From: Nitrospirota bacterium
GTDB taxonomy: Bacteria > Nitrospirota > UBA9217
Length of the DNA stretch: 64,000 nucleotides
Assembly (NCBI GenBank): GCA_963790205.1
Contig: CAWBNQ010000003.1
Location: 96,001-160,000, forward strand
Direction: 5' to 3'
Shown here: in pieces, positions 1-64,000 of the stretch
Layout of the letters: each line of letters opens with the position of its first letter
Position numbering within the stretch: position 1 is the first letter of the stretch
Translations under genes and position numbers: made by a program
Notes under the pieces: model-generated
What the model was told of the DNA's origin: nothing
What the model saw: the letters and a program-made list of their open reading frames with translations, nothing else
Database searches by the model: none

Positions 1-513
1 GGCGTCATGCGGCGGCTGGCGGCGGCAAGCGACCTCGGCATCATCGTCCACGACGAGGGCAATGCGGACGGGAAGAGGCTTTCGGCGGGCGAGGCGGATC
101 AGTATGAACGGGGAGTGAGAGAGACCGGCGCACTCTGCGCTGTTTCGATCGAAAACTCGTACAATTCCCGCGATATCATCCGGTTCTGGGAGCAATTCGT
201 CGCTCCTGCCCCGGAGACCGTTTCCATAACCCTGGACATCGGCCATCTTGAGCTGGCGGGAGTCGATTCCATCGCCTTCGTACGGGACGTGCCGCAACAC
301 CTTATCGAACGAATGCAGTTCGTGCATATGCATCATTATGATGAAGGGTCACCCCACAGCGTGAAGGACCACAAACCGCTTGTGCCCGGCTGCCGGGAGA
401 TCGAGGCCCTGAAGCTGCTGCTGCGGCGAAAGAGCGGCCTCCGCGTTATCCTCGAGCTGGACGCGGCGGAAGACGGCATGGCGCGGAGCATCGAGCTGAT
501 AAGAAACTTATAA
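1..513 (+). CDS. Sugar phosphate isomerase/epimerase (xylose isomerase-like TIM barrel), probably 5'-partial
   Basis: SIEN, TLDIGH, VHMHH and ILELD metal-binding motifs; frame is open to the window start. Confidence 0.75.
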   Translation, partial: GVMRRLAAASDLGIIVHDEGNADGKRLSAGEADQYERGVRETGALCAVSIENSYNSRDIIRFWEQFVAPAPETVSITLDIGHLELAGVDSIAFVRDVPQHLIERMQFVHMHHYDEGSPHSVKDHKPLVPGCREIEALKLLLRRKSGLRVILELDAAEDGMARSIELIRNL

Positions 514-682
514 AAAAGTTTTCTCCTCCCTGAACAAACAAGTAAAACTCTTCCGAATATAAAGAGTCAGCTTTCTGTTCGATCATGATCGTAGTTTTCC
601 GCGGCGATGCAAAAAATGAAAATGATCTCGAATATTATAGAAAATCACGATGCTTTTTTTGCACATCCCCTTCGCGTCCTGA

Positions 683-807
683 GCGGAATTTTTGACCCGT
701 TTAAGGCTACGTCCGCTTGCCGCGCAAACTCGGCCTGCGGCCTCGGACATGCGTGGTCGCCCTTGGGGACGCTTCCTTAGGCCAAGATGGGTGCCCAAAA
801 ATTTCGC
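683..807 (-). repeat. Palindromic intergenic repeat, distant member of the family at 10.4 kb and 35.8 kb
   Basis: Outer arms GCGGAATTTTTG...CAAAAATTTCGC; minus-strand core ATGTCCGAGGCCGCAGGCCGAGTTT resembles ATGTCCGAAGACCGCAGGTCAAGTTT at 35873. Confidence 0.5.
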
Positions 808-1117
808 TTGCACCCGGCGTTTACGAGTGGACCCGAGAGTGCAGGGTGGAGGGCCGCTCCGGAGACGTGCGGGGTTGGGTAAAGACTCAAGCTTTTCCAG
901 AGGCCCCTGCATCCCGCGAACAAGGAAGCGTTTTACATGACCGGAGCAGCGCCGGTGAACCACAGATCATGCATGCGCGTGCGCAGCGTAAGCGATCACG
1001 GGCTGCCGTATTGTCCGGTAAAAGAGAAGACACCCTGTCATGTCTGCGCGGCGTTGTGAGTGGGGTGCAGAAAAAGAAAAGGATCGTGAGCTTCCTGAAA
1101 AGGAGTTTCTATAAACC

Positions 1118-2053
1118 ATGATCATCACTCCTCTTGCAGCCGAATCGCTTGGCGTCCGGAGCGCGGCCTGTTTCGTCGAGACCGCGGACGTCAGGATCCT
1201 CATCGACCCCGGGGTGTCGCTTGCGCCGCGGCGTTTCGGCCTGCCGCCCCACCCGCTCGAGATCAAGGCCATGAACGAGAGCTGGCGTTCGATCAGGGAA
1301 TTCGCGGCGCGCGCCGAGGTCCTTGTCATCACCCACTATCACTTCGATCACTTCGACCCCACCGAGCCGCTCGTGTTCAACGGGAAGACGCTCCTCGTAA
1401 AACACCCGAAGGAGAACATCAACGCGAGCCAGCGCGCCCGCGCGAGGGACCTGGTCCGGAACTTCAGGACCCTGCCGCGGAGGGTCGAATTCGCCGACAA
1501 CGGCGAGTTCCGGTTCGGCAATACGGTGATACGTTTTTCACCGGCCGTGCCGCACGGCCCGGGAACCAAGGTCGGGTGGGTCGTCGAGGTCTCCATCCGG
1601 GAAGGGGAGTCCTGTTTTCTCCATACCTCGGACATCCAGGGCGCGAGCCTGCCGCAGCAGGTCGCGTTCATTCGCGCGGAAAGTCCCGATACGCTGTATC
1701 TCGACGGGCCTCTTACCTACATGATCGGGCAGGAGTTCAGCCCCGGCGATCTTCGCGCGTCGATCAGGAACATCTGCGATATTATCGAGACGACGAGAGT
1801 GCAGACCCTCATCATCGACCATCATCTGCTGAGAGACCAGAAATGGAAAGAGGAGATCAAAGAGGTCCTCGCAAGAGCGAAGAAGACCGGCAAGAAGGTG
1901 GTGACCGCAGCGGGATTCCTGGGAAAAGAAGAAGAAATTCTCGAAGCGCACCGCCGGCAGCTCTATGCCTGGAACCCCGACACCCCGGAGGAGCCGATCC
2001 GGCGGAGCGGGAATTTCCAACTCGTGAAAGAGCTGGAGAAGCAGGCCCGCTGA
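1118..2053 (+). CDS. MBL-fold metallo-hydrolase (UPF0282-like)
   Basis: AAESLGVRS N-terminus, IDPG, THYHFDH, PHG and DHHLLRD motifs. Confidence 0.85.
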   Translation: MIITPLAAESLGVRSAACFVETADVRILIDPGVSLAPRRFGLPPHPLEIKAMNESWRSIREFAARAEVLVITHYHFDHFDPTEPLVFNGKTLLVKHPKENINASQRARARDLVRNFRTLPRRVEFADNGEFRFGNTVIRFSPAVPHGPGTKVGWVVEVSIREGESCFLHTSDIQGASLPQQVAFIRAESPDTLYLDGPLTYMIGQEFSPGDLRASIRNICDIIETTRVQTLIIDHHLLRDQKWKEEIKEVLARAKKTGKKVVTAAGFLGKEEEILEAHRRQLYAWNPDTPEEPIRRSGNFQLVKELEKQAR

Positions 2054-2392
2054 AAGATCTCATCCGGTCACGCCGCCGAAAGGACGCTGTGGCCTGTTCC
2101 ATGCTGCGGACGATTTCTGCAAGTTCTCGCGCACGACCTGTCCCGGGCTTTCGGCGCCTTGTCTGCCCGGAATCATGGGCGCGCCACACGATTTTCGCGT
2201 TTCGATCACTGCGATGCGGAAAGTTCCGGCATTGGCATGGCTCTGTCCGCAGGGTGTCTGCTCCCGGCCAAATCCGGCTTTCTGTTCTTTGTTGCCCCAT
2301 AAAACGCTTGTTTTTATTCTTTTCATTGTTTATAATGAAGTCCCTGAATTTATAACGATGCGCACGGGGGAGAATGTTCGGAGGTTGATGAT

Positions 2393-2683
2393 ATGCCGGT
2401 GTACGAATACGAGTGCGGCAGCTGCGGCGGTCGCTTTGAAATGATCAGGAAATTCAGCGATCCGGCGGTAACCGCCTGTACGCTCTGTAAAGCGGAAACC
2501 GTGCGGAAGGTGCTCTCGCCCACGGCATTCGTGCTCAAAGGCTCCGGGTGGTATGCCACGGACTACCCGTCGAACGAACGGAAAAAGGCGGGAGAGCCCG
2601 ATAAACCCTGCAACGAGCCAAAACCGGAATCCGGGTGTCCCGCGGGCTCGTGCGCCCCGGGCGCCTGTGCGTCAAAAGGCTGA
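2393..2683 (+). CDS. FmdB family zinc-ribbon regulatory protein
   Basis: MPVYEYECxxC...CxxC...LKGSGWYATDY signature; GGAGG RBS. Confidence 0.9.
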   Translation: MPVYEYECGSCGGRFEMIRKFSDPAVTACTLCKAETVRKVLSPTAFVLKGSGWYATDYPSNERKKAGEPDKPCNEPKPESGCPAGSCAPGACASKG

Positions 2684-2688
2684 GCTTG

Positions 2689-3462
2689 ATGGAGCCCGTC
2701 CATGTTCACATCCCCTATCCCAAGCTGAAAGATTTTTTCGAGATGATCCGGCTTCGCCGTTACGATCTCGAGATTTATTTTTCCGCCGCCGTCCTCGACC
2801 AGATCGAGCGTGAAGACCTGGAGAAGCTCAAGGCAAGCCTGGACTGGGCCCCCGCGCTTACGCTTCATGCGCCTTTCATGGACATGAACCCCGGAGCCGT
2901 GGACCCGATGATACGGTCAGTGACCCAGATGCGGTTCCGCCAGCTTTTGAACGTCGCGGCCATTCTCAGGCCCCGCGTTGCCGTGTTTCACGCCGCCTAT
3001 GACAAGTGGCGCTACAGCGGCAGGAAGGACGTATGGCTCAACAACAGCGTCGAGACCTGGCACGCGGTCATGGACGCGGCCTCGAATATCGGCATGCGGG
3101 TGGCGGTCGAGAACGTGTTCGACGAGGACCCCGAGGCGCTCCGGTTGCTCATCGAGAAGATCGCCCGCCCGGGCTTCGGTTTCTGCTTCGACACGGGCCA
3201 TTTTAATCTTTTCTCGGCCGTTCCCATGGAACAATGGTTCGAGGGCCTCGGGCGGCACCTTGTCGAGGTGCATTTGCACGACAACGACGGCACCGCGGAC
3301 TCTCACTGGGCCATCGGGCGGGGGAGCGTGGATTTCGAAAAATTTTTCGGGCTCATGCGCAAGCATTCCGCCGCTCCCGTCTTCACCGTCGAGGCGCACG
3401 ATAAGGAAGATATCGAGACAAGCCTTGGGCGCTTGAAGTCGCTTTTGAAGGAACGCGAATAA
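2689..3462 (+). CDS. Sugar phosphate isomerase/epimerase, AP endonuclease 2 family TIM barrel
   Basis: LHAPF, VENVF, FDTGH, VHLHDNDG..DSH and TVE motifs; start taken at ATG 2689. Confidence 0.85.
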   Translation: MEPVHVHIPYPKLKDFFEMIRLRRYDLEIYFSAAVLDQIEREDLEKLKASLDWAPALTLHAPFMDMNPGAVDPMIRSVTQMRFRQLLNVAAILRPRVAVFHAAYDKWRYSGRKDVWLNNSVETWHAVMDAASNIGMRVAVENVFDEDPEALRLLIEKIARPGFGFCFDTGHFNLFSAVPMEQWFEGLGRHLVEVHLHDNDGTADSHWAIGRGSVDFEKFFGLMRKHSAAPVFTVEAHDKEDIETSLGRLKSLLKERE

Positions 3463-3623
3463 CGGCCCTCGATTCGAGACTCGATTCGAGAGGCGTCCGC
3501 GTCCGCTCTCACCCGTTCAAGAAAGCCGCCGACCACCGCCGGCCGTGGAGATCTTTCCCGGGGAGCGCGGTATAACGCCGATATAAATAATCGAGAGAAC
3601 GCGGTTCTCTCAGGGAGTTTGCC

Positions 3624-3652
3624 TTGACACTCCCCTGGGGTTGACTTAGACT
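3624..3652 (+). promoter_or_regulatory. Sigma70-type promoter for the TPR-lolB-ispE operon (apparently leaderless)
   Basis: TTGACA-17 nt-TAGACT, ATG 7 nt downstream, no SD sequence. Confidence 0.6.
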
Positions 3653-3659
3653 AATACCT

Positions 3660-5411
3660 ATGAAGAAAATCCTGATTGTATTCTTACTGATGCTTACTGT
3701 TGTTTCCTGCGCCACCTCGCCCGTCAAGATGCCTCAAGTGCAGGCCGAACGCATGGATTCCAAAGCGCGTGCGAAGGCCGACGCCTATTACCATTTTATA
3801 GTCGCCAATCTCCACGAGCAGGACGGGGAGTTTGACGCGGCCTTGGAGGAATACCGGGCCGCCTATCGCCTTGACCCCGGTTCCGCCGAGATCGCGCTGT
3901 CGCTCTCGTCCCTCTATCTTCGCAAGGGGCAGACGGAGCAGGCGGCGGCCCTCGCAAAAAGGGCCGCGGAACTTGCCCCGGACAAGACCGGAGCGCTCCT
4001 GCTCCTGGCCAATGTTTATACGAGCAGGAAGAAATACGACGAAGCGGCGGACCTCTACCGCAAAGTCATCGCGCTCAGCCCCAAAAAAGAAGACACCTAT
4101 ATATATCTCGGGTCGCTCTACGCCGCGTTGAAACGCTATGACGAGGCACTCGTGACGTTCAAGGCGCTCGAGAAGGTGAACCCGTCCTCCCTCATGTCGC
4201 CGTACTATCAGGGCAAGATCCAGATGGAGAGACAGCGGTACCCCGAGGCCCTGGCCGAATTCAGGCGTGCGATCGCGATCCGCGACGATTTCGAGCCCGC
4301 GTATACGAGCATGGGCATGGTGTACGAGCTTATGAACAGGCCCGGCGACGCCATCGAGTCGTATAAGAAGGCCCTTGCCGTCAACCCGCACGATCTCGAG
4401 ATCATGGGGCACCTGGCGCAGCTCTACATCCAGCAGAACGCGCTCGATGACGCGCTGGAACAGTTCGAGCGGATCGTGGCCAATGATCCGGATAACTTTG
4501 ATGCGTACGTCAAGATGGGGCTTATTCATGCCGAGAAAAAACAGTACGAGAAGGCCATGGAGTCTTTCCGTATCGTTGCGCGCGCCGAGCCGAACGACCT
4601 CCGGGTGAGGCGGTACCTGGCTTCGACACTGGTGGCCCTGGAACGCTATGATGAGGCGCTTAAGGAATACAAATCAATCCTTGCAGCTGCACCCGATGAT
4701 ACCGATGCCCTTCTCCAGATTTCCTATATCTATGCGCAGCAGAAGAAGGCGGAAGAAGCGGTCCCCCTGCTGGAAAAGGCGCTCAAGGAGCAGCCGGGCA
4801 AACCCGAGATCTACCTCTATCTCGCCAGCGCCTACATGGACGTGGAAAAGTACTCGGAGGCCAGGGACATTCTGAAGCGGGGCATCGAGCTTGCCCCGGA
4901 CCGCGATGATCTTCAGTTCAGCCTTGCGATCGCCTACGAGAAGCTGGGCCGCCGCGACGAAATGATCGGGGCGCTCAAGAAGACGATCGAGCTCAAGCCC
5001 GACAATGCCGATGCGCTCAACTATCTCGGATACAGCTACGCGGAAAAAGGGGAGCACCTCGACGAGGCGATCCAGCTCATCAAGCGGGCGCTCCTCATCA
5101 AGCAGGACAACGGATATATTCTCGACAGCCTTGCCTGGGCCTATTACCAGAAGGGATTGCTGAACGAGTCCCTCGAGGTCATGAAAAAGGCGATGGCCAG
5201 TACCCCGGAGGACGACCCGGTCATGCGCGAGCACTTCGGCGACATCTATCTGAAGCTGTCCGACAAGGAGAATGCCCGCGAGCAGTGGCTGAAATCGCTC
5301 GAACTCGACCCGAAGAACCAGAAGCTCAGGGAAAAGTTCAAGGAAGCGGGATTCGGCAATCCCGACGTGCTGTTGAAAGACGTGAAACCGAGGAAGAAGA
5401 ACAAGAAGTGA
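3660..5411 (+). CDS. Tetratricopeptide-repeat lipoprotein
   Basis: Lipobox VVSC; many TPR repeats; NADALNYLGY...DSLAW...EHFGD C-terminus typical of the TPR gene upstream of lolB-ispE. Confidence 0.9.
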   Translation: MKKILIVFLLMLTVVSCATSPVKMPQVQAERMDSKARAKADAYYHFIVANLHEQDGEFDAALEEYRAAYRLDPGSAEIALSLSSLYLRKGQTEQAAALAKRAAELAPDKTGALLLLANVYTSRKKYDEAADLYRKVIALSPKKEDTYIYLGSLYAALKRYDEALVTFKALEKVNPSSLMSPYYQGKIQMERQRYPEALAEFRRAIAIRDDFEPAYTSMGMVYELMNRPGDAIESYKKALAVNPHDLEIMGHLAQLYIQQNALDDALEQFERIVANDPDNFDAYVKMGLIHAEKKQYEKAMESFRIVARAEPNDLRVRRYLASTLVALERYDEALKEYKSILAAAPDDTDALLQISYIYAQQKKAEEAVPLLEKALKEQPGKPEIYLYLASAYMDVEKYSEARDILKRGIELAPDRDDLQFSLAIAYEKLGRRDEMIGALKKTIELKPDNADALNYLGYSYAEKGEHLDEAIQLIKRALLIKQDNGYILDSLAWAYYQKGLLNESLEVMKKAMASTPEDDPVMREHFGDIYLKLSDKENAREQWLKSLELDPKNQKLREKFKEAGFGNPDVLLKDVKPRKKNKK

Positions 5412-6184
5412 AGACGGCAAGCCTCGTTTGTCTCGCCATCATCCCGCTCCTGTTCGCGTGTTTCCCCAAAAAACCGGAAATTTCACTGCCCGAAGTCCCG
5501 GCTCTTCCGCTGATGCAGGCGCTTGAGCAGCGCCGGCAGATGTTCGCCGGGCTCAAGGCCGTGGCGAGCGTAGAAACAGTCAGGGCCGGCCGCAAACGCT
5601 CTTATGACACGGTCGGCATCGTGGTCGAGGACCAGCAACGGCTGCGCGTGGAAGCCTACGGGCCTTTGGGCCAGTCCCTGGTAACGCTCGTCTGGGACGG
5701 CACCGAGGTGCTGCTCCGTCTGGAGGACGGCAGGGTGCTCACGCCGGGTCCCGCGGGCCTGGAAAGGATGCTCGGCGTGGCCATGGACGCGGGAGAGCTT
5801 TGCGCCGTTCTGGCCGGCAACATTCCGGCAGCCGTTTCTTCGCAGGAAGCCAGGGCATTTCAGGAGCCGGATGGAAGCTTTGTGATCGAGCTCCGCGCGG
5901 GGGACCTTCTGCGGCGCTGGTACGTTTTGCTTTCCGACCCGGGCCCCGAACAGAGCATCCGGATCACCTCGAGTGAATTGTACCGGTCAGACAAGCTTGT
6001 ATACCGGGCCCGGTACGAACAGACAGGGCCGATCTCGAAGTACCTGATGGCGAAGATCGTGCGTATCGAAAACCCCGGCAAAAAGGTATCGCTCACGGTC
6101 GAATACAATGAGATGGATGTGAACGTGCCTCTCGGCGATGATGCTTTCAAGCTGTCGGACGGCGCCGAGGCGGGCTCTCGATAA
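5408..6184 (+). CDS. LolB-like / LolA-fold lipoprotein
   Basis: GTG start overlaps the upstream stop (GTGA); lipobox LFAC; RVEAYGPLGQ motif; position between the TPR gene and ispE. Confidence 0.65.
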   Translation: MKTASLVCLAIIPLLFACFPKKPEISLPEVPALPLMQALEQRRQMFAGLKAVASVETVRAGRKRSYDTVGIVVEDQQRLRVEAYGPLGQSLVTLVWDGTEVLLRLEDGRVLTPGPAGLERMLGVAMDAGELCAVLAGNIPAAVSSQEARAFQEPDGSFVIELRAGDLLRRWYVLLSDPGPEQSIRITSSELYRSDKLVYRARYEQTGPISKYLMAKIVRIENPGKKVSLTVEYNEMDVNVPLGDDAFKLSDGAEAGSR

Positions 6185-6211
6185 ACAGACCGCGGAAAAG
6201 GCAAGGACCCG

Positions 6212-7102
6212 ATGAAAGAGCTTACGATCCAGGCCCCGGCTAAGATCAACCTCTGTTTGTCCGTACTCGGCCGCAGGCCGGACGGCTACCATGAGGTCTC
6301 CATGCTGATGCAGATGGTGGGTCTCTACGACGAGGTGAGGGTCTCCCTGGGAGAAAAGGGTGTCAGCGTTACCTGCGATGACGATACAATACCCCCGGGA
6401 GAGGAGAACATCGCCTGGAAGGCGGCCGCAGCCATACTCAACCATGCCCGTCTCGATACCGGGCTTTGCGTAACGATCAAGAAGGCCATACCCGTGGCCG
6501 CCGGGCTCGGCGGAGGGAGCAGCGATGCCGCGGCAGTGCTCGCTGCGGCCAATATACTGCTCAAGACCGGGCTCGATCGCGGACAACTCTCCGAACGAGG
6601 CGCCGGGCTCGGCATGGACGTGCCCTTCTTTTTTCACGGGCCGCTGGCCCTGGCGCGGGGCAGGGGCGAGCTTCTCACGCGCATGGCGCCGCTGCCCGGG
6701 TTCTGGGTTTTGCTCGTCAATCCGGGCTTCGAGACCTCCACGGCCTGGGTGTATAAAAACCTAAATTTGAGGTTGACAAAAAATGTTGACTGTAATAAAA
6801 TCGCAAGGCTTACGGTCCGAAACATGGCAGAGGGGCTCCACAATGACCTCGAGACCGTTACCGCGGCCGCGCACCCGGTGATCCGCAGGATCGAAGCAGC
6901 GCTCCTGGCCCACGGGGCCATGGGCGCGCGCATGAGCGGAAGCGGCCCCACGGTATTCGGCATTTTCGAGAACAAAGAAGGCTGCCGGGCTGCCGCGGCA
7001 AGCCTTTCCGGAGAAGGTTGGAAGCTCTATCCCGCTGAGGCATTGACGGCATCGCCTCTTGAGGTGTACCATACCAGTAGTATTTCGGGCAGCGCAAGCT
7101 GA
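6212..7102 (+). CDS. ispE: 4-diphosphocytidyl-2-C-methyl-D-erythritol kinase
   Basis: APAKINL, RPDGYH, IPVAAGLGGGSSDAA, MSGSGPTVF. Confidence 0.97.
   Translation: MKELTIQAPAKINLCLSVLGRRPDGYHEVSMLMQMVGLYDEVRVSLGEKGVSVTCDDDTIPPGEENIAWKAAAAILNHARLDTGLCVTIKKAIPVAAGLGGGSSDAAAVLAAANILLKTGLDRGQLSERGAGLGMDVPFFFHGPLALARGRGELLTRMAPLPGFWVLLVNPGFETSTAWVYKNLNLRLTKNVDCNKIARLTVRNMAEGLHNDLETVTAAAHPVIRRIEAALLAHGAMGARMSGSGPTVFGIFENKEGCRAAAASLSGEGWKLYPAEALTASPLEVYHTSSISGSAS
6773..6801 (+). promoter_or_regulatory. Internal sigma70 promoter within ispE
   Basis: TTGACA-17 nt-TAAAAT in an AT-rich patch of a GC-rich CDS. Confidence 0.65.
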
Positions 7103-7149
7103 TTTCGACGCCGCCCCGAAAACCCGCGATTTGTACAACATGAGGGGGT

Positions 7150-7458
7150 ATGAGTATGGAAATCACAGAGGTCAGGGTATTTCCGGTCAGCAATGAAGAG
7201 AGGCTCAAGGCCTACGCCACGATAACCATCGACAACGTGTTCCTCATCAGGGACCTCCGCGTGATCAACGGCAACGCCGGGCTGTTTGTGGCCATGCCGA
7301 GCAGGAAGATGAAGGACGGGACCTTCAAGGACATCGCCCATCCGCTGAACAGCGAGACCCGGCAGATGATCGAATCGAAAGTCCTCTCCGAGTACGAGCG
7401 GGAGCTGGCCAATCCCACGAAACGGGAACAGCCCTTGAAAGAGAAGGAATCCACATAG
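7150..7458 (+). CDS. spoVG: Septation regulator SpoVG
   Basis: MEITEVRV...LKAYATIT...GLFVAMPSRK...FKDIAHP. Confidence 0.95.
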   Translation: MSMEITEVRVFPVSNEERLKAYATITIDNVFLIRDLRVINGNAGLFVAMPSRKMKDGTFKDIAHPLNSETRQMIESKVLSEYERELANPTKREQPLKEKEST

Positions 7459-7508
7459 CGGGGCCGCCGCGCTGCTTTTAAGTTCTGCCGATTCTGCATC
7501 TGATGCGA

Positions 7509-7536
7509 GAGGATAGGCGTGCCAGCCTATCCTTTT
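7509..7536 (+). terminator. Intrinsic terminator-like hairpin after spoVG
   Basis: AGGATAGGC-gtgcca-GCCTATCCT followed by TTT. Confidence 0.5.
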
Positions 7537-7697
7537 CATGTTTACCCCGGCAGAACACGCCGCCGATTCCCCGGCGGCGGTTGACAAGCTGCATACACGG
7601 GTGGTCTTCGCCGGTACAGGGACGTTCGGTCTTATACGCTGTTCTCGAACAGGGTTTATCCGGCCGGCAGCCCGGTCCATTCAAATACGGCCGTTGC

Positions 7698-7771
7698 TCG
7701 GGGATCGTCTAATGGTAGGACAGAGGCCTTTGAAGCCTTTAATCGGGGTCCGACTCCCTGTCCCCGAACCA
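7698..7771 (+). tRNA. tRNA-Gln (UUG)
   Basis: Acceptor stem TCGGGGA/TCCCCGA, anticodon arm GAGGC-CTTTGAA-GCCTT, encoded CCA; conserved position between ispE and prs. Confidence 0.95.
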
Positions 7772-7791
7772 GTCAGTGAAACGAGGAATCG

Positions 7792-8745
7792 ATGGTCATG
7801 GTGAGGAAACGGGAACTCAAGATATTCTCGGGAAATGCGAACCTCGGGCTGGCCAAGGACATCTGCGCGAAGATGGGCATCCAGCTCGGCAACGCGGTCG
7901 TCGGCAGGTTCTCCGACGGCGAGATCAACGTGCAGATCGTGGACAACGTGCGCGGCATGGATGTCTTCGTGGTGCAGCCCACGGCGAGCCCGGTGAACCG
8001 GCACCTCATGGAGCTGCTCATCATGATCGATGCGCTCAAGCGCGCCTCGGCAACCAGGATCACGGCCGTGCTGCCCTACTACGGGTACAGCAGGCAGGAC
8101 CGCAAGGTGCAGCCCCGGGTGCCGATCACGTCCAAGCTGGTGGCGGACCTGATCACGGCCGCCGGGGCCAGCCGGGTGCTTACCGTGGACCTTCACGCGG
8201 GCCAGATCCAGGGGTTCTTCAACATCCCCGTGGACAATCTCTTCGCGTCGCCGGTGCTGCTCGATTATATCCGGGGGAAAAAGTTCAAGAACCTGACGGT
8301 GGTCTCGCCCGACGCCGGCGGCGTGGAGCGCGCGCGCGCGTTCGCGAAGCGGCTCGACGCGGCGCTCGCCATCATCGACAAGCGGCGGGACAAACCGAAC
8401 GAGGCCCAGGTCATGCACATCATCGGCGATGTCAAGGGGCACGACTGCCTGCTTCTCGACGATATGGTGGACACCGCCGGCACCCTGACCGAAGGCGCGG
8501 CGGCGCTCAAGGCGAACGGAGCGGGAAAGATCTGCGCGGCCTGCACGCACGCGGTGCTCTCCGGCCCGGCCATCCAGCGTATCAATGAGTCCGCGCTCGA
8601 CGAGCTGATCACGACGAACACCATCGCGCTCGACAGCAAGCAGCAGGAATGCAAAAAACTGACGGTCCTCTCCGTGGCGCCGCTTCTGGCAGAGGCGATC
8701 ACGAGGATCCACGAGGAGACGTCGCTCAGTTCGCTCTTCGTATAA
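7792..8745 (+). CDS. prs: Ribose-phosphate pyrophosphokinase
   Basis: [43 protein letters not shown]; start may be 7798. Confidence 0.98.
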
Positions 8746-8755
8746 AAATTTGGCG

Positions 8756-8791
8756 GTTTAAACCGCTTAAACCGTTTGAACAGTTTAAACG
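8756..8791. repeat. Four tandem 9-mers (GTTTAAACC-like)
   Basis: gtttaaacc gcttaaacc gtttgaaca gtttaaacg. Confidence 0.7.
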
Positions 8792-8808
8792 GCTTCATCG
8801 GAGGAGAA

Positions 8809-9576
8809 ATGGAAAAGATAGCATTATCAGCACAAGTAAGGGAAAAGGCGGGCAAGGGCGTTGCCCGGGGCCTGCGTCGGAACCAGATGGTGCCGGCGGT
8901 CCTGTACAGCCACGGCAAATCCACGCCGCTCGCCATGGGTGATAAAGAGGTCACCAAGGTGCTTAATACCGAAGGCGGCGAGCACGCGCTCATCAATCTC
9001 AAGCTCGAAGGGGCAAAGGGTGCGGCCGACCGCCTGGCCCTGATCAAGGACTACCAGGTGGACCCCATCAGCGGCAAGCTCATCCACGTGGACCTCATGG
9101 AAGTCGCGATGAATGAGAAGGTGAAGATCCAGGTGGCCGTGCATGTTACGGGCAGTTCTATCGGCGTCAAGGAAGGCGGCATCTTCCAGTACGGCCAGCG
9201 CCATCTCGAAGTCGAATGCCTGCCGGGCCAGATCCCCGATTTCATCGAGGTCGACATCTCGGCGCTCAAGATCAACGAGTCGCTCCACGTCCGGCACATC
9301 AAGGCCGGCGAAGGCATCAAGATCCTGACCGATCCGGATGCGACGGTCGCGACCATCCAGCCGCCGATGTCGGAGGCCAAGCTTGAGGAAATGCTGACCG
9401 CGACACCGGCAGCGGCAGCGGAGGGCGGCGAGCCCGAGCTCGTTAAGAAGCCCAAGAAAGAGGGCGAGGCTGAGGCGGCACCGGCTGCCGAAGCCAAGGG
9501 CGCGGGCGCTGGGAAAGAGGCGGCCGCTGCTCCCAAAGCCGCTGCTCCCAAGAAGGAAGCCGCACCGAAGAAGTAA
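8809..9576 (+). CDS. rplY: 50S ribosomal protein L25/Ctc (long form, Ala/Lys-rich tail)
   Basis: GKGVARGLRR..VPAVLY, HVDL, GVKEGG; GGAGGAG RBS before ATG 8809. Confidence 0.95.
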   Translation: MEKIALSAQVREKAGKGVARGLRRNQMVPAVLYSHGKSTPLAMGDKEVTKVLNTEGGEHALINLKLEGAKGAADRLALIKDYQVDPISGKLIHVDLMEVAMNEKVKIQVAVHVTGSSIGVKEGGIFQYGQRHLEVECLPGQIPDFIEVDISALKINESLHVRHIKAGEGIKILTDPDATVATIQPPMSEAKLEEMLTATPAAAAEGGEPELVKKPKKEGEAEAAPAAEAKGAGAGKEAAAAPKAAAPKKEAAPKK

Positions 9577-9585
9577 CAGTGAATA

Positions 9586-9702
9586 CAAGCATCAAATAAC
9601 AAATAAATCTCAAGCACCAAGGACCAGTTTTCAAACGTTTCGGAAATTTAAATTTCATACTTGGATATTATTTGAGATTTGTGATTTGAAATTTGGAGCT
9701 TG
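9586..9702. repeat. AT-rich imperfect inverted repeat with about 7-nt periodicity
   Basis: CAAGCATCAAATAACAAATAAATCTCAA ... TTGAGATTTGTGATTTGAAATTTGGAGCTTG. Confidence 0.55.
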
Positions 9703-9708
9703 CATTTC

Positions 9709-10272
9709 GTGAAGATCATCGTCGGTCTCGGCAACCCGGGCAGAAAGTACGAACGCACGCGTCACAACGCGGGCTTCATGGCAGTTGACGAGCTTGCCGG
9801 CATCCTGCGCGCGGAGATTACGCAGGAAAAACACCACGCCCTGATCGGCCGGGCACGGATGGGTTCCGAAGAGGCCGTCCTGGTCAAGCCGCAGACGTAT
9901 ATGAACGAGAGCGGCAGGGCCGTGGCGGCGCTCCTCCGGTCCGCGTACGCGGAAGCGTCGGACCTTATCGTGCTCCATGACGAGCTGGACCTGGCGCTGG
10001 GAACCGTCCGCGTAAAGACCGGCGGGGGGCACGGCGGGCACAACGGGCTCCGCTCCATCATCGAACATATCGGGACCGCCGACTTTGTCCGTATTCGCAT
10101 CGGGATCGGCAGGCCGGGGCCCGGCATCGATCCTGCCGATTATGTCTTGAGTCCCTTTCTCGTCGAGGAGCGGCGGGCAGTGCCGGAGATCATGGCGCGC
10201 GCAGCTGAAGCGGCCAGGGCGATCGTTGTGGAAGGCCCGGCGCGGGCCATGAATAGCATTAACAAGAAGTAA
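9709..10272 (+). CDS. pth: Peptidyl-tRNA hydrolase
   Basis: IVGLGNPG..Y..TRHNAGF, KPQTYMN, HDELDL, GGHGGHNGLRS. Confidence 0.97.
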   Translation: MKIIVGLGNPGRKYERTRHNAGFMAVDELAGILRAEITQEKHHALIGRARMGSEEAVLVKPQTYMNESGRAVAALLRSAYAEASDLIVLHDELDLALGTVRVKTGGGHGGHNGLRSIIEHIGTADFVRIRIGIGRPGPGIDPADYVLSPFLVEERRAVPEIMARAAEAARAIVVEGPARAMNSINKK

Positions 10273-10282
10273 TCGTTCAGAA

Positions 10283-10323
10283 GCCCGGACCTGAAGGACC
10301 ATTCCGACAGCTCCGGGTTTTTT
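10283..10323 (+). terminator. Terminator-like hairpin after pth
   Basis: GCCCGGA...TCCGGGT followed by a T-tract (long loop). Confidence 0.45.
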
Positions 10324-10424
10324 GTTGTCGAATCCGCGGCAGAGACAGGAGAAAAGACGTTTCTCGCGGAGGCGCGGAGTCCGCGGAGAGAACTCGGTAA
10401 GGCGCCAGATGTCAATCAGATCGG

Positions 10425-10602
10425 TCCCTTTCGAAAATTTCAGGCAGGCGACCGAGTTTGAGGGTGAAGCATTTCGGATATCTGAGCCCGAAGGGCGAGT
10501 TCCCGAAATGTACCGAGGACGACCGAGCATGCCGTTAAAGAATTTTCGTAGGGTGCCCTTTTTGGGGTCACCTCTTGGGCACGCAAGAAAGGTGACAAAG
10601 AG
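10425..10602 (+). repeat. About 180-bp structured non-coding repeat, copy A
   Basis: Collinear with 35820-36000 (shared GCATTTCGGAT, CCGAAATGTACCGAGGACGA, AAGAATTTTCG, GCAAGAAAGGTGACAAAGAG). Confidence 0.85.
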
Positions 10603-10668
10603 CGTGACTGGCGGTGCAGAAAAAGAAAAGCTTTTCTTGGTGTCTTTGTGGTGAACAAGGAGTAGAAA

Positions 10669-11763
10669 ATGGGTTTTAACTGCGGCATCGTCGGCCTGCC
10701 GAACGTGGGCAAGTCGACCATCTTCAACGCGCTTACTTCCGCGGGCGCGCAGGCCTCGAACTATCCCTTTACCACCATCGACCCGAACGTGGGCGTGGTG
10801 GACATGCCGGACGAGCGTCTCGACAAGCTTGCCGAGATCTACGTGCCGAAGAAACTGACGCCAACGAGCATGGAGTTCGTGGACATCGCCGGGCTGGTGA
10901 AGGGCGCTTCCCAGGGCGAGGGGCTCGGGAACAAGTTCCTCGCCAATATCCGCGAGGTGGACGCCATCGCGCACGTGGTGCGCTGCTTCGAAGACCCGAA
11001 CGTTATTCACGTTGCGAACAAGGTTGATCCGAAAGCGGACATCGAAGTGATCGAGGCGGAGCTCATGCTGGCCGACCTCGACGCGATCGAGAAGCGGCTG
11101 TACAAGGCCGAGAAGCTGGTCAGGACCGCGGACAAGAAGACCGTTGATGAAGTGGAGTTCATGCGGCGGCTCAAGGACATGCTCGCGAAGGGCGAGCCCA
11201 TCCGCCGGGCGACCCATTCCGATGAAGAGACGCTGTGGCTCAAGACCTACGCACTTTTGTCCTCCAAGCCCGTGCTCTACGTGGCGAATGTTGCCGAGGA
11301 CATGGTGGACAAGCCGAACCCGTTCGTGGACGCGGTCAAAGCGATCGCCGATATCGAGGGCGCCCGGGTCGTGGTCATCTCGGGCCAGGTTGAGGGCGAG
11401 ATCGCCCAGCTCCCGAAAGAAGAGCGACAGGACTATTTAGCGGGCATGGGGCTCAAGGAATCGGGTCTGGATCGGATGATCCGGGCAGGCTATGAGCTCC
11501 TGGGCCTTATCACGTATTTTACTGCCGGCAAGGACGAAGTGCGCGCCTGGACCATCACAAAAGGGACCAGGGCGCCCCAGGCCGCGGGCAAGATCCACAC
11601 CGACTTCGAGAAAGGCTTCATCCGCGCCGAGGTGTTCCATTACGACGATCTGATGAAGCTCAAGACCGAACAGGCGGTGAAAGCGGCCGGCCTGCTCCGC
11701 TCCGAGGGCAAGGACTACGTGGTCAAGGACGGGGACATCATGCTCTTCCGGTTCAACGTGTAA
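10669..11763 (+). CDS. ychF: Redox-regulated ATPase YchF
   Basis: [33 protein letters not shown]-terminal TGS domain ending FRFNV. Confidence 0.98.
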
Positions 11764-11989
11764 AACGCGCCGGACAGCTTCCATCCTCAATCATGCCTCC
11801 TGCAGTGCCATTCCTCACGTAATACCAACATTAACCTCAGAGTTCACGGAGAAATCCTCAGGTCTCAAAAGGTTAAAGGCCCGTTACGGCATACTGTGCC
11901 GGGCGGGACTGAAAAAATACTTATGATGATGAAGGATGGTGCCTGTTCAAAAGGGGGGACTGTTGATTCCGGGGGGCCCGCCCGAAGGC

Positions 11990-12475
11990 TTACGCCTTTT
12001 CGGCGTATACGACCTTCTGGAGCGCGTTTTTATTGATATAGCGGATCTTCCCGTCCATTTTGATGCTCAGGAACTGCTGCGGCAGGTTGAGACAGTCGGA
12101 AAGACGGGCCCGCTCCAAGGGCACTTCGGCCAGGAGCGCGCCGCTGACCGCGGCATCGTTCACAAGGACCACCGTGACCTCTACACTGTACATAAGGCTG
12201 AGGGCCAGGCTGTCTTTTTCCGCATCAGCGGAATAGGCAAGTTCGACGATCCTGACATTCTTCTTATTGATGAACTCGGTCGCGCCGCCCTTGTTCAGGC
12301 GCAATGGGAAAAAAGTGTTTCCAGTCTCGAGAAAGGCGGTGACTTTCTGGAGCAGTGTCAGCTCCGGCTGAGAGTATTCCAGAAAGATGGTCCCATCGAG
12401 CACGCCGCCGCCGCTCAGATGCACCGTCACGTCCTGCCTGTCTTTCGGTACCGCCAGCGCAGCTTGGTCGCTCAT
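11990..12475 (-). CDS. Hypothetical protein with two internal repeats (FF/FL...xINK)
   Basis: 161-aa ORF just downstream of pilT; halves end in EFINKKNV and RYINKNAL. Confidence 0.7.
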   Translation of the reverse strand: MSDQAALAVPKDRQDVTVHLSGGGVLDGTIFLEYSQPELTLLQKVTAFLETGNTFFPLRLNKGGATEFINKKNVRIVELAYSADAEKDSLALSLMYSVEVTVVLVNDAAVSGALLAEVPLERARLSDCLNLPQQFLSIKMDGKIRYINKNALQKVVYAEKA

Positions 12476-12487
12476 AAACCGTCCTGC

Positions 12488-14023
12488 CTATAGTTCGTTG
12501 ATATTGCCCGTCAGATTCAACGCTATGTTCTTGCTCTTGAGCATGGTGACGAAGCCGGACTTATCAATGGCCTTGATGTAGGCTTCCTCCGGGGCCACCT
12601 GCTTGTCCGCGACGAGCTTGAACAGGGCATCGTTCAAGAGGCTCATTCCCTGCCCCTTCGCGGTCTGCATGATCGAGGGAATCTGGAAGATCTTTCCTTC
12701 CCGGATGAGGTTCGAAACCGCGCTGTTCACGAAGAGGATCTCCATGGCGGCCACCCTGCCTTTGGTGGTTTTTTTACACAGTGTCTGGGCGATGACCCCC
12801 TTGAGCGAGCTGGCGAGCATGGTCCGGATCTGGGCCTGCCGGTCCGCGGGGAACTGGTCGATGATGCGGTCCACGGTCGAGGCCGCCGTGGAAGTATGGA
12901 GCGTGCCGAACACGAGGTGTCCTGTTTCCGCCGTCTCGATGGCGATGGAGATCGTCTCGAGATCGCGCATCTCGCCCACGAGCACGATGTCCGGGTCTTC
13001 GCGGAGCGCGGCGCGGAGGGCATTGCTGAACGACTCGGTGTGGACGTGCACTTCGCGCTGGTTGATGAGACAGTTTTTCCTGTCATGCACGAACTCGATC
13101 GGGTCCTCGATCGTAATGATATGGTCCTTGCGGTGGCGGTTGATGTAATCTATGAGGGCGCAGAGGGTCGTGGACTTGCCCGAGCCGGTGGGGCCGGTGA
13201 CGAGGACGAGGCCCTTGCTCAGGAAACAAAGGTCGAGCACTTCCTTGGAGAGGCCGAGTTTTTCCGCCGTCACGATCTCCATGGGTATCTGGCGGAAGAC
13301 GGCGCCCATGCCGAAGCGGTCCATGAAAAAGTTCACCCGGAACCGGGCCAGGCCCTCGATCTCGTGCGCGAAGTCGGTGTCGTGGAGCTCTGCGAACTGG
13401 GTTGAGTTGTGTTCGGGCGTAATGGCGGCTAAAAGTTTTTTTATCCGCTCGGCTGTGATGACCGAATGGTCGGCGGACAGCTCCATCATGTCGCCATGGA
13501 GCCTGATCAGCGGTTTGTGGTTGGAGGTGAGGTGAAGATCGGAGGCGCCCATCTCGAACATTTTTCGGAGAAGGCCGTTGATCTCCGGCTCCTTCCCGAG
13601 CGCAGGTCTTGATTTGGCCGCAGCAGGGGATGCGGCAGCTGCTGAGGGGGCCGTTGGCCTTGCCTCTCCGACGGGGTCGGCATCCTGACCGGCCTTGATG
13701 GTATCTTCGAGAGCAACCTTATTTCCCGCATCAGTGATGGAGATTACGCTCCGCACCTGCTCGCCCTGGGTCATGAACGTGACCGTATGGCTCCTGCCGT
13801 TGTGGGTATATTCAAAGTTCGTCTGGCGCTTGGCCGCGATGTTTTCCTTGTGGACGCCGGCCGCTATTTCCGCGAGAAGACCGATGACCTGCGGGCTCGA
13901 CAGCTTCTGGTTTACCATGACCCTGGTGCCCGCGTCCGTCCGCATCATGGGCTCTTTTCCGGTCTCGAGGAGAAGCTCCTGCTGGGGCTGTAGTCGTTCG
14001 ATCAACTTGTCGAGCTGGCTCAT
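12488..14023 (-). CDS. pilT: Type IV pilus retraction ATPase PilT/PilU family with N-terminal extension
   Basis: ASDLHL, GPTGSGKSTT, TIEDPIE, ALREDPD..VGEMRD, GHLVFGTLHT, NLIRE. Confidence 0.93.
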   Translation of the reverse strand: MSQLDKLIERLQPQQELLLETGKEPMMRTDAGTRVMVNQKLSSPQVIGLLAEIAAGVHKENIAAKRQTNFEYTHNGRSHTVTFMTQGEQVRSVISITDAGNKVALEDTIKAGQDADPVGEARPTAPSAAAASPAAAKSRPALGKEPEINGLLRKMFEMGASDLHLTSNHKPLIRLHGDMMELSADHSVITAERIKKLLAAITPEHNSTQFAELHDTDFAHEIEGLARFRVNFFMDRFGMGAVFRQIPMEIVTAEKLGLSKEVLDLCFLSKGLVLVTGPTGSGKSTTLCALIDYINRHRKDHIITIEDPIEFVHDRKNCLINQREVHVHTESFSNALRAALREDPDIVLVGEMRDLETISIAIETAETGHLVFGTLHTSTAASTVDRIIDQFPADRQAQIRTMLASSLKGVIAQTLCKKTTKGRVAAMEILFVNSAVSNLIREGKIFQIPSIMQTAKGQGMSLLNDALFKLVADKQVAPEEAYIKAIDKSGFVTMLKSKNIALNLTGNINEL

Positions 14024-14143
14024 CAGAACCGGTCCTTAATCGTGAGATTGATGTACGTGTAGGTACCCATGAAAAGGGAATAATGGGTAAGAGTTTTCCG
14101 GAGCGCCGCAACCCGGAGGAAGGTCAAGGCTGACCGGGCGTCG

Positions 14144-14578
14144 TCAGTCCTTCTGCTGGGTTTCGTGGAGGATCTTGGATATCTCCGCCTTCAGGTTAGT
14201 CGCAATTACTTCGCCATAGAACAGGCGGGCGGTTTTTTCCACGTCATCGAGGTGCTCCCAACAGTGTTCACCATACTTGGCGTGAAGGTCGTCGATTTTC
14301 TTGATCAAGGTCGTGGCCTTGGCCCCGAGCATCTGCTGCGCCAGCGCCGTGATGAGGTCCTTGCACTCGTGTGATACCTGGATGAAATTGCCGGCAAAGA
14401 GCCGCTGGAGAGCTTCTTCGAGGCCCTTGAGTCCCCGGAACATGGTCCGGATATCTTCTAGCGATTTTTTCCCGTCTATCTGCACAAGGATGTTTCTACA
14501 GATCGGGGTCAGATCCTTCGGCGCGTTCTCGACCGCGGAACGTCCCTTTTGCGTCAATACGGGAATTCCCGATTCCAT
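14144..14578 (-). CDS. Hypothetical protein
   Basis: 144-aa ORF with GGAGG RBS, co-oriented in the operon. Confidence 0.7.
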   Translation of the reverse strand: MESGIPVLTQKGRSAVENAPKDLTPICRNILVQIDGKKSLEDIRTMFRGLKGLEEALQRLFAGNFIQVSHECKDLITALAQQMLGAKATTLIKKIDDLHAKYGEHCWEHLDDVEKTARLFYGEVIATNLKAEISKILHETQQKD

Positions 14579-14618
14579 GGTGCCCTCCGAGCTTCAGCAT
14601 AACCATCGTGTCGTCGCG

Positions 14619-15239
14619 CTATACGAACAGTGTGACCGTGGCACCCATCCCGTATTCAAGGAACGTCGCCAGACCGCCGAATTCGATGCCGTCGATCAGG
14701 TCCTGCTTCTTCATGCCGAGCACATCCAAAGTCATCTGGCAGGCGACGAGTTTGACGCCGGAGTCCCGGGACATGTCCAGGAGCTCTTTGATGGTGGGCA
14801 CGGCCTGCTTCTTAAACATACCCTTCATCATCATCGATGCCATGGAGGTCATCCCCGGCAGGGCACCGACCAGGTTCGGCACCGGCATCGGCATGGCGGG
14901 GTTGGCAAGGGGGGCGACCTTGAGGTTCGCGTTTTTCTTCAGGATGTTGACGCCGTACAGGGTGAAAAAGATCGAGGCTTCGATACCCATGCTCCGCGCG
15001 CCGGTAGCGAGCAGAAGCGGAGGGTATGCCATGTCGAGCGTCCCTTTCGACGCGATGATGGCCGCGCGGTTCTTGCGGGCTTTCAACTCCACTTCGTGGA
15101 CCTTGCCCTCGACGGCCTTGATTTTCTTCGTTAACGAGTCATACACCTGGCGCGAGGCCTCAACGATGCGCTGGTCGATATATGCGTTCACCTGCGCCCG
15201 CAGCTTCGGATCAAACTCTTTATCCAGCTCTATCGCCAT
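14619..15239 (-). CDS. DsrE/DsrF/DsrH-like (DsrE2-type) putative sulfur carrier
   Basis: SKGTLDMAYPP, FFTLYG, VACQMT, TLFV C-terminus. Confidence 0.88.
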   Translation of the reverse strand: MAIELDKEFDPKLRAQVNAYIDQRIVEASRQVYDSLTKKIKAVEGKVHEVELKARKNRAAIIASKGTLDMAYPPLLLATGARSMGIEASIFFTLYGVNILKKNANLKVAPLANPAMPMPVPNLVGALPGMTSMASMMMKGMFKKQAVPTIKELLDMSRDSGVKLVACQMTLDVLGMKKQDLIDGIEFGGLATFLEYGMGATVTLFV

Positions 15240-15240
15240 A

Positions 15241-16344
15241 TCAGCCTCCCGCGCCGGTCAGTTCGTTCATAAGAATTTTGACTGAAATGATCTTGTCGAC
15301 CCGCGAAGCGTTCGTGCCGACGGTGTAGAGAGCTTCTTCCTCGTTCGCGTTATATCCGCTGGAGCTCAACAGCCCGTTGCAGATACAGAAGTAGTTCTCA
15401 TTGCTTTCCTTGGCCGGGCAAACGGAATATTTGCCCTCGGAATCCTTCATGAGCACGTAGCCCTTGTCGCACTTCGGCTTCCGCAGGCGCTGCAGCGCGG
15501 AGACGTACATGGGAGACTGCTTGATCACCCTGAAGGGCAGACCGCAGGGCGATCCCGGCCGATGGGCAACGACGATGTCCTCTTCCTTTGCCTGAAGTAC
15601 GGCCTCTTTGTAGGCCGGGGTGGCGCTGCTTTCCTCGGTGGCGAGAAACCGCGTTCCCATCTGCACGCCGTCGGCGCCCATGCCCATGAATTTGACGATA
15701 TCGGCATGCGTGTAGATCCCGCCGGCGACGATAACGGGGAAATCGCCGCACTTCATGGCCATCTCCTTGACCGGCGGCAGGAGGTTCTCGAGCCTGTTGG
15801 CCTCGAGTTCCACCTGGTCGATCCTGAAGCCCAGGTGCCCGCCGGCAAGCGGGCCTTCCAGAACAACGGCATCAGGCCGGTATCCCAGCTTCTCCCATTT
15901 TTTGCAGATGATATCGAGCGCCCGGGCCGATGAAACGATCGGGACCAGGGCCGTGTCCTTCGGCGGCTGAATGGCAGGCAGACCGATCGGCAGACCGGCG
16001 CCGGAGATGATCGCATCCGCCCCGGCGTCAAGCGCCCCTTTTACCGAATCGCTATAATCCCTGACGAGGGCGGCCATAATATTGATGCCGGCGAAGCCGG
16101 TTTCTCTTTTTGAGAGAGAGACCTCCTGATACGCCGCTTCGTAAGTGTTTACTTTTTTTCCGGTCCTTTTTGAAACAAGACGGTCAAGGCAGGCGCTCGA
16201 TATGATCCCCAGACCGCCCTCGCGCGCAACCGCCTGCGCAAGGGGATGGAGCGACACCCCGACGCCCATGCCGCCCTGGATAATGGGCACCCGGATTTTT
16301 TTCCCTTTGATGACGAGCGGCTTCAATGCCGTGAGAGACTTCAA
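15241..16344 (-). CDS. Nitronate monooxygenase / FabK-FabX-like flavoprotein
   Basis: PIIQGGMGVGVS, EGPLAGGHLG, VAGGI, GVQMGTRF, C-terminal Cys cluster; TTG start after AGAGGGGG. Confidence 0.85.
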   Translation of the reverse strand: MKSLTALKPLVIKGKKIRVPIIQGGMGVGVSLHPLAQAVAREGGLGIISSACLDRLVSKRTGKKVNTYEAAYQEVSLSKRETGFAGINIMAALVRDYSDSVKGALDAGADAIISGAGLPIGLPAIQPPKDTALVPIVSSARALDIICKKWEKLGYRPDAVVLEGPLAGGHLGFRIDQVELEANRLENLLPPVKEMAMKCGDFPVIVAGGIYTHADIVKFMGMGADGVQMGTRFLATEESSATPAYKEAVLQAKEEDIVVAHRPGSPCGLPFRVIKQSPMYVSALQRLRKPKCDKGYVLMKDSEGKYSVCPAKESNENYFCICNGLLSSSGYNANEEEALYTVGTNASRVDKIISVKILMNELTGAGG

Positions 16345-16767
16345 ATGGCCCCCTCTAAAATTATTAAACGCAGACCGATGTTGAAAAATGTACCCTGGTT
16401 TTCGGCCTGCGCTTCCCAATGAAATCAACACCTAAAAACACGCAAAATTATACCATAACCCATGAGTTTATACAACCAAAGATTTTATGGCGAAGGTAAG
16501 ATTAAACATATTGGATAAACTGCTCCCTCTACGAGATGCAGAACAAAAAAATGCGCCGTTTTTTCAGATAGCTGGAGGATTCCAGCTTTTTTCTCACGCG
16601 TTTATCGGCGAATATTTATCCGGCCTTCCGTTGTTTTTTGTTATTGACGTAAAGACGAATGAGAGTTATCATACCACCTGTTTGCATGTGCTGTTTGCAT
16701 GTGCGCTTATTTCAACTGCCGCAGAGGGCTTGCGCCTCTGTGGAGAAGCGATCATTTCATAACTATC

Positions 16768-17454
16768 ATGTTTTTTTCTTTCCTATTAGCAGCCGGGTTC
16801 CTATTGGTGCCGTCCGTGGTCTTTGCCTGGGGGCCGATGACCCATATGTATCTCGGCAATGAACTTCTGTCATGCGCGCCGATGATCCCCGCCGGCATCC
16901 TCGCTCTTCTCAAAAAGCATAAGCAGGACTATCTCTACGGCAATCTCATGGCTGACATCATTATCGGCAAGAAGTATCTCCCCGGCGATAAAAGTTCTCA
17001 CTCGTGGGACGTGGGGTTGAAGCTCCTGGACCAGGCCAAATCGTGGCCCGAACGGGCCTTTGCCTACGGGTATCTGGGCCATCTTGCCGCCGATACCGTG
17101 GCCCATGAAACACTGACCGATGAAATGGGGAACATGGGGCACACCTGGGCCGAGCTGAAAGCCGACAGCCTGATAGACAAGGCTTACTGGCTCCAGACCG
17201 TCACGATCAGCAAGGCTGTTCGCAAGCGCAGCGACCTGCTTCTGGAGAACTCCCTTGACCGCTATGTCTTCTCCTTCAAGACCAACCGGCGGATATATAA
17301 AAGCATCGTTTTTCTCTCGTTCCTGAACAAGAAGAGAAGGCGCGGGGTGGACCGGATGCTTATCCACGAGCTTCACGAAGAGTCCCTGGCGCGCATGGTC
17401 GATCTGCTCAAGCACGGCACTGAATCTTCCGTACTCACCAAAAACCCGCTCTGA
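16768..17454 (+). CDS. Zinc-dependent phospholipase C family protein
   Basis: Signal peptide, then WGPMTH; GYLGHLAADTVAH; H..AE..AD motif. Confidence 0.85.
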   Translation: MFFSFLLAAGFLLVPSVVFAWGPMTHMYLGNELLSCAPMIPAGILALLKKHKQDYLYGNLMADIIIGKKYLPGDKSSHSWDVGLKLLDQAKSWPERAFAYGYLGHLAADTVAHETLTDEMGNMGHTWAELKADSLIDKAYWLQTVTISKAVRKRSDLLLENSLDRYVFSFKTNRRIYKSIVFLSFLNKKRRRGVDRMLIHELHEESLARMVDLLKHGTESSVLTKNPL

Positions 17455-17678
17455 TGTTTGTTCCGGCAAAGAATGCCGCCGGCCGCCGGCGGTGATCATT
17501 ACCTCCTTGACAATCCAGGAGGAATACATTATAGATACTCATTATTTTACACGATACGTGCCGTCTCGCCCGTCCGGCCCCCGATCTGCGGGAACGACGC
17601 TGCAAGAGGAATTCAGCGCGGCCTCGTGATCGTGAGCGACGGCGATCGTGACCGAAGCCGCCTGCAAAGGTATTTGCC

Positions 17679-19112
17679 ATGCTTTTCAACTCACTCGAGT
17701 TTTACCTGTTCTTCCCGGTTGTAACCATCCTCTATTTTTTGCTTCCTCATGCCTGGCGGTGGTTTCTCCTGCTCATCGCGAGCTGCGTTTTCTACATGGC
17801 GTTTATCCCGATATATATTCTCATCCTCTTCGTGACCATTACCGTTGACTTCACGGCGGGTATTCTCATCGAAAAAACACCCCCCGGGAGGCGTAAGCGG
17901 CTCACTCTCGTGAGCAGCCTCGCCGTCACGATCGCTATTCTCGGTTTTTTCAAATATTTCAACTTTGCGAACGAGAACATCGCGAATGTCGCCCGTTTTT
18001 TTCACTGGAACTACGGCATCGAGAGCCTGAGGATACTCCTCCCCATCGGCCTCTCCTTTCACACCTTTCAGAGCATGAGCTACGTCATCGAAGTGTACCG
18101 GGGGAACCAGAAAGCGGAACACCATTACGGCATCTTTGCGCTCTATGTCATGTTCTATCCCCAGCTTGTGGCGGGGCCCATTGAACGTCCGCAGAACCTC
18201 CTCCATCAATTCCGCGAGCCTCACGCCTTCGATTACGAACGGGTGACGGGCGGCCTGAAGCGCATGGCCTTCGGGCTTTTCAAAAAAGTGGTCATTGCCG
18301 ATCAACTGGCGTTGCTGGTCGATCAGGTCTATAACCATCCGCATGACTACGCCGGTTTCCCGCTGATGTTTGCGACGATATGTTTTGCGTACCAGATCTA
18401 TTGCGATTTCTCGGGATATTCCGACATCGCCCTCGGCGCGGCCCAGGTGATGGGCTTCCGGCTCATGGAAAACTTCGACCGTCCCTACACGGCCCGCTCC
18501 ATCGCCGAATTCTGGCGGCGCTGGCACATATCCCTCACCTCGTGGTTCCGGGATTATGTCTATATCCCCCTTGGGGGAAACCGGGTGGCGAGACCCCGAT
18601 GGTATGCGAACATCCTCGTCACCTTTCTCGTCAGCGGCCTCTGGCACGGCGCGAACTGGACCTTTATCCTGTGGGGCGCGCTTAACGGGATGTATCTCCT
18701 GCTGTCGCATTGGACCGCACCTCTGCGCGAGGCCGTTGTCCGGGCAACGCGCCTGGACCAGTCCCCCCGCATTCATCACGCGCTCCAGGTCGGCGCAACC
18801 TTTCTGCTGATCTGCTTCGCATGGATTCTTTTCAGGGCCAACAATATGGACGATGCCGGCTACATCATATCCCACCTGTTTGACGGCTTTACGGGCCTGG
18901 CACGGAGGGGCCGGTTCGCGTTCAACGGGTTCGTCCTGTTTTTCATCCTGTTCGCGGAATATATTCAGCACCTCCACCGGACGAGCGGGACGGACAATCT
19001 CTTCAGCGGGAGGCCCGTTCTGGTCCGCTGGTCCCTGTACTATCTGATGATAACGACCATCGTTATCTTCGGGTCCTACAGTGAGCAGCGGTTCATCTAT
19101 TTTCAGTTTTAG
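17679..19112 (+). CDS. MBOAT O-acyltransferase (AlgI/DltB-like)
   Basis: MLFNS..F, LPIGLSFHTFQ, PQLVAGPIER, DFSGYSD, FWRRWHISL, GLWHGA, FIYFQF. Confidence 0.95.
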   Translation: MLFNSLEFYLFFPVVTILYFLLPHAWRWFLLLIASCVFYMAFIPIYILILFVTITVDFTAGILIEKTPPGRRKRLTLVSSLAVTIAILGFFKYFNFANENIANVARFFHWNYGIESLRILLPIGLSFHTFQSMSYVIEVYRGNQKAEHHYGIFALYVMFYPQLVAGPIERPQNLLHQFREPHAFDYERVTGGLKRMAFGLFKKVVIADQLALLVDQVYNHPHDYAGFPLMFATICFAYQIYCDFSGYSDIALGAAQVMGFRLMENFDRPYTARSIAEFWRRWHISLTSWFRDYVYIPLGGNRVARPRWYANILVTFLVSGLWHGANWTFILWGALNGMYLLLSHWTAPLREAVVRATRLDQSPRIHHALQVGATFLLICFAWILFRANNMDDAGYIISHLFDGFTGLARRGRFAFNGFVLFFILFAEYIQHLHRTSGTDNLFSGRPVLVRWSLYYLMITTIVIFGSYSEQRFIYFQF

Positions 19113-19118
19113 GACGAC

Positions 19119-20105
19119 ATGAGAACACTGCTGATAAAAGGGTGCGTTCTGGCCGCTCTCGTCGTCGCGACGACCCTGGCGATCTTCCTGCTCCCGGTCC
19201 CCTACAGCCATCAACTCTCCGCCATTCTGAACAAGCTGGACATGGTTAAAGGGGCCGGGCAGGACCGCGTCATTTTTGTCGGGGGGAGCGGCTTGTTCGA
19301 CGGGCTCGACAGCGCGAAGCTGGAGGCGCGCCTGCACCGGCCGGTCGTGAACCTGGGGTTATACGCCGGATTCGGCATCACCGCGCTCCTGCGGGAGATC
19401 AGGCCCTCTCTTCGCCCCGGCGACGTCGTCGTGATCGTTCCGGAATACAGCGTGGTCTTCGATTCCGTCGACGAGCAGGCGCGGAAATGGATTTTTGCTT
19501 TGGCGCCGGCCAGGAACCTTTCCTGGCTGTATGGAACGCTTCAGGACCCCGTGCGGGCGTTGGCCATCGATTTTGTAAGCCTGGTGCGGCTGAAAGTGCA
19601 GGCGCTCCCCAAGGCCGCGCAGGAAGCGCTGCGTGTCCGCCAGTGCCGCGCTTTCTTCGGCAGGGGCTATGTCTATTACCGGAAATATTTCACGCGCAAC
19701 GGTGATTCGCTACGGACCATGCGGGCCGCGACGTCCCCCGAGATGATCGAACAGAGAGGCGAAGAGCTGTTTTCCGACCCGCGCTACCGGGGCCAATCGC
19801 TCGATGCCGTGAACGACTTTTGCCGGAGCGCGCTGCGGCAGGGGGTGCGGACGTACTTCCTGTTCCCGGCCTATCCCGAGGAAGAGTATCGCCGGCAGCA
19901 AGAGGGCATGCGGCGTTATGAGGCAAGGCTCCGGAAGGAACTGGACTGCCGCATTCTCGGCACCCCGGAGGATTTTTTGTATCCCTACGATTTTTTTACC
20001 AACACCGTCAATCACCTGAACGGCGAGGGCAAGCTGGTAAGGACTGAAAAGGTCATCACGCTCCTGCAGAAACCGCTGGCCCGGTCCCATCAGGCGCACG
20101 AATGA
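19119..20105 (+). CDS. MBOAT-partner SGNH-like periplasmic protein (AlgJ/DltD-like)
   Basis: N-terminal TM helix, FVGGS, VNLGL.AG, NHLN near C-terminus; 6 nt after the MBOAT gene. Confidence 0.65.
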   Translation: MRTLLIKGCVLAALVVATTLAIFLLPVPYSHQLSAILNKLDMVKGAGQDRVIFVGGSGLFDGLDSAKLEARLHRPVVNLGLYAGFGITALLREIRPSLRPGDVVVIVPEYSVVFDSVDEQARKWIFALAPARNLSWLYGTLQDPVRALAIDFVSLVRLKVQALPKAAQEALRVRQCRAFFGRGYVYYRKYFTRNGDSLRTMRAATSPEMIEQRGEELFSDPRYRGQSLDAVNDFCRSALRQGVRTYFLFPAYPEEEYRRQQEGMRRYEARLRKELDCRILGTPEDFLYPYDFFTNTVNHLNGEGKLVRTEKVITLLQKPLARSHQAHE

Positions 20106-20199
20106 ACGTCAGCCGGCTCCCGGTGTTTCCCGTCAGCTCCCGCACCTGAGCTCTGGTATACTATAGGCACCATAAAACCCGCAGGACAGGAGGCCTCTT

Positions 20200-20682
20200 A
20201 TGGATACGAATGTCGTGACCGTGGCAATTCCCGAAGGGTGCAACTTCATCCTCGGCCAGACCCACTTCATCAAGACCGCCGAGGACCTTTACGAAATCAT
20301 CGCCACGACGGTGCCGCAGGCAAAGTTCGGCGTCGCCTTCACCGAGGCGTCCGGACCCTGTCTCATACGGACCGAAGGAAATGACGATGGTCTCATCTCC
20401 GCCTGTGTCCAGACCCTCGAAGCGATCGGCGCGGGCCACGTTTTCTGCATCTTTCTGAAAGACGCATTCCCCATCAACATTCTTACCCAGATCAAAAACT
20501 GCCCCGAAGTATGCCGCATCTTCTGCGCCACGGCAAACCCGCTCGAAGTCGTCATCGCGTCCACGGCCCAGGGAAAGGGGGTCCTCGGCGTGATCGACGG
20601 CTTTCCTCCCCGGGGCGTCGAAACGACGGCGGACAGGGCGAAGCGAAAGGACTTTCTCAGGAAGATCGGTTACAAGCTGTGA
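20200..20682 (+). CDS. Adenosine-specific kinase family (DUF355)
   Basis: NFILGQTHFIKT.EDL, EASGPCL, CATANP, GVIDG, IGYKL. Confidence 0.9.
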   Translation: MDTNVVTVAIPEGCNFILGQTHFIKTAEDLYEIIATTVPQAKFGVAFTEASGPCLIRTEGNDDGLISACVQTLEAIGAGHVFCIFLKDAFPINILTQIKNCPEVCRIFCATANPLEVVIASTAQGKGVLGVIDGFPPRGVETTADRAKRKDFLRKIGYKL

Positions 20683-20820
20683 TACGAACAGCGCCATAAA
20701 AAAATCTTGCATATTTTCGGAGAAAGCAGTAAAGTGACGCTTGCGAAAAAAACAAACGCGTGCCGTGTTTCACAGGGGAACCCGACCGTGAACAGCGTCC
20801 GCACGAAGAAGGAGTCGATC

Positions 20821-21585
20821 ATGAAGCGTTTATTGATGGCAGGGGGGGCATTTCTGGCGCTGGCCCTTTTTTGCGCAGGGGCCTTTGCCGCTCCTCAGCC
20901 GGCTGGCGCCGCACCTGGGGCGCGGGTACCGTCTGCTCAGGCCGGTGCAGCAGGGAACCCCGAGCTTTCGGGCAAAGTCGTGGAAACCATGAACGCCGGC
21001 GGCTATTCCTATGTTCTTATCGAGAAGAACGAGAAGAAGACATGGGTCGCCATACCGATGACCCAGGTCAAGGTCGGTCAGGAGCTCAAGTTTCTGCCCG
21101 GCGTGGAGATGGGGAAATTCACGAGCAAGTCCCTTCATCGGACATTCGAGAACATCATTTTCTCCGGCGGTCTCATGACCGAGGCGGGCCCGGGAGGAAG
21201 CGCTATGATGCAGGCGCCGCACCCCAGCGCCACCGCCGGGGACGCGCCGTCGACCGAGAAGATCAAGGTGGAGAAGGCCTCGGGACCCGATGCCTATACC
21301 GTGAGCGAAATTCATGAAAAAAAGGCAACGCTGAACGAAAAGACCGCGGTGGTCAAGGGGAAGGTGGTAAAGGTCTCCAAGGGCATCATGGGCAAGAACT
21401 GGATCCATTTGGAAGACGGCACCGGCAATGCACTCGCGGCCACGAACAAACTGGTCGTGACCTCCCAGGATCTTCCCTCGGTCGGAGACATCGTCACGAT
21501 GAAGGGCACGATCTATAAGGACAAGGACTTCGGCTCCGGGTACAAATACGCTGTGATCATGGAGAAGGCCTCTGTCATAAAATAG
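20821..21585 (+). CDS. Exported double OB-fold protein (NrfJ-like)
   Basis: Signal peptide; GKVVETMNAGGYSY, GIMGKNWIHL.DG, DKDFGSGYKY. Confidence 0.7.
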   Translation: MKRLLMAGGAFLALALFCAGAFAAPQPAGAAPGARVPSAQAGAAGNPELSGKVVETMNAGGYSYVLIEKNEKKTWVAIPMTQVKVGQELKFLPGVEMGKFTSKSLHRTFENIIFSGGLMTEAGPGGSAMMQAPHPSATAGDAPSTEKIKVEKASGPDAYTVSEIHEKKATLNEKTAVVKGKVVKVSKGIMGKNWIHLEDGTGNALAATNKLVVTSQDLPSVGDIVTMKGTIYKDKDFGSGYKYAVIMEKASVIK

Positions 21586-21617
21586 TAAAACCTGAGCAAA
21601 CAGGTATCTGAACGAGA

Positions 21618-21648
21618 GGGCCGGCGGGGAACAACCTGCCGGCCTTTC
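21618..21648 (+). terminator. Intrinsic terminator
   Basis: GGCCGGCGGG-aacaa-CCTGCCGGCC followed by TTT. Confidence 0.6.
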
Positions 21649-21744
21649 TATTGAAACAATGCTTGACAAATCCGGTGTTTTTAGAAATAATCATGCTCCC
21701 ATATCGGAGCGGCGAAAAGCCGTTCGGAAAAAAGGTGCTATTGC

Positions 21745-23202
21745 ATGAGCAAGACGATCCAGAAGCTCTTAATTGCGAACCGCGGTGTTCCCGCGGTGAG
21801 GGTGATGCACACGTGCAGGGACCGGAAGATCCCCACCGTTGCGGTCTACAGCGATCCGGACCGTCTGGCCCACCATGTATTCATGGCGGATGAGGCCGTG
21901 CATATCGGCGCTGCGCCGCCGGCCGAGTCCTACCTCAACATGGACAAGATGATCCAGGCCGCGCTCAAGAGCAAGGCCGACGCCATCCATCCGGGCTGGG
22001 GCTTTCTTGCCGAGAACGCCCAGTTCGCCCGAAAAGTGATCGACGCGGGACTCACCTGGATCGGTCCGTCCCCCGAGGTCATCAGCATGCTGGGGGACAA
22101 GATCGAGGCCAAGGCGTTGGCGAAGAAGGCCAATGTGCCGACCATTCCGGGCATCGATGCGGTCACTGAAGTCGAGCAGATAAAGACCTGGATGAAGCAG
22201 GACGATGTCGCCTACCCCATCATGATCAAGGCCGCATCGGGCGGAGGCGGTAAGGGCATGGTGAAGGTCGAGAGCGACGGGGAGCTCTCGCAGGCCCTGT
22301 CGCGCGCCCGGTCAGAGGCCAAGAAGTCCTTTGGCGACGACACCATCCTGGTCGAGAAATACATCGAGCGGGGACGGCATATCGAGGTCCAGATCGTGGC
22401 GGACAGCCACGGAAACGTGGTCCATCTGTACGAGCGCGAATGCACGCTCCAGAGAAGGAACCAGAAGATCATCGAGGAAGCGCCGTCGCCGAGCCTTGAC
22501 GAGAACCTGCGGAACGAGATCTGCTACACCGCGACCAAGCTGATGCGCGAGATCGGCTATACCACGGCCGGGACGGTCGAGTATATTTTCGATTCAGCGA
22601 CGCGAAAGTTCTATTTCCTCGAGGTGAATACCCGGCTCCAGGTGGAGCACGGCATCACCGAACTGATCACGGGCCTCGACATCGTCGGCATCATGATCGA
22701 TGTGGCGCTCGGCAAGAAGCTGCCGTTCAAACAATCCGCGATCCGGCCGAACCGCTGGGCCCTCGAGGTCCGTCTGAACGCCGAGGACCCGAAGACCTTC
22801 AGCCCGTCCTTCGGCCCGATCACCCGGCTCCAGATCCCCATGGGCCCGAATGTGCGCGTTGCCTCGGGCGTGTACGAGGGCGGCGACATTCCGCCTTACT
22901 ACGATTCGTTGTTCATGCTGCTCATGACCGCGGGCGCGGACCGGAACCATGCCATCAGCGTGATGGACCGGTCGCTCGGCAGGAACCTCCGGGTCGAGGG
23001 CATCAAGACGCTCCAGCCGCTCCTGCTCTCGATCATCCGGCACCCGTCGTTCGCCGCGGGCGAGTTCTCCACCCGGTTCATCGAGGAGCACATGGACGAG
23101 CTCATCTCGATGTTCCAGGAGAAGAACAGCGAGGATGAGGTGCTGAAGATCGCGCGGTATGTTGCCGAGACCTCTGCCCTGGGGCCGCAGAAGTGGATGT
23201 AG
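21745..23202 (+). CDS. pycA: Biotin carboxylase subunit (pyruvate carboxylase subunit A-like)
   Basis: LLIANRG, IHPGWGFLAEN, GGGGKGM, ERECTLQRRNQK, FLEVNTRLQVEH, YYDS. Confidence 0.85.
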   Translation: MSKTIQKLLIANRGVPAVRVMHTCRDRKIPTVAVYSDPDRLAHHVFMADEAVHIGAAPPAESYLNMDKMIQAALKSKADAIHPGWGFLAENAQFARKVIDAGLTWIGPSPEVISMLGDKIEAKALAKKANVPTIPGIDAVTEVEQIKTWMKQDDVAYPIMIKAASGGGGKGMVKVESDGELSQALSRARSEAKKSFGDDTILVEKYIERGRHIEVQIVADSHGNVVHLYERECTLQRRNQKIIEEAPSPSLDENLRNEICYTATKLMREIGYTTAGTVEYIFDSATRKFYFLEVNTRLQVEHGITELITGLDIVGIMIDVALGKKLPFKQSAIRPNRWALEVRLNAEDPKTFSPSFGPITRLQIPMGPNVRVASGVYEGGDIPPYYDSLFMLLMTAGADRNHAISVMDRSLGRNLRVEGIKTLQPLLLSIIRHPSFAAGEFSTRFIEEHMDELISMFQEKNSEDEVLKIARYVAETSALGPQKWM

Positions 23203-23258
23203 GTGTAGCGAAGTAAGAAGGCAGAATTAAGAATTAAGAAAACAGGAAAAGATCTTTT

Positions 23259-23355
23259 ACCGCGAGGGCGCTAGGAACGCGAGGAAGTCGTAAATCCTGT
23301 ATTAAAAGAAAGCCGTAAGCTTTTGCTTTCCTGGCGTCCTTCGCGCCTTCGCGGT
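23259..23355. repeat. Inverted repeat with 9-nt periodic arms
   Basis: ACCGCGAGGGCGCTAGGAACGCGAGGA ... TCCTGGCGTCCTTCGCGCCTTCGCGGT. Confidence 0.75.
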
Positions 23356-23391
23356 TCCAAGGTTCTGATGTTGTTCTGATTCAGGAGAATT

Positions 23392-25455
23392 ATGACAGAC
23401 ACTGTTTTCGTAAAACCCGGCATGTCGCCGAAAGAGATCGTAACAGCGGTCCGATCGCTCAAGGGCGTGTGCCTCACGTCCGTGGGCATGCGCGACGCGG
23501 GCCAGTCGGACTTCAAGAACCGCCACCGCATCTACGACCTCAAGACGCTTGCGCCGTACTATAACGGCATGGGTCTGTTCTCCGCAGAGACGCACGGCGG
23601 GGCGCGCTGGCATGTGGGCATCATGAACCGCAGGGAAAGCCCGTTCGAGGAAGTGGCTATCCTTCGGGAGCTGATGCCGAACGTGCTGCAGCAGACGCTG
23701 ATCCGGGAGACGAACCTCTGGGGATACCGTCCGTATCCGAAGAACGTGATCGAGTATGCCGTTGCCCGGGTGGACATCGACGTGTGGCGCTGCTTCTCGT
23801 TCCTGAACGACGTGCGGAACATGCGCACGGTGGCGGAAACGGTCATGAAGCGGGGGCGCTTGTTCGAGCCCACGATCTCTTTCACGGTCGCGGACTGGGC
23901 CACGAACGAGTACTACCTCGGTGTCGTCCGGGAGATGGTGGACCTCTGCGGCGGGATCGACGAGATCGTGCTGTGCATCAAGGACATGGCCGGCGTGGGA
24001 GACGTGACCCGCATCGGGAACCTCATCGACGCCATCAAGCAGAAATATCCGAAGCTCGTGATCAACTACCACCGTCACATTACGGACGGTCTTGCCGTGC
24101 CGGCGTTCCTCTCCGCGGCCAAGGCCGGCGCCGCGATCTTTGACGTGGAAGAGGATTCGCTCGTCCGCTTCTACGGCCATTCTCCGATCCTGGCCATTCA
24201 ATCCATATTCGAGGAGACCGGCATCCCCGTGCATTTGAACAGACCGGATGCCGAGGCCGCTGTCCGGAAGGTGCGCGAATGGATCGGCCATTACGAATGG
24301 GCGGAGTCGCCCTTCAAGGGCCTGGACCACACCGTGACCCGCCACCGCATGCCGGGCGGTGCGTTCCCGAGTTCCTTCGAGCAGGCGGACAAGGGGGACT
24401 TCCTGCATCTCATGCCCGCGATCCTCACGGCCATGTCGCTCTTCAACCGGATCGTCAAGTATTTCGACGTGACGCCCGGGTCCCAGGTCACCTGGGTCAC
24501 GTGCAGCGGCATCGTGAACCGGTACGCAAAGGAGCAGGGCGACCGCGGGGTGAGGCATGTCATCGATCTTTTGACGAAGTTCGTCGAGGAAAAAAAGCAG
24601 GACTTCGAAGCCATGGACAAAGCGGAGCAGGACGAGCTCTTGCAGCTGTTCCGGACCGCGCCGGGCGATTTCAAGAACCTTCTGCTCGGGAACTACGGCA
24701 AACTGCCCGTGGGCTGGCCCGCGGAATGGGTTTACCAGAGCACGTTCGGCGAGGAGTGGGAGGAAAAGATCAGGGAGCGGAAGGAAATATCTCCGCTCGA
24801 CTCCATGCCTCAGGACGACCTCGACAAGCTCCGGAAGGAGCTCCAGGAGAACGTGGGCAGGGACGTGACCGAAGAGGAGTTCATCCTCTATCTCATGCAC
24901 CCCAAGGACGCGCTTGACTATATGGAGTTCCGCGGGAAGTTCGGCGAAGCGCCGCTCGTTCTTCCCACGAACGTCTGGAGAAAAGGCCTTACCCGGCCGG
25001 GAGACAGGGTGGATTTCGAGCACTGGGGCAAGCCCTACTCCATCGAGCTGGTGTCCATCGGGGCGGAGTACGAAGGCGTGATCCACGTGGTCATGCGCGT
25101 GAACAACAAGACCCGGGTCTACTCGGTCGCGACCCCGCGCGCCAAGAAGGCCGAGGTCCGCATGGCAAAGGGCCCGAACAACATCGGCGCGCCGATCAAC
25201 GGCAACCTGTGGCGGATCGGCAACCCCGGCCGCGGACCCGTCAAGGCGGGAGATATCGTGCATAAGGGCGAGGAGATCGCGAACCTCGAAGCCATGAAAA
25301 TGGAAAATGCCATCATCGCGCCTATGGACGGGCAGATCGTCGAGGTCTGCGTCAAGCTCAACGAGACGGTGCAGGAAGGGCAGCTTCTGTTCGTCATTGA
25401 GAAAGCATCGGTCAAGTCCGAGCCGAACGGAACCGGCGGGAGCATCGTGGTGTAA
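23392..25455 (+). CDS. pycB: Carboxyltransferase plus biotin-carrier subunit (pyruvate carboxylase subunit B-like)
   Basis: RDAGQS, IKDMAG, HxH, MPGG, VTPGSQ, biotinylation motif EAMKME. Confidence 0.82.
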   Translation: MTDTVFVKPGMSPKEIVTAVRSLKGVCLTSVGMRDAGQSDFKNRHRIYDLKTLAPYYNGMGLFSAETHGGARWHVGIMNRRESPFEEVAILRELMPNVLQQTLIRETNLWGYRPYPKNVIEYAVARVDIDVWRCFSFLNDVRNMRTVAETVMKRGRLFEPTISFTVADWATNEYYLGVVREMVDLCGGIDEIVLCIKDMAGVGDVTRIGNLIDAIKQKYPKLVINYHRHITDGLAVPAFLSAAKAGAAIFDVEEDSLVRFYGHSPILAIQSIFEETGIPVHLNRPDAEAAVRKVREWIGHYEWAESPFKGLDHTVTRHRMPGGAFPSSFEQADKGDFLHLMPAILTAMSLFNRIVKYFDVTPGSQVTWVTCSGIVNRYAKEQGDRGVRHVIDLLTKFVEEKKQDFEAMDKAEQDELLQLFRTAPGDFKNLLLGNYGKLPVGWPAEWVYQSTFGEEWEEKIRERKEISPLDSMPQDDLDKLRKELQENVGRDVTEEEFILYLMHPKDALDYMEFRGKFGEAPLVLPTNVWRKGLTRPGDRVDFEHWGKPYSIELVSIGAEYEGVIHVVMRVNNKTRVYSVATPRAKKAEVRMAKGPNNIGAPINGNLWRIGNPGRGPVKAGDIVHKGEEIANLEAMKMENAIIAPMDGQIVEVCVKLNETVQEGQLLFVIEKASVKSEPNGTGGSIVV

Positions 25456-25478
25456 GAGGGAGTGTATGCGACGTCATC

Positions 25479-25513
25479 AAGGCCCGGCAGGGAGCATCCT
25501 GCCGGGCCTTTTT
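25479..25513 (+). terminator. Intrinsic terminator after pycB
   Basis: AAGGCCCGGCAGG-gagcat-CCTGCCGGGCCTT followed by TTT. Confidence 0.75.
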
Positions 25514-25519
25514 GTATTA

Positions 25520-25568
25520 TGCATCCTGCATCCTGCATCTTGCATCCTGCATCCTGTGTCTTGCATCG
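25520..25568. repeat. Heptamer tandem repeat (TGCATCC x7, degenerate)
   Basis: tgcatcc tgcatcc tgcatct tgcatcc tgcatcc tgtgtct tgcatcg. Confidence 0.85.
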
Positions 25569-25657
25569 TCTCACCGCCATACCCTGAAAATACCCCATCG
25601 AACTCCTTGCAATTTCCGAAACTCTGTACTATCCTCGTGACGTTGTAACTTTCTTTT

Positions 25658-26077
25658 ATGCCTATGCAGGAACAGAAAATAGAACGCCAGGTCACAGTCG
25701 GCGTATATACCATGCCCTACGAGGCTGACCTCGTGTGGTCACTTCTCGAAGCTTTCGAAATACCGGTCTTCCCCGCGGACTATAACACCATATATATAGA
25801 TTGGCTGTATTCCAACGCCCTGGGCGGAGTAAAACTTCGGGTCAGCGAACAGGACGCAGCCGATGCGCGAGAAGTCATTGCGGGTGCCCTTGCAGATGGC
25901 GAAAAACTCCATCCGACGTATAGCGAGGGCGCATGCCCGCACTGCGGCAATAGGGATACTGCTCCAGTGGTACGCGGTCGAAAATGGGCAATAATTACCT
26001 GGCTCATCTTTATGCCAATTGTCTGGCCTTGGACACGCCTACGATGCTTGTCATGTGGGCACACTTGGCGGGCATAG
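25658..26077 (+). CDS. DUF2007-like protein with C-terminal zinc ribbon and TM helix
   Basis: EA.L..SLLEA..IP, NALGGVKLRV, CPHCG...TM...CLSCGH. Confidence 0.75.
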   Translation: MPMQEQKIERQVTVGVYTMPYEADLVWSLLEAFEIPVFPADYNTIYIDWLYSNALGGVKLRVSEQDAADAREVIAGALADGEKLHPTYSEGACPHCGNRDTAPVVRGRKWAIITWLIFMPIVWPWTRLRCLSCGHTWRA

Positions 26078-26336
26078 TTCGGCCGAATAATATTCTTGCT
26101 TGACAAAGAGTTAAGATGAGAGTAATTCAGAAGTAGGTGAATCAAGAAGGTAGAAGTCGTCGTGGAGCGTTGCAGCGTGCGGGGGGATTGGTGATGACAG
26201 ATTCCTCGTAGCAACGGGTGCACAACGTCCCCCGCTGGGCTCCTTGACCTCAAATAATCAACGTAAGTAACATCGCAGCACCCGTCCCCAAAGTTCTTTG
26301 CGGGCTTGGGGCCGACTTAAGCGATAGGGACATCTA

Positions 26337-29300
26337 ATGCCAAATAGAAATTGGGGCCTCATCACCTCCGGCGCTACTTTTGAGGCACTTGCAACGACCC
26401 TCATCTTCTTCGAGGATCCGAAAGCAGCACTTTTCGGCCGTCGAGGTAAAGATGGCGGACAGGATGCGCGCTCAGGCGATGGATTACGAGTATTTCAAGC
26501 TAAGCACCATGAAGATGGCTCAGCTACTAAGGCAATTGCAGACGCGAAGAGTGAAGCTGCCAAGATCGCAGAATATCGAAAACCAGGACACTTTCGATAT
26601 CTCCAGTGGAAGGGAGTAACACACTGGCGCCTTGTTACCAATGCAGTATTCAATCCCACGGATAGGCAGAGGTGGGATGTCGAGGTTGTTCCTCTCTTCA
26701 TGGCTCAAGGCTTGAACCCCGACTATTGGGAGCGGGCAAACTTAGATGGACTTCTTGACAAGCACCCTGAAGTAGATCGGTACTTCTTCCAGAATGAAAC
26801 GCGTGTTCTTCTTTCTCTTCCAGAGATTCGCGAGCGCTTGCCACAGGAAGACCCTTTTCTAAGGCGTGAAACTCTCACAACATTCCGCGGCCGAGAGGCC
26901 GAAGCAAAGTATGTTCGTTCTTTCCTGTCATCGGATGCCCTGTTCCTGGTTGTTCACGGTGAAGGGGGTATCGGAAAAACACGTCTGCTTGTTGAGGCTG
27001 GAGATGAAATCGCATCCGAGGGAGAGTGGCAAGTCTTTTGGGCGAACGTTGCAAGTATGTCATCCTCATCCACCTGGTTCGACTCCATCGTCCCCGAACG
27101 CACTACCCTATTACTCGTTGATGAACCTGATGATCCGCAGTTGCTTCGCGTCTTATCGGAGCAATTAGGCTCCCGGTTCGGTCGTACGGCAAAATGGAAG
27201 GTTGCGGTTTCTGTCCGCTCACCCAAAAATCCAGTCCTGCGATATTTATTCTCTCCGAGGGTGAAGGAGCGCGTTCAGGAGCTGCCGATAGGTGAACTGT
27301 CAGATGGGGCAGCAGAAGAAATGTGTTTCGACCTTCTTAGCTCCGGCCCTCTCAACAGCAGTCCCAGTGATTGGCGCAAGGATGCTGCTCACAAACTTGC
27401 TGCGCGTTTTTCGAATCGCCCGATCTGGCTTACGCTTGCAGTTCATGTTCTCGAGGTGCACGGAGATCTTGCAAAAGTTCCGGACACGGCTGCAGATTTA
27501 GCAGACCAATATGTAACTGAAATTATCAAGCTTCAGCAGGATGCCAACGCAGATCAGGTTCTTATGTTGCTTCAGTATATAGCACTCCTCGGGACTATAA
27601 ATCGAGAAGACAAAGCAACAATTGAACTGCTAAGAGGGGTCTGCAAAATTGAAAACGATACTGCACTTCTGAAATTATTAGCTGATCTAGTTAAACGACG
27701 TGGTCTCACGCAGCGCGGGGCGGTGCAACGGTTAGTTGAACTCAAACCCGACGTCTTACGGGATCACATACTTCTAAGCTGGCTGTCTGTCGATATCGGC
27801 TATGGTGCCGCTCCGATCCAGCCATCTGATGACGCAAAAAACATTGTAATTGGTGTTCGCGATGCTGTTCTAAAGGGGAGCATCAGCGCATTAGGGCGGA
27901 CTATTCTCACGTCATTGGCGCGAACAGAGTTTCTCCTTAGATTGTCTGGAAAGACTGTTCCTCTGCTGGATCCTTTGTTTGCCGGTATCCTTGCTGGTCT
28001 TGCAGGAACGACCGCGAGCCAACGGCTTGTGATTGCGGAAGTCCTTCAAGATTTCGCCGCGTATCGCCCTGCCGATACTGTCGAAATTAGCCGTGCTCTT
28101 CGATCTTCAACTGTAACCAGTGAAAAGACTGAAAGTTATTTTGGTAGACGCGAGATAGGCCAGGATGACATCGTTATGGCGCTGGCATGGCCTATATTTC
28201 ATGCTGCGATGGGCGCTCAGTCTCAGAGCGAGTGTGAAGTTGTACTGAAAGAACTTTGTTCTCTTGCTGAATTGGAGTCAGAAGTCGGATCGCATCGCAA
28301 AGGTGGCCTGCCTAACGATGGAAAACGAGCTGGTCAGTTAATAGGTCGTACAATAGGTGGTGGCCCACATTTTTCAGCTGATTTTACTGATGCCGCTAGC
28401 ACACTTTCGTTTCAGCTGCTTGAAGATGTCGCTGCCGTACCCGCAACACCCGCTAAAGGATCAGTTATCAAAGAATTGTTGGAGCCTACACTTTCGATTG
28501 AACGACAGCAAACCTGGAGTGAAGGCTACACAGTTCATATCAGCAGGATCATCATTCATCCAAATCATTCGGCTTGGAAGAAGCGAGAAATGGTATTGAA
28601 TCGAGTGAAAGCTATTTTAGCTTCGGAGCAAACACCACCAGCTTCGCGCAGTTTGTTATGGAGCATATTTGCTGAAGCTCACAGAACTGTTAATGTTGGC
28701 ATTAAACAGATCAACTCAGTAGAAATTCAAAAACAATTACGCAAATTATCGCTTGACGATCTTGAGTGGGCCTACCCGGTGCTTGTTCCTCGTAAGGATG
28801 ATCTGGCCGAACTGATGGCAGCGCGCGATTTATGGCACTGGCATTATCGATTTGACAGTGTTGCTGAATTCAAGGAAATAAGCAGCAAGCTAGAGGCTCT
28901 TTACGAGAGTAATAGCCTGTCAGGCGAATTTGAGCCACTCACAAGCCATGATAGATGGGAACAGCAAAGCGCTGCACATGCAGCTAAAGCAACGGCATTG
29001 GCAGCAGATGCTAGTTCATTGAGTATCGAAGATTTTCTATCTCGTGCCATAAATTATTATCGTGGTAATGAAAATGAACTCTACCACCTGTTTGGTGTCG
29101 CGGCAAACCTTGGTGCGCTTGCGGGCACACACAAAACAGTGCGAGATTTTGTACATAAGTTTCTGTCAGATGCGAACCATACTGCACGAACGGATTTTGC
29201 CATTGATGTTGCCGTAAGCTGGATTGCAACAGTGCGACGACAGGATTCTCCTCGTGCAGCTTATGATCTGATTCTCGAATTAATGAGAACATGCGGCAGT

Positions 29301-30359
29301 AATGATCAGAGAATTCGTCTAATACATCGACACTATAATGGGCTCCGTTTAGATTATAGACAAATTGAGGATGCAGAGCATGATCACCTGCGCTCACTCA
29401 GCACATTGTTCTTGGAACACAAGAAGGGGGCTGCATATATACAGGCAATCGGCTGGACATTGAATTACAAGTGGCCCGATCTCCAGGCACTCATCGAGAG
29501 GGTGTTAGACCATGTTGATCATGACCAGCTTGCAGTTTCTGTACGATGTCTTATTGAGACGGCATATTATGCAATTAGGCAAGACACATCACCCCAGCCA
29601 CCTCCAGATGGTCTAGGGCAATGGCTCCTCGATCAAGTACTGCGCTTATCGAAGTTTGATGATCTCGGCTCCAGTATTGATTGGTACATTGAAGATTTGT
29701 TAAATAGGATTGGCAAGGTTCCTGTATCATGGCTTCCGGGAGCACTTGAAAAGCGGCGCGCTATGGAAGCTGCAGATGAATCACGTGTGGTAAGAGCACT
29801 TAGTTATCATCCAAAATTGAGTAGTTTTGTCCGCCCTATTACAGCAGCCGATAAAGATAACCCTGATGCAGCTAGGGCAGTTAAATCCCTTACCAACATG
29901 CTAATTGATAAAACCGTCTTAGGATATTACCTTCCCGAAATACTGCATGATGTTGATCCAGATGGCCTGCTTGTGCCGGACGAGATTGTTTCGCGTGTTG
30001 CAGCGGCAGCAAATCGTGATGAGGTATGGTCTTATGCTAGAGTTGCTGGAACGTACGAGGTTGGAAGCACAAGCTGGCGAACTATAGCGCGGCCAGTCGT
30101 CATCCGTGCAAATAAATCGGAGAAGGCTGAAGAACGACGTGATCTGTTCGTCATTATATTACATAAAGGCATGCGATCGTGGTCCGGCTCACCGGGCCAG
30201 GTTCCGCAATTGTTTATTGATGAAGTAAACACGGCTCGTAACCTTTTAGACTCTGAAACAGAACAATCATTTCGGCCGTTTTGGGAATGGAATTTGGCCA
30301 TTGCAGAATCGGAACTAAAGGCGCAAGAAGAGCAGGCGAAGGAGATGCGTGGCGAATGA
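26337..30359 (+). CDS. Mrr-like restriction endonuclease - STAND NTPase - helical C-terminus (Avs-like antiviral protein)
   Basis: N-terminal FEAL...GKDGGQD...FQAK (D-QxK nuclease), Walker A GEGGIGKT, Walker B LLLVDE, long helical region; AT-richer than flanks. Confidence 0.75.
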   Translation: MPNRNWGLITSGATFEALATTLIFFEDPKAALFGRRGKDGGQDARSGDGLRVFQAKHHEDGSATKAIADAKSEAAKIAEYRKPGHFRYLQWKGVTHWRLVTNAVFNPTDRQRWDVEVVPLFMAQGLNPDYWERANLDGLLDKHPEVDRYFFQNETRVLLSLPEIRERLPQEDPFLRRETLTTFRGREAEAKYVRSFLSSDALFLVVHGEGGIGKTRLLVEAGDEIASEGEWQVFWANVASMSSSSTWFDSIVPERTTLLLVDEPDDPQLLRVLSEQLGSRFGRTAKWKVAVSVRSPKNPVLRYLFSPRVKERVQELPIGELSDGAAEEMCFDLLSSGPLNSSPSDWRKDAAHKLAARFSNRPIWLTLAVHVLEVHGDLAKVPDTAADLADQYVTEIIKLQQDANADQVLMLLQYIALLGTINREDKATIELLRGVCKIENDTALLKLLADLVKRRGLTQRGAVQRLVELKPDVLRDHILLSWLSVDIGYGAAPIQPSDDAKNIVIGVRDAVLKGSISALGRTILTSLARTEFLLRLSGKTVPLLDPLFAGILAGLAGTTASQRLVIAEVLQDFAAYRPADTVEISRALRSSTVTSEKTESYFGRREIGQDDIVMALAWPIFHAAMGAQSQSECEVVLKELCSLAELESEVGSHRKGGLPNDGKRAGQLIGRTIGGGPHFSADFTDAASTLSFQLLEDVAAVPATPAKGSVIKELLEPTLSIERQQTWSEGYTVHISRIIIHPNHSAWKKREMVLNRVKAILASEQTPPASRSLLWSIFAEAHRTVNVGIKQINSVEIQKQLRKLSLDDLEWAYPVLVPRKDDLAELMAARDLWHWHYRFDSVAEFKEISSKLEALYESNSLSGEFEPLTSHDRWEQQSAAHAAKATALAADASSLSIEDFLSRAINYYRGNENELYHLFGVAANLGALAGTHKTVRDFVHKFLSDANHTARTDFAIDVAVSWIATVRRQDSPRAAYDLILELMRTCGSNDQRIRLIHRHYNGLRLDYRQIEDAEHDHLRSLSTLFLEHKKGAAYIQAIGWTLNYKWPDLQALIERVLDHVDHDQLAVSVRCLIETAYYAIRQDTSPQPPPDGLGQWLLDQVLRLSKFDDLGSSIDWYIEDLLNRIGKVPVSWLPGALEKRRAMEAADESRVVRALSYHPKLSSFVRPITAADKDNPDAARAVKSLTNMLIDKTVLGYYLPEILHDVDPDGLLVPDEIVSRVAAAANRDEVWSYARVAGTYEVGSTSWRTIARPVVIRANKSEKAEERRDLFVIILHKGMRSWSGSPGQVPQLFIDEVNTARNLLDSETEQSFRPFWEWNLAIAESELKAQEEQAKEMRGE

Positions 30360-31165
30360 GCAAATCCCTTGAGCAACGACTGCAAGATTCAATACTCGAG
30401 TTTGATGAAATGCACCAGATGTTAAACCGGAAACCGGGGGAGGTACATGCAGATGTCGAAAATGTATTACGAAGTTTTGCCAATTTACGTGACGAAGTAG
30501 CTGGTTTGATTGAGCTTATTGAAATTCGTAAGTCGGCTTTTCGCTTTCTAGATTCTCTTGAAAAGAAAGTGGATGCAAATGATAATATTTCTCTCAATGA
30601 CTTATCTCTAAAATATCACCATGTAAGATTAATCGGTGTGCAAGCTTATATTAGTACCAACTGGGCAATTGCTGACAGGATTACTGGAGTGGTCGGACGC
30701 TTACTATGCACTCCGGAGTCAGGCTCTAATGCATTGAGTCTGGCAAAAATGCCGACATTTGTTAAGCGGGATATTGCGAAGAAAGCGACCGCAGCCATTC
30801 TCGTCCAATCCGTTCGGCAAACCTTCGGGTGGCCGGTCGGGCTTTCATACGCAATTCGCAATCACTTTATTCATGACGGAGCTCAAAGTGGAGGAAAGGA
30901 TTTTTTTGAAGGCACGTCTGCGGTATCAGCTTTTCGGATATCTGATGCCGGTTGGAAGCGGATCGAGGAAAAAGCGACAACTGAATATGGCGTTAGCGAC
31001 TCCTGTCATCGTGCAGGAGCAAGATGGCCCGTTGCACCGAAAGATGATCTTCGAGTAACGTTGCAAGTTTTCGAGCAAGAAATGGATGATGCCCTAGGAG
31101 TTCTTTGGGGTTCCGCATGCCACTCATTACTTGGACATGTAGGTTTTATTCTGGGCGAGGACTAA
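30356..31165 (+). CDS. Putative HEPN-domain RNase
   Basis: ATGA overlap with the STAND gene; helical protein with RxxxxH motif (IRNHFIHDG). Confidence 0.6.
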   Translation: MSKSLEQRLQDSILEFDEMHQMLNRKPGEVHADVENVLRSFANLRDEVAGLIELIEIRKSAFRFLDSLEKKVDANDNISLNDLSLKYHHVRLIGVQAYISTNWAIADRITGVVGRLLCTPESGSNALSLAKMPTFVKRDIAKKATAAILVQSVRQTFGWPVGLSYAIRNHFIHDGAQSGGKDFFEGTSAVSAFRISDAGWKRIEEKATTEYGVSDSCHRAGARWPVAPKDDLRVTLQVFEQEMDDALGVLWGSACHSLLGHVGFILGED

Positions 31166-31306
31166 CATGGGGTGTCACTTCCAGGTCAGCTTGGGAGACG
31201 TTGATACTCAGACTACAAAACGATTGATGGAACCGTATAGGGTCGCGTCTTGAATGTTGTTGACAGAGCATAGATGTTGTAAGAACCCTGCACGAGTAAT
31301 TATCTT

Positions 31307-31954
31307 ATGCATGACACTCTTTTCACAATCGGTTATTCAAACCGGTCAAGCGATGATTTAATCGCCCTTCTCAAACAACACAAGATAACCGCGCTTTGTG
31401 ACGTTCGATCCGCGCCCTACAGCAGCCGCAATCCGCAGTTCAACCGTGAGATATTCAAACAATCACTAAAACTTCATAATATCGAGTATGTATTCCTTGG
31501 TGAGGAACTCGGCGCACGGCCAAAAGACCCGTCATGCTACGTCTCGGGGAAGGCAATCTATGAAAAGATTGCAGGAACGACTTTATTTAAAAAAGGCCTG
31601 GAGCGCGTCAAGCTCGGACTTAAGAAAGGCTACACCCTTGCTCTAATGTGTGCAGAGAAAGACCCGATGACGTGTCATCGAACGATATTGGTATGCAGGA
31701 ATCTCCGCGGACAAGGCGTTGATATTCAGCATATCATCGATGATCAAACCATAGAGACGCAAACTGATCTTGAGAAGCGTTTAATTGCACAATTAAAACT
31801 TCATCCCGATATGTTCAAGGACACCGAGCCAAATACGCTCATCGAACGCGCATATGACGTGCAGGGCGACCGGATTGCGTACGTGGAGAAGGGCGAACGG
31901 GAACCGGATGAAATAGCGGCGGATACGGTGAGAGAAGAGAATGAACACTATTAA
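31307..31954 (+). CDS. DUF488 family protein (long form)
   Basis: FTIGYSN, DVRSAPYS, ELGARP, LMCAEKDPMTCHR. Confidence 0.9.
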   Translation: MHDTLFTIGYSNRSSDDLIALLKQHKITALCDVRSAPYSSRNPQFNREIFKQSLKLHNIEYVFLGEELGARPKDPSCYVSGKAIYEKIAGTTLFKKGLERVKLGLKKGYTLALMCAEKDPMTCHRTILVCRNLRGQGVDIQHIIDDQTIETQTDLEKRLIAQLKLHPDMFKDTEPNTLIERAYDVQGDRIAYVEKGEREPDEIAADTVREENEHY

Positions 31955-32387
31955 GATATATACAATCGGATTCACCAAAAAATCAGCAGAGCAATTCTTC
32001 GGCATACTGATCAAAGCCGGTGTTAAGAAGGTCGTTGATGCGCGTTTGAACAATAGTTCCCAGCTTGCAGGCTTTGCGAAAAAGGAAGACTTGAGATATT
32101 TCTTAAAAGCGCTCGGAAATATCGATTATCATCATACGCCGATTATGGCGCCGACCGGAGAAATTCTTACTGAATATAAGAAGAATAAAGGTGACTGGCA
32201 AATTTACGAGAAGAAGTTTCTGGCGCTCATGGAAGAACGGCGGCTTGAGAATGTTGTAAATCCGGCAGAGCTTGATGGGGCATGTTTGCTGTGCAGCGAG
32301 GATTCACCGAAACAATGCCATCGCCGACTTGTGGCCGAATATCTGAAAAGCAAATGGGGTAACGTCGATATAGAACATCTTATTTGA
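31941..32387 (+). CDS. DUF488 family protein (short form)
   Basis: YTIGFTKKSAEQFF, DARLNNSSQLAGFAK, LLCSE....CHRRLVAE. Confidence 0.9.
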   Translation: MNTIKIYTIGFTKKSAEQFFGILIKAGVKKVVDARLNNSSQLAGFAKKEDLRYFLKALGNIDYHHTPIMAPTGEILTEYKKNKGDWQIYEKKFLALMEERRLENVVNPAELDGACLLCSEDSPKQCHRRLVAEYLKSKWGNVDIEHLI

Positions 32388-32401
32388 CAGGGAGGCCTAG
32401 C

Positions 32402-33097
32402 GTGGATATCATCGTTACGGATTTGACGAGATTCGCAAAGGATGATCTGGTTTGCATAGCGGGCATCGACGTAAAATCCAAGCAGTGTATAAGGCCATTG
32501 CCCTATATCAAGAAAGAGGTTTGCAAGAAGCTGAAGATATTGCCGGGCGCGATACTGGAGGCGAATTTTACAAAACCGCCGAATGTTAATAAACCGCATA
32601 CCGAGGATAGGCACTACAATAAACTTTCATTTAAAGGACCATGCACCTCGGATGAATTTGAAAGTATATTGAAAAGCTCGCTTTATCCCTCGATCAACGA
32701 AGGTTTTAACGGCAAAGTGCCTGCTGGCGCCAAGGTGATCCCTCCTGACAGCCCTCCCTCCAGGTCCATTATCACGCTCAAACTGAAACCTACACAAATA
32801 GAGATCGTCAGAAATGCATTTGACGCCAAGAATCTGCGGCTGAACATTCTTGACAATGACGATCGGAAGTATTCCTATTTGTCGATCACCGATCTCGGTT
32901 TCCACAATTCATTCATTTCGAAAAAAACGGATCCCGATGAACTGAACGAATATGTTCAGGGCCAGAAGAAGCTCTACCTCAGAATTGGTTTGGGTCGTCG
33001 ATATAAGAATCCCACGGACGGGCGAGACGGCTTCTGGATTCAGGTGAATGGGATATATACCTTCCCTGAATTCATGACAAAAGTAAGAACGTATTGA
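32402..33097 (+). CDS. Dual OB-fold-like protein associated with DUF488
   Basis: CIAGID...IRP, PHTED, ITD, IGLGR...VNGI; GGAGG RBS before GTG 32402. Confidence 0.6.
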   Translation: MDIIVTDLTRFAKDDLVCIAGIDVKSKQCIRPLPYIKKEVCKKLKILPGAILEANFTKPPNVNKPHTEDRHYNKLSFKGPCTSDEFESILKSSLYPSINEGFNGKVPAGAKVIPPDSPPSRSIITLKLKPTQIEIVRNAFDAKNLRLNILDNDDRKYSYLSITDLGFHNSFISKKTDPDELNEYVQGQKKLYLRIGLGRRYKNPTDGRDGFWIQVNGIYTFPEFMTKVRTY

Positions 33098-33168
33098 AAG
33101 GCGGCGTCATCGTTGATGTCGGGGGACGACTAGGGGCTGTTGTTGAAATTGCGTTGTGTATGCATATC

Positions 33169-33197
33169 AAGGCCGGAGAGAACCCTCTCGGCCTTTT
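33169..33197 (+). terminator. Terminator-like hairpin heading DsbA unit 1 (homologues at 33700-33729 and 34724-34752)
   Basis: AAGGCCGGAGAG-aacc-CTCTCGGCCTTTT. Confidence 0.6.
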
Positions 33198-33287
33198 GTT
33201 TTTCAGCGCCTGTTTTTGGCAGGGCGGGGGAGTGATATTCTTTACTTATCAACAGCAGCCGTCCGGTCGTTTCCGGGGTGATCCAAT

Positions 33288-33701
33288 ATGAATACAACAA
33301 GTGACAAGATGATCGAGATCATCGAATTTACCGATCCTGTCTGTACCTGGTGCTGGGGCAGCGAACCGGTGCTCCGGAAGCTCGAAACCAGGTTCGGCGA
33401 ACAGGTAAAGATCAGCTACATCATGGGCGGGTTGGTCCAGGACATCACGTCATTCTACGACAGTTATAATGACATCGGCGGCGATCCGGACCGTTCCAAT
33501 AAGAATATTGCCAAGCATTGGGTGGATGCGTCGGCACGTCACGGCATGCCGGTAAAGAGCGAGGGCTTCAAGCTCTTTTCCAAAGAACATCCCTCGACGT
33601 ACCCGCAGAACATCGCCTATAAGGCCCACATCTTAGGGTCAGGTCTCTTTTGTTGCATGGAAGCTTGGCGGGGCATCCTTGAATCTGTAGTTATTTTTTA
33701 A
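33288..33701 (+). pseudogene. DsbA/YjbH-like protein copy 1, truncated after about 113 codons
   Basis: FTDPVCTWCWG; homology to copies 2 and 3 stops at 33626, where the transposase left-end sequence begins. Confidence 0.85.
33630..33658 (+). repeat. Copy of the HUH-element left end (29 bp)
   Basis: ATCTTAGGGTCAGGTCTCTTTTGTTGCAT, identical to 34654-34682 and 36067-36095. Confidence 0.95.
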
Positions 33702-33821
33702 GGCCGGAGGGTGTGCTCTCCGGCCTTTTGATTTTCAGAGCCTGCTTTCGGCATGACGGGGGAGTGATATACTTTATTCATCAACGGCAGCCGACTGGTC
33801 GTCTCCGGGGTATGACTCACT

Positions 33822-34706
33822 ATGAATACAACAAGTGACAAGATGATCGAGATCATTGAATTTACCGATCCTGTCTGTACCTGGTGCTGGGGCAGCGAAC
33901 CGGTGCTCCGGAAGCTCGAAACCAGGTTCGGCGAACAGGTAAAGATCAGCTACATCATGGGCGGGTTGGTCCAGGACATCATGTCATTCTATGACAGTTA
34001 TAATGACATCGGCGGCGACCCGGAACGGTCGAACAAAAACATTGCCAAGCATTGGGTGGATGCGTCGGCACGTCACGGCATGCCGGTAAGGAGCGAGGGC
34101 TTCAAGCTCTTTTCCAAAGAACATCCCTCAACGTACCCGCAGAACATCGCGTATAAGGCCGCACAGCTGCAGGACCAGGCGCTCGCAAACAAGTTCCTTC
34201 GGCGTATCCGGGAAGCGTCGGCTGCCGAGGCGAGGCAGACGAACACGACCGAAGTGCTGCTGGAACTGGCATCGGAAACAGGGCTCGATATTGCCCGCTT
34301 CCTCGATGACTTTACCCGTGGTCCGGCGCAAAAGGCCTTTGAGCAGGACCTTGCGATCACGGCCAAATACGGGGCACGCGGGTTTCCTTCATTTTTACTC
34401 AAATATGGGGAGAAAGAAATGGTGATCCGCGGGTACAAGCGGTATGAAGAGTTCAAGGCGCTGATCGGGCATCTGTCGGGCGGAGAAATACAGGAACTAC
34501 CGGTTTCGGCTGATGAAGGGTCCATCATGGCATTTATAATCCGGTATGGTTCCGTGGCGCTGATCGAGATCCGGATGACATTCGACCTCGGCGATGACGA
34601 ACTGAAGACCGTGATCGACTCGCTCTTGAACAAGCAGCTGGTCCAAAAGCGACATCTTAGGGTCAGGTCTCTTTTGTTGCATGGAGGCTTGGCGGGGCAT
34701 CCTTGA
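33822..34706 (+). pseudogene. DsbA/YjbH-like protein copy 2, C-terminally truncated (about 277 codons retained)
   Basis: Homology to copy 3 stops at 34651 (CAAAAGCG|ACATCTTAGGG); lacks the CDPATGVC tail; may still be expressed. Confidence 0.75.
34654..34682 (+). repeat. Copy of the HUH-element left end (29 bp)
   Basis: ATCTTAGGGTCAGGTCTCTTTTGTTGCAT. Confidence 0.95.
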
Positions 34707-34843
34707 ATCTGTAGTTATTTGCTAAGGCCGGAGGGCGCGCTCTCCGGCCTTTGATTTTCAGCACCTGCTTTTGGTAGGGCGGGAGAGTGATATACTTTAT
34801 TTATCAAAGGCAGTTGCTGGCCGTCTCCGGGGTATGATTCACT

Positions 34844-35755
34844 ATGAACAAATTAAGTGACAAGATAATCGAGATCATTGAATTTACCGATCCTGTCTGT
34901 ACCTGGTGCTGGGGCAGCGAACCGGTGCTCCGGAAGCTCGAAACCAGGTTCGGCGAACAGGTAAAGATCAGCTACATCATGGGCGGGTTGGTCCAGGACA
35001 TCACGTCGTTCTATGACAGTTTTAACGACATCGGCGGCGACCCGGACCGGTCGAACAAAAACATTGCCAAGCATTGGGTGGATGCGTCGGCACGTCACGG
35101 CATGCCGGTAAGGAGCGAGGGCTTCAAGCTCTTTTCCAAAGATCATCCCTCAACGTACCCGCAGAACATCGCGTATAAGGCCGCACAGATGCAGGACCAG
35201 GCGCTCGCGAACAAGTTCCTCCGGCGTATCCGGGAAGCGTCGGCTGCCGAGGCGAGGCAGACGAACACGACCGAAGTGCTGCTGGAACTGGCATCGGAAG
35301 TAGGGCTCGATATTGCCCGTTTCCTCGATGACTTTACCCATGGTCCGGCGCAAAGGGCCTTTGAACAGGTCCTCGCGCTCACGGCCAAATACGGGGCGCG
35401 CGGGTTTCCTTCTTTTTTACTGAAATATGGAGAGAAAGAAATGCTGATCCGCGGGTACAAGCGGTATGAAGAGTTCAAGGCGCTGATCGGGCATTTGTCG
35501 GGCGGGGAAATCCAGGAACGTCCGGTTTCCGTGGATGAAGGGTCCATCATGGCATTTATAACCCGGTACGGCTCCGTGGCGGTGATAGAGATCCAGATGA
35601 CCTTCGACCTCGGCGATGATGAACTGAAGACCGTGATCGACTCGCTGCTGGGCAAGCAGCTGATCCAAAAGCGCGAAGCAGGCAACGGTTATTTCATCTC
35701 GGCAAAGGCCAGCGCCGCAGCGTGCGATCCCGCAACCGGCGTGTGTTCGATATAG
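34844..35755 (+). CDS. DsbA/FrnE/YjbH-like thioredoxin-fold protein, copy 3 (full length)
   Basis: CTWC active site, GFPS cis-Pro motif, C-terminal wHTH-like region and CDPATGVC tail. Confidence 0.88.
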   Translation: MNKLSDKIIEIIEFTDPVCTWCWGSEPVLRKLETRFGEQVKISYIMGGLVQDITSFYDSFNDIGGDPDRSNKNIAKHWVDASARHGMPVRSEGFKLFSKDHPSTYPQNIAYKAAQMQDQALANKFLRRIREASAAEARQTNTTEVLLELASEVGLDIARFLDDFTHGPAQRAFEQVLALTAKYGARGFPSFLLKYGEKEMLIRGYKRYEEFKALIGHLSGGEIQERPVSVDEGSIMAFITRYGSVAVIEIQMTFDLGDDELKTVIDSLLGKQLIQKREAGNGYFISAKASAAACDPATGVCSI

Positions 35756-35819
35756 GGTCGGAGCGTGCGCATCCCTCATGGCGTTTGCGGAATGCGTTTG
35801 CTTTTTCGCCGCTGAAGCA

Positions 35820-36000
35820 GTCCCATGCGAAAATTTAGGAGTGCGATTGAGTCCGAGGGTTAAGCATTTCGGATGTCCGAAGACCGCAGGTCAAGTTTCC
35901 GAAATGTACCGAGGACGATTGAGCACGACGTGAAGAATTTTCGCCGGGTGCCCTTCTTTCGGTTACCTTTCTTCGGGCAAGCAAGAAAGGTGACAAAGAG
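35820..36000 (+). repeat. About 180-bp structured non-coding repeat, copy B
   Basis: Collinear with 10425-10602; ends in hairpin GTTACCTTTCTT-cgggcaagc-AAGAAAGGTGAC. Confidence 0.85.
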
Positions 36001-36066
36001 AATGTATGGAATTTTGAGGGGGCCGTCTAACCCACCTCCCCCAACCCTTCCTTGTCAAGGAGGAGA

Positions 36067-36998
36067 ATCTTAGGGTCAGGTCTCTTTTGTTGCATTTTGT
36101 CGTTTTCTCTGCTATCCTTGCCTTATGTCCCGCCCCCTCCGCATAGAATACGCCGGCGCTGTCTACCATGTGACCTCCCGAGGCAACGAGAAGAAGCCGG
36201 TCTTCAAGGATGATCACGACCGGGAAGCGTTCCTCAACACCCTTCGACACGTCAACAAACGGTATAACTGGATCTGCCACGCCTATTGCCTCATGACCAA
36301 TCATTACCACCTGCTCATCGAGACGCCGGAGGGAAATCTGTCCATCGGCATGCGGCAGCTCAACGGTGTGTACACGCAGCTCTTCAATAAGCAACACGGC
36401 AGGAACGGTCACTTGTTCCAAGGCCGCTACAAAGCGATCCTGATCCAGAAGGACAGCCACCTGCTGGAAGTATGCAGATATGTGGTGCTGAATCCGGTGC
36501 GGGCCAATATGGTGGAAGCACCGGAAGCATGGAAATGGTCCAGCTATCTTGCCACGGCGGGAAGGGCGAAGGCGCATCCCTCTCTCACGACGGAGTGGGT
36601 GCTCGGTCAGTTCAGCGGGAAGCAAGGAAAGGCGGAAAGCGAATACCGGCAGTTCGTCAAGTGGGGGATCGGTGAGCAGACGATCTGGACCGCTGTGCGG
36701 GGGCAGGCGCTTCTGGGCGAGGACGACTTTGTCGATACGCTGGTGGACCATCTCCAGAAGAAGAAGGACATCCCCGATATCCCGCGGAGCCAGCGATATG
36801 CAACACGACCGGACCTGCCAAAGCTGCTGCCCGATACAATAAAGAACGATCAGCGGAAGCTGAAGAAAAAGCTGCATGAAGCGGTGGAGAAATACGGTTA
36901 CCATCAGAGCCAGCTTGCGCGGCACCTGGCGGTCCATCGGTCCACGATCAGTCGCTGGCTGCAGGAACAGGAGCGTGCAACAAAAGAGACCTGACCCT
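36067..36998 (+). mobile_element. HUH (Y1/RAYT-like) transposase element bounded by perfect 23-bp inverted repeats
   Basis: AGGGTCAGGTCTCTTTTGTTGCA (36072-36094) and TGCAACAAAAGAGACCTGACCCT (36976-36998); no target-site duplication visible. Confidence 0.9.
36125..36994 (+). CDS. REP-associated-type tyrosine (Y1 HUH) transposase with C-terminal HTH
   Basis: MSRPLRIEY.GAVYHVTSRGN, HUH motif NHYHLL, GHLFQGRY, RYVVLNPVRA, WSSY, HTH (YHQSQLARHL...RSTISR); stop codon lies inside the right IR. Confidence 0.93.
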   Translation: MSRPLRIEYAGAVYHVTSRGNEKKPVFKDDHDREAFLNTLRHVNKRYNWICHAYCLMTNHYHLLIETPEGNLSIGMRQLNGVYTQLFNKQHGRNGHLFQGRYKAILIQKDSHLLEVCRYVVLNPVRANMVEAPEAWKWSSYLATAGRAKAHPSLTTEWVLGQFSGKQGKAESEYRQFVKWGIGEQTIWTAVRGQALLGEDDFVDTLVDHLQKKKDIPDIPRSQRYATRPDLPKLLPDTIKNDQRKLKKKLHEAVEKYGYHQSQLARHLAVHRSTISRWLQEQERATKET

Positions 36999-37009
36999 TG
37001 GAGGGGCGC

Positions 37010-37765
37010 ATGGCGCGAATATTCATAACCGGTTCCGCCGACGGTCTTGGCCTCATGGAGGCGCGGCTGCTGGTCAGCCAGGGCCACCAGGTCGTGCTGC
37101 ATGGACGGAGCCGACAGCGGGCAGATGAGGCGCTTTCCAAGGTCCCTGGTGCGCTCTCCGCGGTTGCGGGCGATCTGGCAAGCATCGCGGAAACGAAGTC
37201 CCTTGCGGACCGGGTGAACGAGCTGGGTCCTTTCGATGCCGTGATCCATAATGCAGGCGTCTATCTCGTGCCCCATGGCAGCCGGACCGTCGACGGCCTG
37301 CCGCAGATCTTTGCCGTGAACTCCCTGGCCCCCTATATCCTGACCTGCCTGATCAAGCGGCCGAAGCGCCTGATCTACACGAGCTCTGGTCTCCATCGAA
37401 GCGGCGATGCGAGCTTGAACGACCTGACGCGGGATGCATCGAGCGCCTACGCGGATTCGAAGCTGCACAACGTCATCCTTGCCTTTGCCGTTGCCCGCAA
37501 ATGGCCCGACGTACTGTCCAATGCAGTGGACCCCGGCTGGGCAGCAACGAAGATGGGGGGGCGGGGAGCCCCGGTCAGTGTCGAGGAAGGGGCGCGGACG
37601 CAGGTGTGGCTGGCAGCGAGCCGGGACAAGGAAGCCCTGGTCTCGGGAAGATATTTCCATCATCTACAACCCGGGAGCTGTCACCCGGCTGCGGCGGATC
37701 GCGTGGTGCAGGAAAAGTATTTTTCAGAATGCGCCCGCTTGTCCGGGATCGCGTTCCCTGATTAG
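37010..37765 (+). CDS. SDR family NAD(P)-dependent oxidoreductase
   Basis: ITGSADGLG, HNAG, YADSK, VDPGW. Confidence 0.92.
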   Translation: MARIFITGSADGLGLMEARLLVSQGHQVVLHGRSRQRADEALSKVPGALSAVAGDLASIAETKSLADRVNELGPFDAVIHNAGVYLVPHGSRTVDGLPQIFAVNSLAPYILTCLIKRPKRLIYTSSGLHRSGDASLNDLTRDASSAYADSKLHNVILAFAVARKWPDVLSNAVDPGWAATKMGGRGAPVSVEEGARTQVWLAASRDKEALVSGRYFHHLQPGSCHPAAADRVVQEKYFSECARLSGIAFPD

Positions 37766-38005
37766 GGGGGAAATCTCACCGGGAACGTTGGTCAACCACT
37801 TTAGCCCTCTCCCAAAAGGGAGAGAGTTGGGTGAGGGGGGACTTTCCCGGGTGTAACAATATTTACTTCGTTCGTATCAGACCCAGGCGTCCGCCCCGAG
37901 ACGGACGATCCCACAAAATACTCCGCTTTACTTTTTCCCGGCAATTGTGCATAATACAAATCCATTACTCATTAACGGACCGGTAAGGTTATCAGGAGGT
38001 TTCCC

Positions 38006-39667
38006 ATGGCATCAGTGAACAGACTGCCCCGTTCGCCCTGGAGGGCGATGATCGAAAGCGCGTTTTACGCAAATTCGGTCCGAAAGACCAGCATGGCCGA
38101 GCTCTACAAGCTTGCGCTCAAACAGCCTGAGGTAATGGCCACGGCCCATCCTTTTTACAAGCCGTCCCAATACGGTTTGCCGAAGGACGCAAAAGTGCTC
38201 GTCTCGAACGACGGCGGAATCGTGGGCCGGACCGCCCGGGCCAGGAGGCTTGTGCGCGAGATGGGCAAGGACCGCGACAAATACCTTCGCATCCTGGGAG
38301 AAGTCACCTTTCAGCTCAACAAGCGCGAAAGCCTGTGGCTCGAGGCCATCGTAGGACTCCACAAAGACTTCATGGTCAAGGCCCATATCCTGAGCCCGGC
38401 CACGGACGCAAAGAACATGTTCGACTGGGGATGCAACTTCACACCCTGGATGAAGCCGTGGAGCGAGGCATATAAAAAATCGAAGAAGCTCGATGAACCG
38501 GACATCCTGGTGATAGCAGATCCCGAGTGGTCAGATCCGGAATTCCCGAGCGGGCTGGTGATCATCGACGAGGAGGAGAACTGCATCGCCATCCTCGGGC
38601 TGCGCTATTTCGGCGAGAGAAAGAAGGGCACCTTGACGCTCGCCTGGACCATCGGCGTGCGGCTCAACATGGTGGCCTGCCACGGCGGCATCAAGACCAT
38701 CGGCAATTACCCGCCCGTGGCCGTGTTCGGGCTTTCCGGCTCCGGCAAGTCGTCACTTACGAACAGCCTCGACCACGACGGCCTGCTCAAGAAGAACGAA
38801 AAGGTCACCGTGATCCACGACGACGCGTTCCTGATCGGGCTTGATGAAAATCTGACGGTAGCGCTCGAGCCCTCCCTCTTCGACAAGACCGATGCCGTCA
38901 AATTCCGCGACCCCATCATCAAATACTTCTATTCGGCCCAGAACGTGGCGGTGACCGACGTCGGGAACGGCAAGCGAGAGATCGTCGGCGAGGACATCCG
39001 GAACGACAACGGCCGGTGCATCAAGTCCCGCGACATGTTCAGCATAGCCGATTCCTGCAGCCGGCCCGGACAGCTCATCTGGCTCCAGAAGGACCAGTCC
39101 CTGCCGCCGGTGATGAAGGTGGCCGACAAGGGCCTGGCGGTCGCCATGGGAGCGTCGCTCTCGACGCTTCGCGCCAAGGGCGTGGAAAACGTTCCCAAGG
39201 AGGAACTGGCGAAGCTCGTGATCGAGCCCTTTGCCAACCCCTTCCGGGTCCATCCGCTCATGGAGGACTGCCGCCAGTTCCTGAAGCTCTTCAAGCTCGG
39301 CACGGAGTGCTTCATCATGAACACGGGACACTTCGGCGTGCCCGGCGAGGAGCTCAAGGTCCCCAAGGAACTCTCCCTGTCCATCCTGACGCAGATGGTG
39401 CGCGGCAGGATCGAGTGGCGCGAGTGGAAGTCCTTCCCGGGTCTTTTCCTGCCCGCGAACGGCATCGACCTTTTCGGCTCGGACTACGACAAGAAATTCA
39501 AACCGTCCCGGAACCCCGAGTATCTCCAGTTCCTCCGCAACCGGATGCAGGACCGCATCACCTTCCTGTCGAACAAGCGCGACATCGAGCGCGACATGGA
39601 GAGCGCGTTCATCGACCCGCTCGTGGCCGCGAGGACGGTGATCGACAAGATATTGAACCCGATATAA
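38006..39667 (+). CDS. pckA: Phosphoenolpyruvate carboxykinase (ATP)-like protein
   Basis: YFGERKKG, CHGG, FGLSGSGKS, IHDD, NGRC, ANPF, MNTG. Confidence 0.8.
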   Translation: MASVNRLPRSPWRAMIESAFYANSVRKTSMAELYKLALKQPEVMATAHPFYKPSQYGLPKDAKVLVSNDGGIVGRTARARRLVREMGKDRDKYLRILGEVTFQLNKRESLWLEAIVGLHKDFMVKAHILSPATDAKNMFDWGCNFTPWMKPWSEAYKKSKKLDEPDILVIADPEWSDPEFPSGLVIIDEEENCIAILGLRYFGERKKGTLTLAWTIGVRLNMVACHGGIKTIGNYPPVAVFGLSGSGKSSLTNSLDHDGLLKKNEKVTVIHDDAFLIGLDENLTVALEPSLFDKTDAVKFRDPIIKYFYSAQNVAVTDVGNGKREIVGEDIRNDNGRCIKSRDMFSIADSCSRPGQLIWLQKDQSLPPVMKVADKGLAVAMGASLSTLRAKGVENVPKEELAKLVIEPFANPFRVHPLMEDCRQFLKLFKLGTECFIMNTGHFGVPGEELKVPKELSLSILTQMVRGRIEWREWKSFPGLFLPANGIDLFGSDYDKKFKPSRNPEYLQFLRNRMQDRITFLSNKRDIERDMESAFIDPLVAARTVIDKILNPI

Positions 39668-39729
39668 ACTTTTTGCCACAGAGGGCACCCCCGGTTCAAG
39701 CATTCGGGGGCAGGCGCCAAGAAAATCGA

Positions 39730-39762
39730 AAGGCCGGGGCGGTAAATGCTCCGGCCTTTTTT
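39730..39762 (+). terminator. Intrinsic terminator after pckA
   Basis: AAGGCCGGGGC-ggtaaat-GCTCCGGCCTTTTTT. Confidence 0.7.
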
Positions 39763-39832
39763 GCGTTTTCCTGCATAGACAAATGGTATCCTAGTTGGTA
39801 TAATAGTGTTACAAAATACAAGGAGGTATGCC

Positions 39833-40069
39833 ATGACTATATCAAAGGCTACCATTAAAGGACAAGTGCTTATTCCCGCCAGGCTCAGAAAAAAGTTTAA
39901 TATTAAAAAAGGCACCCGCGTCGCCATATCGGAAGGGGAGGGGAACGTCATCCTGATAAAACCGGTCCCCGACGACCCGATCGAGGCGTCCCGGGGAATG
40001 CTGAAGGGCAAAACATCGATGACGAAGGCCCTGCTGAAGGACCGGCACGAGGAGGCGAAGCGTGGATAG
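39833..40069 (+). CDS. AbrB/MazE/SpoVT family antitoxin
   Basis: KGQVLIPARLRKKFNIKKG; AGGAGG RBS; overlaps the toxin gene. Confidence 0.9.
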   Translation: MTISKATIKGQVLIPARLRKKFNIKKGTRVAISEGEGNVILIKPVPDDPIEASRGMLKGKTSMTKALLKDRHEEAKRG

Positions 40070-40466
40070 TTCCTACGTCCTCGACAGCTATGCGCTCATT
40101 GCACACCTGGAGGACGAAGCCGGGGGAGAGCAGGTCAGAAAGATTCTTAGGGCAGCTAAGGCAGGGAAGACAAAACTCTATCTTTCAGCGATCAATCTCG
40201 GCGAGCTCTATTACAATACGTTCAGGGAGCGGGGCCGGGAAAAAGCGGACGAAGTGGTGTTCATCACGGAACAACTGCCCATTACTATTGTAAATGCCGA
40301 TATGACTATTACCCTGGAAGCCGCGCGACTGAAGGGCAAGCATCCTGTCGCTTACGCGGACTGTTTTGCCGCGGCGCTCGGAGTTCAAAAAAAGGCCAAG
40401 GTGGTGACGGGCGATCCGGAATTCAAGAAGTACGGTGAGACCGTGTCTGTTGAATGGATCGGATGA
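40062..40466 (+). CDS. vapC: VapC family PIN-domain toxin
   Basis: VLDSYA, NLGE, YADC, VTGDPEF. Confidence 0.9.
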   Translation: MDSSYVLDSYALIAHLEDEAGGEQVRKILRAAKAGKTKLYLSAINLGELYYNTFRERGREKADEVVFITEQLPITIVNADMTITLEAARLKGKHPVAYADCFAAALGVQKKAKVVTGDPEFKKYGETVSVEWIG

Positions 40467-40648
40467 AGACGCATCCCGACAGTTCATCCGGTTGGCCGGA
40501 ATATGAGGCGATGAACCATACTTGGAGGGGATCGGACTGGTCGATCCGAGGACCCGCGAGCCCATCCGCTCGACATGGGATGGGCTTGAACGTTTCCACT
40601 GATTTTAAAATCGGTAAATAATTCGTTTTGTATGATGCGACGCAAACC

Positions 40649-40717
40649 ATCTAACCATTCGTGTAAGTCACTTAAGCCGACGCCGCTTCGCGTCGCGGCT
40701 TATTTCAGGCGTTCTCA
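40649..40717 (+). other. Degenerate integron attC-like site
   Basis: TCTAAC...TAAGCCGACGCCGCTTCGCGTCGCGGCTTATTTCAGGCGTT, close to the classic short attC pattern. Confidence 0.6.
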
Positions 40718-40720
40718 ATT

Positions 40721-41464
40721 ATGAAAGCGACCTTTCTCGGCACAAACGGCTGGTACGACACTGCAACCGGCAACACGGTCTGCATCCTGATCGAGACCGA
40801 ACGGTACGACATCGTGCTCGACGCGGGAACCGGCATCCACAAGCTCGACAGCTACGCGTCCGGCCGGAAGCCCGTGTTCATTTTCCTGAGCCATTTTCAT
40901 TTGGACCATATTGCGGGCCTTCACATCCTGGGAAAATTCAAGTTCGAACAGGTGCTTGTGATCTGCGGTCCAGAAGGTACGAAAAAAGTCCTCTCCATGC
41001 TCATCAATCAACCGTTTACCATGCCCTTTGCCCAGTTGGAGTATCGCACAGAGCTCCTTGAGCTTCCCGCTGAAATAAACAAACTTCCTTTCAATGTTGA
41101 GGCGCTGCCGCTCAAGCACGCTTCCTTCACGCTTGGTTACCGGTTCAGGATCGATGGGAAGATCGTTGCTTATTGCCCGGACACGGGTTTTTGCGAGAAT
41201 GCCCTCAGGCTTGCCGCGGATGCCGATCTGCTTATCACCGAATGCGCGTACCGGCCGGGACAGACGGTCGAGAGCTGGCCGCATCTTAACCCCGAGACCG
41301 CTGCGCGGATCGCCGTAGAAGCGCGCGCCAAGCGGCTCCATCTCGTCCACTTTGATGCCAGCCTTTATCCCGCACTTGATGACAGAAGACTTGCCGAGGA
41401 AACCGCAAAGAAGATCTTTCCGAGGACCGTCGCATCGCTCGACGGCATGCAGGTCGAGATTTAA
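40721..41464 (+). CDS. MBL-fold hydrolase, RNase Z-like
   Basis: FLGTNG, DAGTG, SHFHLDH, PDTG, EC.Y, WPH, VHF. Confidence 0.85.
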   Translation: MKATFLGTNGWYDTATGNTVCILIETERYDIVLDAGTGIHKLDSYASGRKPVFIFLSHFHLDHIAGLHILGKFKFEQVLVICGPEGTKKVLSMLINQPFTMPFAQLEYRTELLELPAEINKLPFNVEALPLKHASFTLGYRFRIDGKIVAYCPDTGFCENALRLAADADLLITECAYRPGQTVESWPHLNPETAARIAVEARAKRLHLVHFDASLYPALDDRRLAEETAKKIFPRTVASLDGMQVEI

Positions 41465-41649
41465 GCGTGATCCCTTTTCAGGAAGCTCAATATCCTCTGC
41501 ACCGCCGCTCACAGGTCCGCGCAGGGGTCCTCGCCAGGCGGTGTCCACGTCGTTATTTATTTGCTACAATAATAAGAGACGCTGTATTCGGCCCGTGTTC
41601 ATAATATGTATATGTACAACCGTGGTTACAGGATTATCGAGGTTGATCC

Positions 41650-43407
41650 ATGAAAAACCAGCAGATAGCAAAGATATTCACCGAAATCGCCGACCTTCTT
41701 GAGCTCAAGGGCGAGAACGTGTTCCGTATCAGGGCCTATCGCAGGGCAGCACAGAACATCGACGGACTGTCCAGGGACGCGGCAACGCTTTCGGACAAGG
41801 ACCTTACCGCGATCCCCGGCATTGGCCCGGACCTGGCCGCCAAGATCAAGGAATTTATCGCAACAGGACGGATAGCGGCGCATGAGAAGCTCAAAACAGA
41901 GATCCCCGAAGGCGTTCTCGCGCTCTTGAAAGTGCCCGGTCTCGGCCCGAAAAAGGCGAAGCAGTTTTATGATTTGCTCAAGATAAAGAGCATCGACGAA
42001 CTCGAAGCAGCGATAAAAAAGGGCAAGCTCGCGGGTCTGCCGGGGGTCCAGAAAAAAACGGAGGAAAACATCCTGAAAGGGATCGAACTTTTGAAGCGGG
42101 GAACGGACCGGCGGCCGCTGGGCCGCGTGCTGCCGCTGGCAGAGGATATTATCGCTCGGATGAAGGATGGCGCGCCGGTGGGCAGGATCGAAGTCGCAGG
42201 AAGCATCAGGCGTTGGAAGGAGACGGTGAAAGACATCGACATTCTTACCACCTCGAAGAACGCCGGGAAAGTTATGGATGTTTTCGTGAAGCTCCCCCAG
42301 GTGAGCAGGGTGCTCGCGCATGGCGAGACCAAGTCATCGATCATCACCGATGAAGGCATCCAGGTGGACCTGCGGGTCGTGGAAGAAGACTCCTTTGGCG
42401 CGGCGCTCGCATATTTCACCGGGAGCAAGCAGCACAATATCAAGCTCAGGGAGATGGCGGTCCGGGCAGGCCTCAAGATCAACGAATACGGCGTGTTCAA
42501 GGGGCCGGGCGGGCAGAAGATCGGCGGCAAACAGGAGGAGGACGTTTACAAGGCGCTCAAGCTCCCCTTTATTCCGCCTGAACTGAGAGAAGACACCGGA
42601 GAGATCGATGCGGCCCTGGCGGGTAAGCTCCCGGATCTCGTGACCGTGGAAGACATCAAAGGCGATTTGCACGTGCATACGAAATGGTCGGATGGAAGCC
42701 ACGACCTCGATACCGTGGTAGAAGCCGCAAAGAAGAAAGGCTATCAGTACATTGCCATCACGGACCATACCAAGGGCCTCGGGGTGGCACACGGGCTTGA
42801 TGAGAAACGGCTCGCTGAGGAGATCATGCTCATTGATGAAGCGAATGCAAAACTTTCTGGATTCAAGATCCTAAAAGGCACGGAGATCGACATCCGTTCG
42901 GACGGCAGGCTCGATCTCCCCGACAAAACACTGGCCGGTCTCGATATCGTGGTGGCGTCGATCCATTCGGGCTTTAAGCAAACGGAGGAGCAGATCACGA
43001 AGCGGCTTCTCTCGGCCATCAGAAACCCTTATGTAAGCGTGATCGCCCATCCAACGGGACGGCTTCTCGGCGAGCGCGACGCCTATGCAATGGACATGCA
43101 GGCGGTGCTCAAGGAGGCCGCGAAGTACGGTGTCGCCATGGAGGTAAACGCCTATCCGCTCCGGCTCGATTTGAATGATCTTCATATCAAAATGGCAAAG
43201 CAGTACGGCGTCCCGATCGTGATCAATACCGATACCCATGTCACCAGTCAGTTCGACTTCATTACCTATGGCGTAGCAGTAGCCCGCAGAGGATGGGTGG
43301 AAAAGAAGGAGGTGTTGAATACATTGCCCTATGAACAGCTCATCGGGAGATTGAATGCGACGAGGGAGCGGAAGCTGAAAAAAGCGGCGCCGCGGAGCGC
43401 GCCGTGA
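41650..43407 (+). CDS. polX: DNA polymerase X with PHP domain
   Basis: GENVFRIRAY, AGSIRR.KETVKDID, FTGSKQHN, GDLHVHT.WSDG, AHPTGR, NTDTH. Confidence 0.96.
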   Translation: MKNQQIAKIFTEIADLLELKGENVFRIRAYRRAAQNIDGLSRDAATLSDKDLTAIPGIGPDLAAKIKEFIATGRIAAHEKLKTEIPEGVLALLKVPGLGPKKAKQFYDLLKIKSIDELEAAIKKGKLAGLPGVQKKTEENILKGIELLKRGTDRRPLGRVLPLAEDIIARMKDGAPVGRIEVAGSIRRWKETVKDIDILTTSKNAGKVMDVFVKLPQVSRVLAHGETKSSIITDEGIQVDLRVVEEDSFGAALAYFTGSKQHNIKLREMAVRAGLKINEYGVFKGPGGQKIGGKQEEDVYKALKLPFIPPELREDTGEIDAALAGKLPDLVTVEDIKGDLHVHTKWSDGSHDLDTVVEAAKKKGYQYIAITDHTKGLGVAHGLDEKRLAEEIMLIDEANAKLSGFKILKGTEIDIRSDGRLDLPDKTLAGLDIVVASIHSGFKQTEEQITKRLLSAIRNPYVSVIAHPTGRLLGERDAYAMDMQAVLKEAAKYGVAMEVNAYPLRLDLNDLHIKMAKQYGVPIVINTDTHVTSQFDFITYGVAVARRGWVEKKEVLNTLPYEQLIGRLNATRERKLKKAAPRSAP

Positions 43408-43473
43408 GCAGCGGGAAAGAGGAAGGGGTGGAATCGATCATCGTTTCTACGAGCTTGTGCAAAGGAGGTCATC

Positions 43474-43860
43474 ATGGCCAAGATGAAAAATAAATGCAGG
43501 GAGGTTCTGGATAAAGCGGAATGGATAGCGATTGCAACATCGGGTCATGACGGTCCCCATCTTGCAGGCACCTGGGGAGAATATGTCAGGGCCCTTGGCG
43601 TAAAGAACGACGAAGTCTTTCTCGTGCCTGCCGGCGGCCTGATAAAGACCGAGCAGAACCTCGCGGCTGATAAGAGAATCGAAATACTCTTCGGATCAAG
43701 ACAGGTGCAGGGCACTCATGGCCCGGGAAAGGGATGCAAGATCAGGGGAACCGGCCAGCTTCAGACCTCCGGCGAGCTGTTCGACGCCGCCAGAAAAAAA
43801 TTCCCCTGGGCAAGAGGCGTGCTTGTCATAAAGGCCGAAGAAGTGAGCGAACAACTCTGA
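43474..43860 (+). CDS. Pyridoxamine 5'-phosphate oxidase-like FMN-binding protein
   Basis: AIAT...GPHL..TW, PAGG..KTEQNL, GPGKG..I.GTG. Confidence 0.8.
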   Translation: MAKMKNKCREVLDKAEWIAIATSGHDGPHLAGTWGEYVRALGVKNDEVFLVPAGGLIKTEQNLAADKRIEILFGSRQVQGTHGPGKGCKIRGTGQLQTSGELFDAARKKFPWARGVLVIKAEEVSEQL

Positions 43861-43961
43861 TTTCGAACACAAGAGAGGATGCTTTTCATAAAACGGGCGC
43901 CATTGGCGGAGGTTTTTACTGATGAAGTTTATCGTCTCGACAAACTTGCAAATTCCCATCG

Positions 43962-44612
43962 TTACCCCTTCCTGATCTGGCAGCTTTTGAGCGTTCCTTC
44001 TATTTCCGCCTTGAGGCTGTTGAAATTTCCCCTGCCTTTCGTCCTGATGACCACCTTCCGAAAGCCTTCTTTCACCCCTTCGTAGGAGGTGAGGATGCCC
44101 TGGAGGCGGAAATTGTGCTTTCGGACGATGTCCGCAACCTCCTTGATCGAACCTGGCCGGTCCTCGATGGTTACGCAGATCCGGTTCCCGCCGTGCCGGA
44201 CTCCCGTAATGTCCACAAGTGCGCGAAAGATGTCCTTGTCCGAGATGATGCCGGCGAGGACTCCCTCATCGATCACCGGGAGGCAGCCAATATCGGAATC
44301 CATCATCACCATTGCCGCTTCTTCCACCGGCGTGTTGGAGATTGTCGTCATGACCTTTGTTGTCATGATCTCCCGGATCCTCGTTTTGGCGAGGATATAG
44401 TGCAGCTCATAAATATCGAGGGACGTGGCCTTTGACGGGCTGTACTCTTTGATGTCCCGGTCAGAGACGATACCTTTCAGTTTTCCGCCCTTGACGACAA
44501 GGACGTGTTTGATGCGCCTCTCTTTCATCAGCGTGAGCGCGTCGGAAAGATAAGCGTCAGGCTCGACACTCAACACCTTTTTCGTCATCCAGTCCGAAAC
44601 GTACATAGTCAC
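43962..44612 (-). CDS. CBS-pair plus ACT domain protein (AcuB-like)
   Basis: Two CBS repeats, EDRPG ACT motif; start may be 44606. Confidence 0.88.
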   Translation of the reverse strand: MTMYVSDWMTKKVLSVEPDAYLSDALTLMKERRIKHVLVVKGGKLKGIVSDRDIKEYSPSKATSLDIYELHYILAKTRIREIMTTKVMTTISNTPVEEAAMVMMDSDIGCLPVIDEGVLAGIISDKDIFRALVDITGVRHGGNRICVTIEDRPGSIKEVADIVRKHNFRLQGILTSYEGVKEGFRKVVIRTKGRGNFNSLKAEIEGTLKSCQIRKG

Positions 44613-44706
44613 CTCCGTGTGATTCGAGAACTTGGGAAGTTGGGAAGACAGGGGTTGTGTGCTGCTCTCACCTTCTCACCTTCCTCTCTTCGCAATTTCC
44701 GTCTTT

Positions 44707-45411
44707 TCACATTCCCAGATACGCTTTCCTCACATGTTCGTTGCCAAGCAGCGCCCCACTCTTGTCCTCGAGCACGACCCTGCCCGTCTCCAGGACGTAC
44801 CCCCGGTCCGCGATCTTCAGCGACTGAAACACGTTCTGCTCCACGAGCAGGACCGTGACCCCCTGGTTCCTGATCCCGGCAATGATCTCGAAGATGGATT
44901 TCACCAGGAGCGGCGAAAGGCCGAGCGACGGCTCGTCGAGCAGGAGCAGTTTCGGGTCCGCCATGAGTCCCCGCGCGATGGCCAGCATCTGCTGCTCGCC
45001 ACCGGACAAAGTCCCGCCCAGCTGTTTTTCCCGCTCTTTGAGCCGCGGGAACATCGCGAAGACACGGTCCGTGTTCTCGCCTCTTTTTCTTCGCGCCCTT
45101 TTGATAAAGGACCCCATCCTGAGGTTTTCGATGACCGTCATCTGCGGAAATATTCTTCTGCCTTCAGGCACCTGGACAATGCCGAGTTCCACCACTTCAT
45201 GCGCGGCGAGCTTCCCGAGGTCAATGCCGTTGAACGTGATGCTGCCGTGAGCGCGCGTCACGAGCCTCGAAATGTTCTTGAGGAGCGTTGATTTGCCCGC
45301 CCCGTTCGCCCCGACGACCGTGACGATCTCGTCTTTTTTTATCGCTACGTTCACGTCCCCGAGCACTTTCAGGTCGCCGTAGCTGAAATTCAGGTCCCTG
45401 ATCTCAAGCAT
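44707..45411 (-). CDS. livF: Branched-chain amino acid ABC transporter ATPase
   Basis: GANGAGKST, VPEGRRIF, LSGGEQQM, DEPSLGL, VEQN. Confidence 0.93.
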   Translation of the reverse strand: MLEIRDLNFSYGDLKVLGDVNVAIKKDEIVTVVGANGAGKSTLLKNISRLVTRAHGSITFNGIDLGKLAAHEVVELGIVQVPEGRRIFPQMTVIENLRMGSFIKRARRKRGENTDRVFAMFPRLKEREKQLGGTLSGGEQQMLAIARGLMADPKLLLLDEPSLGLSPLLVKSIFEIIAGIRNQGVTVLLVEQNVFQSLKIADRGYVLETGRVVLEDKSGALLGNEHVRKAYLGM

Positions 45412-46123
45412 GGCTCTCCCCGAGATAGGCGCGAACGACCGCCTCGTTCGAGACGACCTCCCGAGGCGCGCCCTCGGCCAGTTTCTCGCCCGAGTTCAGG
45501 ACCACGATCCGGTCCGAGATGCGCATGATCGCTTTCATGTTGTGCTCGATGACCATCTGGGTGATCCCGAGCTTTTTGATGTCGAGGATCAGGCCGATGA
45601 TCTCCTCGCTTTCCGCGGGATTGAGGCCGCCCATGACCTCATCCAGGAGCAGCAGCCTGGGCCGTGTGGCCAGGACGCGCGCCACTTCGAGCTTCTTGCG
45701 CTCGCCGATGGGCAGGCTGCCGGCGCGGAAGTCCGCACGGCGCTCCAGGTGGACCACCCTGACCTGCTCCAGGGCCATTTCTCTCGCTGTTTTTATCGAG
45801 TTCGTGCGGCAAAGCGCGCCGACCATGACGTTGTCCACGACGCTCATTTTGGCGAGCGGCCGCGCCTTCTGCCAGGTGCGGGCCATGCCGAGCTTGCACA
45901 CGGCGTCGGGATGCAGGCCGTTCATGCGCCTGTTGTCGAACAGCACCTCACCCCGGGAGGGAGGGTAATAGCCGGTGATGCAGTTGAACAGCGTGGTCTT
46001 CCCCGCGCCATTCGGGCCGATCAGACCCATGATCATCCCCTGGTTCACTTCGAAGGAGATCTCGGAATTGGCGGCCAGACCGCCGAAAAACTTGCTGACG
46101 CGTCTGATTTCGAGTAGCGCCAT
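45404..46123 (-). CDS. livG: Branched-chain amino acid ABC transporter ATPase
   Basis: FGGLAA, GPNGAGKTT, LLLDE, IEH, AYLG; start ATG 46123 after GGAGG. Confidence 0.93.
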   Translation of the reverse strand: MALLEIRRVSKFFGGLAANSEISFEVNQGMIMGLIGPNGAGKTTLFNCITGYYPPSRGEVLFDNRRMNGLHPDAVCKLGMARTWQKARPLAKMSVVDNVMVGALCRTNSIKTAREMALEQVRVVHLERRADFRAGSLPIGERKKLEVARVLATRPRLLLLDEVMGGLNPAESEEIIGLILDIKKLGITQMVIEHNMKAIMRISDRIVVLNSGEKLAEGAPREVVSNEAVVRAYLGESHA

Positions 46124-47217
46124 CAGGCCGCCTCCTTTCGTTTTTTTGTCGTGATCTTCTTGATGAAGCCGAGTATTCCCTCGGGCATGAACAGGATCAC
46201 GACGACGAGAAGGATGCCGTAAATGAGCACATGGGCATGGGACAGCTGCTCCTTGAGAAAGGAACCCACTGCTGAATTCTCTTGTACCAGACCCGAATCG
46301 ATCAGGGCCTGGGCGATCACGTTGCTGCGCAGGGCCTCGGAAAACGGGACCAGTACGGCTGCGCCGATCATGGGCCCGAAGATCGTGCCGATGCCGCCGA
46401 TAATGCAGGTCATGACGATCTGGACCGACAGTCCCAGGTCCAGGACCGTGCCCGGATCGATGAATCCGACATAAAGTCCGTAGAGACTGCCAGCCAGGGA
46501 AGTAAAGATCGCGGAGAGCGACAGGGCGATGTTCTTGTACAGCGTCAGATTGATACCCAGTGAATGCGCCGCGTCCTGGTCCTCCCTGATCGCCTGAAAA
46601 TAGTAGCCGAGCTTGGAATTCTGTACCAGCCATGTTACGAGGATGACAGCGAGCGCGATGACGAGCCCGGAATAGTAAAAGGGCACCTTGGACAGGAAAT
46701 CGGTGACAACGGCATTGCCGATCTTGAGCGGCGGGATATCCGTAATAAGGATGCCTTCGGCGCCGTTCGTCAGGTCTTTCAGGTTGAGGGCCGAGACCCG
46801 GAAGATCTCGGCAACGGCGATGGACGCGAGGACGAAGTAGGGGCCGCGAAGACGGAAACAGATGGACCCGATGACCAGTCCGGTGGCCATTGCAACAGCG
46901 ACGCCGGCCCAGATGCCGAACCAGGGAGCGATGTGCCGGTATTGCAGCAGGACCATCGTGGTGTACGCGCCCACGCCGAAGTACGCCGCATGGCCCACAG
47001 AGTACTGGCCGGTATAGCCTCCCAAAATGTTCCAGGCTGATCCTGTAATGACGCTGATGAAGATCAGGATCATGATGTGGAGCGCGTAGGTGCTCGTCAC
47101 GAATTTCGGCAAAGCGAACAGCAGAGCGATGGCCGCGATGCCGAACAGGACCGGAAGAGCGCTGATACTTCGATTATTGTTTCGTAAGCTCTTCATGTGC
47201 GGATGACCGAATAGCAT
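46123..47217 (-). CDS. livM: Branched-chain amino acid ABC transporter permease
   Basis: GYTGQYSVGHAAYFGVGAY, LRGPYF, AIRED, GGIGT, PEG; start uncertain (47196-47217). Confidence 0.9.
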   Translation of the reverse strand: MLFGHPHMKSLRNNNRSISALPVLFGIAAIALLFALPKFVTSTYALHIMILIFISVITGSAWNILGGYTGQYSVGHAAYFGVGAYTTMVLLQYRHIAPWFGIWAGVAVAMATGLVIGSICFRLRGPYFVLASIAVAEIFRVSALNLKDLTNGAEGILITDIPPLKIGNAVVTDFLSKVPFYYSGLVIALAVILVTWLVQNSKLGYYFQAIREDQDAAHSLGINLTLYKNIALSLSAIFTSLAGSLYGLYVGFIDPGTVLDLGLSVQIVMTCIIGGIGTIFGPMIGAAVLVPFSEALRSNVIAQALIDSGLVQENSAVGSFLKEQLSHAHVLIYGILLVVVILFMPEGILGFIKKITTKKRKEAA

Positions 47218-47221
47218 GGTG

Positions 47222-47322
47222 AACCACGAAGACCGCGAAGTCCGTGAAAAAGCGCACGGCAGGAGTTATTCCTGAGTTCCCTTGATTGTTTCACCTTCGT
47301 GCGCTTCGTGTCCTTCGCGGTA
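47222..47322. repeat. Inverted repeat with 9-nt periodic arms (same family as 23259-23355)
   Basis: AACCACGAAGACCGCGAAGTCCGTGAA ... TTCGTGCGCTTCGTGTCCTTCGCGGTA. Confidence 0.75.
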
Positions 47323-47347
47323 AAGAGTTTCCACTTCAATAAAGCAA

Positions 47348-48214
47348 TCAATCCTTCGACGTGCCCAAAAGACCGGAGGGTCTGAACAGAAGGACCAGCA
47401 GGAAGAGGACGAACACGATAACGTCCTTCCAACCCGATCCGATATACACGCCGCCGACCGACTCTGCAACGCCGATGAGCACACCTCCGAGCGTCGCGCC
47501 GACGATACTGCCCATCCCGCCGAGCACGGTTATCACGAATGCTTTGAGCGTGAAGACGCTCCCCACCTGCGGAAAGATATAGTAGGTGGGAGATATCAGC
47601 GCGCCCGCCGTGCCGGCAAGGGCCGACCCGATCCCAAAGGCGATCATCGACATGCGCCTGACATTGATCCCCATAAGCTGCGCCGCCTCTCGGTCCTGGG
47701 CCGTGGCCCTGATGGCCTGGCCCATGTCGGTCCGGTACAGGAACCAGTACAGGGCCGCGGTGATGGCGATGGTGATGGCAAAGGAAACGACCAGCGGCTC
47801 GGAGACCGAGATGCTCAGGATGGTGACGCTGCTGGAGGAATAGGTCGTGGACAAGATCTTGTAATCCGATGTGAAGGCAAGCATGATCGTATTGCTCATG
47901 ATCAGGCCCATACCGATGGTCAGCAGGATCTGGTTCTGGGGCAGCGCGTTGAGCGCGCGGTTAATGAAGACTTTCTGGAGAAATGCGCCGTACAGGAACA
48001 TGAGCGGGATGGTAATGATGATGGAGACAAAGGGATCGATATGAAAAAAAGTGAACAAAAAATAAGTGCCGTACATGCCGATCATCAGGATGTCGCCGTG
48101 GGCGAAGTTGATCACCCGCATGACGCCGAAGATGATGGTCAGGCCGATACCGATCAGCGCGTATACGCCGCCGATCAGGATGCCGCTGATGAGAGATTGT
48201 AAGAAGACCGCCAT
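47348..48214 (-). CDS. livH: Branched-chain amino acid ABC transporter permease
   Basis: YALIGIGLTIIFGV..INFAHG, GQAIRA, GGMGS, RPSGLLG. Confidence 0.93.
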   Translation of the reverse strand: MAVFLQSLISGILIGGVYALIGIGLTIIFGVMRVINFAHGDILMIGMYGTYFLFTFFHIDPFVSIIITIPLMFLYGAFLQKVFINRALNALPQNQILLTIGMGLIMSNTIMLAFTSDYKILSTTYSSSSVTILSISVSEPLVVSFAITIAITAALYWFLYRTDMGQAIRATAQDREAAQLMGINVRRMSMIAFGIGSALAGTAGALISPTYYIFPQVGSVFTLKAFVITVLGGMGSIVGATLGGVLIGVAESVGGVYIGSGWKDVIVFVLFLLVLLFRPSGLLGTSKD

Positions 48215-48256
48215 AGATCTTTCAGCTTTGATAAACTCGGAACAAATATAAAACTA

Positions 48257-48332
48257 TGACACGGATAAGATCGGATTAAACTTCCGGAAAAATCCGGACC
48301 CTTCCGGGTTTTATCCGTGAAAATCCGTGTCA
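48257..48332. repeat. Inverted repeat between livH and livK
   Basis: TGACACGGATAAGATCGGAT ... ATCCGTGAAAATCCGTGTCA. Confidence 0.7.
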
Positions 48333-48400
48333 AGGCAGTTAGTCTTTTAATTCAATTTCAAAAAAAAGAAGCGGGCCATAGGTCCGCTCCTCACGAAGCG

Positions 48401-49558
48401 TTATTTTTTCCAGCCCGGGAAGGGCCAGATGGGCTTCTTGACGGCATCTTTGAGAGGCCAGACCGTCTCGTATCGTCCGTTCTGCACCTGCTCGACGAGC
48501 ATCTGGGCCTTTCTCTGGTTCCGGTATCCGTCGTAGTCCTGGAAACGGACCTCGCCGAGGATCCCGTTCCATTTTCCGCGCTGCAGCGCCTCACGCGTTT
48601 TTCCCCGATCGCCGCCTCCTGCCGCAGCGGCCTGTCCCAGGATCATCATCGACTCATAGGCGCAGGCCGCGTGATAGGTCGGCGGCTTGCCGAACTGTTT
48701 CACATAGCGTTGGTACCATGCCTTGGAGCCGGACCAGGGCGCGTCCTCGGTCCATTGGGTTGAGGAAAATACGCCGTGGCTGATGTCCTTCTCCTGCGCG
48801 AACTGGGCCACCGAGAAGCCTGCGCCTGCGCCGAGAAATGCCATGGGAGAGAGTCCGATCTCGCGCGATTGCCGCATCAGGAGGATGGCGTCAGCCGCAT
48901 AGGAAACCATGAATACGAGGTCAGGGTTCGTCGCCTTCACCTTGGCGAGCGTGGAACGGTAGTCGGGAGAACCCTTGGAGTAGGCCTCCTCGAAGACCAC
49001 CTTGATGCCTTTCTGCTCAGCGATCATCTTGGCGCTCTTTGCTCCTGAATTGCCGAAGTCCGTATTTTCATTCAGGATGGCAATGCTCCTGGGCTTGCCG
49101 AGGGTGGTGGCGAGATCGAGCAACACGCCTGCGTAGTCGCCCGTGGTGCCGGAAACGCGGAAGGTCCACTGGTAACCCTGCCGGGTGATCTCTTCTTTTG
49201 ACGCTGCCGGCACAACCAGAGGGACCTTGTATCGTTCTGCAATCTTGGCGTCGGCGTTGGCCGTGGCAGAGGTGTATGGGCCTACAATGCCGACTACGTT
49301 ATCGCGGGTGGCAAGCTTTTCGAAGGCGGCAAGTGATTTATCGGGTTTGCCCGTATCGTCCTCCTTGACCAGCTCCACGTCGATCCCCTTTTTCTTCAGG
49401 TCCTCGACGGCGAGGGTGACGCCGTTGGTCAGGTTCTCGCCGATGGGCGCTTCCGGTCCGGTGATCGAATTGATGAAACCGAGCTTCAGGCTTGCGGCCC
49501 GGGCAACGACGGGAATGGCAATAATCATTACCAAAATAACGATGAGCAATCGTTTCAT
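48401..49558 (-). CDS. Branched-chain amino acid ABC transporter substrate-binding protein (LivK/LivJ family)
   Basis: Signal peptide MKRLL..., ITGP.A..G, EDD.GKP, GPYTS; heads the liv operon. Confidence 0.9.
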   Translation of the reverse strand: MKRLLIVILVMIIAIPVVARAASLKLGFINSITGPEAPIGENLTNGVTLAVEDLKKKGIDVELVKEDDTGKPDKSLAAFEKLATRDNVVGIVGPYTSATANADAKIAERYKVPLVVPAASKEEITRQGYQWTFRVSGTTGDYAGVLLDLATTLGKPRSIAILNENTDFGNSGAKSAKMIAEQKGIKVVFEEAYSKGSPDYRSTLAKVKATNPDLVFMVSYAADAILLMRQSREIGLSPMAFLGAGAGFSVAQFAQEKDISHGVFSSTQWTEDAPWSGSKAWYQRYVKQFGKPPTYHAACAYESMMILGQAAAAGGGDRGKTREALQRGKWNGILGEVRFQDYDGYRNQRKAQMLVEQVQNGRYETVWPLKDAVKKPIWPFPGWKK

Positions 49559-49630
49559 GGTGACCTCCCTTGTAGTCCTCCTGTGGTTTGTGGCCATTGA
49601 AGCTGTTTAATCGGCTCACAGGGTAAAATT

Positions 49631-49700
49631 CCCCGCCGCTCGCGGCGGGGTAGTTTATTTCTAATCGCTAACCCCGCAGCAAGCTGCGGGGTTAGCGATT
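49631..49700. repeat. Two related perfect hairpins (9-bp and 18-bp stems)
   Basis: CCCCGCCGC-tc-GCGGCGGGG and AATCGCTAACCCCGCAGC-aa-GCTGCGGGGTTAGCGATT. Confidence 0.8.
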
Positions 49701-49726
49701 GCTTCTGGATTCATTGATACCTTGGC

Positions 49727-50494
49727 TCAATGTTGTCCGTTGCCGCACCCGCTTCCCGGCATCCGTGCTTTCAAAAATTCTCTATTCAATTTCGCGATAA
49801 ACTTCACCTTGATACCCTTGGGGCATACAGACTCGCATTCGTAGTGATTGCCGCAGTTGCCGAAGCCCTGACGGAGCATCTCCTCGGTCATGACGCAGAC
49901 GCGCCGGCCGGCCTCGATCTTCCCTTGCGGCAGCACGGCGAGGTGCGATACTTTAGCGGCAGTGAAGAGCATGGCCGAACCGTTGGGGCAGGCTGCAACG
50001 CAGGCTCCGCAGCCGATGCACTCGGCAGCGTCCATAGCCGTATCGGCATCGCGCTTGGGAATCAGGATGGCGTTGCCGTCTGGCACGCCGCCTGTGCGGA
50101 CCGAGACATATCCGCCGGACTGAATGATCTTGTCTAAGGCGCTCCGGTCCACGATCAGGTCCTTGATCACGGGAAATGCCTTTGCGCGGAAGGGCTCGAT
50201 GTAGATCGTGTCGCCGTCCTTGAAGTGGCGCATATGGAGCTGGCAGACCGTGGTTTTTTCCCGCGGGCCGTGGGGCACGCCGTTCACGACCTGGCCGCAG
50301 GTACCGCAGATGCCCTCGCGACAGTCGCTGTCGAACGCGACGGGCTCCTCGTCTTTTTTGACCAGGCCCTCGTTCACCACGTCGAGCATCTCGAGGAAGG
50401 ACATGTCCTGCGAGATGCCCTGTGCGTCATAGCGTTCAAGTTTGCCCTTGTCCTTCGGCCCTTTCTGGCGCCAGACGTAGAGAGTAAGGTTCAT
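49727..50494 (-). CDS. sdhB: Succinate dehydrogenase/fumarate reductase iron-sulfur subunit
   Basis: [33 protein letters not shown]. Confidence 0.95.
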
Positions 50495-50507
50495 ATGGCA
50501 TCCTGTC

Positions 50508-50590
50508 CGTCATTCCGGGCTTGACCCGGAATCCAGCGACTTTGCCGTGGTAAAGAAAAGCACTGGATTCCCGCATTCGCGGGAATGACG
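50508..50590. repeat. REPIN-like pair of palindromes (GTCATTCC...GGAATGAC family)
   Basis: CGTCATTCCGGGCTTGACCCGGAATCCAG ... CTGGATTCCCGCATTCGCGGGAATGACG. Confidence 0.85.
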
Positions 50591-50596
50591 AAAAAA

Positions 50597-52510
<1,914 letters not shown>

Positions 52511-52583
52511 AATGATTGAAGTTTTGAATTTAAGTTCTTCGATATTATTCGGAATTTAGGAATTCGTGCTTCGGATTTCTTTG

Positions 52584-53264
52584 TCACTTCAATATCCCCA
52601 TCACAATCGAAATCGGTATTGTCGCATACCAGAGAAAGAGGATGATCGATGCGGTCATACCTGTTTTTTCCACCACCGGGAGCGTCCGGTCGTTGTTCAA
52701 TCCCCAGGTCTGAATGGAGCTCTGTATCCCGTGGTAAAGATGCAAGAGCAGGGCGACGAGGGAAGCAACATAAACAAGCGAGATGTCGATGTGCCGGAAG
52801 CTCCGGACGACCATCATGAACACGTCGGGTCTGCCGAGACTGTCGGGATGCGCGTCCGCGGCGATAGAGGGGTTTGTGACCTGGAAAGTAAAGTGCAGAA
52901 GATGGTAGATGAGAAAGGTAATAAGGAAAGCGCCTGTCCAGATCATGTTCCGGCCGGCGAAGGTGGCGTTGAGGTAATGAGTGAGCGCGTACGCCTGAGG
53001 TTTTGCTGAATGGTTTTCGAGCTTCAACATCGTGCCATACCATATATGGAAGGCAAAGGCCGCGACCAGGACGGCGCGCCCCCCCCAGACAAAAACCGGC
53101 AGGCCGTACAGGCTGACGACATAGGCATTGAGCTTGTGAAAGAAAATGGAGGAGTTGCCGACAACGTGAAAGATGACGAAGATGACCAGTATCTGGCCGG
53201 TTATCGCCATGACGATCTTTCTGCCGACGGAGCTTTCAAGAAAGTGCGTCGCTCTGTTATACAT
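52584..53264 (-). CDS. sdhC: Succinate dehydrogenase cytochrome b subunit
   Basis: SSVGRKIVMAITG, five TM helices with His ligands (FH, FHI, YHL.H, HL.HG). Confidence 0.92.
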   Translation of the reverse strand: MYNRATHFLESSVGRKIVMAITGQILVIFVIFHVVGNSSIFFHKLNAYVVSLYGLPVFVWGGRAVLVAAFAFHIWYGTMLKLENHSAKPQAYALTHYLNATFAGRNMIWTGAFLITFLIYHLLHFTFQVTNPSIAADAHPDSLGRPDVFMMVVRSFRHIDISLVYVASLVALLLHLYHGIQSSIQTWGLNNDRTLPVVEKTGMTASIILFLWYATIPISIVMGILK

Positions 53265-53577
53265 ATGATCCCACAGAAGCTGATAGCCGTCTTCGATACA
53301 TCATTGCATGCGGCGCCATCATTTGTACGCTCATGAGGAAAGCCGATCCCCGGGAAGCCAACCGGAAGGTTGCATGGTATGGATCAAATTATACCTGCTT
53401 CGCCGTATTTTTGCATCAGGAATGTGCGAAGTCCTAAAAAGCATGACGTGCCGGCATTACTTCATTAGGAAAATCGCAAAATGTTCATGCATACCTTAGG
53501 TCGTAGTATGGTACAATAATAGTTAATTGCTGGACGGACCGCTTACATGACGGCTTACTGAGATCTGCAATGCGCTT

Positions 53578-54492
53578 ATGAGAATTCCGGTTGTCTCTAC
53601 GATACTTATTCTGCTCATCCTGGCAAATGGGGAGGTCGCGCTTTCTGCGACAGCCGCTCCCGTGGAAGTGGGGCCGATTCAGGTCGCTCCTAAGACCACG
53701 CTGGTCGGACAGCACCCGAGAATCACGGCAGAGGTCAAGCGAACCACGTTAGCGACCCCCCAGCAGTCCCTTGTAGTCAATGTCATCGCAGTCGTGGTTC
53801 TTCCTGACAACAGGACCAAATCGTGGATTTGGAAAAACGTGGTCCTGGCTCGCGGCGCAGCAAAGGAATTCTCTCCTCCCGATGAATATGACGTCACGCT
53901 TGCCGGGAAATACAAGATCGAGTTTCACGTCTACAGCGCCGATATGCGCCGTCGTTTCGGAACCCGCTCGACGACTTTTTCCGTGATCCCTCCTTCGCTC
54001 CCGGCTGAGCATAAGGTGCCGGCACGTGCGGAGGCTCCGCCGCACCGTGTCGCGGAACGGGGCTCCTTCGGCGTCGGACTCTATGGCAACATGCTGAACC
54101 CGGCCGGCGGGGCGACGCTCATGCTGTGGCCCTTTCAGAACGTCGGGTTGCAGGGAACGTACACGGTCGGGATCTTTACGACCTACGAGGCTCGACTGCT
54201 GGCGAAGCTCGAACTCCCTTCGAGATACAATCCCTATATCGGGGCGGGATATCTGAGCGTCTCCAAAGAGACGGACATCATCGGCATCACGACGGAATTC
54301 CGGGACAAAGGCGTCAGCGGCGTGATCGGCGTCGAGATTCCACTCGGCCGCAGCACATTCGGCTATGTTGAGGTAAGCGGAAATGCGATCCATCTGCAAA
54401 AGATCGTCACGAACGGAATGCAGACGGTGAAATCCACCGTGAAATATATTCCCGCTACCATCGGCGTTGGCATTGTCTATTACCTGTTCTGA
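53578..54492 (+). CDS. Exported hypothetical protein; Ig-like N-domain and small outer-membrane beta-barrel-like C-domain
   Basis: Signal peptide; NPYIGAG, alternating beta strands, terminal YYLF. Confidence 0.65.
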   Translation: MRIPVVSTILILLILANGEVALSATAAPVEVGPIQVAPKTTLVGQHPRITAEVKRTTLATPQQSLVVNVIAVVVLPDNRTKSWIWKNVVLARGAAKEFSPPDEYDVTLAGKYKIEFHVYSADMRRRFGTRSTTFSVIPPSLPAEHKVPARAEAPPHRVAERGSFGVGLYGNMLNPAGGATLMLWPFQNVGLQGTYTVGIFTTYEARLLAKLELPSRYNPYIGAGYLSVSKETDIIGITTEFRDKGVSGVIGVEIPLGRSTFGYVEVSGNAIHLQKIVTNGMQTVKSTVKYIPATIGVGIVYYLF

Positions 54493-54565
54493 TGCGCCTC
54501 AGGCGCTTGACGCCATGGGTTATCAATGCTTTCCTTCGTCCCGTACGATTGTGACTTCGAGGCTT

Positions 54566-55957
54566 TTAATCCTCTCCAGCGCCCCCGGTCATTTTCTTCG
54601 GATCGAGGAGCCTGTCCAGTTCCTCTTTCGACAGATCCGTCATTTCTGCAGCGACATCTTTTAATGAACGTCCTGCCGCATAGGCCTTCTTCGCGATCTC
54701 TGCCGCCTGGTCGTAGCCGATAACGGGATTCAGGGCAGTGACAAGGATCGGGTTCTTATCCACCAAGCCGGCAATACGCTCCCGATTCACGGTGAAGCCC
54801 GCTATTGCCTTGTCGGCAAGGAGCCACGCGGCGTTGCCCAGGATCGTGATGGACTGGAGCAGGTTATGGGCGATGCAGGGGAGCATCACATTGAGCTCGA
54901 AATTGCCCTGCTGGTTGCAGGTTGTGATGGCAGTATCGTTTCCCGTCACCTGGGCCGAGACCATCATCACCATCTCGCACATGACAGGGTTCACCTTGCC
55001 GGGCATGATGCTCGAACCGGGTTGAAGAGCAGGGAGCCTGATCTCGCCGAACCCCGCGAGCGGTCCGCTGTTCATCAGCCGGAGGTCGTTGGCCATCTTC
55101 ATAAACGACGATGCCGCGGTTTTGAGGTGCCCGGAGAGCTCCACCGCCGTGTCCATCGCGGCCTGGGCCGCGAAGTGATTATCCGTCTCAACAAAGGGGA
55201 ACTGGGTGCGCTGCGAGATCTTGTCAGCAACACGCGCGCCGAACCCGGGAGGAGCATTGATGCCCGTGCCCACGGCTGTGCCGCCGAGCGCCAGCCTTGC
55301 CAGCCGCGGCAGGCAGGATTCGATGCGTTCGATAGCCTGCGCGACCTGGTAGGCCCAGCCGCTGATCTCCTGGCTCAAGCGGACCGGCGTGGCGTCCATC
55401 AAATGCGTCCGGCCTGTCTTGACGATATCGTGAAGCGCGGATTCCCGCTGCTTGAGCGTTTTGTGGAGGTGCTTCAATGACGGCAGCAGCACGTCGTTCA
55501 CCTCGAGATAGGCGCTCACGTGGATCGCCGAAGGGATGACGTCGTTGGAGGACTGGCCCCTGTTCACATCGTTGTTCGGATGGACCTTCGCTCCTGCGGC
55601 GCCGAGGATCCGCATGGCGCGGCTGGCGATCACCTCGTTGGCATTCATGTTCGTGGACGTGGCCGATCCGGTCTGGAAGATGTCGAGCGGAAAGTGGTCG
55701 TCCCAGGCGCCGTCGGCAACTTCCTGGGCCGCCTGCCGGACCGCCTGCGCCGTCGCGGGAGCGAGCAGGCCCAGCTCCGCGTTCACTTCGGCCGCCGAGG
55801 CCTTGATGAGCCCGAGGGCCCTTATAAAGACGCGCGGAAAGCGCAGGCCGCTTACGGGGAAGTTGTCGATCGCCCGCTGTGTCTGCGCCCCGTAGAGCGC
55901 GTCCGACGGCACCTTTACTTCACCGAGGGAGTCTTGTTCGATGCGATAGTCGGTCAT
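54566..55957 (-). CDS. fumC: Class II fumarate hydratase
   Basis: RIE.DSLG, QTGS.TSTNMNANE, QSSND, GRTHLMDA, GSSIMPGKVNP. Confidence 0.96.
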   Translation of the reverse strand: MTDYRIEQDSLGEVKVPSDALYGAQTQRAIDNFPVSGLRFPRVFIRALGLIKASAAEVNAELGLLAPATAQAVRQAAQEVADGAWDDHFPLDIFQTGSATSTNMNANEVIASRAMRILGAAGAKVHPNNDVNRGQSSNDVIPSAIHVSAYLEVNDVLLPSLKHLHKTLKQRESALHDIVKTGRTHLMDATPVRLSQEISGWAYQVAQAIERIESCLPRLARLALGGTAVGTGINAPPGFGARVADKISQRTQFPFVETDNHFAAQAAMDTAVELSGHLKTAASSFMKMANDLRLMNSGPLAGFGEIRLPALQPGSSIMPGKVNPVMCEMVMMVSAQVTGNDTAITTCNQQGNFELNVMLPCIAHNLLQSITILGNAAWLLADKAIAGFTVNRERIAGLVDKNPILVTALNPVIGYDQAAEIAKKAYAAGRSLKDVAAEMTDLSKEELDRLLDPKKMTGGAGED

Positions 55958-56351
55958 ATTTTAATCCGGACGAGCCGGAAGAAATAGCGCTGAGAGCTCA
56001 CCGGTCGTGCATTCTGGAGTGAGCGCATTCCCCGCTGATGCCTATTACGAACGAACCTTCATGTGCAGCAGGGAGCTTCAATTAAGTCTGAATAAGGAAG
56101 CTGTCAGCCATGAGCTACGAGCCGGTTGCCTTCTTGGAGTCCCGAGCGTGTCGGTGGCAGAAAAGTTTTTTAAGAATCATGGTTTCAATTATACCCGCAA
56201 AGGCCGGATTTTGCATTGTCTTTTTTTTATGAACTATCAAGTTTAAAATGCAGCAGGGAGGCGATTTCACCTCTTTTCCACGACCATGCCATTGACCAAA
56301 GCGGGAATTGACACTATAATGAAACAAGAATAATCACTCAAGAGGTTTGTT

Positions 56352-57773
56352 ATGGAGGTTTGTGTGAACGGCGTCTGCAGTCCCAGCCCCAGTTACAGCA
56401 TTACCATACGGGTGGAGATCGAGAACCGCATCGGCATGTTCGCGAGGATCGCCACGGCCATCGGCAGCGCGGGCGGCGATATGGGCGCAGTGGACATCGT
56501 GCGCGTGGAGAAAGGCAAGATCATCAGGGACATTACCGCGAATGCCCGCGATGAGGAGCATGAAAGGGACATCGTCAGGGCCATCAAGGCCGTGGGAGGT
56601 GTGAAAGTTCTCCGGGTCATGGACCGCACCTTCCTCTCGCACCAGGGCGGGAAGATCGAAATCAAAAACAAGCTGCCGGTGCGGGACCGGAACGACCTCT
56701 CCCAGGTCTACACGCCGGGTGTGGCGCGGGTGTGCATGGACATCCATCGCCATACCGAGCATGCGTACCGCTACACCATCAAGGGAAATTCCGTGGCCGT
56801 CGTGTCCGACGGGACCGCGGTACTCGGCCTGGGCGACATCGGGCCCGAGGCGGCCCTTCCGGTGATGGAAGGCAAGGCCATGATCTTCAAGGAGTTCGCC
56901 GGCATCGATGCTTTTCCGATCGTGCTCGCGACCCAGGATGTCGGCGAGATCGTGTCGACGGTAAAAAACATCGCACCCGCATTCGGCGGCATCAACCTCG
57001 AAGACATCTCCGCTCCCCGCTGCTTTGAGGTCGAAGCGCGGCTCCGGAAGCTCCTTCGCATCCCTGTTTTCCATGATGATCAGCACGGCACATCCGTGGT
57101 CGTCCTTTCCGCGCTCATCAATGTCTCGCGCCTGCTGAAGCGCGACCTCAGGAAGTTTAAGGTCGTTGTCGTGGGGGCTGGTGCTGCGGGAACGGCTACG
57201 GCGAAGATCCTCCTCGCTTCGGGGGTGAAGGACATCATCGTCTGCGACCGGGCAGGGGCGCTTTATGCAGGCAGGAAACAGGGTATGGACCCCGCCAAGC
57301 GCGAGCTTGCGAAACTGACGAATCCCCGCAGGGTAAAAGGGAGCATCGCCGAAGCGATGCGAGGGGCGCAGGTATTCATCGGCTTGTCCGCACCGAACGT
57401 GATCACCCCCGACGACATCCGGCGGATGGGCAAAGACCCGGTGGTCTTCGCGCTGGCCAATCCCGATCCCGAGATCTCGCCCGAGGAGGCCCAGTCGCTC
57501 GTTCGTATCATCGCGACAGGACGCTCCGACTATCCGAACCAGATCAACAACATGCTCGGCTTTCCCGGAATTTTCCGGGGCCTGCTCGACGTGCGGGCAC
57601 AAGGCGTGAACGAGGCGGTGAAGCTCGCTGCCGCCCGCGCCATCGCCCATACGGTCGTGACCGGCGAGCTGCACGAAGACTACATCATTCCGAGCATCTT
57701 CGACCGTTCAGTCGTCGCCTCCGTGGCTGCAGCCGTTGCCGAAGCGGCGAGGAAAACAGGACTGGCGGAATAA
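56352..57773 (+). CDS. NAD(P)-dependent malic enzyme with N-terminal ACT domain
   Basis: YTPGVA, DGTAVLGLG, MEGKA, NLEDI, HDDQHGT, GAGAAG, GRSDYPNQINN. Confidence 0.94.
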   Translation: MEVCVNGVCSPSPSYSITIRVEIENRIGMFARIATAIGSAGGDMGAVDIVRVEKGKIIRDITANARDEEHERDIVRAIKAVGGVKVLRVMDRTFLSHQGGKIEIKNKLPVRDRNDLSQVYTPGVARVCMDIHRHTEHAYRYTIKGNSVAVVSDGTAVLGLGDIGPEAALPVMEGKAMIFKEFAGIDAFPIVLATQDVGEIVSTVKNIAPAFGGINLEDISAPRCFEVEARLRKLLRIPVFHDDQHGTSVVVLSALINVSRLLKRDLRKFKVVVVGAGAAGTATAKILLASGVKDIIVCDRAGALYAGRKQGMDPAKRELAKLTNPRRVKGSIAEAMRGAQVFIGLSAPNVITPDDIRRMGKDPVVFALANPDPEISPEEAQSLVRIIATGRSDYPNQINNMLGFPGIFRGLLDVRAQGVNEAVKLAAARAIAHTVVTGELHEDYIIPSIFDRSVVASVAAAVAEAARKTGLAE

Positions 57774-57879
57774 CAGGGGTCAGGGGACAGGGCTCAGGGT
57801 TCAGAAAATCAGACAACCTGGTTCTCTGTCCGGCGGGATTCATCCTGTACCCTGCCCCCCGTACCCTGAACCCGGATAC
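57774..57879. repeat. Inverted arrays of heptamers (CAGGGxx ... CTGxxCC)
   Basis: caggggt cagggga cagggct cagggtt ... ctgtacc ctgcccc ccgtacc ctgaacc. Confidence 0.75.
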
Positions 57880-57889
57880 GAGGTAATGC

Positions 57890-59161
57890 ATGAACCGCGA
57901 TCATGAACGCCTCCACCGCGACGAGAAAGACCTCCGCAGCCTCGGCATGACCGAGCTGCAGGAAATCTACGCCGACCTCGCCCTCTCGAGGGAAGAGCTC
58001 GACCTTCTGTCCGCCCCGCGCCGTTCCTTCACCGTGAGCTTCCCCGTGAAGATGCCCTCCGGGAGAACACAGATGTTCACGGGCCACCGGGTGCAGTACA
58101 ACGACGCCCGCGGGCCGTCAAAGGGCGGCATCCGTTTTCATCCCGAGATGACCCTGGAGCACACGAGCGAGCTGGCCTTCCTCATGGCCCTCAAGTGCGC
58201 GGTAGTGAACATCCCCTTCGGCGGATCAAAGGGCGGCGTTGTCGTCGATCCCCTGAAACTGAGCCAGGGCGAGTTGGAGCTCGTGACGCGCGGCTACATC
58301 CGCGCGATCGCTGATTTCATCGGGCCGTTTAAGGACATTCCCGCGCCCGATGTCTACACCGACGAGCACATCATGGCATGGATCCTCGATGAATACGAAC
58401 GCATTAAACGAGAGCACATCCCTGCCGTGGTGACGGGCAAGCCGCCCGAGCTGGGCGGCATCCATGTGCGGCGCTACTCCACCGCCCTGGGCGGCGTCCA
58501 TGTGCTGGAGCAGGCCATGAAGGAGCGCGGCATGGAGGCCCGCGGTACGCGCGTGGCGGTGCAGGGCTTCGGGAACGTGGGCGAGAATGCAGCCCGCATC
58601 CTCCATCACTGGGGATACACCGTCGTTGCCGTAAGCGACGTGAACGGCGGCATCCTGAACCCGGAGGGCCTCGATATCACTTCGCTCAGGCGTTACAAGA
58701 ACAAGACCGGAACCGTCGTCGGGTTCGAGGACACGAAAAGCATCACGAATGCCGAGCTTCTCACGAATGATTGCGATATCCTGATCCCTGCCGCCCTGTC
58801 GAACCAACTCAACGAAAACAACGCTGGGGCCGTCAAAGCAAAGATCGTTCTCGAGCTCGCCAACGCCCCCTCGACAGCTGCGGCGGACGATATTTTGTTT
58901 GGAAGGGACGTCATGGTCGTGCCCGACATACTCGCCAATGCCGGCGGCGTGGTGGTGAGCTATTTCGAATGGAGCCAGAACCTGAGCAATGATTACTGGA
59001 CGGAGCCCAAGGTCCTCGAGAAACTGAAGCAGACCATGATCACCGCATTCAACGACGTTCACGCCCTCTGCAAGGAAACGCAGTGCAGGCTCAGGAAGGC
59101 CGCGTACCAGCTCGCCGTGAAACGCATCCTCTATGCCGAGCGGTTGCGGGGAAACCTGTAA
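57890..59161 (+). CDS. gdhA: Glu/Leu/Phe/Val dehydrogenase (glutamate dehydrogenase-like)
   Basis: GP.KGGIRFHP, PFGGSKGG, DIPAPD, TGKP, QGFGNVG, NAGGV.VSYFEW. Confidence 0.9.
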   Translation: MNRDHERLHRDEKDLRSLGMTELQEIYADLALSREELDLLSAPRRSFTVSFPVKMPSGRTQMFTGHRVQYNDARGPSKGGIRFHPEMTLEHTSELAFLMALKCAVVNIPFGGSKGGVVVDPLKLSQGELELVTRGYIRAIADFIGPFKDIPAPDVYTDEHIMAWILDEYERIKREHIPAVVTGKPPELGGIHVRRYSTALGGVHVLEQAMKERGMEARGTRVAVQGFGNVGENAARILHHWGYTVVAVSDVNGGILNPEGLDITSLRRYKNKTGTVVGFEDTKSITNAELLTNDCDILIPAALSNQLNENNAGAVKAKIVLELANAPSTAAADDILFGRDVMVVPDILANAGGVVVSYFEWSQNLSNDYWTEPKVLEKLKQTMITAFNDVHALCKETQCRLRKAAYQLAVKRILYAERLRGNL

Positions 59162-59507
59162 GGATTTTCTCCCTCGGGGACGGCGGGGGTCGCAGGGCAA
59201 TCCGCTGATTGTGGCAAAAAGGTAACAATCCTAACACCGGGGCCCGCATTTTGCCCGAAATCAATCCTGCCAAGGCATCTCATGCATGTTGTCAGCTTCG
59301 GGATTTTTTAACCGCACGTTGATATATCCTTCTGATAAATAAACAAATTAAGCAAGAACAATTCTTGTCCGCTCCTTTTTTGCCCGACATTCGTTTTGCA
59401 GGCACAAAAATTGCGTTATAATACTATAAGAATGTCTTATATCGGGCCGGAATACCCGGGGATCCCGGCATGTGCTGCTGTACGAAGTGTGCGCTCAGGA
59501 GGTAGAA

Positions 59508-59855
59508 ATGGAAGATTATCTGAACAGCAAAGGTCTTTGCCATGTATGCAGAGAGGAACTGACGACGATCCATGTGGAGGCGGCTCCGGGGCTGGAGATC
59601 TTTGTCTGCGAGAAGTGTCTGGAGAGCGCGAAGCAGAACTTTATCTGGATCTGCATGCACTGCGGCAATGTGTACATCAGGCCGAAGTCGTCCGTGCTTA
59701 AGAGGCTCAGCGAGCCCGGGCTCAAGCAGGCCTACTATCAGTGCGAGGACCTGCAGATCATCCAGGGGATCGACCGGTGTATCGAATGCGGACCCGACGA
59801 GATCGTGGAATATGTTGCAGCGGCAAAGAGTGAAAAATGCGGCGGGCATTGCTGA
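59508..59855 (+). CDS. Small Cys-rich hypothetical protein (four CxxC)
   Basis: AGGAGG RBS; CHVC, CEKC, CMHC, CIEC. Confidence 0.75.
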   Translation: MEDYLNSKGLCHVCREELTTIHVEAAPGLEIFVCEKCLESAKQNFIWICMHCGNVYIRPKSSVLKRLSEPGLKQAYYQCEDLQIIQGIDRCIECGPDEIVEYVAAAKSEKCGGHC

Positions 59856-60002
59856 CGGGCGCGGAAGTCACTGCTCGGGAAACACACATGATCCGGCCCC
59901 CCATAAAAACAGGTTAATCCCTTTCGCCTCGGTCCTCTTCCCCGGTGGGGGAGAAGGCAGGGGTGAGCTGTATTTTCGGAAGGAAAGCGCAGGTGATGCG
60001 GT

Positions 60003-60452
60003 ATGAAAAAAAGGCTGGCTGAACAGTTCAGCCGGGAAGTGGAGAGCTACCGGACGGCGCTTCTCTTTTGCGCAAGGAAAAACGACTGGGAAGAATTCAA
60101 AGCAAAGGCAGGGAAGCTGTTCGATTACGTGGAAACCATCGAACGCGTTGAACTCGAAAAAAGGTTCTTTTCGGTCTTCTCCGGCATTCTTGCCGCGCTG
60201 GTGCTGACCGTTATCGCCCTCTTCAGCGTAAACTTCGAGGTCAGCCCGGAATCGATGAGGCTGAAGAACACGGTACTGTTCACTGCCATCGCGGCGAGCA
60301 CGTTAGAGCTGTACTTCTATATTAACTACCGTACATACGCCGGCGTCAGGACTTCTCTTTACAAGGAGCGGCGCGAGAACTTCATCAAGAACATCGAACA
60401 AGATTTCCGGAGTTTCGATCTCCAGAAACGAGGCGGCGAACTGACCCCTTAG
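60003..60452 (+). CDS. Hypothetical membrane protein (two TM helices)
   Basis: 149-aa ORF, AGGTG RBS, two hydrophobic segments. Confidence 0.7.
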   Translation: MKKRLAEQFSREVESYRTALLFCARKNDWEEFKAKAGKLFDYVETIERVELEKRFFSVFSGILAALVLTVIALFSVNFEVSPESMRLKNTVLFTAIAASTLELYFYINYRTYAGVRTSLYKERRENFIKNIEQDFRSFDLQKRGGELTP

Positions 60453-60651
60453 AACGAGGAGACAGTTCTCGTCCGTCATGTTGTTTCAGCGTCAATCTGC
60501 CCAAAGATTCTTTCTCCTGGTCTTCCGGGTGCGGCTAGATTTCAGTTCTAAAAGCAGCACTCCTCCTCTCAGCAGCATTCTTCCCCATCAGCAGGTCTTG
60601 AGGCCCGAGCTCTTCTTAAAAATATATCCTCTTCTATGATACAATATACGT

Positions 60652-61227
60652 ATGGAAAGACATGATGAACTGAAAAAGAAGACGAAGGCGGATCCCGTGT
60701 CGCCTGACCCGGTCGAGGAAATAATGCCTTCCGAATACCTGGGGGAAGTGAAGGACCATATCAAAAACGGGAAGCCTCTTCATGCCTACAGTCTCGCTAC
60801 AGAGGCTGTTTCGAAGTATCCCGAGAACCCCCTCCTCCTTTCCTATTACGGTCATCTTCAGGCTCTGGCGGTCGCCAAGTATCGGACCGGCATTGAAACC
60901 TGCAAGAGGGCCATCGCGTTAGCAGGGGAGCGAGGATTGTTCGGGGAAGAGGCGCTTTATGCTGTGTTATATCTCAATCTCGGCAGGACATACCTTGCAG
61001 CGGGCATGAAGCAGGATGCGATCGATTCTTTCCGGAAGGGGCTCAAATTCAACAGCCAGAACATTGAGCTCCTGAAGGAATTGCGGGGAATGGGGACGAG
61101 GAAAGAAACGCCCGTGGCCTTTCTTGGCCGCTCGAACCCGATCAATAAATATCTCGGCAAGGTCCTTCACACGACAGGGAATAGACACTGGGGAGGGCAG
61201 AGAAGCAGGGGTCACGGTGCGCGGTGA
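60652..61227 (+). CDS. TPR-containing protein
   Basis: YPENPLLLSYYG, LYLNLGRTYL, AIDSFRKGL. Confidence 0.75.
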   Translation: MERHDELKKKTKADPVSPDPVEEIMPSEYLGEVKDHIKNGKPLHAYSLATEAVSKYPENPLLLSYYGHLQALAVAKYRTGIETCKRAIALAGERGLFGEEALYAVLYLNLGRTYLAAGMKQDAIDSFRKGLKFNSQNIELLKELRGMGTRKETPVAFLGRSNPINKYLGKVLHTTGNRHWGGQRSRGHGAR

Positions 61228-61380
61228 CAGGGAAGCGCAGTGACCGCGGAACATACAAACTAAAATCTCGCGTACGAATGACGCATGCAAAATACGAAAT
61301 ACTATTTATTGCCATAAGTCCCAACCCTTCCATGAACCCGCTCATGCCGCGTCAATAGGCAATCAAATATATTTCACGTA

Positions 61381-61725
61381 TTACTCGTTCCTCTTGATAT
61401 ACTCTCCGAGAATCCCCCTGCTGTGCTCGTCTTCATGACAATAAATGCAGAGGTTCTCCCAGTTTGATCCGTCCGGTGGATTGTTGTTGTGGTCCCCGTC
61501 CTTATGGTGCACCGTAAGGAGGTTCCGGTTCATGGAATCGAATTCCCTTCCGCACTTGGCGCAGATCAGGCCGTGGATCCTGAGGGACTGCTCCCGGTAG
61601 TCGGCATTGGCCGCGGACAGCCCCTTCAGTTCCCGGACGATCTCTTCTGCGCTTTTCCCCTCGGCCGGCATGTGCGGCTGGGGTCTTCTGATCTTTATCC
61701 GTTGCCTGTTTCCCAAGGTATCCAC
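61381..61725 (-). CDS. YajD family HNH nuclease
   Basis: YREQSL...CAKCGREF...LTVHHKDGDHNNNPPDGSNWENLCIYCHEDEH. Confidence 0.9.
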   Translation of the reverse strand: MDTLGNRQRIKIRRPQPHMPAEGKSAEEIVRELKGLSAANADYREQSLRIHGLICAKCGREFDSMNRNLLTVHHKDGDHNNNPPDGSNWENLCIYCHEDEHSRGILGEYIKRNE

Positions 61726-61841
61726 CTCCCCGTATCACTTCAATTTATAGTATAGACATTCCTATGAACCATGTACACTGTCTTTTTAACCCAAACAGCC
61801 CAGCCCTTGAAAAAAACAACAATCCGTGTATACTTTCCTCC

Positions 61842-62207
61842 ATGAAAACCAAAAAGAACTTGATCATCGTCGGAGATCGCGTCCTTATCGACCCTGACGA
61901 GCGAATGGATAAGACCCCCTCGGGACTCTATCTTCCCCCCACGGTCAAGGAAAAGGAAAAGATCCTGGGAGGGCATGTCGTGAAAACGGGCCCCGGGTAT
62001 GCGATCCCGGAGACGACGCCGGATGAAGCCTGGAAATCCGGCAAGAAGGACGTGAAATACGTACCGCTGCAGGCGTCGGACGGCGATTACGCCATATTCC
62101 TCAAAGACGCTGCGATGGAGATCGAATTCGAGGACAAGAAGTACCTCATTGTTCCCCATTCCGCGATCCTCGCGCTGGTCCGCACGGAACTATCCGAGGA
62201 TACCTGA
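61842..62207 (+). CDS. GroES/Cpn10 family co-chaperone (stand-alone)
   Basis: GDRVLI, KTPSGLYLP, VKTGPG, YLIV...IL; no groEL adjacent. Confidence 0.85.
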   Translation: MKTKKNLIIVGDRVLIDPDERMDKTPSGLYLPPTVKEKEKILGGHVVKTGPGYAIPETTPDEAWKSGKKDVKYVPLQASDGDYAIFLKDAAMEIEFEDKKYLIVPHSAILALVRTELSEDT

Positions 62208-62432
62208 CGCGTCCCTTGTTCGCGCACTGACGCTCCAAACCGGCCAGCGCTGCATGCTTTCGGGCAAATCCGTATCATGGAAAATTGTGCTAAAATGTAA
62301 ATAGAGACAAGCACATAGAAGTCGCACGGGGACCGCAAGTCTCTCAATATACGGGACAAATTATATCTAGATTGACCGTTGCCGGTCCGCTTTTTGAGCG
62401 TCACCAGCATTCAAGGGGAGAGATTGAAAAAC

Positions 62433-64000
62433 ATGCCGAAAAATCTGACGCACAAGATCCTTGAGGGCCACTTGGTCGAAGGGGAGCTCATCCCCGGCAA
62501 AGAGATCGGGGTCAGGATCGACCATACCCTTTTGCAGGACGCAACCGGAACGCTCGCCATGCTGGAGTTTGAATCGCTCGGGCTCGAGACGGTAAAGGCA
62601 GAGCTGGCCGCCCAGTACGTGGACCACAATCTTCTCCAGACGGACAACAAGAATGCCGACGACCACAAGTTTCTCCAGACGGCCGCGGCCCGGTATGGGG
62701 TCCATTTCAGCAAACCGGGCAACGGTGTTTCGCACCAGGTGCACATGGAGCGCTTCGGCGTTCCGGGCAAGACGCTCCTGGGTTCCGACAGCCACACGCC
62801 GGGAGCGGCAGGCGTGTCCATGCTCGGCATCGGGGCAGGCGGTCTCGACGTGGCTCTGGCCATGGCCGGGTATCCGTATCATCTTCCCTGTCCCAAAGTG
62901 CTCGGCGTCAAGCTCACGGGCAAGCTCCCCGACTGGGTGAGCGCCAAGGACGTGATCCTCGAGATGCTCCGCCGTTATGACGTCAAAGGCTGTGTCGGAA
63001 AGATCGTCGAATATTACGGCCCGGGAGTAAAGACCCTTTCGGCGACCGATCGCGAGACTATCGGCAACATGGGTACCGAGACCGGGGCCACGACCTCCCT
63101 ATTCCCCTCCGACGAGAGGACGCGGGAGTATCTGATCGGGCAGGGACGGGGCGACGCCTGGGTCGCGCTTGCCGCGGACGAGGGCGCGACGTACGACGAG
63201 TATGCCGAGATAGACCTCTCGAAGCTCGAGCCGCTCATTGCCAAGCCGTCATCGCCCGGGAATGTGGTCCCGGTGCGCGAGGTGGCGGGGACCAAGGTAG
63301 ACCAGGCCATCGTGGGTAGCAGCGTGAATTCATCGTTTCGGGACCTCATGATCTCGGCAAAGATGCTTGAGGGCAGACACGTTCATCCCGACACGTCGTT
63401 CCACGTGAACCCCGGAAGCCGCCAGGTGCTCGAGAACGTGTATCAGGCAGGCGGACTCCTTGCATTCCTCACCTCGGGCACACGCGTGCATGAACCCGGG
63501 TGCCAGGGCTGCATCGGCATGGGCCAGGCGCCGGGCACGGGAGAAGTGAGCCTTCGCACGTTCCCGCGGAACTTCCCGGGAAGAAGCGGGACCAAGGACG
63601 ACAAGGTCTACCTCTGTTCGCCTGAGACGGCCACAGCGGCTGCTTTAAAGGGAGTGATCATCGATCCGCGGGACCTGTCCAGGGAAATGAAGTATCCGCA
63701 TATCGACGATCCGAAACAATACCTCATCGACGAAAAATCCCTCATCTTCCCGTCTGAGAAACTCAGAAAGACCACGGTCGTGCGCGGCCCGAACATCAGA
63801 CCACTACCGAAGCTCGAACCCCTTCCGGACACGCTCCAGGCTGAGGTGGTGCTCAAGGTCGGGGACAACATGTCCACGGACGGGATCATGCCGGCTGGCA
63901 ACCGCGTGCTTCCGTTCCGCTCCAATATCGAGGCGCTCAGTGAGTTCGTGTTTTCCCAGATCGATCCCGATTTCGCAAAGAATTGCAAGGCGAAAGGAAC
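62433..64000 (+). CDS. Aconitate hydratase (short type), 3'-partial
   Basis: Read directly from sequence: MPKNLTHKIL, QDATGT, YVDHN, GNGVSHQ, GSDSHT, GSSVN, CQGCIGMG, RTFPRNFPGRSG, STD; absent from the ORF track because it has no stop in the window. Confidence 0.92.
   Translation, partial: MPKNLTHKILEGHLVEGELIPGKEIGVRIDHTLLQDATGTLAMLEFESLGLETVKAELAAQYVDHNLLQTDNKNADDHKFLQTAAARYGVHFSKPGNGVSHQVHMERFGVPGKTLLGSDSHTPGAAGVSMLGIGAGGLDVALAMAGYPYHLPCPKVLGVKLTGKLPDWVSAKDVILEMLRRYDVKGCVGKIVEYYGPGVKTLSATDRETIGNMGTETGATTSLFPSDERTREYLIGQGRGDAWVALAADEGATYDEYAEIDLSKLEPLIAKPSSPGNVVPVREVAGTKVDQAIVGSSVNSSFRDLMISAKMLEGRHVHPDTSFHVNPGSRQVLENVYQAGGLLAFLTSGTRVHEPGCQGCIGMGQAPGTGEVSLRTFPRNFPGRSGTKDDKVYLCSPETATAAALKGVIIDPRDLSREMKYPHIDDPKQYLIDEKSLIFPSEKLRKTTVVRGPNIRPLPKLEPLPDTLQAEVVLKVGDNMSTDGIMPAGNRVLPFRSNIEALSEFVFSQIDPDFAKNCKAKG

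Follow-up and report, generated by a model that had tools for sequence, protein, structure and literature searches.

How does a bacterial chromosome come to carry three successive copies of one gene, two of them broken 8 bases outside a transposon end? The question is raised by a locus of a Nitrospirota bacterium (UBA9217; GCA_963790205.1), which we analyzed within a 64-kb window (positions 96,001-160,000 of contig CAWBNQ010000003.1; coordinates below are those of the window).

Layout of the array and its transposase

The initial annotation described a 29-mer repeated at 33630, 34654 and 36067, and we confirmed that its copies are 100% identical and spaced by 1024 and 1413 bp. Also confirmed was the loss of homology to the full dsbA-like copy 3 at 2-3 nt ahead of the repeat, at about 33627 in copy 1 (113 codons) and at 34651-34652 in copy 2 (277 codons). 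The part shared by junctions 1 and 2 begins ahead of the 29-mer, at an 8-nt tag, ACATCTTA (33628 and 34652). The third 29-mer is the left end of the transposase element, as proposed, although an inverted fourth copy at the right end (36976-36998) had been missed. The features of the locus are:

26203..26232 (-): left-facing GGGGACGTTG-type end, belonging to a second TIRYT family and close to the left margin of the accessory block
26337..31165 (+): low-GC cargo, a STAND-like NTPase (1340 aa) and an ORF without a known family (294 aa)
31229..31262 (+): tag and orphan end of a related TIR subtype, oriented as the array ends and heading the DUF488 operon
31307..33097 (+): operon DUF488-DUF488-dual OB, PADLOC candidate PDC-M45 B and C
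33122..33160 (+): unit 1 head, a degenerate end of the GGGGACGTTG type that carries a brief stutter
33169..33287 (+): copy 1 of the terminator-like hairpin and promoter/leader
33288..33627 (+): dsbA/FrnE-like allele 1, broken at codon 113
33628..33657 (+): junction 1, 8-nt tag and orphan 23-bp end
33658..33821 (+): copy 2 of the hairpin and leader, preceded by a 41-nt spacer
33822..34651 (+): dsbA-like allele 2, broken at codon 277
34652..34681 (+): junction 2, same tag and orphan 23-bp end
34682..34843 (+): copy 3 of spacer, hairpin and leader
34844..35755 (+): whole dsbA/FrnE-like gene, 303 aa (Thioredoxin_5, DSBA)
35820..36064 (no strand): dispersed MITE-like repeat of ~190 bp and a cut REP-like hairpin, with matches on C1, C3, C6, C8 and C10
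36065..36094 (+): tag and left TIR of the TIRtron
36125..36994 (+): TIRYT transposase, 289 aa
36976..36998 (-): right TIR, overlapping the transposase stop codon
37010..37765 (+): SDR oxidoreductase

All main-type ends of the window (5/5) are located in a 12.5-kb insert. Units 2 and 3 are headed by such ends, as initially annotated, but unit 1 is headed by the degenerate end of the second TIRYT family, whose GGGGACGTTG-type ends form an inverted pair around a TIRYT gene in L220; in L008/L219 and L012/L220 the leader of unit 1 is headed by intact ends of this type. The hairpin/leader module heads other genes too in relatives, and a similar tag-end-spacer-hairpin module lies upstream of an SDR gene in L014/L209. 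The cargo at 26337..31165 (GC 0.45-0.51) gave matches to AAA_16 and nSTAND_NTPase5, both under the cut-off, and is likely made up of defence genes. At the opposite side, the outer tag of the right TIR contains the ribosome-binding site of the SDR gene, which in G059 stands directly behind the dsbA-like gene with no TIRtron in between. Reading the spacer as a small ORF was rejected (14 codons to a stop in both copies, and no homologous gene in 64 family genomes searched with a DNA query), and a promoter scan gave scores below the shuffle level.

The 23-bp core of the end has only four copies in the 4.34-Mb genome (≤4 mismatches), all at the array locus. The fourth is the inverted right end, which gives the element terminal inverted repeats that match perfectly over 23 bp (36072-36094 and 36976-36998). 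The transposase carries an HUH motif (N59, H60, H62) and a class-2 Y---NP context (Y119-N123-P124), invariant in six aligned proteins, with Y119 as the predicted catalytic tyrosine. It scored 95.8 bits against NF047646 (cut-off 80), matched Y1_Tnp only in Pfam, showed a weak C-terminal HTH_23 match (residues 255-281; E 2e-4; 21.4 bits, cut-off 24.6) and returned no matches at E 0.01 in a PDB sequence search. In the repeat, AGGGTCAG agrees with the GGGG[AT][CG]A[CG] (GGGGWSAS) consensus at seven of eight positions. Judged by its HUH and HTH motifs, inverted repeats and GGGG motif, the element is a TIRtron with a TIRYT of subclass 2.1. The initial annotation knew of no description of its proposed behaviour for the family; the element type itself appears as the TIRtron/TIRYT (Di Nocera et al., 2013, PMC3733652) and as TnpA-Y1 subclass 2.1 (Quentin et al., 2018, PMC6006769), the second largest RAYT-like group, present in 14.9% of strains and not known to have a function.

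Other element types fit poorly. A REPtron is expected to have GTAG-tagged hairpin REPs in many copies; the end here has four copies in the genome, and no stable, REP-like hairpin folding was seen in the ends (z -0.9 to +1.3). The suggested kinship with IS91/ISCR does not hold either, a Y2 enzyme without terminal inverted repeats being expected there and Y1_Tnp only, with inverted ends, being found here. Members of IS200/IS605 should have subterminal hairpins and no inverted ends (PMC3333891), neither of which fits. A simple insertion into dsbA was rejected because no 3' remainders of the gene lie past the right end. No target-site duplication was detected, the outer flanks sharing at most TA, itself in the end consensus. 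The early description of one boundary fixed at the end and another variable at the other side, without target duplication, is supported.

Restart duplications and truncated alleles

Some ends of this type in relatives are accompanied by exact tandem duplications that restart 6-13 nt outside GGGTC. We counted them at 33 of 197 ends; random sites gave 12 of 3000 and inner sides 2 of 193, with L148 excluded for its N-run row. They measure 8-291 nt, and the replicate set included one of 904 bp that is 100% identical. The outer flank is informative only to about -10, and its commonest bases at -9..-5 spell GGGTC in reverse complement (both n=172); no fixed dinucleotide was seen at the restart/cleavage site. 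By GC skew, the orphan ends showed mixed, clustered orientations with respect to the lagging strand. Taken alone, junction 2 resembles a restart duplication, having a tag and a head common to both units.

The three dsbA-like copies are 93.3%, 91.7% and 89.9% identical in pairwise comparisons, without stops or indels. Copies 1 and 2 differ by 10 synonymous and 3 non-synonymous changes, copies 2 and 3 by 26 and 24, and the synonymous differences of the latter pair fall unevenly (3 in codons 1-113, 23 in codons 114-277). The pN/pS values (0.10, 0.18 and 0.34; neutral p 1e-4 to 2e-4) indicate a synonymous excess, which argues that the copies diverged as functional alleles. Simple amplification by the enzyme, as first proposed, is insufficient alone for the array because the copies diverged under purifying selection. 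The gene occurs in 5 of 64 family genomes, representing five genera, and its orthologs from other genera are 84-92% identical; the branching in a tree of the alleles was not resolved.

Diverged, truncated alleles beside ends recur in relatives. Among 105 nearby diverged duplicate pairs, in regions picked around ends and in genomes that are kin, an end lay at the predicted side in 14 and at the control side in none; in the array's own whole genome the count was 4 of 45 pairs against 0. The matches correspond to 13 distinct junctions, 11 of them outside the dsbA array, with offsets mostly of 8-12. In this layout the truncated allele abuts the tag and the whole gene lies inside (an hsdM-like gene, recQ, pycB, the transposase itself), and such diverged truncated alleles next to a tag, with the intact gene inside, appear to be new. 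Synonymous change was in excess at 9 of the 13 junctions, including the hsdM-like gene (9 vs 0), recQ and the transposase (11 vs 2), using the better of two reading frames for L166, L171 and C14; the purifying signal was absent at the other 4 of 13. A prospective replicate (60 new regions, 89 ends) gave a weak result, with 4 predicted against 2 control sides among 21 diverged pairs; L266 was its only clean case, and the two frames checked had no synonymous excess. The predicted enrichment of cut genes just outside ends reached a trend only (found at 13 of 165 ends and at none of 38 control repeat ends; p ~0.06-0.09), after leaving out three Pfam cut-domain rows (L247, L279, L195) as chance motif matches inside intact genes. 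Units that lengthen toward the transposase were a feature of this locus (113, 277 and 303 codons) but not of the similar three-copy array L171, where a piece of ~52 codons is followed by a shorter one and then by the whole gene, and such an order has a one-in-six chance of arising at random.

The pycB-PEPCK locus of G046 presents the layout in mirror form. A 3' piece of pycB, 88% identical and with 29 of 44 mismatches at third positions, continues into PEPCK at one side, where no end is present, and at its other side abuts a tag and degenerate end; the whole pycB lies 3.3 kb further inside. The two genes are neighbours in G077 and G024, and an earlier tandem pycB is an unlikely prior state. 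The layout of L211 is compatible, as read from its sequence, with one homologous anchor and one non-homologous joint. Ends cluster in a common orientation with toxin-antitoxin and defence cargo in between.

Proposed one-sided capture and competing explanations

The DNA shows directly where the ends, tags and breaks lie, how the copies have diverged and that the layout recurs. Together, the divergence as working genes and the recurring one-sided layout argue that the enzyme likely joins the incoming DNA of relatives to ends. The reading that we favour, with about an even chance of being right, is that the array was built by one-sided capture, in which the enzyme, linked to a 5' end, joins it to the 3' end of incoming DNA that homology anchors. 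Runs X1/X2 and X4, which have this locus with different joins outside the left tag, also speak for it. We infer the position of the nick, the enzyme as agent, the homologous anchor and the donor route. The TIRYT would nick a strand ~8-11 nt outside the end and remain linked to the 5' side. To this side it would then join a free 3' end on DNA arriving from a relative, with ordinary homologous recombination predicted to anchor the other side of that DNA. The underlying HUH chemistry is established: E. coli TnpA-REP forms a 5'-phosphotyrosine and a free 3'-OH and is resolved by an attacking 3'-OH (PMC3333891; PMC8266576). Attack by the nick's own 3' end would produce an identical restart duplication if it followed extension, and a deletion outside the end if it followed resection. 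Attack by a foreign strand would place donor cargo and a truncated donor allele ahead of the resident end, with the resident gene kept. A first such capture would have put allele 2 ahead of allele 3, and a second the defence block and allele 1 ahead of allele 2; any TIRYT recognising the end could work in trans. The genome encodes ComEC and DprA, as do 10-11 of 14 control genomes. The proposed involvement of the HUH family in duplications and deletions is supported, and its involvement in cargo capture is probable.

The array could also have arisen wholly in cis, from old nick-primed, full-length tandem duplicates that diverged functionally with gene conversion before later deletions outside the tags, by resection and rejoining, truncated copies 1 and 2. 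Restart duplications of identical sequence reach 904 bp, units 2 and 3 have tag, end and spacer in common, and the synonymous contrast along copies 2 and 3 fits conversion. Variable deletions outside the left tag also occur at this locus, where the stretch 35820..36064 differs between strains. Against this origin, unit 1 carries a different head, each of the other four family genomes has a single dsbA-like copy, and in other genomes pycB, recQ and hsdM would need to have persisted as tandem duplicates separated by kilobases. We hold it to be unlikely, if well short of negligible.

Less probable still is insertion free of homology, in which end-headed single strands with a variable 3' end would be displaced and enter where another end has been nicked, the enzyme making both joints as in one-ended ISCR/Helitron transposition. 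This explanation is the nearest to the idea of the initial annotation. Most truncated copies do begin at an end or close to one (units 1 and 2, L171, L183, L086 and C14), and co-oriented end clusters enclose toxin-antitoxin and defence cargo, but it gives no account of why the cut gene often matches a gene further inside, and the pycB, recQ and hsdM-like pieces lack an end directly at their far side.

An assembly chimera, with strain variants of one locus set in tandem, would suit a metagenome-type assembly with 3.97% contamination. Twenty of 21 listed runs cover only part of the stretch (best share 0.40), and runs X1-X4 contain several alleles, with no contig seen in them across the array or junctions 1 and 2; the DUF488 operon lacked cover in X1 and X2, which was given no weight. 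Mis-joins between alleles fall in register, however, and would not make two new non-homologous joints exactly at the 8-nt tag; the joints also obey a rule found in many other assemblies, and the array is interior to a 1.09-Mb contig, away from its ends. We consider a chimera very improbable. Hardly credible is a bystander role for the enzyme, with ends acting as fragile or protein-bound sites at which host repair makes duplications and homology-facilitated illegitimate joints, as in similar arrays of Vibrio T6SS loci: biochemical data for any TIRYT were not found in the literature searched, but the one-sided polarity is strict, the 6-13 nt offset narrow and the ends form no stable hairpin.

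Extending one-sided capture beyond this locus, we propose tentatively, and a little short of even confidence, that TIRtrons may be sedentary gene-capture machines whose dispersed ends serve as programmed acceptor sites, where a Y1 enzyme ligates the free 3' ends of half-recombined foreign DNA and makes an otherwise rare illegitimate joint site-directed, growing integron-like toxin-antitoxin and defence arrays at chromosomal hot spots without integrase or attC.

Comparison with known systems

The locus shares with TIRtron/TIRYT elements a RAYT-like HUH/Y enzyme, a C-terminal HTH, inverted repeats near GGGGWSAS and orphan ends, single or grouped. In the sections consulted, these accounts (PMC3733652, PMC6006769) treat anatomy only, without the outer tag, one-sided duplications, cargo arrays, captured alleles or a mechanism. 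We found no paper on capture or duplication at TIRtron-type ends in the literature searched, where the names TIRYT and TIRtron occur in only two works and with subscription journals largely outside its coverage.

The amplification initially suggested has a precedent in the nick-primed model of BIME amplification by the E. coli REPtron (Ton-Hoang et al., 2012, PMC3333891, Fig. 7B; Corneloup et al., 2021, PMC8266576). It has in common with the mechanism proposed here a nick away from the recognised repeat, a 5'-phosphotyrosine, extension or degradation of the 3'-OH, and rejoining; the E. coli covalent complex can be resolved by an added oligo (PMC3333891; PMC8266576). The E. coli units are, however, hairpin REPs/BIMEs only tens of bases long, guided by GTAG and cleaved at CT, whereas the ends here are non-hairpin and the units reach kilobases and include diverged gene alleles.

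Orphan arrays of T6SS immunity and Rhs genes arise by homology-facilitated illegitimate recombination (Kirchberger et al., 2017, PMC5361080). There, as proposed here, a homologous anchor and a non-homologous joint grow the array, keep resident genes and leave truncated remnants. Their illegitimate joint is rare and unprogrammed, whereas the joint here has a fixed position next to the end of a transposase element and was therefore probably made by an enzyme.

IS91/ISCR elements have Y2 enzymes with oriIS/terIS and travel together with their cargo. They have in common with the array HUH chemistry, the absence of target duplication, and one fixed and one variable boundary, but here the enzyme is Y1, the ends are inverted and the dsbA-TIRtron-SDR order is retained in a strain 7.6% diverged. 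Integrons likewise gather toxin-antitoxin and defence cargo at a hot spot, in arrays of a single orientation. In contrast to their precise cassettes, the units here are broken at variable points inside genes, and no IntI tyrosine recombinase was among nine proteins scanned across 26337-39667. If the capture role is true, it would account for variable defence hot spots in which an integrase is lacking, a single-strand ligation that is programmed by sequence and accepts arbitrary 3' ends would make a useful tool, and accessory genes would have a route of acquisition beside integrons and ISCR.

Anatomy of the array and its genomic setting

The three direct copies of a 29-mer claimed in the initial annotation were located at 33630, 34654 and 36067, and a fourth, inverted copy of its 23-bp core (36976-36998) overlaps the transposase stop codon. 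Thus, the element is a 927-bp unit bounded by perfect terminal inverted repeats; the core has no further copies in the organism's own genome at up to 4 mismatches. The 289-aa transposase, whose nearest relatives are in Nitrospirota, carries an HUH motif, Y119 followed by NP, and a weak C-terminal HTH. Judging from these features and from inverted repeats close to GGGGWSAS, it is a TIRYT and the element a TIRtron, a type already known (PMC3733652, PMC6006769). Of the 7 Y1_Tnp matches in the own genome, five belong to a second TIRtron family (~71% identical), whose ends show extended ladders of 9-16 nt stutters (G000:C1:543212-543330 and C1:381376-381430). Inverted end pairs only ~67-80 bp apart are candidate gene-less miniature TIRtrons (relatives' loci L240 and L237, and others such as G051:C291:33147-33227).

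Also as annotated, dsbA/FrnE-like copies 1 and 2 are cut at ends. Their homology to the whole copy 3 is lost at codons 113 and 277, where both meet the identical 8-nt tag ACATCTTA, followed each time by the end, a 41-nt spacer, a terminator-like hairpin, a leader and the next dsbA-like allele. Beyond the TIRtron right end there are no leftover 3' parts of the gene, and plain insertion of the element into the dsbA-like gene was therefore ruled out. At the head of unit 1 stands a degenerate end whose type differs from that of the array's main ends; this type is intact in two relatives, again ahead of the same leader, and at locus L220 it forms an inverted pair bracketing a distant TIRYT gene. 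The hairpin-plus-promoter leader (33169-33287, 33700-33821 and 34724-34843) also heads other genes in relatives and an apparently leaderless SDR gene at locus L209; it may be a shared regulon module carried along by TIR ends.

The block 25455-38006 is accessory, because pycB and PEPCK lie ~0.4 kb apart in two family genomes (G077 and G024), GC across 26-33 kb drops to 0.45-0.51, and the window's 5 main-type ends all fall inside it. It includes two further features:

26337-30359, 1340-aa STAND-like NTPase, N-terminal region without a Pfam, NCBIfam or PADLOC family
31307-33097, DUF488-DUF488-dual OB operon matching PADLOC candidate PDC-M45 B and C, with an orphan end (lacking a transposase) at its head

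The NTPase is likely an undescribed defence protein. A 7-bp periodic repeat, of a heptamer type also present elsewhere in the own genome, lies behind pycB (25500-25570), and a MITE-like repeat of ~190 bp with an internal hairpin (35820-36010) recurs in at least 8 other places in the own genome and in many copies in relatives, often beside dsbA-like and SDR genes. Distribution of the dsbA-like gene is patchy, with 5 of 64 family genomes (in 5 genera) carrying it; in G059 it stands directly ahead of the SDR gene.

Diverged alleles and the polarity of ends

A fresh in-place duplicate is expected to be identical to its source, or to drift neutrally once cut. The window's dsbA-like copies are 90-93% identical, with a pN/pS of 0.10-0.34 (neutral p 1e-4 to 2e-4) and neither stops nor indels. 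Because such diverged alleles with low pN/pS are unlike a fresh or a cut duplicate, we asked about the polarity of ends starting from diverged duplicates (80-97.5% identical, 100 bp or longer, no more than 8 kb apart) in 89 loci and the whole own genome. An end lay at the model-predicted side in 14 of 105 pairs and at the two control sides in 0. These pairs make 13 junctions, of which 11 lie outside the window array; the sources are the own genome, five further family genomes and locus L086, itself perhaps part of one of these. In the forward test, 11 of 188 ends were positive, as were 9 of 600 control sites, 7 of which merely ran through the point. Nine junctions, including both in the window, show a synonymous excess, the better of two frames having been chosen for three unnamed ORFs; synonymous versus non-synonymous counts were 9 vs 0 in an hsdM-like gene, 16 vs 11 in recQ and 11 vs 2 in the transposase, and 29 of 44 mismatches in the pycB case fall at third positions. 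The other four junctions show none. An old duplication in place, with later deletions outside the tags, is an unlikely though not negligible alternative.

The most telling diverged-allele case is a mirror form at the same pycB-PEPCK locus as in the window, found in G046. Here an 88%-identical pycB 3' piece runs into PEPCK without an end and, on its other side, abuts a degenerate end with a tag of 10-12 nt, with the whole pycB 3.3 kb inside (beyond the end, away from the tag). At the second such junction of the own genome (G000:C14:189995-193700), a 246-bp 5' piece (93.5%) lies outside the end and the whole gene 3.2 kb inside, with an IS and small toxin-antitoxin-like genes between them. Locus L171 is a three-copy array resembling the window's, and PIN, MazF, nucleotidyltransferase, HEPN, DUF5615 and Fic genes surround co-oriented ends there and at L166 and L167. 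Alongside these paired alleles, the insertion of end-headed strands without homology seems improbable.

Results from a prospective replicate told against the model: across 60 new regions (856 kb, 89 ends), an end stood at the predicted side in 4 and at a control side in 2 of 21 diverged pairs, and in 2 and 1, respectively, of 5 near-identical pairs. Only two cases were clean: L266 (94%, offset 10), whose examined frames lack a synonymous excess, and L221 (904 bp, 100%, offset 11). Given these weak counts, diverged captures are infrequent (a few per hundred ends). The tested regions had been picked around ends, and the genomes are kin. The enrichment of cut genes outside ends, proposed as a check in the initial annotation, appeared as a trend (13 of 165 well-scoring ends had a Pfam domain interrupted at their tag, vs 0 of 38 control-repeat ends) that fell short of significance (p ~0.06-0.09). 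Mobile-element genes, in both orientations, account for 10 of these 13 (transposases, integrases or group II intron RT; at L224, L162, L259, L161, L223, L233 and L094). Ends may trim neighbouring mobile DNA; alternatively, these hot spots may simply be rich in it.

Restart duplications and variable outer joins

At 33 of 197 distinct ends (from relatives' loci and the own genome, one N-run row left out), we found an exact tandem duplication: its second copy begins 6-13 nt outside GGGTC, and its first copy ends at any point from the tag to 291 nt inside. In the controls, such duplications stood at 12 of 3000 random sites, with units of up to 300 nt allowed, and at 2 of 193 inner sides, with a limit of 40 nt. 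A literature search found no description of this stutter. With so regular an offset, a transposase that is a mere bystander is scarcely credible. In the outer flank of 172 ends, informative only to about -10, the modal bases at -9 to -5 are the reverse complement of GGGTC, which suggests guide-like pairing between tag and end.

Sequencing runs X1 and X2 carry a TIRtron and SDR start almost identical to the window's (4 differences in 1152 for X1) with a different join outside the left tag, and in run X4 the dsbA stop connects to the left end via 7 other bases. All three are the same locus with a variable outer join. No reads in the runs compared span the array. We consider an assembly chimera very improbable.

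Proposed joining route and known systems

From the observed anatomy, offsets, polarity and divergence we infer a nick, with the enzyme as its agent, a homologous anchor and a donor route. With about even confidence, we propose as the likeliest route that TIRYT makes a nick in the GGGTC strand right outside the tag and retains the end-bearing 5' side, so that the product would be determined by which 3'-OH attacks it. For the window array, the attacking 3' end would belong to a donor strand that came from a related organism and was paired upstream through homologous recombination. Donor cargo and a truncated donor allele would then be placed ahead of the resident end and the resident gene retained, a route that would amount to homology-facilitated illegitimate recombination with a site-directed joint. 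The own genome encodes ComEC and DprA, both of which are common. Alternatively, a paralogous locus of the same cell could serve as donor, a possibility that applies to L086.

The chemistry invoked for restart duplications has precedent. The proposal for BIMEs in Fig. 7B of Ton-Hoang 2012 (PMC3333891) comprises a nick, 3'-OH extension and attack on Tyr-5'P, and the same paper suggests that 3' degradation may contribute variation; in Corneloup 2021 (PMC8266576), a covalent complex was resolved by an added oligo. Homology-facilitated illegitimate recombination was put forward for Vibrio T6SS immunity arrays (PMC5361080). The route proposed there is the same as that suggested here, except that the joint in the window array would be site-directed.
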